33,076 bases of DNA from Candidatus Bipolaricaulia bacterium (lineage in GTDB: Bacteria > Bipolaricaulota > Bipolaricaulia > JBHIAT01), in contig JBHIAT010000020.1 in assembly GCA_046758705.1 (NCBI GenBank), positions 1 to 33,076 of the forward strand. The letters run 5' to 3'. Each line of letters begins with the position of its first letter. Positions within the stretch are counted from its first letter, which is position 1. Shown piece by piece: positions 1 through 33,076 of the stretch. The position numbers and the translations under genes were made by a program. The notes beneath the pieces were generated by a model, which had not been told where the DNA came from, made no database searches, and worked only from the letters and a program-made list of their open reading frames with translations.

Positions 1-133
1 TTCGCGCTCTGGCTCGACAATGAATTACCGAGGATTCCCGCGCAGTCTCCTAAAAGCCCTCAGCACGCCGCATTCACTCTCAAGTTCACGAGCTTCCTTC
101 CTGAGCCTCGCCGTTTATCTGCTCTTTGCTTGG

Positions 134-1099
134 CTAGTCCCCACTCTCATCAAATCCTAGCTCCTCGGCGACCACGTAGTAGGGACGCTCCTTGACCTCC
201 TCGAAGATCCGACCGACATACTCCCCAAGCACGCCGATGGTGAAGAGCTGCACCGCACCCAGGAAGAGCACAGCGATCATAACGGAGGCCCAGCCGGGGA
301 TGGTCTGATGCGAAATGAACTTATGGTAGAGCACCACCAGGATGCCGATGAACGCGAAGAAGGCCACGCTGAAGCCCAGCCAGATCGCCAAGCGAAGCGG
401 AGTGTTGGAGAAGGATACGAGACCATCCATGGCCAGTTTCAAAAGCTTTCCAAAAGTGTATTTAGGCTTCCCGGCAAATCGTCTTTCACGTTCGTATTCT
501 ACTCCAATCTGAGCGAAGCCTACAAAAGATCTTAATCCACGCAGGAAACGATCGCGCTCGGGCATGGCATTGAGGAACCCTACGACTCTGCGATCCAAAA
601 GACAGAAGTCTCCCGTCTCCAGAGGGATCCTGATGGAGCCAACCTGGGCCAGCAGGCGATAGAACGCCCAATAGAGAAAGCGTTTGAGGAGATGCTCTTT
701 TCTTCTGCGCCGGACGGCGTAGACCACCTGATAGCCCTTCTGCCAATGGCGCACGAACTCTGGGATGAACTCCGGAGGGTCTTGCAAGTCGCCGTCCATC
801 AAGACAACAGCTTGGCCTGAGGTGCGCCGCATACCGGCTGTGAGAGCCGCCTGGTGCCCGAAGTTGCGCGAGAATCGAATGATCTTCACCCGCGGGTTCC
901 GTTGATGAAAGGCCTGGAGCAACTCCGGGCTGCGATCGGTGCTGCCATCATCCACGAAGATGACCTCATAGCCCTCACCAGCAACTTGCTCCAACATCGG
1001 GATCAGCCGTTCGTATAAGACGGGAAGCGTAGCTTCCTCACTGAAGATCGGGATGACGACCGAAATTTTTATTCTCGTGATCAACTGGTAGTCCCCCAT
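134..1099 (-). CDS. GT2 family polyprenyl-phosphate glycosyltransferase (GtrB/ArnC-like)
   Basis: 321 aa. SVVIP..E, VDDGSTD, FSRNFGHQAA..AG, MDGDLQDPPE, TGDFCLLDR and RFLRGL motifs, then two C-terminal hydrophobic helices and GEYVGRIFEEVKERP. Confidence 0.93.
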   Translation of the reverse strand: MGDYQLITRIKISVVIPIFSEEATLPVLYERLIPMLEQVAGEGYEVIFVDDGSTDRSPELLQAFHQRNPRVKIIRFSRNFGHQAALTAGMRRTSGQAVVLMDGDLQDPPEFIPEFVRHWQKGYQVVYAVRRRRKEHLLKRFLYWAFYRLLAQVGSIRIPLETGDFCLLDRRVVGFLNAMPERDRFLRGLRSFVGFAQIGVEYERERRFAGKPKYTFGKLLKLAMDGLVSFSNTPLRLAIWLGFSVAFFAFIGILVVLYHKFISHQTIPGWASVMIAVLFLGAVQLFTIGVLGEYVGRIFEEVKERPYYVVAEELGFDESGD

Positions 1100-1105
1100 T
1101 GGATG

Positions 1106-1134
1106 AAGCTAACCATACCGTAATACAAAGTCAA
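1106..1134 (-). promoter_or_regulatory. Putative sigma70-type promoter of the GT2 gene (possibly leaderless)
   Basis: Minus strand reads TTGACT-N17-TAGCTT, ending 6 nt before the ATG at 1099. No Shine-Dalgarno between them. Confidence 0.5.
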
Positions 1135-1165
1135 TAGTATATTCAATTTGGTCGACTTCACCTAG

Positions 1166-1440
1166 ATCAACGAGGAGTGGCAGACGGACTTGATCGAATT
1201 TGGGATCGCTGGTTTTGGAACCTACTACTTCATGGGGATGGAGGACGTCTTTTCTCGATACGTCTTGGCCTGGACGCTGTCGCCGACTCAGACGGCCGAT
1301 GTTGCAGTTGAGGTAGTGGAACGGGCTTGGGCTACCGGACACCGGAGGAAGTCTATCCGGAGCAGGCTGAAGAATTGAAAAATCAGCGAGGTGCAAACTA
1401 AAATGGGAAGCCAAGTGTGTCAAAAAAGTGAAACAGTTCA
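1166..1440 (+). mobile_element. IS3-family insertion sequence remnant (internally deleted transposase plus probable right terminal repeat)
   Basis: From 1166: INEEWQTDLIEF..YYFMGMEDVFSRYVLAWTLS (integrase-core WxxD and DxFSR motifs). From 1327 in another frame: LGYRTPEEVY...* (IS3 C-terminal motif). Reverse complement of 1418-1440 is TGAACTGTTTCACTTTTTTGACA, resembling IS3/IS150 termini. Confidence 0.75.
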
Positions 1441-1536
1441 AGGGTTTTCGCATTGGCCAGATGGGCGTTCATCATTATCCGAGGTGTGGTGGATCGGGAT
1501 CGGCTTCATCATCGTGGGAATTACGATCATCGTCCA

Positions 1537-3231
1537 ATGAATCTACGACAACAGCTCCAGAAGCCGGATGTTCTCTTCCCACTGTTTATTGTCGTCTTGA
1601 TAGTTCCCATCCTATTCTGGGGGCTGGGGACGGGGAGCCTGTGGAATCCAGACGAGGGACTGTACGCCGAGATCGCCCGGGAGATGCTGGAGCAGGGCGA
1701 TTGGGTGGTTCCCATTTATAACTATGATACCCTAGTGTTCGATAAACCCCCCTTGATCTACTGGTTGAGCGCCCTGTTTTACCGAATTTTCGGGGTGGGG
1801 GAGTTTGCGTTTCGATTCCAGTCAGCCTTCTTCGGCTTGGCTGGGGCTTTGGTGATCTATGGTTTGGGGAGAACTCTTTATAATGCGAGGGTTGGGTTGC
1901 TAAGCGGTTTGATTTACGGGTCGAGCCTGGGGATCGCCGTCGAAAGCCACACCGGCTACATGGACAACGCTCTCACCTTCTGGATCGCGGCTGGCCTACT
2001 CTGTTTTTGGTGGGGGCAGCAGGAGCGACACTCCCCTTATTACCTGCTCTTTGCGATTTGTTTGAGTTTCGGTACACTGACCAAGGGACCTATCGCCATA
2101 TTGATCCCAGGCCTCGTGATCCTTTTAACCTGGGGTCTCCGACCGATCCTTCGGACGTTGAGTAACCCGTGGATGTTAGCAAGTATCGGCCTCTATGGAT
2201 TGATCATCGGGCCGTGGCACGGGGCGATAGGGGTGCGTTTCGGGGCGGATTGGTGGAATTCCTACTTTGGGTACCATATGCTGACCCGATTCTCGTCACC
2301 CATTCTCGGGACAGAACCCTGGTACTACTATATCCCGATGACTTTTTTGATCTTACTGCCTTGGAGCGGTTTTCTCCCGGCGGCCCTTTGGAAAGCGGGG
2401 AAGGAGGCCTGGAGGAGAGCTTCCGTTGATCGAGCCAACCGCGTTAGGGCACGCTTTCTGATGATTTGGTTCGCCGTGGTCTTCGTCTTTTTCTCGCTGG
2501 CCCAAACCAAGCTGGGCACTTATATCTTCCCACTGATTCCGCCCGGCGTTCTCCTCCTTGGACGCTGGTGGGAAGGGCTGTTCGGAGACGATTCGTCAAA
2601 GGCTCAGATCCGCACCTCGCGAATCGGGATAACCCTATCCCCCCTGATCGGGATAGGGTTGCTGTTTCTCGCCTTTGCCCTCGCATCCGTGCATCCAACG
2701 GTGAGGACCTACGTGGAGACCTCCTGGCCCGGCGGTATGGAGGCCTATCATGCCATTTCAGGTTCCCTGTTTCTCATCACTGGCCTTTACATCGCGATGA
2801 CCTTCCTCGCTTATCTCGTCCATCGGTGGCGTCCGACGCCAATGGTTCCCTTTCTGGCCTTGACCCTGTCCTCGGGGCTTCTGATTCTTCTAATGTCCGT
2901 CCAGGTCGTTCCCCTGGTGGAGCCGTTTAAACCTGTGAAGTCCCTGGCGGTACCAATTCGAGAGCGTATTCAGCCCGACGTCAGGGTGGGCAGTTATCTG
3001 AGGGCATCGGGCATCGGCGACATGAGCGCGCCATTCTACACGCGACATCCCGTGACGTTCCTGACGAGTGCCGAGGAGGTATCGGCCTTTCTCACTCAGG
3101 ATGCCGAGAGTTACCTTCTCATTGGAGTAGAGGCGTATCGCCCGTTGGAAGAGTGGATCAAGGCCCGGACCCCGACGGTGAGGATTCTGGCACAGGAAGG
3201 GCAGGCTCTTCTGGTCACAAATCGCCCTTGA
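1537..3231 (+). CDS. ArnT-like (GT-C fold, GT39/GT83) integral membrane glycosyltransferase
   Basis: LWNPDEGLYAEIAREMLEQGDW..P, FDKPPLIYW, LTKGP, PWYYY and TKL.TYIFP motifs with many TM segments. ATG 1537 preferred over the track's TTG 1453 because the family-like sequence begins shortly after it. Confidence 0.88.
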   Translation: MNLRQQLQKPDVLFPLFIVVLIVPILFWGLGTGSLWNPDEGLYAEIAREMLEQGDWVVPIYNYDTLVFDKPPLIYWLSALFYRIFGVGEFAFRFQSAFFGLAGALVIYGLGRTLYNARVGLLSGLIYGSSLGIAVESHTGYMDNALTFWIAAGLLCFWWGQQERHSPYYLLFAICLSFGTLTKGPIAILIPGLVILLTWGLRPILRTLSNPWMLASIGLYGLIIGPWHGAIGVRFGADWWNSYFGYHMLTRFSSPILGTEPWYYYIPMTFLILLPWSGFLPAALWKAGKEAWRRASVDRANRVRARFLMIWFAVVFVFFSLAQTKLGTYIFPLIPPGVLLLGRWWEGLFGDDSSKAQIRTSRIGITLSPLIGIGLLFLAFALASVHPTVRTYVETSWPGGMEAYHAISGSLFLITGLYIAMTFLAYLVHRWRPTPMVPFLALTLSSGLLILLMSVQVVPLVEPFKPVKSLAVPIRERIQPDVRVGSYLRASGIGDMSAPFYTRHPVTFLTSAEEVSAFLTQDAESYLLIGVEAYRPLEEWIKARTPTVRILAQEGQALLVTNRP

Positions 3232-3238
3232 ACCGTAT

Positions 3239-4150
3239 CTACCGGGGGTGCCCCCCGGTTTCGGCGATTCGGGGTGGTTCCCAAACCAGCGCTGCAGCCC
3301 CCAGGATCCCGATCTCGTCGCCCAGCTCCGTCGGGCGGATCGGCGCCCGATTGATCTGGGCGTGGGCCGTGGCAGTCCGTTCCACCCTCTTGGCAAACAG
3401 TTCCCAGGACTTGACCATCCCACCGCCCACCACTATCGCATTAGGGTTGAAGATTTCCATCAGGTTAGCAAGACCGAGTCCCAGGTAGCGAGCGGCTTCA
3501 TCGATGATCTGCTTGGCTTTTTGATCTCCGGATCGTGCGCGGTCGAAGACGAGTTTGGCCGAGGCCTGTTCCAGACCGAGAAGCTCCTGACCCCGCCTCC
3601 CGATGGCCGTCCCCGACGCCAGCGCCTCCAGGCAGCCGCGTTTGCCGCAGTTGCACCGCGGCCCGTCGGGAACGAGGATCATGTGACCGACCTCAGCAGC
3701 GTTCCCCCGGGCACCCCGGTAGAGGCGCCCGTTGACGACGATCCCACCGCCGATCCCGGTGCTGAGGGTCAGGTAGACGAAATGCTCGAACCGGTTTCCG
3801 AACCTTGCCTCGGCGAGTGCGGCCGCGTTCGCATCGTTGTCGAGACGGACCGGCAGCGAGAACGTCTCGGAGAGCAGCGCAACGATGGGGATCTCATGCC
3901 AGTGGGGGATGTTAACCGGTTGGGTGATCCTGCCGCGCTCGATATCGAGGGGGCCGACAGACCCGACGCCGATGCCGTCGATCTCCGATATCGAGATCCC
4001 CGTCTGTTGGATCAACTCGCGTATCTGATCGATGATCGCCTCGGGCTCCCCGGTCGGGCGCACGTTCCTCCCGACGACCGAGCCGTTCGCGTCGCATATT
4101 CCGACGCCGATCTTCGTACCCCCGATGTCGACACCGATTCCACACCTCAT
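3239..4150 (-). CDS. ROK family sugar kinase (glucokinase-like)
   Basis: GVDIGGTK, NDANAAALAE, LSTGIGGGIV, EVGH and the CNCGKRGCLE zinc motif. No N-terminal HTH, so a kinase rather than a repressor. Confidence 0.92.
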   Translation of the reverse strand: MRCGIGVDIGGTKIGVGICDANGSVVGRNVRPTGEPEAIIDQIRELIQQTGISISEIDGIGVGSVGPLDIERGRITQPVNIPHWHEIPIVALLSETFSLPVRLDNDANAAALAEARFGNRFEHFVYLTLSTGIGGGIVVNGRLYRGARGNAAEVGHMILVPDGPRCNCGKRGCLEALASGTAIGRRGQELLGLEQASAKLVFDRARSGDQKAKQIIDEAARYLGLGLANLMEIFNPNAIVVGGGMVKSWELFAKRVERTATAHAQINRAPIRPTELGDEIGILGAAALVWEPPRIAETGGHPR

Positions 4151-4204
4151 CTCGTTCTATCCGGAGTATAGTCAGATCGCCTCTCCGGCCGCAACCCAAA
4201 CGAT

Positions 4205-4576
4205 TCAAACACAGTCATCCTGATGACCATTACAACGAGAACGGACCCGGATCTGGTACAGGCCCTGGACACCGCTCTTTCGGTAGAGTCGGTAGGCCCG
4301 AGGCAGGATCTCGAACAGATCGCCGACCACGATCCCCAACCGGCGCTCTCCGGCGAAGACCTCGAGGGTCTCCACACCGTTCGTACCCCTGAGTTCTCGG
4401 AGTTCGAGCAACCCGGCCTCGCCGTTCCGCAGCGCCTCCGCCTCCTCGACGAGCGCCTCCCAATCCTCTCCTGCGACCGTTCCCAGGTAGGTCTCCTGAG
4501 GCGTACCGAACAGGATGCCGCGCCCCGACTCCACGACCCAGGCCTCGGCCCTCAGCTTCGCACCCTTAGACTCCAT
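4205..4576 (-). CDS. Hypothetical protein (~123 aa)
   Basis: Protein-like ORF co-oriented between the 68-aa ORF and the ROK gene. Start uncertain (ATG 4576 or 4591). No family recognised. Confidence 0.55.
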   Translation of the reverse strand: MESKGAKLRAEAWVVESGRGILFGTPQETYLGTVAGEDWEALVEEAEALRNGEAGLLELRELRGTNGVETLEVFAGERRLGIVVGDLFEILPRAYRLYRKSGVQGLYQIRVRSRCNGHQDDCV

Positions 4577-4758
4577 CCAACGATCCCCCACAGTCCATTC
4601 ACCAATATGCCCAGTCGGGCGCCCAGCCTGCGAACCATCGTCCGCCGGACCGGCTGTGGCGGGCGGGCAGCACGCGCCAGCCTGATCCGCTCTGCTTCCC
4701 GTTGGAGCTCTTCCATCCGCGCCCGGCCCAGTCGTTCGGTGAGATAGGGATGAAACAT
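4552..4758 (-). CDS. Small basic hypothetical protein (68 aa)
   Basis: GGAGG Shine-Dalgarno 8 nt before the ATG and a near-consensus promoter upstream. Helical N-terminus MFHPYLTERLGRARMEELQREAERIRLAR. Confidence 0.7.
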   Translation of the reverse strand: MFHPYLTERLGRARMEELQREAERIRLARAARPPQPVRRTMVRRLGARLGILVNGLWGIVGWSLRVRS

Positions 4759-4794
4759 GATTCCGCCTCCCGCTGTTGTTGTTCCACTGGTTTA

Positions 4795-4823
4795 ATTATA
4801 CTCAATGAAGTCAGTGAAGTCAA
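4795..4823 (-). promoter_or_regulatory. Sigma70-type promoter with overlapping direct-repeat operator candidate
   Basis: Minus strand reads TTGACT-N17-TATAAT. TGAAGTCA occurs twice on the plus strand (4806-4813 and 4815-4822). Confidence 0.7.
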
Positions 4824-4917
4824 GGGCTGAAAAGCCGTCCTGTAGGGCATTTCAGTGGGTATTTGGGAGGCCCAACCCTAGCGGACTTCAGAGGCCTTCA
4901 AAGGGTTGTCGCAAGCA

Positions 4918-6651
4918 TCAGCTCAAGATTCCGCTCACCGTATCAGCCACCGTTTCGGGTTTGCCGACGGGTTGTATGATATAAATGCCATCTGCGATCT
5001 CTCGGGCCAACTCCACCTGTTCCCGAGCCAACAACACGCCTTCCTCCCTTGGGCTTTTTGCGCGGCTCAGTCTGTTCAGAATCGCGTCCGGCATGTTGAC
5101 CTTCATGACTTCATTCATAAACATCGCATTCCTGATGTTCATCAGTGGATAGATGCCTATGAGGAACTTTGCTCCCGAATTGTTGAATCTATCCTTTATA
5201 TGTCCGAAAATTTCTCGGATGCTTTCGTTGTCGAAAATCGCCTGGATCAGCACAAAACGGGCGCCGCGATCGATCCGGTCCGCTAACAGATTCAACTTAT
5301 AATTTAAATTCCCCTCCGGAGAGAGATTCGTGCCGACGAAATGAAGCTTTTTGGCCTGTTCTATGACAGTAAAAACAGTCACATTGAACTCCTCTGCATC
5401 CCCGTAGACGATATTTAAGTTTTTTACCCCTTGTTGTCGGGCATCGAGCACCTTCCCCAAGTTATCGGTCAAATTCCGGTATGATGTGCCGATGGTTGCG
5501 ATCGTCTCTGACTCTGGAAATCTTCCTTGAATCTCTGAGGCTAAGATAACGCTGTCCACGGTAACCCGATTGCCTGGATGATCAGGAGCGATGAACACAT
5601 CGATGTCGCTCCCTTTAAGAAGCTTGTCAACAACGGAATATACGTCGCTTAAATCGGGGACTGAGGAGGCTTTAACCTCATAAACGGCAACAAATTTTCC
5701 ATTCCCCAATTTTTTTTCAAATTTCGTCTTTTCCCTGGAAAATTCTTGCTCAATGACCGGTCTGACCGCCACCCGTTTGCGGACGATCGGCTCCTGTTTC
5801 ACGGCTTTGACGATCTGAGAGATATATGCGGGGGTGGTGCCACAACACCCCCCGATGATCCTGGCTCCGGCCTCTGCCAGTGTTCTCGCATAAACTCCAA
5901 AATTTTCCGGGGTTTCACCGACATATCTGAGTTGTCCCTGGTCAAAAACCGGGAAACCCGCGTTGGGTTGTGCTGAAAGTACCATCTCTTCTCTGACAGA
6001 CGCCATCTTTTCTAACGATTTCAGCACATCGTAAGCCGTCATACAGTTGCTGCCAATGACATCCGCTCCATTTTTGATCAGATAGCTGGCTTCCTTTCTG
6101 AAGTTTATCGGTGTATCATCGGTGTCAAAATGTCCGAACTGTGCAACGATGGGCAATTCAAACTCGGTTGCTGCCTTTAACGCGATCCTCAACTCCTCAG
6201 GGTGGCTGAAGGTCTCCAGGATGATCAGGTCAACTCCAGCATCATACAGTACTTGTATCTGGCTTTTATAGATTTCAAGGAGGTCTTTGACGAGGATATA
6301 GAATTCCCCCCGTGTATAGGTGACAGGACCGACAGCACCCGCGATATAAACGGGTTTTTTAGCGATCTTTCTCGCTTGTTTCGCGATGGCCACCCCTTGT
6401 TCGTTGATATCGACGAATCTTCCTTCGTCCGCATCCGTGAATAACCGATAACTGCTGGCTCCATAGGTGTTGGTTTCGATAATATCCGCCCCCGCTTTGA
6501 TATAGGCCTGATACAGGGCTTTGACCTTTTCAGGATGGGTTAAATTGAGGATATTCACCCGGGTGCCTTGGGCCATATGGAGTAGGTTCGTCCCGGTTGC
6601 GCCATCACAGACAAGGATCTCATGTTCCAGTCTCTCGAGAAACTCATTCAT
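4918..6651 (-). CDS. yitJ: Bifunctional homocysteine S-methyltransferase / methylenetetrahydrofolate reductase-like fusion (YitJ-like)
   Basis: N-terminal DGATGT, AGADIIETNTYGA, LETF, GSNC, QPNAGFP and IIGGCCGTTP (Zn-binding Cys). C-terminal ~270 aa is a divergent MTHFR-like barrel (RNL, GD, GA.F...Q..FD). Confidence 0.82.
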   Translation of the reverse strand: MNEFLERLEHEILVCDGATGTNLLHMAQGTRVNILNLTHPEKVKALYQAYIKAGADIIETNTYGASSYRLFTDADEGRFVDINEQGVAIAKQARKIAKKPVYIAGAVGPVTYTRGEFYILVKDLLEIYKSQIQVLYDAGVDLIILETFSHPEELRIALKAATEFELPIVAQFGHFDTDDTPINFRKEASYLIKNGADVIGSNCMTAYDVLKSLEKMASVREEMVLSAQPNAGFPVFDQGQLRYVGETPENFGVYARTLAEAGARIIGGCCGTTPAYISQIVKAVKQEPIVRKRVAVRPVIEQEFSREKTKFEKKLGNGKFVAVYEVKASSVPDLSDVYSVVDKLLKGSDIDVFIAPDHPGNRVTVDSVILASEIQGRFPESETIATIGTSYRNLTDNLGKVLDARQQGVKNLNIVYGDAEEFNVTVFTVIEQAKKLHFVGTNLSPEGNLNYKLNLLADRIDRGARFVLIQAIFDNESIREIFGHIKDRFNNSGAKFLIGIYPLMNIRNAMFMNEVMKVNMPDAILNRLSRAKSPREEGVLLAREQVELAREIADGIYIIQPVGKPETVADTVSGILS

Positions 6652-6672
6652 GATTCAGAGGGGTATCAGGTG

Positions 6673-6748
6673 TGGTGGGCGAAGCAGGACTTGAACCTGC
6701 GACCTCTCCCCTGTGACGGGAGCGCTCTCCCGGCTGAGCTATTCGCCC
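6673..6748 (-). tRNA. tRNA-Val(CAC)
   Basis: 76-nt cloverleaf GGGCGAA-TA-GCTC-AGCCGGGA-GAGC-G-CTCCC-GTCACAG-GGGAG-AGGTC-GCAGG-TTCAAGT-CCTGC-TTCGCCC-A-CCA. Anticodon CAC, discriminator A, encoded CCA. Confidence 0.95.
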
Positions 6749-6764
6749 GTCAAACTTTAAATTT

Positions 6765-6793
6765 ATGGTAACACAATCCGGTCAACCGATCAA
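6765..6793 (-). promoter_or_regulatory. Putative tRNA promoter
   Basis: Minus strand reads TTGATC-N17-TACCAT with a TGn extended -10, ending 16 nt upstream of the tRNA 5' end. Confidence 0.5.
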
Positions 6794-6807
6794 ATCTTAG
6801 CTTTCGA

Positions 6808-8052
6808 TCACGACAGCATCTCGCTCAGGCTCTCCCCCTCACGTTTGCGGGTGATCTCGACGAGGCCGAGCCGGGTCATGTCGATGAAGTCGGTGGTGAC
6901 CCGATCCTTCTTGAGTTCGATTTTCAGCTTCTCGATCACCCGCTGTTCGAACTCCCTGTAGCTCATATCGATAAAATCGACGATGATGATCCCACTGATC
7001 TTGCGCAGGCGCAACTGGCGAGGGATCTCGACCGCTGCCTCCAGGTTCGTGTTCAGGATCGCTTTCTCCTGGTTGCGGTGGCGGACATCGGCTCCGCTGT
7101 TCACATCGATCGCTGTCAGTGCCTCCGTCTCATCGATCACCAACGTCCCCCCGCCCTTCAGGGGCACCTCCCGCTTCAGGCTCTCCTCAATCTGGGCTTC
7201 GACCCCGTAGGTTTCGAACAGATCCTCCCCCTGATAAAGCTCCAGCTGATCTTGGAGGTGGTCCATCTTCATGTACTTCAAGAACCCCACAAGCTCGTGG
7301 TAGGTCCTCTCATCATCGATGATCACCGCTTTGACATCCTCGAGAAGCCGGTCCCGAATCGTGCCTCGGATCAGGTCCATCCCTCGGTAGAGCAACTGTG
7401 GAGAGGAGACCCGTTCGGCCTCCTCCTCGATCCCCTTCCAGGTACCGAGCAGGAAGTTGAAGTCCCGCTCAAGATCCTTCTTGGAGGTCCCGTTTGCGGC
7501 GGTCCGGGCGATGAGCCCTTCGTTTGGCTGCTTGAGCTCCCGGGCGATCCGCTTCAGCCGGTCGATCTCCCGGCGGCCCTCGACCCTCCGTGACACACCC
7601 AACCGTCCCTCTTTGGGCAGGAAGACCCAGAAGCGCCCCGGCAGGCTGATCTTGGTCGTCGCCTGGGCGCTTTTGGAGCCGATCTCCTCGCGGCGTACCT
7701 GGACGATCAGGTCCTGCCCGCTTTTCAGGATCTTCTGGATCGGGATCAAGCCCCGGCCTGACGAGAATCCGCGGCTGCGCAGCAGCATATCGTTGATCTC
7801 CTTGGCCGATAGGAAGAGATTCCTCCGTTCCCCCACATCGACGAACGCAGATCCCATACCGCTCAGCACGTCCTGCACCCGGCCTTTATAGATGTTCCCC
7901 ACCAGGGTCTCACGGCCCGGGTCCTCGTAATAGATCTCCATCAGCCACTCGTCTTCCAAGACAGCAACCCGCTTGGTCTGTTCACGAGCGTTGATCAGGA
8001 TCTGCTTGCCCTGTTTATCGGTCTTACTTTTGTCCTTACTTTTGTTCTTAAT
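6808..8052 (-). CDS. rng: Rne/Rng family ribonuclease (RNase G-like, catalytic domain only); start codon unresolved
   Basis: VGNIYKGRV S1 domain, GG.LVIDETEALTAIDVNSG, TNLEAA.EI.RQLRLR.I.GII.VDFIDM and GLVEITRKR. The conserved N-terminus KQILINAREQTKRVAVLED lies in frame upstream of the track start (TTG 7959). 8052 is an in-frame ATT. Confidence 0.88.
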   Translation of the reverse strand: MKNKSKDKSKTDKQGKQILINAREQTKRVAVLEDEWLMEIYYEDPGRETLVGNIYKGRVQDVLSGMGSAFVDVGERRNLFLSAKEINDMLLRSRGFSSGRGLIPIQKILKSGQDLIVQVRREEIGSKSAQATTKISLPGRFWVFLPKEGRLGVSRRVEGRREIDRLKRIARELKQPNEGLIARTAANGTSKKDLERDFNFLLGTWKGIEEEAERVSSPQLLYRGMDLIRGTIRDRLLEDVKAVIIDDERTYHELVGFLKYMKMDHLQDQLELYQGEDLFETYGVEAQIEESLKREVPLKGGGTLVIDETEALTAIDVNSGADVRHRNQEKAILNTNLEAAVEIPRQLRLRKISGIIIVDFIDMSYREFEQRVIEKLKIELKKDRVTTDFIDMTRLGLVEITRKREGESLSEMLS

Positions 8053-8531
8053 TTTGTCACCCTCTTTTCATCCGACAGCAGCGCCTCAAGCAGCGACTTG
8101 ACCGTCCGGCCCGAACGGGGATCGATCAACGTCCCATCGAGCTCGACGAGCGGTACGAGGACGAACCGCCGCCCCGCCAGCTCGGGATGAGGGATCGTCA
8201 ACTCCGCCGTTTCGATCACTCGATCCCCGAACAGCAGGAGGTCAAGGTCGATCTCCCGTGGCCCCCATCGCTCCCGCACCACTCGTCCCATGTCCCGTTC
8301 GATCTCTTGGCACCGAACATGGAGCGCCCCGGGATCCAGCTTGGTCGCGACCGCGACGGCCGTGTTGATGAACCAGGGTTGCCTCTCCACCCCGACCGGC
8401 TCCGTCTCGTAGAGTGAGGCGGTGTTGCACACCCTCACCCCATTGGTCCTGTCGAGAAGTGCAACCGCCCGTTCGACGTTCACAATACGGTCTCCGACGT
8501 TCGATCCCAGTCCGATGAACGCACGTTCCAT
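7995..8531 (-). CDS. folK: 2-amino-4-hydroxy-6-hydroxymethyldihydropteridine diphosphokinase (HPPK)
   Basis: IGLGSNVGDR, SLYETEP, FIN, IE..MGR.V..RWGPREIDLDLL and L.IPHPEL..RRFVLVPL. Confidence 0.95.
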   Translation of the reverse strand: MERAFIGLGSNVGDRIVNVERAVALLDRTNGVRVCNTASLYETEPVGVERQPWFINTAVAVATKLDPGALHVRCQEIERDMGRVVRERWGPREIDLDLLLFGDRVIETAELTIPHPELAGRRFVLVPLVELDGTLIDPRSGRTVKSLLEALLSDEKRVTKLRTKVRTKVRPINRASRS

Positions 8532-8794
8532 GACACGATCCTAAAACCTGGCAAAGGGAGAGAACAAAGAAGGGTAAAGACGAATCTCCTAACCGGCTAT
8601 GGGGCAACCAACGGCCAAATGCAGACCTTTCTCCTTCGAACCGGAACCTTCGATTGACAACCCTCTATCCCTTATCATCTTGACCATGGCGCTCCCGGTC
8701 CTCCCCCAAGCTCTTCCCTTCACCTGCCCCATTTAATCTTCAATCTCTCGGGGTGTCACCACCACCTCATGATAGCAATCCATCATCTACATTT

Positions 8795-8823
8795 AGGATA
8801 CCAAAAACCGACGTTGAGATCAA
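8795..8823 (-). promoter_or_regulatory. Putative promoter upstream of folK-rng
   Basis: Minus strand reads TTGATC-N17-TATCCT with a TGn extended -10. Confidence 0.45.
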
Positions 8824-8850
8824 CCAGTCATCCACCTCCGAAACGATCGG

Positions 8851-9636
8851 TTAGACCAACTCGGCAAGCCTTCCGAACCGGTAGATGTGGCCGTCATCGG
8901 AGATCGGGTAGACCTCGAACTGCGCCAACCGGGACTCGTTGATGAACGGAGAGATCACGTGCTCTTGGGCGAGGTTGCTCCCCTTGACCAGCAGGTTGAA
9001 TGACGGCTGCACCACGAGCGTCCGGTTCCGGAACTTTCCCTTGAGAAAACATTTGTAGATCTCGGTCCGTCCGGTGATCGGGTCTCTCAGGCTCAGCGCC
9101 GGATGCTCGTGGCCGATGATGATCGTCTCAGCCGATCCGGGGAGATCTTCCGGCAACACATGCCCGTGGACGATCCAGAATCCGTCAAGGGTCACAGCCT
9201 CGTTGACCTCCACCTGGGCCTGTGCCTGAACCTGTTCCTGGGCAGCGACCAGCTCGTTCAGCTGCATATCATGGTTGCCCTTGATGATCACCACCTTTTG
9301 GCTTCGTTCCTGAAGAAAGTCGATGAACTTGAGGGCTTCGGATCGTTCTTCCGGTGAGATCGGTCCGTGCTGGTGCTTCAGGTCGCCGTTGATGACGATC
9401 GTGGCGGGCCGCTTCCGGGCCTGGGTCAGTGCCTTCAGGATCCGGGTCAGCCGCTCCAGCACCCGATCGAGGTGCCCCTTGGGGAGCAACAGCCCCTCCC
9501 GGGTCAGCGCCGCCTCATACCCCAGATGGGGGTCGGCGATGATCAGGGCGTTTGGCTCGGCCAGATAGACGGCCAGGTCGACGAGGTAAACGCCGTCGTC
9601 CAACTCGATCCTCCGCTTCCCAGCGCCGCCGCTCAT
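8851..9636 (-). CDS. Calcineurin-like metallophosphoesterase (MJ0037/PdeM-like, SbcD/Mre11-related fold)
   Basis: All five motifs present: ADPHLGYE, NGDLKH, GNHD, HGH and GHEHP, plus PSFN..GS. Confidence 0.88.
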   Translation of the reverse strand: MSGGAGKRRIELDDGVYLVDLAVYLAEPNALIIADPHLGYEAALTREGLLLPKGHLDRVLERLTRILKALTQARKRPATIVINGDLKHQHGPISPEERSEALKFIDFLQERSQKVVIIKGNHDMQLNELVAAQEQVQAQAQVEVNEAVTLDGFWIVHGHVLPEDLPGSAETIIIGHEHPALSLRDPITGRTEIYKCFLKGKFRNRTLVVQPSFNLLVKGSNLAQEHVISPFINESRLAQFEVYPISDDGHIYRFGRLAELV

Positions 9637-9654
9637 CCTATCCTTCGCCCGTCA

Positions 9655-9699
9655 GAAACAGAACGCCCCGTCCGGTCGTCAGACGGGGCGTTCTGTTTC
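9655..9699 (-). terminator. Intrinsic terminator-like hairpin downstream of the FecR-domain gene
   Basis: Perfect 18-bp inverted repeat GAAACAGAACGCCCCGTC / GACGGGGCGTTCTGTTTC with a 9-nt loop. The GC core is followed by a T-rich tail. Confidence 0.75.
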
Positions 9700-9725
9700 C
9701 AGTACAGAGTTCAGAGGCTCCGACC

Positions 9726-11600
9726 TCAGAGAATGACCTCGATTTCGATGATCGTGGCCGGAAAGAGACCGGATCCCGGACCGGGGATCGTCCGCTTGAA
9801 GATGGCGACCACCCCTTCCTTGATCGGATACCTGGCGGAGAGCTCCAGAAGCGAGTCTTGGTTCCAGAGGTCTGCAAAATCGACCTGCGTCTGAGTGAAC
9901 GCGAGGTTCCCCTGCAGGTTCTCCGTCAGGAACAGGGCAAGCTCGGCGGTCAACCGATCTGGAGAGCTCACGAATCTCTCGTAGCGAGCTGCCGCCGTAA
10001 AGTTCTGAAGGAAGCTGAACGCCGCCTCGACCAGGACCCCTTGGGACGCATCGGGTTGGCCTGTTTGCACTGGATCCAGATCGCGGGGCAGCACCTCAAA
10101 AGTCTCATCGAAGAAGCCGTAATAGAAGTCGTTCCCGCTCCGATAAGCGGCCCGCAGGTCGATCCCGAGGACGTTCGTGGCGACCCCGAGCTCGGTTCCG
10201 AGGTTGGGATCGACATCACCCCGCACGTACGTCCCGGCCTGAGCGTAGACCCTGGTCGGATTGCCGAGCGTCCAGATGGCATCGAGACCACCACCGATGA
10301 TCGTATTAGCGCTGTTCCCCACGACCTGTGCCCCGATCTGGAGCGGGAGGGCTGCCAACGGCTGCCAGAACCCCCGGAGACCGACGACGGTGCTCTCCTC
10401 CAAAGGGAATAAACCCTCGACACCCAACCGGTTGCCGAGCCGCAGCCGGAGGGCATTTTCTTCGTTCGTGGAGTAGTTGCGCATGAACAGGCCCTCGCCG
10501 AACCACTGACCATCGAGTGCACCGTAGAGCAACCCAAACGGATCCGTCTCGATCCCCACAGACCGGATGAGCTGTAGCAGCTGTGTGAAATCCCCTGGGA
10601 GGAGCGAGACGTCCCCAGTGACCGGATCGGCGAAGAAGCCGAAGGCTTCCGGACGCGGAGGTACCGCAGTCTGATCTCCCGCGTCGTACCACAGGTTCAG
10701 GTTAACCCCCAACTGGACGGTGCCGCCGAAGAGGCTGAAGTTCGGCCTCAGGCTGACGTTAAACAGGGCCCGATCGCCGACCGACGTCGTCCCCACGGTG
10801 CCGCTTCCTCCGCCTCCGAAGAGCGGCGGTGGAGTGGGCTCTGGTGTCGGGGTCGGGGTTGGGGTCGGCATGGGTGGTTCAGGCTCCGCCGAGGTCTTAT
10901 CGGGGCTCATTCCCTCAGAGGGTGGGCTCAGGGACCCATCCTCTAAGATCGCCGTCACCAGCCCGGCGAGCAGTTGGACGCTAGCGCCGGTGATCTTGCT
11001 GAGCACGTCCACGATCCCCGTGATCGAGCCGAACTCAGTGCTGCCGACCCGTCCCCAAAACTCGGTGCCGCGTACCGCCGCCACCGCCGACTCGGTCTCG
11101 ACCTCGAACTTGTCCTCCGCCCCGAATGCCCGCTGACCTGCCTCGGCCACCTTGGCGAATAGCGTCCCCTGGAGCAGACCGATGTTCGTACTCCTCGGGT
11201 CGTCCGGCAGAGCCAGTTCATTGATGCGAATCTGGGTCTTCTCGTTGAGCTCGATCTCGTCCCCAGGCCCGAGGATCCTCAGGATCACGTACGAACCGTC
11301 CAGGACGAAAATCTCATCGCCGATACCGAGCTGCATGCCGACGAACGCGATCTGCAAAAGCTCCAAGCCAGCCGACCTCACCGCCGCCGCCCCCACGAGC
11401 TCGATGATCTCAACCACCGGTGCCGGTTGCACCACCTCTTCCACCTCTTCTGCCTCTCGCTCCGGCTCCAGCCCAGGCTCCCGTTCCTCCTGGGCATAGA
11501 CAACTGAGGATAACGATACCACCATAAGAGACAGGATTAAGCACAGGAGCAGACCGAGACGGCCCGGTTTGCCGATTCTATCCGTTCGATGCGCTTGCAT
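9726..11600 (-). CDS. Exported FecR-domain protein with Pro/Thr linker and C-terminal beta-rich (probable barrel) domain
   Basis: Signal-peptide-like segment ending VYA-QEE. FecR-type ETESAVAAVRGTEF, then a PTPTPTPTPEPTPPP-GGGG linker and alternating-hydrophobic strands to the C-terminus. ATG 11600 follows AAGGAAGGGG. Confidence 0.75.
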   Translation of the reverse strand: MQAHRTDRIGKPGRLGLLLCLILSLMVVSLSSVVYAQEEREPGLEPEREAEEVEEVVQPAPVVEIIELVGAAAVRSAGLELLQIAFVGMQLGIGDEIFVLDGSYVILRILGPGDEIELNEKTQIRINELALPDDPRSTNIGLLQGTLFAKVAEAGQRAFGAEDKFEVETESAVAAVRGTEFWGRVGSTEFGSITGIVDVLSKITGASVQLLAGLVTAILEDGSLSPPSEGMSPDKTSAEPEPPMPTPTPTPTPEPTPPPLFGGGGSGTVGTTSVGDRALFNVSLRPNFSLFGGTVQLGVNLNLWYDAGDQTAVPPRPEAFGFFADPVTGDVSLLPGDFTQLLQLIRSVGIETDPFGLLYGALDGQWFGEGLFMRNYSTNEENALRLRLGNRLGVEGLFPLEESTVVGLRGFWQPLAALPLQIGAQVVGNSANTIIGGGLDAIWTLGNPTRVYAQAGTYVRGDVDPNLGTELGVATNVLGIDLRAAYRSGNDFYYGFFDETFEVLPRDLDPVQTGQPDASQGVLVEAAFSFLQNFTAAARYERFVSSPDRLTAELALFLTENLQGNLAFTQTQVDFADLWNQDSLLELSARYPIKEGVVAIFKRTIPGPGSGLFPATIIEIEVIL

Positions 11601-11695
11601 TGCCACCCCTTCCTTTGTGGAGAGCTTACAGTTTAATGTATAATAGCCCCCGTATCGGGGAATTGCAAATTGCAGATTTTAGGGTCCGGAAGAAG

Positions 11696-12178
11696 ATGAA
11701 CAGCACATTTGAGGGGAAGCCGGTGCGCGCGTCGCAGGTGGAGATGGTCAAGGCGGTCCAACCGGAGGATACCAACCCGATGGGAACCGCCTTTGGAGGA
11801 CGGGTGGTGGAGTGGATGGACATGATCGCGGCCATCGCCGCCAGCCGACACGCCCGTAAGCCGGTGGTCACCGCTGCAATCGATACGCTGAACTTCCTGT
11901 CCCCGATCCCTCAGGGACACATCGCCGTGCTCAAGGCATCGGTCAATTATACCGGCCGCACCTCGATGGAAGTCGGGGTGTGGGTCGAATCGGAGAACCC
12001 GCTGACCGGAGAGCGAAAGCAGACCTCGAGCGGCTACTTCACGTTCGTCGCCCTCGACGAGCAGGGGCGTCCCACACCAGTCCCGCCGGTCATCCCGGAG
12101 ACCGACGACGAGAAGCGCCAGTACGAGGAGGCGAGGGCGCGGCGCGAGGAGAAGCTGCGACAGCGGGAGATGCAATAA
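11696..12178 (+). CDS. Hotdog-fold acyl-CoA thioesterase (YciA-like)
   Basis: P.DTNP.GT.FGG....WMD..A, VVTAAID, F..PI..G, VNYTGRTSMEVGV and FTFVALDEQGRP.PVP. Confidence 0.92.
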   Translation: MNSTFEGKPVRASQVEMVKAVQPEDTNPMGTAFGGRVVEWMDMIAAIAASRHARKPVVTAAIDTLNFLSPIPQGHIAVLKASVNYTGRTSMEVGVWVESENPLTGERKQTSSGYFTFVALDEQGRPTPVPPVIPETDDEKRQYEEARARREEKLRQREMQ

Positions 12179-12197
12179 GCAATTAGGCCCGGTCATT

Positions 12198-12226
12198 TTG
12201 ACATACAAAATTTTTTATATTAATTT
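12198..12226 (+). promoter_or_regulatory. Putative sigma70-type promoter of the PKS/NRPS cluster
   Basis: TTGACA-N17-TAATTT in a very AT-rich spacer, followed by an AAGGGGA RBS and GTG 12242 / ATG 12245. Confidence 0.65.
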
Positions 12227-12244
12227 AGGAAAAAAGGGGATGTG

Positions 12245-14326
12245 ATGACCACCTCTCCCAATCTTTCTGAATCTACGTTTGAGCCTTTTACATTGGTCGA
12301 TCTCCTCCGCTGGAGAGCACTCCACCAGCCTAACCAGCGGGCCTATACCTTCCTGACAGATGGGGAAACAGAAGAAGTCAGCCTAACCTATGGAGAGTTG
12401 GACCGGCAGGCCCGGGCCATCGGGGCCTGGCTTCAGAGCTTGGCGGCAACTGGAGAGCGTGCGCTTTTGCTCTACCCGCCGGGTCTGGAATACATTGCTG
12501 CATTTTTCGGGTGCCTGTACGCCGGAGTCGTTGCCGTTCCCGCTTATTCACCCCGACCTAACCGACCCATGTCTCGGATCCAGGCGATTGTGGCAGATGC
12601 GCAGGCAACGTTGGCTTTCACTACCACAACGATCTTGTCCAGGATGGAGCGTTGGTATGTCGATGTTCTAGACCTGAGATCTCTGAACTGGTTGGTGACC
12701 GACAAAGTCGCCAGCGACCTGGCGAAGGGGTGGCGGGATCCAAAGGTCAACGATGAAACCCTGGCTTTTCTCCAGTACACTTCGGGCTCTACGGCTGTGC
12801 CCAAGGGCGTGATGCTCACCCACGGCAACCTGCTCCACAATTCGGCCCTGATCCATCGGGTGTTCGAGCATACGCCCGACAGCCGGGGCGTGAGCTGGCT
12901 GCCGCCCTACCACGACCTGGGGCTCATCGGAGGGGTGCTGCAACCTCTCTACGGTGGGTTTCCGATGACACTTATGTCACCGGTCAGCTTCCTGCAACAC
13001 CCCGTCCGGTGGCTGAAAGCCATCTCCCGTTACAAGGCCACCACCAGCGGTGGGCCGAACTTCGCCTATGACCTGTGCGTCCGCAAGATCATCCCTAACC
13101 AGCGAGCGACCCTCGACTTGAGCAGCTGGGACATGGCGTTTAATGGCGCTGAGCCCATCCGCCGTGAGACCTTGGAGCGGTTCGCAGTGGCCTTTGAGCC
13201 CTGTGGCTTCCGTCGAGAGGCCTTTTACCCTGGCTACGGACTCGCTGAGGCAACTATGTTCGTTTCCGGTGGCTTGAAAGTCGCTCCACCCACCGTTCAG
13301 ATCTTCCAGGAGACAGCACTGAAGCACGACCAGGCGGTTGCAGCCTCCGAAAGGGATGGGGGCACCCAGACGCTTGTGGGCTGCGGTCAGGCCCTGCTGG
13401 ACCAAAAGATCCTCATCGTTCACCCCGAAAAGTTGACCCCGTGCTTGCCCGATCAAGTGGGCGAGATCTGGGTATCGAGCCCCAGCGTTGCCCAGGGTTA
13501 CTGGAACCGCCCTGAGGAGATGGAACGGACTTTCAACGCGTACCTATCCGATACGGGTGAGGGCCCGTTTCTACGCACCGGAGATCTGGGGTTTGTTTAC
13601 GATGGGGAGCTATTCGTTACCGGTCGACTCAAGGACTTGATCATCATCCGGGGCCACAACCATTACCCTCAGGACATCGAACTGACGATAGAACGGAGTC
13701 ACCCAGCGCTGCGGCCGGGCTGCAGTGCAGCGTTTTCAGTAAACGCGGCCGGTGACGAGCGGCTGGTGATTGTTCAGGAGGTCGAGCGTCATGACCGGAA
13801 TCCGAATGTAGATGAGGTAGCTGGGGCCATCCGACAATCGGTGGCTGAAGATCACGATGTGCAAGTTTATGCCGTGGTACTGATCAAGTACGGGAGCATC
13901 CCTAAGACCTCCAGCAGCAAGATTCAGCGGCACGCCTGTCGGGCCGGGTTCCTGGAGGGGAGCCTGAATGTGGTGGGAGCGTGGCGGGCAACTGTAGCTG
14001 AGGCAAGTTCCAGAGACAGAGAGCCGGTGGACGTGCCGAGAAGGAGCGCGGCGGACATCGAAGCCTGGCTGGTGTCACAGATCTCAGGGCGGTTGGGCAT
14101 GGATCCTGACGATATAGACATCGGCCAGCCCTTTGTCCAATATGGTCTGGATTCAATACAGGCGGTGAGCATCGCCCAGGAACTCGAAACGTGGCTGGGT
14201 CTTTCTCTCTCTCCCACTCTGGCTTGGGATTATCCCACAATTGAGGCGCTTTCCCGGCATCTGATCGAGGAGTTCAAGACTTCAGAGTCGGCTGTGGAAG
14301 CCGATACGACTGCATCAGAAAGGTGA
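12245..14326 (+). CDS. Fatty acyl-AMP ligase fused to ACP (FAAL-ACP loading protein)
   Basis: AFLQYTSGSTAVPKGV, SWLPPYHDLGLIG, GGPNFAY, YGLAEAT, FLRTGDLG, GRLKDLII.RG.NHYPQDIE and PKTSSSKIQR. C-terminal ACP GLDSI...WDYPTI. Confidence 0.93.
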   Translation: MTTSPNLSESTFEPFTLVDLLRWRALHQPNQRAYTFLTDGETEEVSLTYGELDRQARAIGAWLQSLAATGERALLLYPPGLEYIAAFFGCLYAGVVAVPAYSPRPNRPMSRIQAIVADAQATLAFTTTTILSRMERWYVDVLDLRSLNWLVTDKVASDLAKGWRDPKVNDETLAFLQYTSGSTAVPKGVMLTHGNLLHNSALIHRVFEHTPDSRGVSWLPPYHDLGLIGGVLQPLYGGFPMTLMSPVSFLQHPVRWLKAISRYKATTSGGPNFAYDLCVRKIIPNQRATLDLSSWDMAFNGAEPIRRETLERFAVAFEPCGFRREAFYPGYGLAEATMFVSGGLKVAPPTVQIFQETALKHDQAVAASERDGGTQTLVGCGQALLDQKILIVHPEKLTPCLPDQVGEIWVSSPSVAQGYWNRPEEMERTFNAYLSDTGEGPFLRTGDLGFVYDGELFVTGRLKDLIIIRGHNHYPQDIELTIERSHPALRPGCSAAFSVNAAGDERLVIVQEVERHDRNPNVDEVAGAIRQSVAEDHDVQVYAVVLIKYGSIPKTSSSKIQRHACRAGFLEGSLNVVGAWRATVAEASSRDREPVDVPRRSAADIEAWLVSQISGRLGMDPDDIDIGQPFVQYGLDSIQAVSIAQELETWLGLSLSPTLAWDYPTIEALSRHLIEEFKTSESAVEADTTASER

Positions 14327-14329
14327 GCA

Positions 14330-17300
14330 ATGATGAGTGGAACGGAACCGATCGCTGTCGTTGGCCTCGGCTGTCGTTTTCCTGGCGCCAACGACCCCGA
14401 AGCTTTCTGGAAGCTGTTGCGAGATGGAGTGGATGCCATCAGCGAAGTTCCGCCGAACCGGTGGGACGTCAATGCCCTCTACGACCCGGACCCTACAGCA
14501 CCGGGGAAGATGAGCACCCGCTGGGGCGGATTCCTGGAAGGGTCGGATCGTTTTGACTGCCATTTCTTCGGCATCTCCCCTCGGGAAGTGGCCGCCATGG
14601 ACCTGCAGCAACGTCTGCTGATGGAGGTGGCTTGGGAGGCGTTGGAAAACGCTGCCCAGACACCAGAACAGTTGAAAGACGGTCGGACCGGCGTGTTCAT
14701 CGGAATCTCCAGCTTCGACTGGACGATGCTTTCGAATGACCTAAATCTTATTGAGGCCTATCACGGCACAGGTAGTGCCCTGAGCATTGCGGCCAACCGC
14801 CTGTCCTACCTGTTTGACCTGAAAGGACCCAGTCTATCGGTGGATACCGCTTGTTCGTCGTCGCTCGTCGCGGTTCACCTGGCGTGCCAAAGCCTGTGGA
14901 ACCGGGAGTCCGACTTGGTCCTGGCTGGAGGCGTGAATGTGATCCTTTCCCCGCGGGTGACCATCACGCTGTCTAAGGCACACATGTTGGCCGCCGATGG
15001 TCGCTGTAAGACCTTCGACGCCGCGGCCGACGGCTATGTTCGGGGAGAAGGCTGCGGCATCGTCGTCCTCAAACGCCTCTCCGATGCGCTCCAGGACAAC
15101 GACCATATATGGGCACTTGTGCGAGGCACAGCGGTCAACCAGGATGGCCGCAGCAACGGGCTCACTGCACCTAACGGACCCGCCCAACAGGCGGCGATCC
15201 GCCAGGCCCTGAAAAACGCCGGGATGACGCCGGATCAAATCCACTACGTCGAAGCCCACGGTACCGGCACCGCCTTGGGCGATCCCATCGAGGTCCAAGC
15301 GCTCGCCGCCGTGATGAAACAGGGACGTTCACCGGACCAACCGTGTGTCATCGGTTCGGTGAAGCCGAACATCGGCCATCTGGAAGGCGCCGCCGGGGTC
15401 TCCAGCTTCATCAAAGCGGTGCTCACCCTGTTTCACGAGGAGATCCCTCCCCAGATTCACTTCAACAAGCTCAACCCCTATATCCGTTTGGAGGACACGC
15501 TCGTGATCCCTACCGAGCGGCAACCTTGGCCCGCAGGAGATGGACCGCGCTTTGCCGGGGTAGGCTCGTTCGGCTTCGGTGGAACCAATTGCCATGTAGT
15601 GCTAGAGGAGGCACCGATACTGAAGCAGGACCGATCACCGACACCGTTCAAGGTCGAGCGCCCGCTCCATCTGCTGACCTTGTCCGCAAAGGGCGACCGC
15701 GTACTGAGGCGACTGGCCCGTCGCTTTGAGGATCACCTGGCAACGCATCCTTCATCACCGCTCCCCGATATCTGCTTCACCGCCAATACGGGAAGGTCCC
15801 ATTTCGACCACCGCCTCGCTGTCACCGCCGATTCCAGCGAACAGCTGCGTGAAAGGCTGAATGCGTTCGCCACCGGGAATGGGAAGCAGACGACCGGATT
15901 ACTGAGCCAGCAGGTACGGAGTCAGAGTCGGCCAAAGGTGGTGTTCCTTTTTACAGGGCAGGGTTCACAGGAACCCGGAATGGGGAAGAAGCTTTACGAG
16001 ACCCAACCCACGTTTCGCAAAGCCCTGAACCGGTGTGCCGAACTCCTCGATCCCCACCTAGAGCAGCCGCTGTTATCGGTGCTCCATTCCGAATCGGGGG
16101 CTCGTTCACCGCTGCACCAGACCGTATACGCCCAGCCGGCGCTGTTTGCACTCGAGTATGCCCTGGCCGAAATGTGGCGGTCGTGGGGGATAGAACCTAG
16201 CGCGGTCATGGGCCACAGCATAGGTGAATATGCGGCCGCCTGTGTCGCCGGTGTGCTCAGCCTGGAAGATGGCCTCAAGCTCGTCGCAGAGCGGGCGCGC
16301 CTGATACAGGCTCTGCCCCAGGATGGGATGATGGCGGTCGTGTTTGCCGATGAAGCGCAACTGGCTGCCGCTCTGGCTCCGTACCAAGAGCATGTCTCTA
16401 TTTCCGCGGTCAACGGCCCGGAGAACACGGTGATCTCAGGTGTCCGGAAGGCAGTACTGGCGGTGATCGAGCAACTGAAGTCCGAGGGAGTTGCCGCTCA
16501 GCCACTGACCGTCTCCCACGCATTCCACTCCCCTCTGATGGAGCCTATGCTCGACGCGTTTGAGCGGACGGTGAGCCAATTGCAATTTGAAGCCCTGCGC
16601 ATTCCGCTGATCTCCAACCTGACCGGACAGATGCTGGAGCCTGGCGACGTCCCCGATGTCGACTACTGGCGGCGTCATCTTCGAGAGCCGGTGCGATTTG
16701 CGGCGGGGATCAACACGCTTTCCGAGCAAGGCTATGAGCTCTTCTTAGAGTTGGGTCCGAAACCCTCGCTGTTGAGCATGGGAAAGCGGTGCCTACCGAA
16801 AGGCAAGGGTACCTGGCTGCCGTCGTTGCGGTCGGGTCAAGATGATTGGCAGGTGGTACTGAACAGCTTGGGGGCCCTATACACCCATGGAGTCGATGTG
16901 GACTGGGTCGGATTTGACCAGGACTACGAGCGTCGTCGGGTCCCTCTGCCAACCTATCCGTTTGAGCGAGAGCCACTCGATTCGGGTCGAGGTCGGACCG
17001 CGACGTTCCAGATGTCGACCCGACATCCGTTGCTGGGCCAGCGGCTGCGTTCAGCGCATCATATCTTCGAATCCCAGCTCAGTACCCGTTCCTATGCCTA
17101 TTTGGGAGATCACCGGGTCCAGGGGGCGGTGGTGCTGCCGGCAACGGCTTACGTGGAGATGGCTCTGGGCGCTGCTGCCGAGGTGCTCAACGAGGAACCC
17201 CACGTCCTGTCTCTGACGGAGATCGAATTTCAAAAGGCGCTCTTCTTCACAGAGGACGAGTGGCGAACGGTTCAACTGATCCTCTCTCCCGATGATGTGA

Positions 17301-20300
17301 CCGGAGAACTGTCGTTTCACATCTACAGTCTCACGATAGGCAAAGAACAGGAAGGAGCGCAAGAATCGTGGACGCTTCATGCGACCGGAAAGATCCATCT
17401 CGATCCGATCAACACCGCCCCCGATGTTCTGGGACAAGATAGGCTCGAAGAGATCGTGGCCCGGGCCTCGGAGCAGATGACCGGAACGAATTACTACCTG
17501 GAGCTTCAGGAAAGAGGGTTCCAATATGGACCGCATTTTCAGGGAATTGAGCAGATGTGGCGACGTGAGGGAGAATCCCTGGGTCAGCTGCGGATTCCCG
17601 AGATCCTGGAGTCGAAACTCGATCTCTACCGGTTTCATCCCGCCATCCTTGACATTTGCCTTCAGGTCTTGGCCGGCGCTGTACCCGATGAGTTAAGGTA
17701 CAGCGACAGCATCTTCCTGCCGATTGGTGTGGACAGAATCCGAGTTTACGGTCGTCCCGTTTCCCAGATGTGGGGCCACGGTCAGCTCCGATCCTATGGA
17801 CAACACACGAACGTTCTGGAAGGGAGCGTCCATCTGTTCGATGAGGACGGCCGCGTCATCGTAGAGGTTGAGGGTCTACGCTTCCAGCGCCTGGATGATG
17901 TGGATACAGACGGTAAAGGTAAACAGCGTACCGCTCCGCAAGATTTGAACGATTGGCTCTATGAGATCCAGTGGCATCCCCTGGCGTGCCCAGAGCTGGA
18001 AGTTCAGCCGACTTCATCTCCAGGGAGCTGGCTGATCTTTGCCAACAGCGGCGATCGGGGGGAGGAACTGGCTGCGCTGCTGACGGCGCGGGGAGAAAGA
18101 CCGGTGTTGGTCTACCCAGGAGAAGCCTATGAACGTTTGGATGAATCGCACGTTCGCATCCATCCGGCACGTCCCGAAGAGATGCACGAGCTCCTCAACG
18201 AGGCATTGGGGTCAGAGGCGCCTGCCTGTCGTGGGGTGATCCACCTTTGGAGCCTGGACGCCCTGCCTGTGGAACAGACCACCGTGGCTTCGTTAGAGAC
18301 CGCTCAGACCCTAAGCTGTATCAGCGTGATGCATCTGATACAGGCACTGGCCGAAACCGGTTGGACTCTATTGCCCCGCCTGTGGTTGGTAACCCGGGGC
18401 GCCCAATCCGTCGAAGGTGAGAACGGAATCAAACCGGTATCGATCGCCCAATCGATCGTGTGGGGCCTCGGCAGGGCCATTTACCACGAGCATCCGGAAC
18501 TCCGCTGTACGGCGGTGGATTTGGATCCTGACGGGACACTGGAGCAGATTCAATCTCTCTTCCAGGAGGTGTGGTCGGACGATCGCGAGAATCAGATCGC
18601 ATTGCGCGGCGACGTGCGCTACGTGGCCCGATTGGTGCAAGCAGCAAAAGAGCCCCAAGCTTCCGATCAAGAATCTGAATCTGTTTCTGTTTCGGCTCAG
18701 GAAAGACTTTTAGTGCCTCAAACCGGTCCCTTCCACCTGGAGCCCTCCGCGACCGGCATTTTGGATGAGTTGACCCTAAAGCCGTCCACGCATCGAGCCC
18801 CAGGTCCTGGAGAGGTCGAGATCGAGGTCCGGGCGACTGGCCTCAACTTCAGAGACGTGATGAAGGCGATGGGCATCTATCCGACCGGCCGCGACGATAT
18901 CCTGTGGCTCGGTGATGAATGTGCAGGTGAAATCGTTTCGGTTGGAGCAGGTGTCGATGATTTCCAAACAGGAGACGAGGTCATCGCCGTCGCTCCGGCC
19001 GCCTTCGGCCGATTTACGACGACCCCCGCCGCCTTCGTCGCCCCCAAACCAGCGCACTTGAGTTTTGAGCAGGCGACATCGATTCCTATCGCCTTCCTGA
19101 CCGCCTACCATGCGCTCCATCAGTTGGGCAGGTTGAGCAAAGGCGGGCGAGTCCTCATCCATGCAGCCGCCGGAGGGGTGGGTCTCGCCGCCGTGCAAAT
19201 TGCCCAATGGTTGGGTGCCGAGATCTTCGCCACCGCAGGCAGCCCGAAAAAACGGGAGTTCCTCCGCTCCCTCGGCGTTGGACACGTCATGGATTCAAGG
19301 TCCTTGGACTTTGCCCATGAGGTCATGGAACAGACCGACGGACAGGGTGTGGACGTCGTGTTAAACTCCCTCGCCGGAGAGGCGATGCACAAGAGTCTGT
19401 CGATCCTTGGCCCTTACGGACGCTTTCTGGAGATCGGCAAGCGCGACATCTACCTGAACAGCCGGTTAGGTCTGCGACCGTTTCAGAACAGCTTGTCGTT
19501 CTTTGCCATCGATATGGATCGGCTGTTCCGAGAGCGTGCCGAGTTCGCCGCTTCCCTGCTTCGAGAGGTGATGAAGAAGTTTGAGGACGGCACGTTCACG
19601 CCCCTTCCTGTAACGGAGTTCTCGATCCTGGAGGTGGTGGACGCGTTCCGCTATATGGCACGCGCCAAGCACATCGGCAAGATTGTGGTGTCTATGCCGG
19701 ATCGACAGGCATCGGCAGCCTCTTCTCCCGTTGGCGAAGCGCCGGCGACCTTTCGTTCCGATGGCAGTTACTTGATTACCGGTGGACTCGGTGGCCTCGG
19801 CCTGTTGATCGCCCAGTGGATGGCCCGACAGGGAGCGGGACATCTGATCCTGACAGGGAGAAGCGGTGCGTCCGAGGCCGCAGAGGAAGTCTTGGAAGCT
19901 ATGAGGCAGGCCGGCGCTCAAGTTCACGTCATCAAGGCCGATGTGTCCCAAGGAGAACAGGTCGCCCATCTTTTATCCGAAATCGACCGATCGATGCCGC
20001 CGCTGAGAGGCATCGTCCATGCAGCTGGGGTCTTGGACAACGATATCTTGCTGAACTTGAACCAGGAGCGTTTTATGTCGGTCATGGCACCAAAGGTGGC
20101 CGGTGCCTGGAACCTGCATATCCAAACCCAGCGTTTGAGCCAACCGTTGGACTGCTTCGTGCTCTTCTCCTCGATTGCTTCCCTGTTCGGGTCTCCAGGG
20201 CAGGGGAACTATGCCGCCGCTAACGCATTCCTGGATGCGCTAGCGCACTACCGACAATCTCAGGGGGTGCCCGCGTTGAGCGTCAACTGGGGGCCGTGGT

Positions 20301-21001
20301 CCGAGGCGGGAATGGCGGCTCGGGGGGATCGGGAGGGGCGTCTTGCGCTGCGAGGCATCGGAAGTATCACCCCTGAACAAGGACTGGCCTTGCTGGAACG
20401 ATTTCTTAACCAAGGCAAGACACAGACCGGAGTGGTACCGGTCGACTGGCGACAGTGGTTCAAGTTCTATCCCGCCACTCGTCAATCTCCGATGCTCTCC
20501 GATCTCCTGTCTGACGTAGAGATCGATCGGCCGAAAGAGAAAGGGAGTGCGATTCGCGACCTGCTCCTTTCTCTGGAGCTGGATGAACGTCAGAAGACGT
20601 TGGAGACCTATATCCAGAAGGAGATCGCTCGGGTGCTGCAGCTCGATCCATCCCGGATCGATTTGGAAACTCCGTTGAACACCATCGGCCTCGACTCGCT
20701 CATGGCCATTGAACTCAACAATCGCGTTGAGACCGAACTGAATGTCACCTTGCCTATGATCACCCTGATACAGGGCCCCAGCATCTCCGAGCTTGCGACG
20801 CAACTGATTGAACTGTTGGAAGAACCCTCCTCGACTCCAGATGCTACCCAAACCCGGAAGGCCAACGCTCTCCCCCTCGCCCGCGACCCCAGTCAGAAAG
20901 ACGCGGGACAGTTGTTGTCACAACTTGATCAACTCTCGGATGAGGAAGTGGATGCATTGCTCAGCGGTATGCTAGATGAAGATGAAGGGGATACTGCATG
21001 A
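14330..21001 (+). CDS. Type I PKS, single fully reducing module KS-AT(malonyl)-DH-ER-KR-ACP
   Basis: KS DTACSSS/HGTGT/NIGHLE. AT GHSIG (16211) with HAFH (16517). [12 protein letters not shown] and [41 protein letters not shown]. Acidic C-terminal docking-like helix [13 protein letters not shown]. Confidence 0.95.
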
Positions 21002-22452
21002 GCAATACCTCTAACCGTATCGATGATCTTTCGCCAGAGGAAAAACGTGAACTTCTTGCACAGCTGCTTCGCAAGAAGGCGAGCGAGCCCAACCCTTTGT
21101 CGTTTTCTCAAGAGCGATTGTGGTTTCTCCACCAGTTGGAACCCGACAGTCCCGCTTATAACATCCCGTTAGCCCTTCGGTTTACGGGTCCGCTCAGCGT
21201 GTCCATCGCGGAACGGAGCCTCAACGAAATCGTGCGGCACCATGAAGTGTTGCGAACCACCTTCTCAGTCGTGGATGGGCGGCCGGTCCAGGTCATCGCT
21301 CCGGCCCTGACCCTGCCACTACCGGTGGTGGACCTGCGAGAGTTGCCCGAGACGGAGCGGGAGACTGAGGTCCGGCGGCTGGCCACCGAGGAAGCCCGAC
21401 GACCCTTCGACCTGGTCCGGGGTCCACTCCTACGGGTCACCTTGTTACGGCTGGGCGAGGAGGAGTACGTGGGGTTGTTGATCATGCACCACATCGTCTC
21501 CGACGGTTGGTCCACGGGGGTGCTTGGTCGTGAGCTGGCAGCGCTGTACAGCGCCTTCTCCACCGGAAGTCCCTCACCTCTGCCTGAATTGCCCATTCAG
21601 TACGCCGACTTCGCCCGCTGGCAACGGAAGTGGCTCCACGGGGAGGTTCTGGAGACCCAGCTGGCTTACTGGAAGCAACAACTCGAGGGTGCCCCCACCG
21701 CCCTGGAGCTGCCCACCGACCGTCCCCGACCCGCGATCCAGACTGATCAAGGCGCACGCCAACCTCTGGTGCTGCCCAAGTCCCTTACTGAGGCGCTCAA
21801 GACTTTGAGCCAGCAGCAGGGTGTCACCCTGTTCATGATGTTGCTGGCCGCGTTCAACACGTTACTCTACCGCTATACCGGGCAGGACGACATCGTTGTG
21901 GGCTCGCCGATCGCTGGGCGCAACCGGGTTGAGACAGAGGGATCGATTGGGTGCTTTATCAACATGCTGGGGATACGCACCGACCTTTCGGGCAACCCCA
22001 CGTTTCGGGAGCTGCTGAGTCGGGTGCGCGAGGTGACCTTGGGCGCCTATGCCCACCAGGATCTGCCGTTCGAGAAGCTGGTGGAGGAACTACAGCCGGA
22101 GCGGGACCTGGGCCACACACTGCTGTTTCAGGTGACGTTCGGCCTCCATAATGTCCCGATGCCGACCCTGGAGCTACCGGACCTGACCCTGAGCCCACTG
22201 GAGATCGACAGGGGGACAGCGAAGCGTGATTTGGAGTTCCACCTATGGGAGCGTCCGGAGGGCCTCAGGGGCTTTTTGGTGTACAACACAGATCTGTTTG
22301 ATGCCGCGACCATCACCCGGATGCTGGAGCATTTCCAGATTTTGCTGGAAGGCATCGTGGCCGATCCTGAGGGGCGCATCTCGGACTTGCCGTTGACGTT
22401 GACAGAAGCCGAGCAACAGCAGTTGCTTGTTGAAAGGGGGCAAAATGAATAG
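20998..22452 (+). CDS. Stand-alone NRPS condensation domain protein
   Basis: [21 protein letters not shown], intact HHIVSDG, IQYADFA.WQ and [11 protein letters not shown]-terminal [15 protein letters not shown] docking-like helix. Stops at the C-A linker. ATGA overlap with the PKS stop. Confidence 0.93.
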
Positions 22453-22693
22453 TGACGAGAAAGAAGACAGGACGATCTACAAAGTCGTCGTGAATCACGA
22501 AGAGCAGTACTCGATCTGGCCCGCCGACCGGGAGAACCCTCCCGGCTGGACGGATGCGGGCAAACGTGGATCCAAGACGGAATGCCTGGCGTATATCAAG
22601 GAAGTGTGGACCGATATGAGGCCTCTCAATCTACGTAAGAAGATGGAGGACTCTGCGCACAAGCCAAACCCAAGAGGTCAGTCCGACCTATGA
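22445..22693 (+). CDS. mbtH: MbtH-like protein
   Basis: [13 protein letters not shown]...P.GW......K.ECL.YI...WTDMRP with three conserved Trp. AAAGGGGG RBS and 8-nt overlap with the upstream gene. Confidence 0.95.
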
Positions 22694-22743
22694 AGAGCTG
22701 GACCGCCAAGCCCGGGTCATCGGGGCCTGGCTTCAGAGCTTGG
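22672..22743 (+). pseudogene. 72-bp remnant paralogous to the 5' part of the FAAL gene (12372-12443)
   Basis: Ungapped manual alignment gives 63/72 identical nt. Translates [23 protein letters not shown] versus FAAL EVSLTYGELDRQARAIGAWLQSL. Confidence 0.85.
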
Positions 22744-22911
22744 GAGCCGGTTCAATCGTTTGAAAACATAGCTTCCCGCATAGTCGGGTCACCTTCTCAA
22801 AGTTGCGTTCAAGGTGTTATTTTAAGTATATCATTGACAGGTATCAGCTATATCTTTGACTGAGTGACTTAACACTTGATCGGACTCCAGATCAAGTCCT
22901 TGGAGGGGGCG

Positions 22912-29614
<6,703 letters not shown>

Positions 29615-29622
<8 letters not shown>

Positions 29623-32600
29623 CATTTCCAGGCGCATATCCGAGCTCCCGCCGGAGAAACGAAAGCTATTTGAACTGTTACTGCGCGAACAGGGTGTGGA
29701 TGTTGGACGATCGTTCATCGTTCCTCGAAGCAGAGAGTCCGACACCTTTCCCTTATCTTTCGGCCAGGAGCGGCTGTGGTTCCTTGACCAGCTCGATCCC
29801 AGCCACCCTGTCTACAACGAGTCCGGCGCCATTCGCCTCCAGGGTTCGGTCAACCTCGCCGCGCTGGAGCAGAGCCTTAACGAAATCGTGCGCCGCCACG
29901 AAGTGCTGCGCACCACCTTTGCCACGGTAGACGGACAACCCGTCCAGGTCATCGCCCCGGCTTTGACTCTGTCTTTGCCGGTGGTAGACCTGCGGGAGTT
30001 GCCTGAGGCGGAGCAGGAGGCCGAGGTCCGGCGGCGGGTCACCGAGGAAGCCCAGCGGCCGTTTGACCTGGCCCGCGGCCCGCTCATGCGGGTCACCCTG
30101 CTACGGCTGGGTAAACGGGATCACGTCCTGCTCCTGACGATACATCACATCGTGTGCGACGGCTGGTCTATAGGAATCCTCGTTCGAGAGCTCGCCATGC
30201 TCTATAAAGCCTTCTCGACGGGAAACCCCTCGCCGCTGCCTGAGCTGCCGATCCAGTACGCCGACTTCGCACACTGGCAAAGAGAATGGTTGCAAGGTGA
30301 AGTTCTTGAGAGCCAATTGTCCTACTGGAAACAGCAGTTGGGAGACGATCCACCCGTGCTGCAACTACCGACCGACCGTCCGCGACCACCGGTCCAGACC
30401 TTCCGAGGGGCGACCCAGTTCTTTGAGTTGCCCAAGGCGCTGTACGAATCGCTCAAAGCGTTGAGCCGACGCGAGGACGTCACGCTGTTCATGACGCTGC
30501 TCGCCGTCTTCCAGGCCTTGCTTTCCCGCTACAGCGGTCAGGAAGACATCATCGTGGGCACGCCCATCGCCGGCCGTACCCGAGCTGAGCTTGAAGCGCT
30601 GATCGGGTTCTTTGTCAACACGCTGGTGTTGCGCTCCGATCTTTCGGGGGATCCCAGTTTTCGGGAGCTGCTCGGCCGGGTGCGCAACGTGACGTTGAAC
30701 GCCTATGCCCATCAGGATCTTCCCTTCGAAAAGCTGGTGGAAGAACTGCAGCCGGAGCGCAGCCTCAGCCACACCCCGCTGTTCCAGGTGATGTTCCAAC
30801 TCTACAATGCCCAGATGTCGACCCTGGAGGTCGACACCGGGACGACGGTCCTCGAGTTGAATCCATTCCAACTCTATAATGTCCAGATGCCGGCCCTGGA
30901 GGCCCCAGAGGTGACCTTGAGCTCATTGGAGGCCGACACCGGGACGACGGTCTCTGATTTGAATCTACTCATGGTTGAGGAAGCGCAAGGACTGAGAGGA
31001 TGGATAGAGTACAGCACCGACCTGTTCGACGGGGCTACCATCGAGCGAATGCTGGGGCACTTCCAGACGTTGCTCGAAGGGGTCGTCGCCGACCCCGACC
31101 GGCGCCTCTCCGACTTTCCACTGTTGACCGAGACAGAACAGCATCAACTGCTGTTGGAGTGGAACGACACCCAAGCCGATTATCCCCAGGATTCATGCCT
31201 CCATCAGCTGTTTGAGGCCCAGGTTGAGAAAACACCCGATGCCGTGGCTGTGGTTTTTGAAGACGAACAACTGACCTATCAAGCGCTGAACGACCGTGCG
31301 AATCAACTGGCGCATCACTTGCAGTCGATGGGGGTTGGACCCGAGGTGCGGGTGGGCATGTTTATGGACCGCTCCTTGGAGATGGTGATCGGTCTACTGG
31401 GCATCCTCAAGGCCGGCGGAGCCCATGTGCCGTTGGATCCGGCGTACCCGAAGGAACGTCTGGCGTTCATGCTGCAGGATGCGAACGTGCCGGTGTTGCT
31501 GACCCAACAACAGTTGCTGGAGCGACTGCCCGAGCACAGTGCTGAGGTAATCTGTCTCGACACCGACTGGCAGACGATCGCCCAACAGAGCGCAGACAAC
31601 CCGACAAGCGACACGACACCCAACCACCTGGCTTATGTGATCTACACCTCCGGTTCCACCGGCACGCCCAAGGGCGTCATGATCCCTCACCGCGGCATCT
31701 GCAATCGCCTCCATTGGATGCAGTCCGCCTATCGACTGACCGAGACCGATCGTGTTCTGCAGAAAACGCCGTTCAGTTTCGACGTATCGGTGTGGGAGTT
31801 CTTCTGGCCGCTCTTGACCGGCGCCCGTCTGGTAGTGGCTCGACCCGACGGTCATCGGGACAACGCGTATCTCGTCCAGCTGATGGCCGAGCAGCAGATC
31901 ACCACGCTCCACTTCGTGCCCTCGATGCTGCAACTGTTTGTGGAAGAACCGGAGCTCGAGGTGGGCTACAGTCTAAAACGCGTCATCTGCAGCGGCGAGG
32001 CATTACCTATTGGGCTCCAGGAACGGTCCTTCGCCCGTCTGGATGCAGAAACAGAACTGCACAACCTCTACGGCCCTACAGAGGCTTCCATCGATGTCAC
32101 CTGCTGGGCGTGTGAGCGGGACAGCCAGCTGCGGACGGTCCCCATCGGTCGACCGATCGACAACACACAGATCTACATTCTGGACGCACATCTGCAACCG
32201 GTGCCGATCAGCGTGCCGGGCGAGCTGTACATCGGCGGTGTCAGCTTGGCCCGCGGCTACCACGGCCGGCCGGCGCTGACCGGCGAGCGGTTCATTCCCG
32301 ACCCGTTCAGTGACGAGCCCGGCGCGCGCCTCTACAAAACCGGGGATCTGGCCCGTTACCGACCCGATGGGAATATCGAGTTTCTCGGTCGTAACGACGA
32401 TCAGGTAAAGATCCGGGGGTTCCGCATCGAACCCGGGGAGATCGAAGCCGTGCTGGGGGAACACCCCGCCGTGCACGAGGTTGTGGTTCTCGCCCGGGAA
32501 GATGCGCCCGGTAACCGACGCCTGGTCGCTTATCTGGTCGTCGATCAGGAGCCTGCCCCTTCCACCACTGAACTGCGTCGCTTCCTGCAACAGAAACTGC

Positions 32601-33076
32601 CGGAGTATATGGTTCCCTCGGCGTTTGTGGTGCTCGACGCCCTGCCACTGACACCCAACGGCAAGGTGGATCGCCGCGCACTGCCTGCACCCGACCCGAC
32701 CCGGCCTGAGCTGGAACGCACCTTTAACGCGCCTCGGACCTCCATTGAGGAGAGGGTCGCGGGCATCTGGACCGAACTGCTCGGTGTGGAACAGGTCGGT
32801 GTCTACGACAACTTCTTCGAATTGGGGGGCCATTCGCTGCTGGCCACTCAGGTCATCTCCCGGGTGCGCGACACTTTCCAGGTGGAGCTGCCTCTACGTC
32901 GCCTGTTTGAACTGCCTACCGTCGCCGGTCTGGCTGAGAGTATTGAAGCGACCCGTCTGACGGGGCAAGGCCTAAACGTCCCGCCCATACGGCCCGTCCC
33001 ACGGGAAAAATACCTGCCGCTCTCCTTTGCCCAGGAGCGATTGTGGTTCCTCGATCAGCTGATGCCCGACAGTCCC
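29615..33076 (+). CDS. NRPS, partial (C-A-T-C...), first A domain predicted to activate serine; runs off the window end
   Basis: Manual translation from ATG 29615: [78 protein letters not shown]-domain GGHSL, then LSFAQERLWFL. Not in the supplied ORF track. Confidence 0.95.
30794..30967 (+). repeat. Imperfect in-frame tandem duplication within the NRPS C domain
   Basis: FQLYNAQMSTLEVDTGTTVLELNP (30794-30865) precedes FQLYNVQMPALEAPEVTLSSLEADTGTTVSDLNL (30866-30967). CGACACCGGGACGACGGTC is shared exactly. Confidence 0.9.

Follow-up and report, generated by a model that had tools for sequence, protein, structure and literature searches.

C1, a stand-alone condensation (C) domain encoded between PKS1 and an mbtH gene in a locus of tandem lipopeptide cassettes, very probably arose by deletion, to judge from the sequences on either side of its 3′ breakpoint. 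It would be what is left, at the 5′ end, of a formerly complete NRPS gene (C-A-T...R) in the first cassette. We consider it probable that the deletion accounts for the locus as a whole, with C1 being an NRPS remnant that has no dedicated catalytic job and the cassettes now being complementary to each other; as for its present state, we lean slightly towards C1 being a relic, a translational leader for mbtH1, or both.

Architecture of the locus and domain content of C1

The window, that is the whole 33,076-nt stretch of DNA that was analysed, corresponds to the entire contig C20 of a 3.7-Mb metagenome-assembled genome (MAG) in 319 contigs, with a completeness of 93.9%. It ends inside a C domain (...DQLMPDSP), and contig C19 starts with the continuation of the same motif in frame (VYNLSFAARL...); from this exact abutment of one C-domain motif we infer that the two contigs are contiguous. 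Pfam scans of the window and C19 delineated three tandem paralogous lipopeptide cassettes, the first of which consists of a 4HBT thioesterase, FAAL-ACP, PKS1, C1 and mbtH1. The second contains PKS2, NRPS2 (C-A-T-C-A-T-R, from 29615 to C19 4323) and mbtH2; the third, entirely in C19, comprises a FAAL-ACP-KS-AT-DH-KR-ACP protein (5434-13191), NRPS3 (C-A-T, 13188-16550), a thioesterase and a PPTase. Because the trp operon comes next, starting after C19 18117, the cluster is taken to end near that position. The genes of the window are as follows.

11600-12178, forward strand: 4HBT (hotdog) thioesterase, first gene of cassette 1 (Pfam 4HBT, E 4e-18)
12242-14326, forward strand: FAAL-ACP loader of cassette 1 (Pfam AMP-binding, AMP-dom_DIP2-like and PP-binding)
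14330-21001, forward strand: PKS1, KS-AT-DH-ER-KR-ACP with an acidic C-terminal tail (Pfam)
20998-22452, forward strand: C1, stand-alone C domain, very probably the 5′ remnant of the cassette-1 NRPS
22445-22693, forward strand: mbtH1 (Pfam PF03621, positions 1-53 of 53, E 3.4e-24)
22913-29622, forward strand: PKS2, KS-AT-DH-ER-KR-ACP, without a loader of its own (Pfam; GGAGG before the ATG at 22913)
29615-33076, forward strand: 5′ part of NRPS2 (C-A-T-C..., Pfam), continuing in frame into C19 as ...A-T-R

The paralogues of the different cassettes are old, PKS1 and PKS2 being 51% identical; PKS1, at 6.7 kb, is fully open. In the mechanical list of open reading frames PKS2 starts at a TTG (22876), and the first C domain of NRPS2 has an internal duplication that Tandem Repeats Finder did not detect. 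A promoter and terminator scan of 20500-23500 gave matches at chance level only, and a search for RNA sequencing runs containing the stretch found none.

The C1 open reading frame (20998-22452, forward strand, 484 aa in the translation of the frame list) is free of stops and frameshifts over its 484 codons and keeps all core motifs, the catalytic HHxxxDG motif being present as HHIVSDG. Pfam Condensation (PF00668) covers residues 33-477 (profile positions 6-456 of 456, E 1e-115), in agreement with the intact motif and full-length C domain described in a first-pass annotation made from the sequence alone. That annotation also placed the end of the protein exactly at the C-A linker, as borne out by the alignment with the downstream NRPS: this runs through ...FPL-LTETEQHQLLLE, so that the Trp of the LLxEW|NxT linker motif marks the end of C1, and the NRPS then continues as WNDTQ into its A domain. 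Equally correct was its statement that C1 overlaps both neighbours and carries the ribosome-binding site (RBS) of mbtH in its last codons. The C1 ATG (20998) overlaps the TGA of PKS1 (20999-21001) as ATGA at 20998-21001 (4 nt); the mbtH ATG (22445) lies 8 nt inside the C1 frame, whose TAG occupies 22450-22452; and a GGGGG run (22436-22440) is found 4 nt 5′ of that ATG. A cognate A-T acceptor module is absent in cis, since C1 ends at 22452 and is followed by mbtH and PKS genes.

A PDB search returned Txo2 and Txo1 (E about 1e-112), 5u89 and TycC6 (2e-85) as the solved chains nearest to C1, all of which we take to be of LCL type, and no VibH or PapA-type chain was among the 41 distinct PDB sequences matching at E ≤ 1e-20; a PapA5 structure is presumably present in the PDB. 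By sequence, C1 would thus be classified as an LCL (elongation) C domain, consistent with the LCL-like motifs noted in the first reading, and its PDB matches suggest that it is not a close relative of VibH. With Txo2 (6p1j), Txo1 (6oyf) and TycC6 (2jgp) it shares a full PF00668 domain, the HHxxxDG motif and a position directly after a carrier domain; unlike C1, which stops at the linker Trp, such in-line LCL domains are followed by A-T in the same protein. C1 is 66-69% identical to both NRPS2 C domains, 48% identical to that of NRPS3 and 60-70% identical to many in-line C domains, and would fit known kinds whether it is a relic or active.

Sequence similarity at the protein termini gives an indication of how the cassettes may dock. 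Over its N-terminal 32 residues C1 agrees with NRPS3 at 27 of 32 sites and with NRPS2 at 14 of 31; over its last 35 residues PKS1 agrees with the tail of PKS3 at 23 of 34 sites and with that of PKS2 at 13 of 31. This suggests a docking code common to cassettes 1 and 3. Because of this putative shared code, PKS1 could still deliver its product to NRPS3 (C-A-T plus thioesterase), in which case C1 would be dispensable.

The joint between C1 and mbtH1

The origin of C1 can be traced to a joint at its 3′ end, beyond which lie remains of other lost genes.

22437-22440, forward strand: joint J1, from the Trp-equivalent linker codon (now AGG) to position -5 of mbtH, placed by homology breakpoints
22666-22743, forward strand: fragment of 78 nt from the interior of a lost FAAL2 gene (codons about 44-70), recognised by nucleotide homology and lying between joints J2 and J3
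22778-22825, reverse strand: motif of about 45 nt within a spacer of about 165 nt; the MAG has four additional copies (86-90% identity)

At the nucleotide level C1 is homologous to the paralogous C domains as far as 22437, and from 22440 onwards the sequence is homologous to the upstream region and start of mbtH2 (C19 4315-4407, 85%). The linker reads ...GA(A/G)TGGAA(T/C)..., or E-W-N, in all three intact paralogues; at the same place C1 has GAAAGG, then GGGCAAAATGAATAG. The R domain of NRPS2 in C19 ends ...CCGGAAGCAAAATGA, overlapping mbtH2. A deletion mediated by GGAA microhomology between the linker (GAATGGAAT) and the sequence preceding mbtH (CCGGAAGCAAAATG) predicts a joint of exactly the observed length, with three of 16 bases differing; these three may have been substituted afterwards or may already have differed in the lost parent. 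In its last 12 nt the C1 frame corresponds to the sequence in front of mbtH in cassette 2, and the C-terminal QNE* of C1 is the mbtH start read in another frame (+2).

Both other cassettes (2 and 3) carry full C-A-T(-C-A-T-R) or C-A-T genes after their PKS, with gene overlaps of the same type: 8 nt between PKS2 and NRPS2, 4 nt between PKS3 and NRPS3, and likewise an overlap between NRPS and mbtH. Because cassettes 2 and 3 show the same overlaps, those of C1, together with the RBS, are best regarded as inherited from the ancestral gene junctions. The first-pass annotation had left two readings side by side, a deletion scar and a truncated NRPS maintained for a new function: the former is strongly supported by the paralogous full C-A-T genes, the tail derived from the pre-mbtH sequence and the joints nearby, and the signs of maintenance invoked for the latter lose their force with the inherited overlaps and RBS. 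The deletion itself would be an event of an ordinary kind in an uncultured organism, and an unusually well documented one.

Since the sequence comes from a metagenome-assembled genome of roughly 10x depth with paralogous modules, a chimeric assembly, in which the joint between C1 and mbtH would exist in no cell, has to be weighed. J1 is bridged without mismatch at the joint by Logan contigs from three samples (X1, X2 and X3) of one study, two of which are possibly the source of the MAG. In X1 a single contig spans 20000-24000 with one difference; in X3 a contig spans 21640-22965, and in X2 two contigs span 21972-22513 and 22484-24000, all three with no differences. Two details fit a chimera, namely the lower depth of the joint-bearing contig in X3 (6.6, against 10.9 and 9.3 in its flanks) and a 2980-nt contig of X2 that has the 30-mer 21972-22001 in common with this stretch and continues into sequence not present in the MAG. 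In X2, however, the joint-bearing contig is at full depth (9.4 versus 10.2 and 11.3), and De Bruijn contigs consist of read k-mers only, so that the presence of the joint in three Logan assemblies weighs heavily against an artefact. Moreover, within 20500-23500 the only 25-mers shared with the rest of the MAG fall in three short spots (21010, 22493 and 22718), and around 22437-22440 there is no exact repeat of at least 25 nt relative to the rest of the MAG. The joint is, almost certainly, real DNA, and a chimera is very improbable; with three assemblies bridging the site and no shared 25-mer at the joint, the possibility of a misassembly near 22430, raised in the first-pass annotation as what would overturn its view, falls away. 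A further run, X4, contains just short low-depth pieces of relatives, which do not bear on the joint.

Within 320 nt of J1 there are further deletion joints. The mbtH1 stop (22691-22693) lies inside the FAAL fragment, so that FAAL DNA in a different frame supplies the last 6-9 codons of the gene. The fragment is 85.9% identical in nucleotides to FAAL1 (window 12366-12443) and 84.6% to FAAL3 (C19 5558-5635), and its translation was compared with EVSLTYGELDRQARAIGAWLQSL, the reading found in both intact FAAL copies. It stops near 22745 and is followed by about 165 nt of foreign spacer up to PKS2, within which lies the repeated motif listed above; one of the copies of this motif is located directly upstream of a DUF772/DDE transposase gene. 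An Rfam search over 22600-23000 gave nothing credible (best E 0.65).

A genome-wide search for MbtH gave two matches, the second of which (mbtH2) covers just positions 1-29 of 53. In C19, this broken mbtH2 is fused through a 12-13 nt microhomology to a 4HBT fragment (C19 4396-4576) with 92.8% identity to the final 181 nt of the cassette-1 4HBT gene. This makes mbtH1 the sole intact MbtH gene in the genome, left standing between two deletions, and both the FAAL2 fragment and the mbtH2::4HBT joint would be products of the same deletion process acting nearby.

These observations can be assembled into the following scheme. An ancestral cassette encoding 4HBT thioesterase, FAAL-ACP loader, reducing PKS, NRPS and MbtH would have been present three times in tandem. 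An illegitimate deletion, as the homology breakpoints indicate, fused the Trp codon of the LLxEW|NxT linker to a point 5 nt upstream of mbtH1; further deletions, read from the remaining fragments, removed 4HBT2 and nearly all of FAAL2-ACP2, and broke mbtH2 in the next cassette. PKS2 has lost its own loader and NRPS2 its own MbtH, both functions being left in cassette 1 only. Cassettes 1 and 2 would now complement each other, the former contributing the loader and the only intact MbtH and the latter the full NRPS, and mbtH1 would have been preserved between the two deletions. The chain made by PKS1 could still be passed to NRPS3, which has an N-terminal docking helix almost identical to the one in C1. 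That the C1 frame is open could reflect a fairly young deletion, the delivery of ribosomes into the overlapping mbtH1 start, or both.

Separation of the module without any loss is a further way in which an orphan C domain might arise, C1 then being the partner of an A-T protein encoded elsewhere. The fragmentation of the MAG, with its incomplete recovery and two small unplaced NRPS contigs (C275 and C292), leaves some room for such a protein; these two contigs are, however, internal module pieces that begin with or contain C domains of their own, as opposed to A-T genes without a C domain, and the remaining AMP-binding matches in the genome fall in frames of 555-930 aa. The adjacent FAAL fragment and the tail derived from the pre-mbtH sequence likewise point to loss instead of relocation, and a split module is accordingly improbable.

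Conservation of C1 and its possible present roles

In a comparison across 239 C domains, 234 from related loci and five from this genome, C1 is without signs of decay. It departs at 4 of the 94 columns that are at least 90% conserved, the median being 3, and 108 of the 239 sequences depart at four or more. Lineage-specific replacements number 59 of 452 in C1, compared with 51 and 46 in the two NRPS2 C domains, and the ratio of nonsynonymous to synonymous changes (35:41, against 53:93 in the paralogues) is not significantly raised (p = 0.19). In the FAAL fragment, which is surely a pseudogene, lineage-specific nonsynonymous and synonymous changes stand at 3:2, as opposed to 1:8 in the two intact paralogues (p = 0.095), and this ratio does not differ from that of C1 (p = 0.66); tests of selection within the genome thus lack the power to separate a young relic from a maintained gene. 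An informal dating from these few changes would favour selection on C1, and is not relied upon because the changes in the FAAL fragment may predate its deletion. Across the three samples, 20000-24000 contains a single variant, which is synonymous (L259), and carries no population signal.

Orthologues of C1 were sought in several collections. None above 70% identity was found among the best 120 proteins listed (top 70%); the highest identity was 69% among the 75 metagenome loci kept and 67% among the 76 genome loci kept, and a DNA search for the region matched none of 40 genomes of the same class. For conservation of the truncation in homologous clusters, which the first reading had proposed as a check, these searches found no orthologous cluster; both paralogous cassettes of this genome carry full C-A-T genes.

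Several considerations count against C1 being a relic. It is undecayed, with typical conservation and a nonsynonymous ratio that is not significantly raised, and same-clade stand-alone C proteins are conserved in other bacteria. The fully open PKS1 argues that the PKS1 product is still used, and unproductive binding of C1 to the tails of PKS1 and PKS3 ought to be selected against.

In a rival reading C1 would have been repurposed and, docked to the PKS1 tail, would form an amide or an ester and thereby off-load the fully reduced fatty acyl chain. Candidate acceptors are a free nucleophile, as in the case of VibH, Zmn19 or Bamb_5915, the aminoacyl-T of NRPS2 or NRPS3 in trans, or the reduced product of the NRPS2 R domain. 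In addition to the intact catalytic motif and typical conservation of C1, such an off-loader would find its N-terminal docking helix and the matching PKS1 tail intact, as well as PKS1 itself and FAAL-ACP. Same-clade stand-alone C proteins of 513-525 aa recur in other genomes, and in one locus (L105) a PLP decarboxylase adjoins the C gene. Precedents are provided by Zmn19 (in an excerpt of PMC5811116) and Bamb_5915 (in an excerpt of PMC9113145), which release PKS-bound thioesters, and passages of PMC11546977 report that NRPSs remain functional when split at the WNATE linker motif and reconnected through zippers.

Weighing against this role is the lack of a gene supplying a free amine or alcohol, Pfam scans from the start of the window to the end of C19 having detected no decarboxylase or aminotransferase that could provide such a donor between window position 11600 and C19 18117; an acceptor for C1 may come from primary metabolism. 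C1 is also nearest to ordinary in-line LCL domains, VibH and PapA being absent from its 41 PDB matches, the searches found no orthologue in which its truncation is conserved, and all the features cited for maintenance are inherited from the ancestral gene. Taken on its sequence, the off-loader is a possible role, though an unlikely one. A bolder version, according to which a releasing C domain has been caught at birth, a single deletion at the linker Trp, where engineers also split NRPSs, having turned an in-line domain into the docked off-loader of PKS1 and merged two half-decayed cassettes into one working pathway with a common loader and MbtH, would be somewhat more doubtful again.

Known systems and significance

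Free-standing C domains are known from other pathways. As summarised in sections of PMC11546977, VibH of vibriobactin biosynthesis is the archetype and resembles C1 in being a single-domain C protein with a catalytic His motif. Closer in context are Zmn19 of the zeamine pathway, a stand-alone C domain coupling PKS-bound thioesters with a free amine (excerpt of PMC5811116), and Bamb_5915, a stand-alone C domain bearing a docking domain that acts in enacyloxin release (excerpt of PMC9113145). To the extent that these excerpts describe them, both are, like C1, free-standing C proteins beside a PKS, with a possible logic of donor ACP and soluble acceptor in common. They differ from C1 in that the stand-alone state of the latter demonstrably results from a deletion and that its cluster lacks a gene supplying the acceptor; in addition, the N-terminal extension of C1 is just 32 aa long.

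Stand-alone relatives from the same clade provide a second comparison. Proteins of this clade consisting of a C domain only are not rare: of 265 related C-domain matches, 24 reach a stop no more than 40 residues from the domain end, 158 continue and 83 run off the locus. In three of the five loci whose frames were scanned (L093, L105 and L115), a stand-alone C gene is followed by TauD and then by C-A-T, and in L105 the PLP decarboxylase is directly upstream of the C gene. As in the case of C1, these loci, from Microcoleus, Nostoc and other genomes, have a C-only frame of the same clade (54-64% identity) next to a gene other than A-T, beyond which is an NRPS that starts with its own C domain. 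Unlike C1, their proteins have a C-terminal tail of 20-30 aa and a TauD neighbour, in an arrangement that recurs across species; C1, for its part, has mbtH next to it, and its orthologue was not found in the collections searched.

The position of the break can be compared both with engineered and with natural NRPS rearrangements. Passages of PMC11546977 describe the WNATE motif of the C-A linker as the site at which NRPSs are split and rejoined. For natural deletions, the examples given in parts of PMC8097286 are the origin of nodularin from microcystin and the deletion of the mcyA N-methyltransferase, and natural recombination is there described as tending to leave the C-A linker intact. Insofar as these parts cover them, the microcystin and nodularin deletions resemble the present one in the loss of modules or domains; C1 differs in that the break falls inside the C-A linker and leaves an orphan C domain behind.

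In summary, whichever reading of C1 is correct, an automated annotation that treated this cluster as a single colinear assembly line would be in error. If C1 is active, the locus would show how one deletion can turn an in-line C domain into a stand-alone releasing one, and would provide a precedent from nature for dividing NRPSs within the C-A linker. If, as we favour, C1 is a relic, the locus would be a worked example of complementary decay in tandem PKS-NRPS cassettes, with joints resolved to the base and mbtH spared between deletions; such cases of decay would be useful for predicting products from gene clusters.

Sequence relationships of the condensation and acyltransferase domains

The stand-alone condensation (C) domain C1, located between PKS1 and mbtH1 (window 20998-22452), is a mosaic when set against the C domain of NRPS3, which is encoded at 13188-14690 of L015 (contig C19, read as the in-frame continuation of the window). 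At the two ends of C1 (the first 40 and the last 60 residues) identity to the NRPS3 domain amounts to 70-72%, whereas its middle (residues 60-400) shares 33-52% identity with that domain and 60-85% with the C domains of NRPS2. Relative to C1, the first C domain of NRPS2 contains an imperfect internal duplication of ~24 aa (window ~30797-30871), so that the unit FQLYN...TGTTV... is present twice. A 30-mer within C1 (window 21972-22001) is also found in a 2980-nt Logan contig (depth 11.1) from X2, one of three samples of the same study whose contigs carry the C1/mbtH1 joint; past this 30-mer the contig diverges into sequence missing from the MAG, and it may come from a paralogue that escaped binning or from a further rearranged copy.

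The AT domain of PKS1 (window 14330-21001) carries the motifs GHSIGE and HAFHS, that of PKS2 (window 22913-29622) GQSMGE and YASHS; by the usual motif rules, the former pair suggests a malonyl and the latter a methylmalonyl extender unit.

Stand-alone C proteins in other genomes

A gene order that recurs in Microcoleus, Nostoc and further genomes consists of a stand-alone C protein (513-525 aa in the three loci below), a TauD dioxygenase gene and a C-A-T NRPS:

L105 4266-8653: C + TauD + C-A-T, with a PLP-dependent decarboxylase directly upstream
L115 5995-8594: C + TauD + C-A-T
L093 5875-8507: C + TauD + C-A-T

The mbtH2 remnant and the downstream flank

The mbtH2 remnant (L015 4320-4580), which covers only positions 1-29 of the 53 of the MbtH model, is joined through a microhomology of 12-13 nt to the 3'-terminal 181 nt of a gene for a 4HBT thioesterase, and this piece is 92.8% identical to window 11999-12179. 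Other features of C19 and of the trp operon region (L169) are:

L015 4635-5345, minus strand: 236-aa ORF between broken mbtH2 and FAAL3, without Pfam matches
L015 18350-19708 and L169 1-6129: TrpB-like PALP gene and full trp operon, directly after the cluster's PPTase gene
L169 8193-9458: TnpB/Cas12f-like gene (OrfB_IS605 + TNB domain), flanked by two RimK/LysX-type ATP-grasp genes

A repeated motif of ~45 nt

A ~45-nt motif combining a TATACT box, a short CACCTG...CAGGTG hairpin and a GAAGGTGA stretch recurs in the window and on other contigs of the MAG:

window 22778-22825, minus strand: window copy
C14 ~24709-24768: further copy
C5 ~33283-33330: further copy
C78 ~9824-9868: further copy
C77 ~710-752: further copy

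The motif has no match in Rfam. The gene immediately following the C14 copy encodes a DUF772/DDE transposase. It may act as a promoter or leader, or be what is left of an insertion-sequence end.
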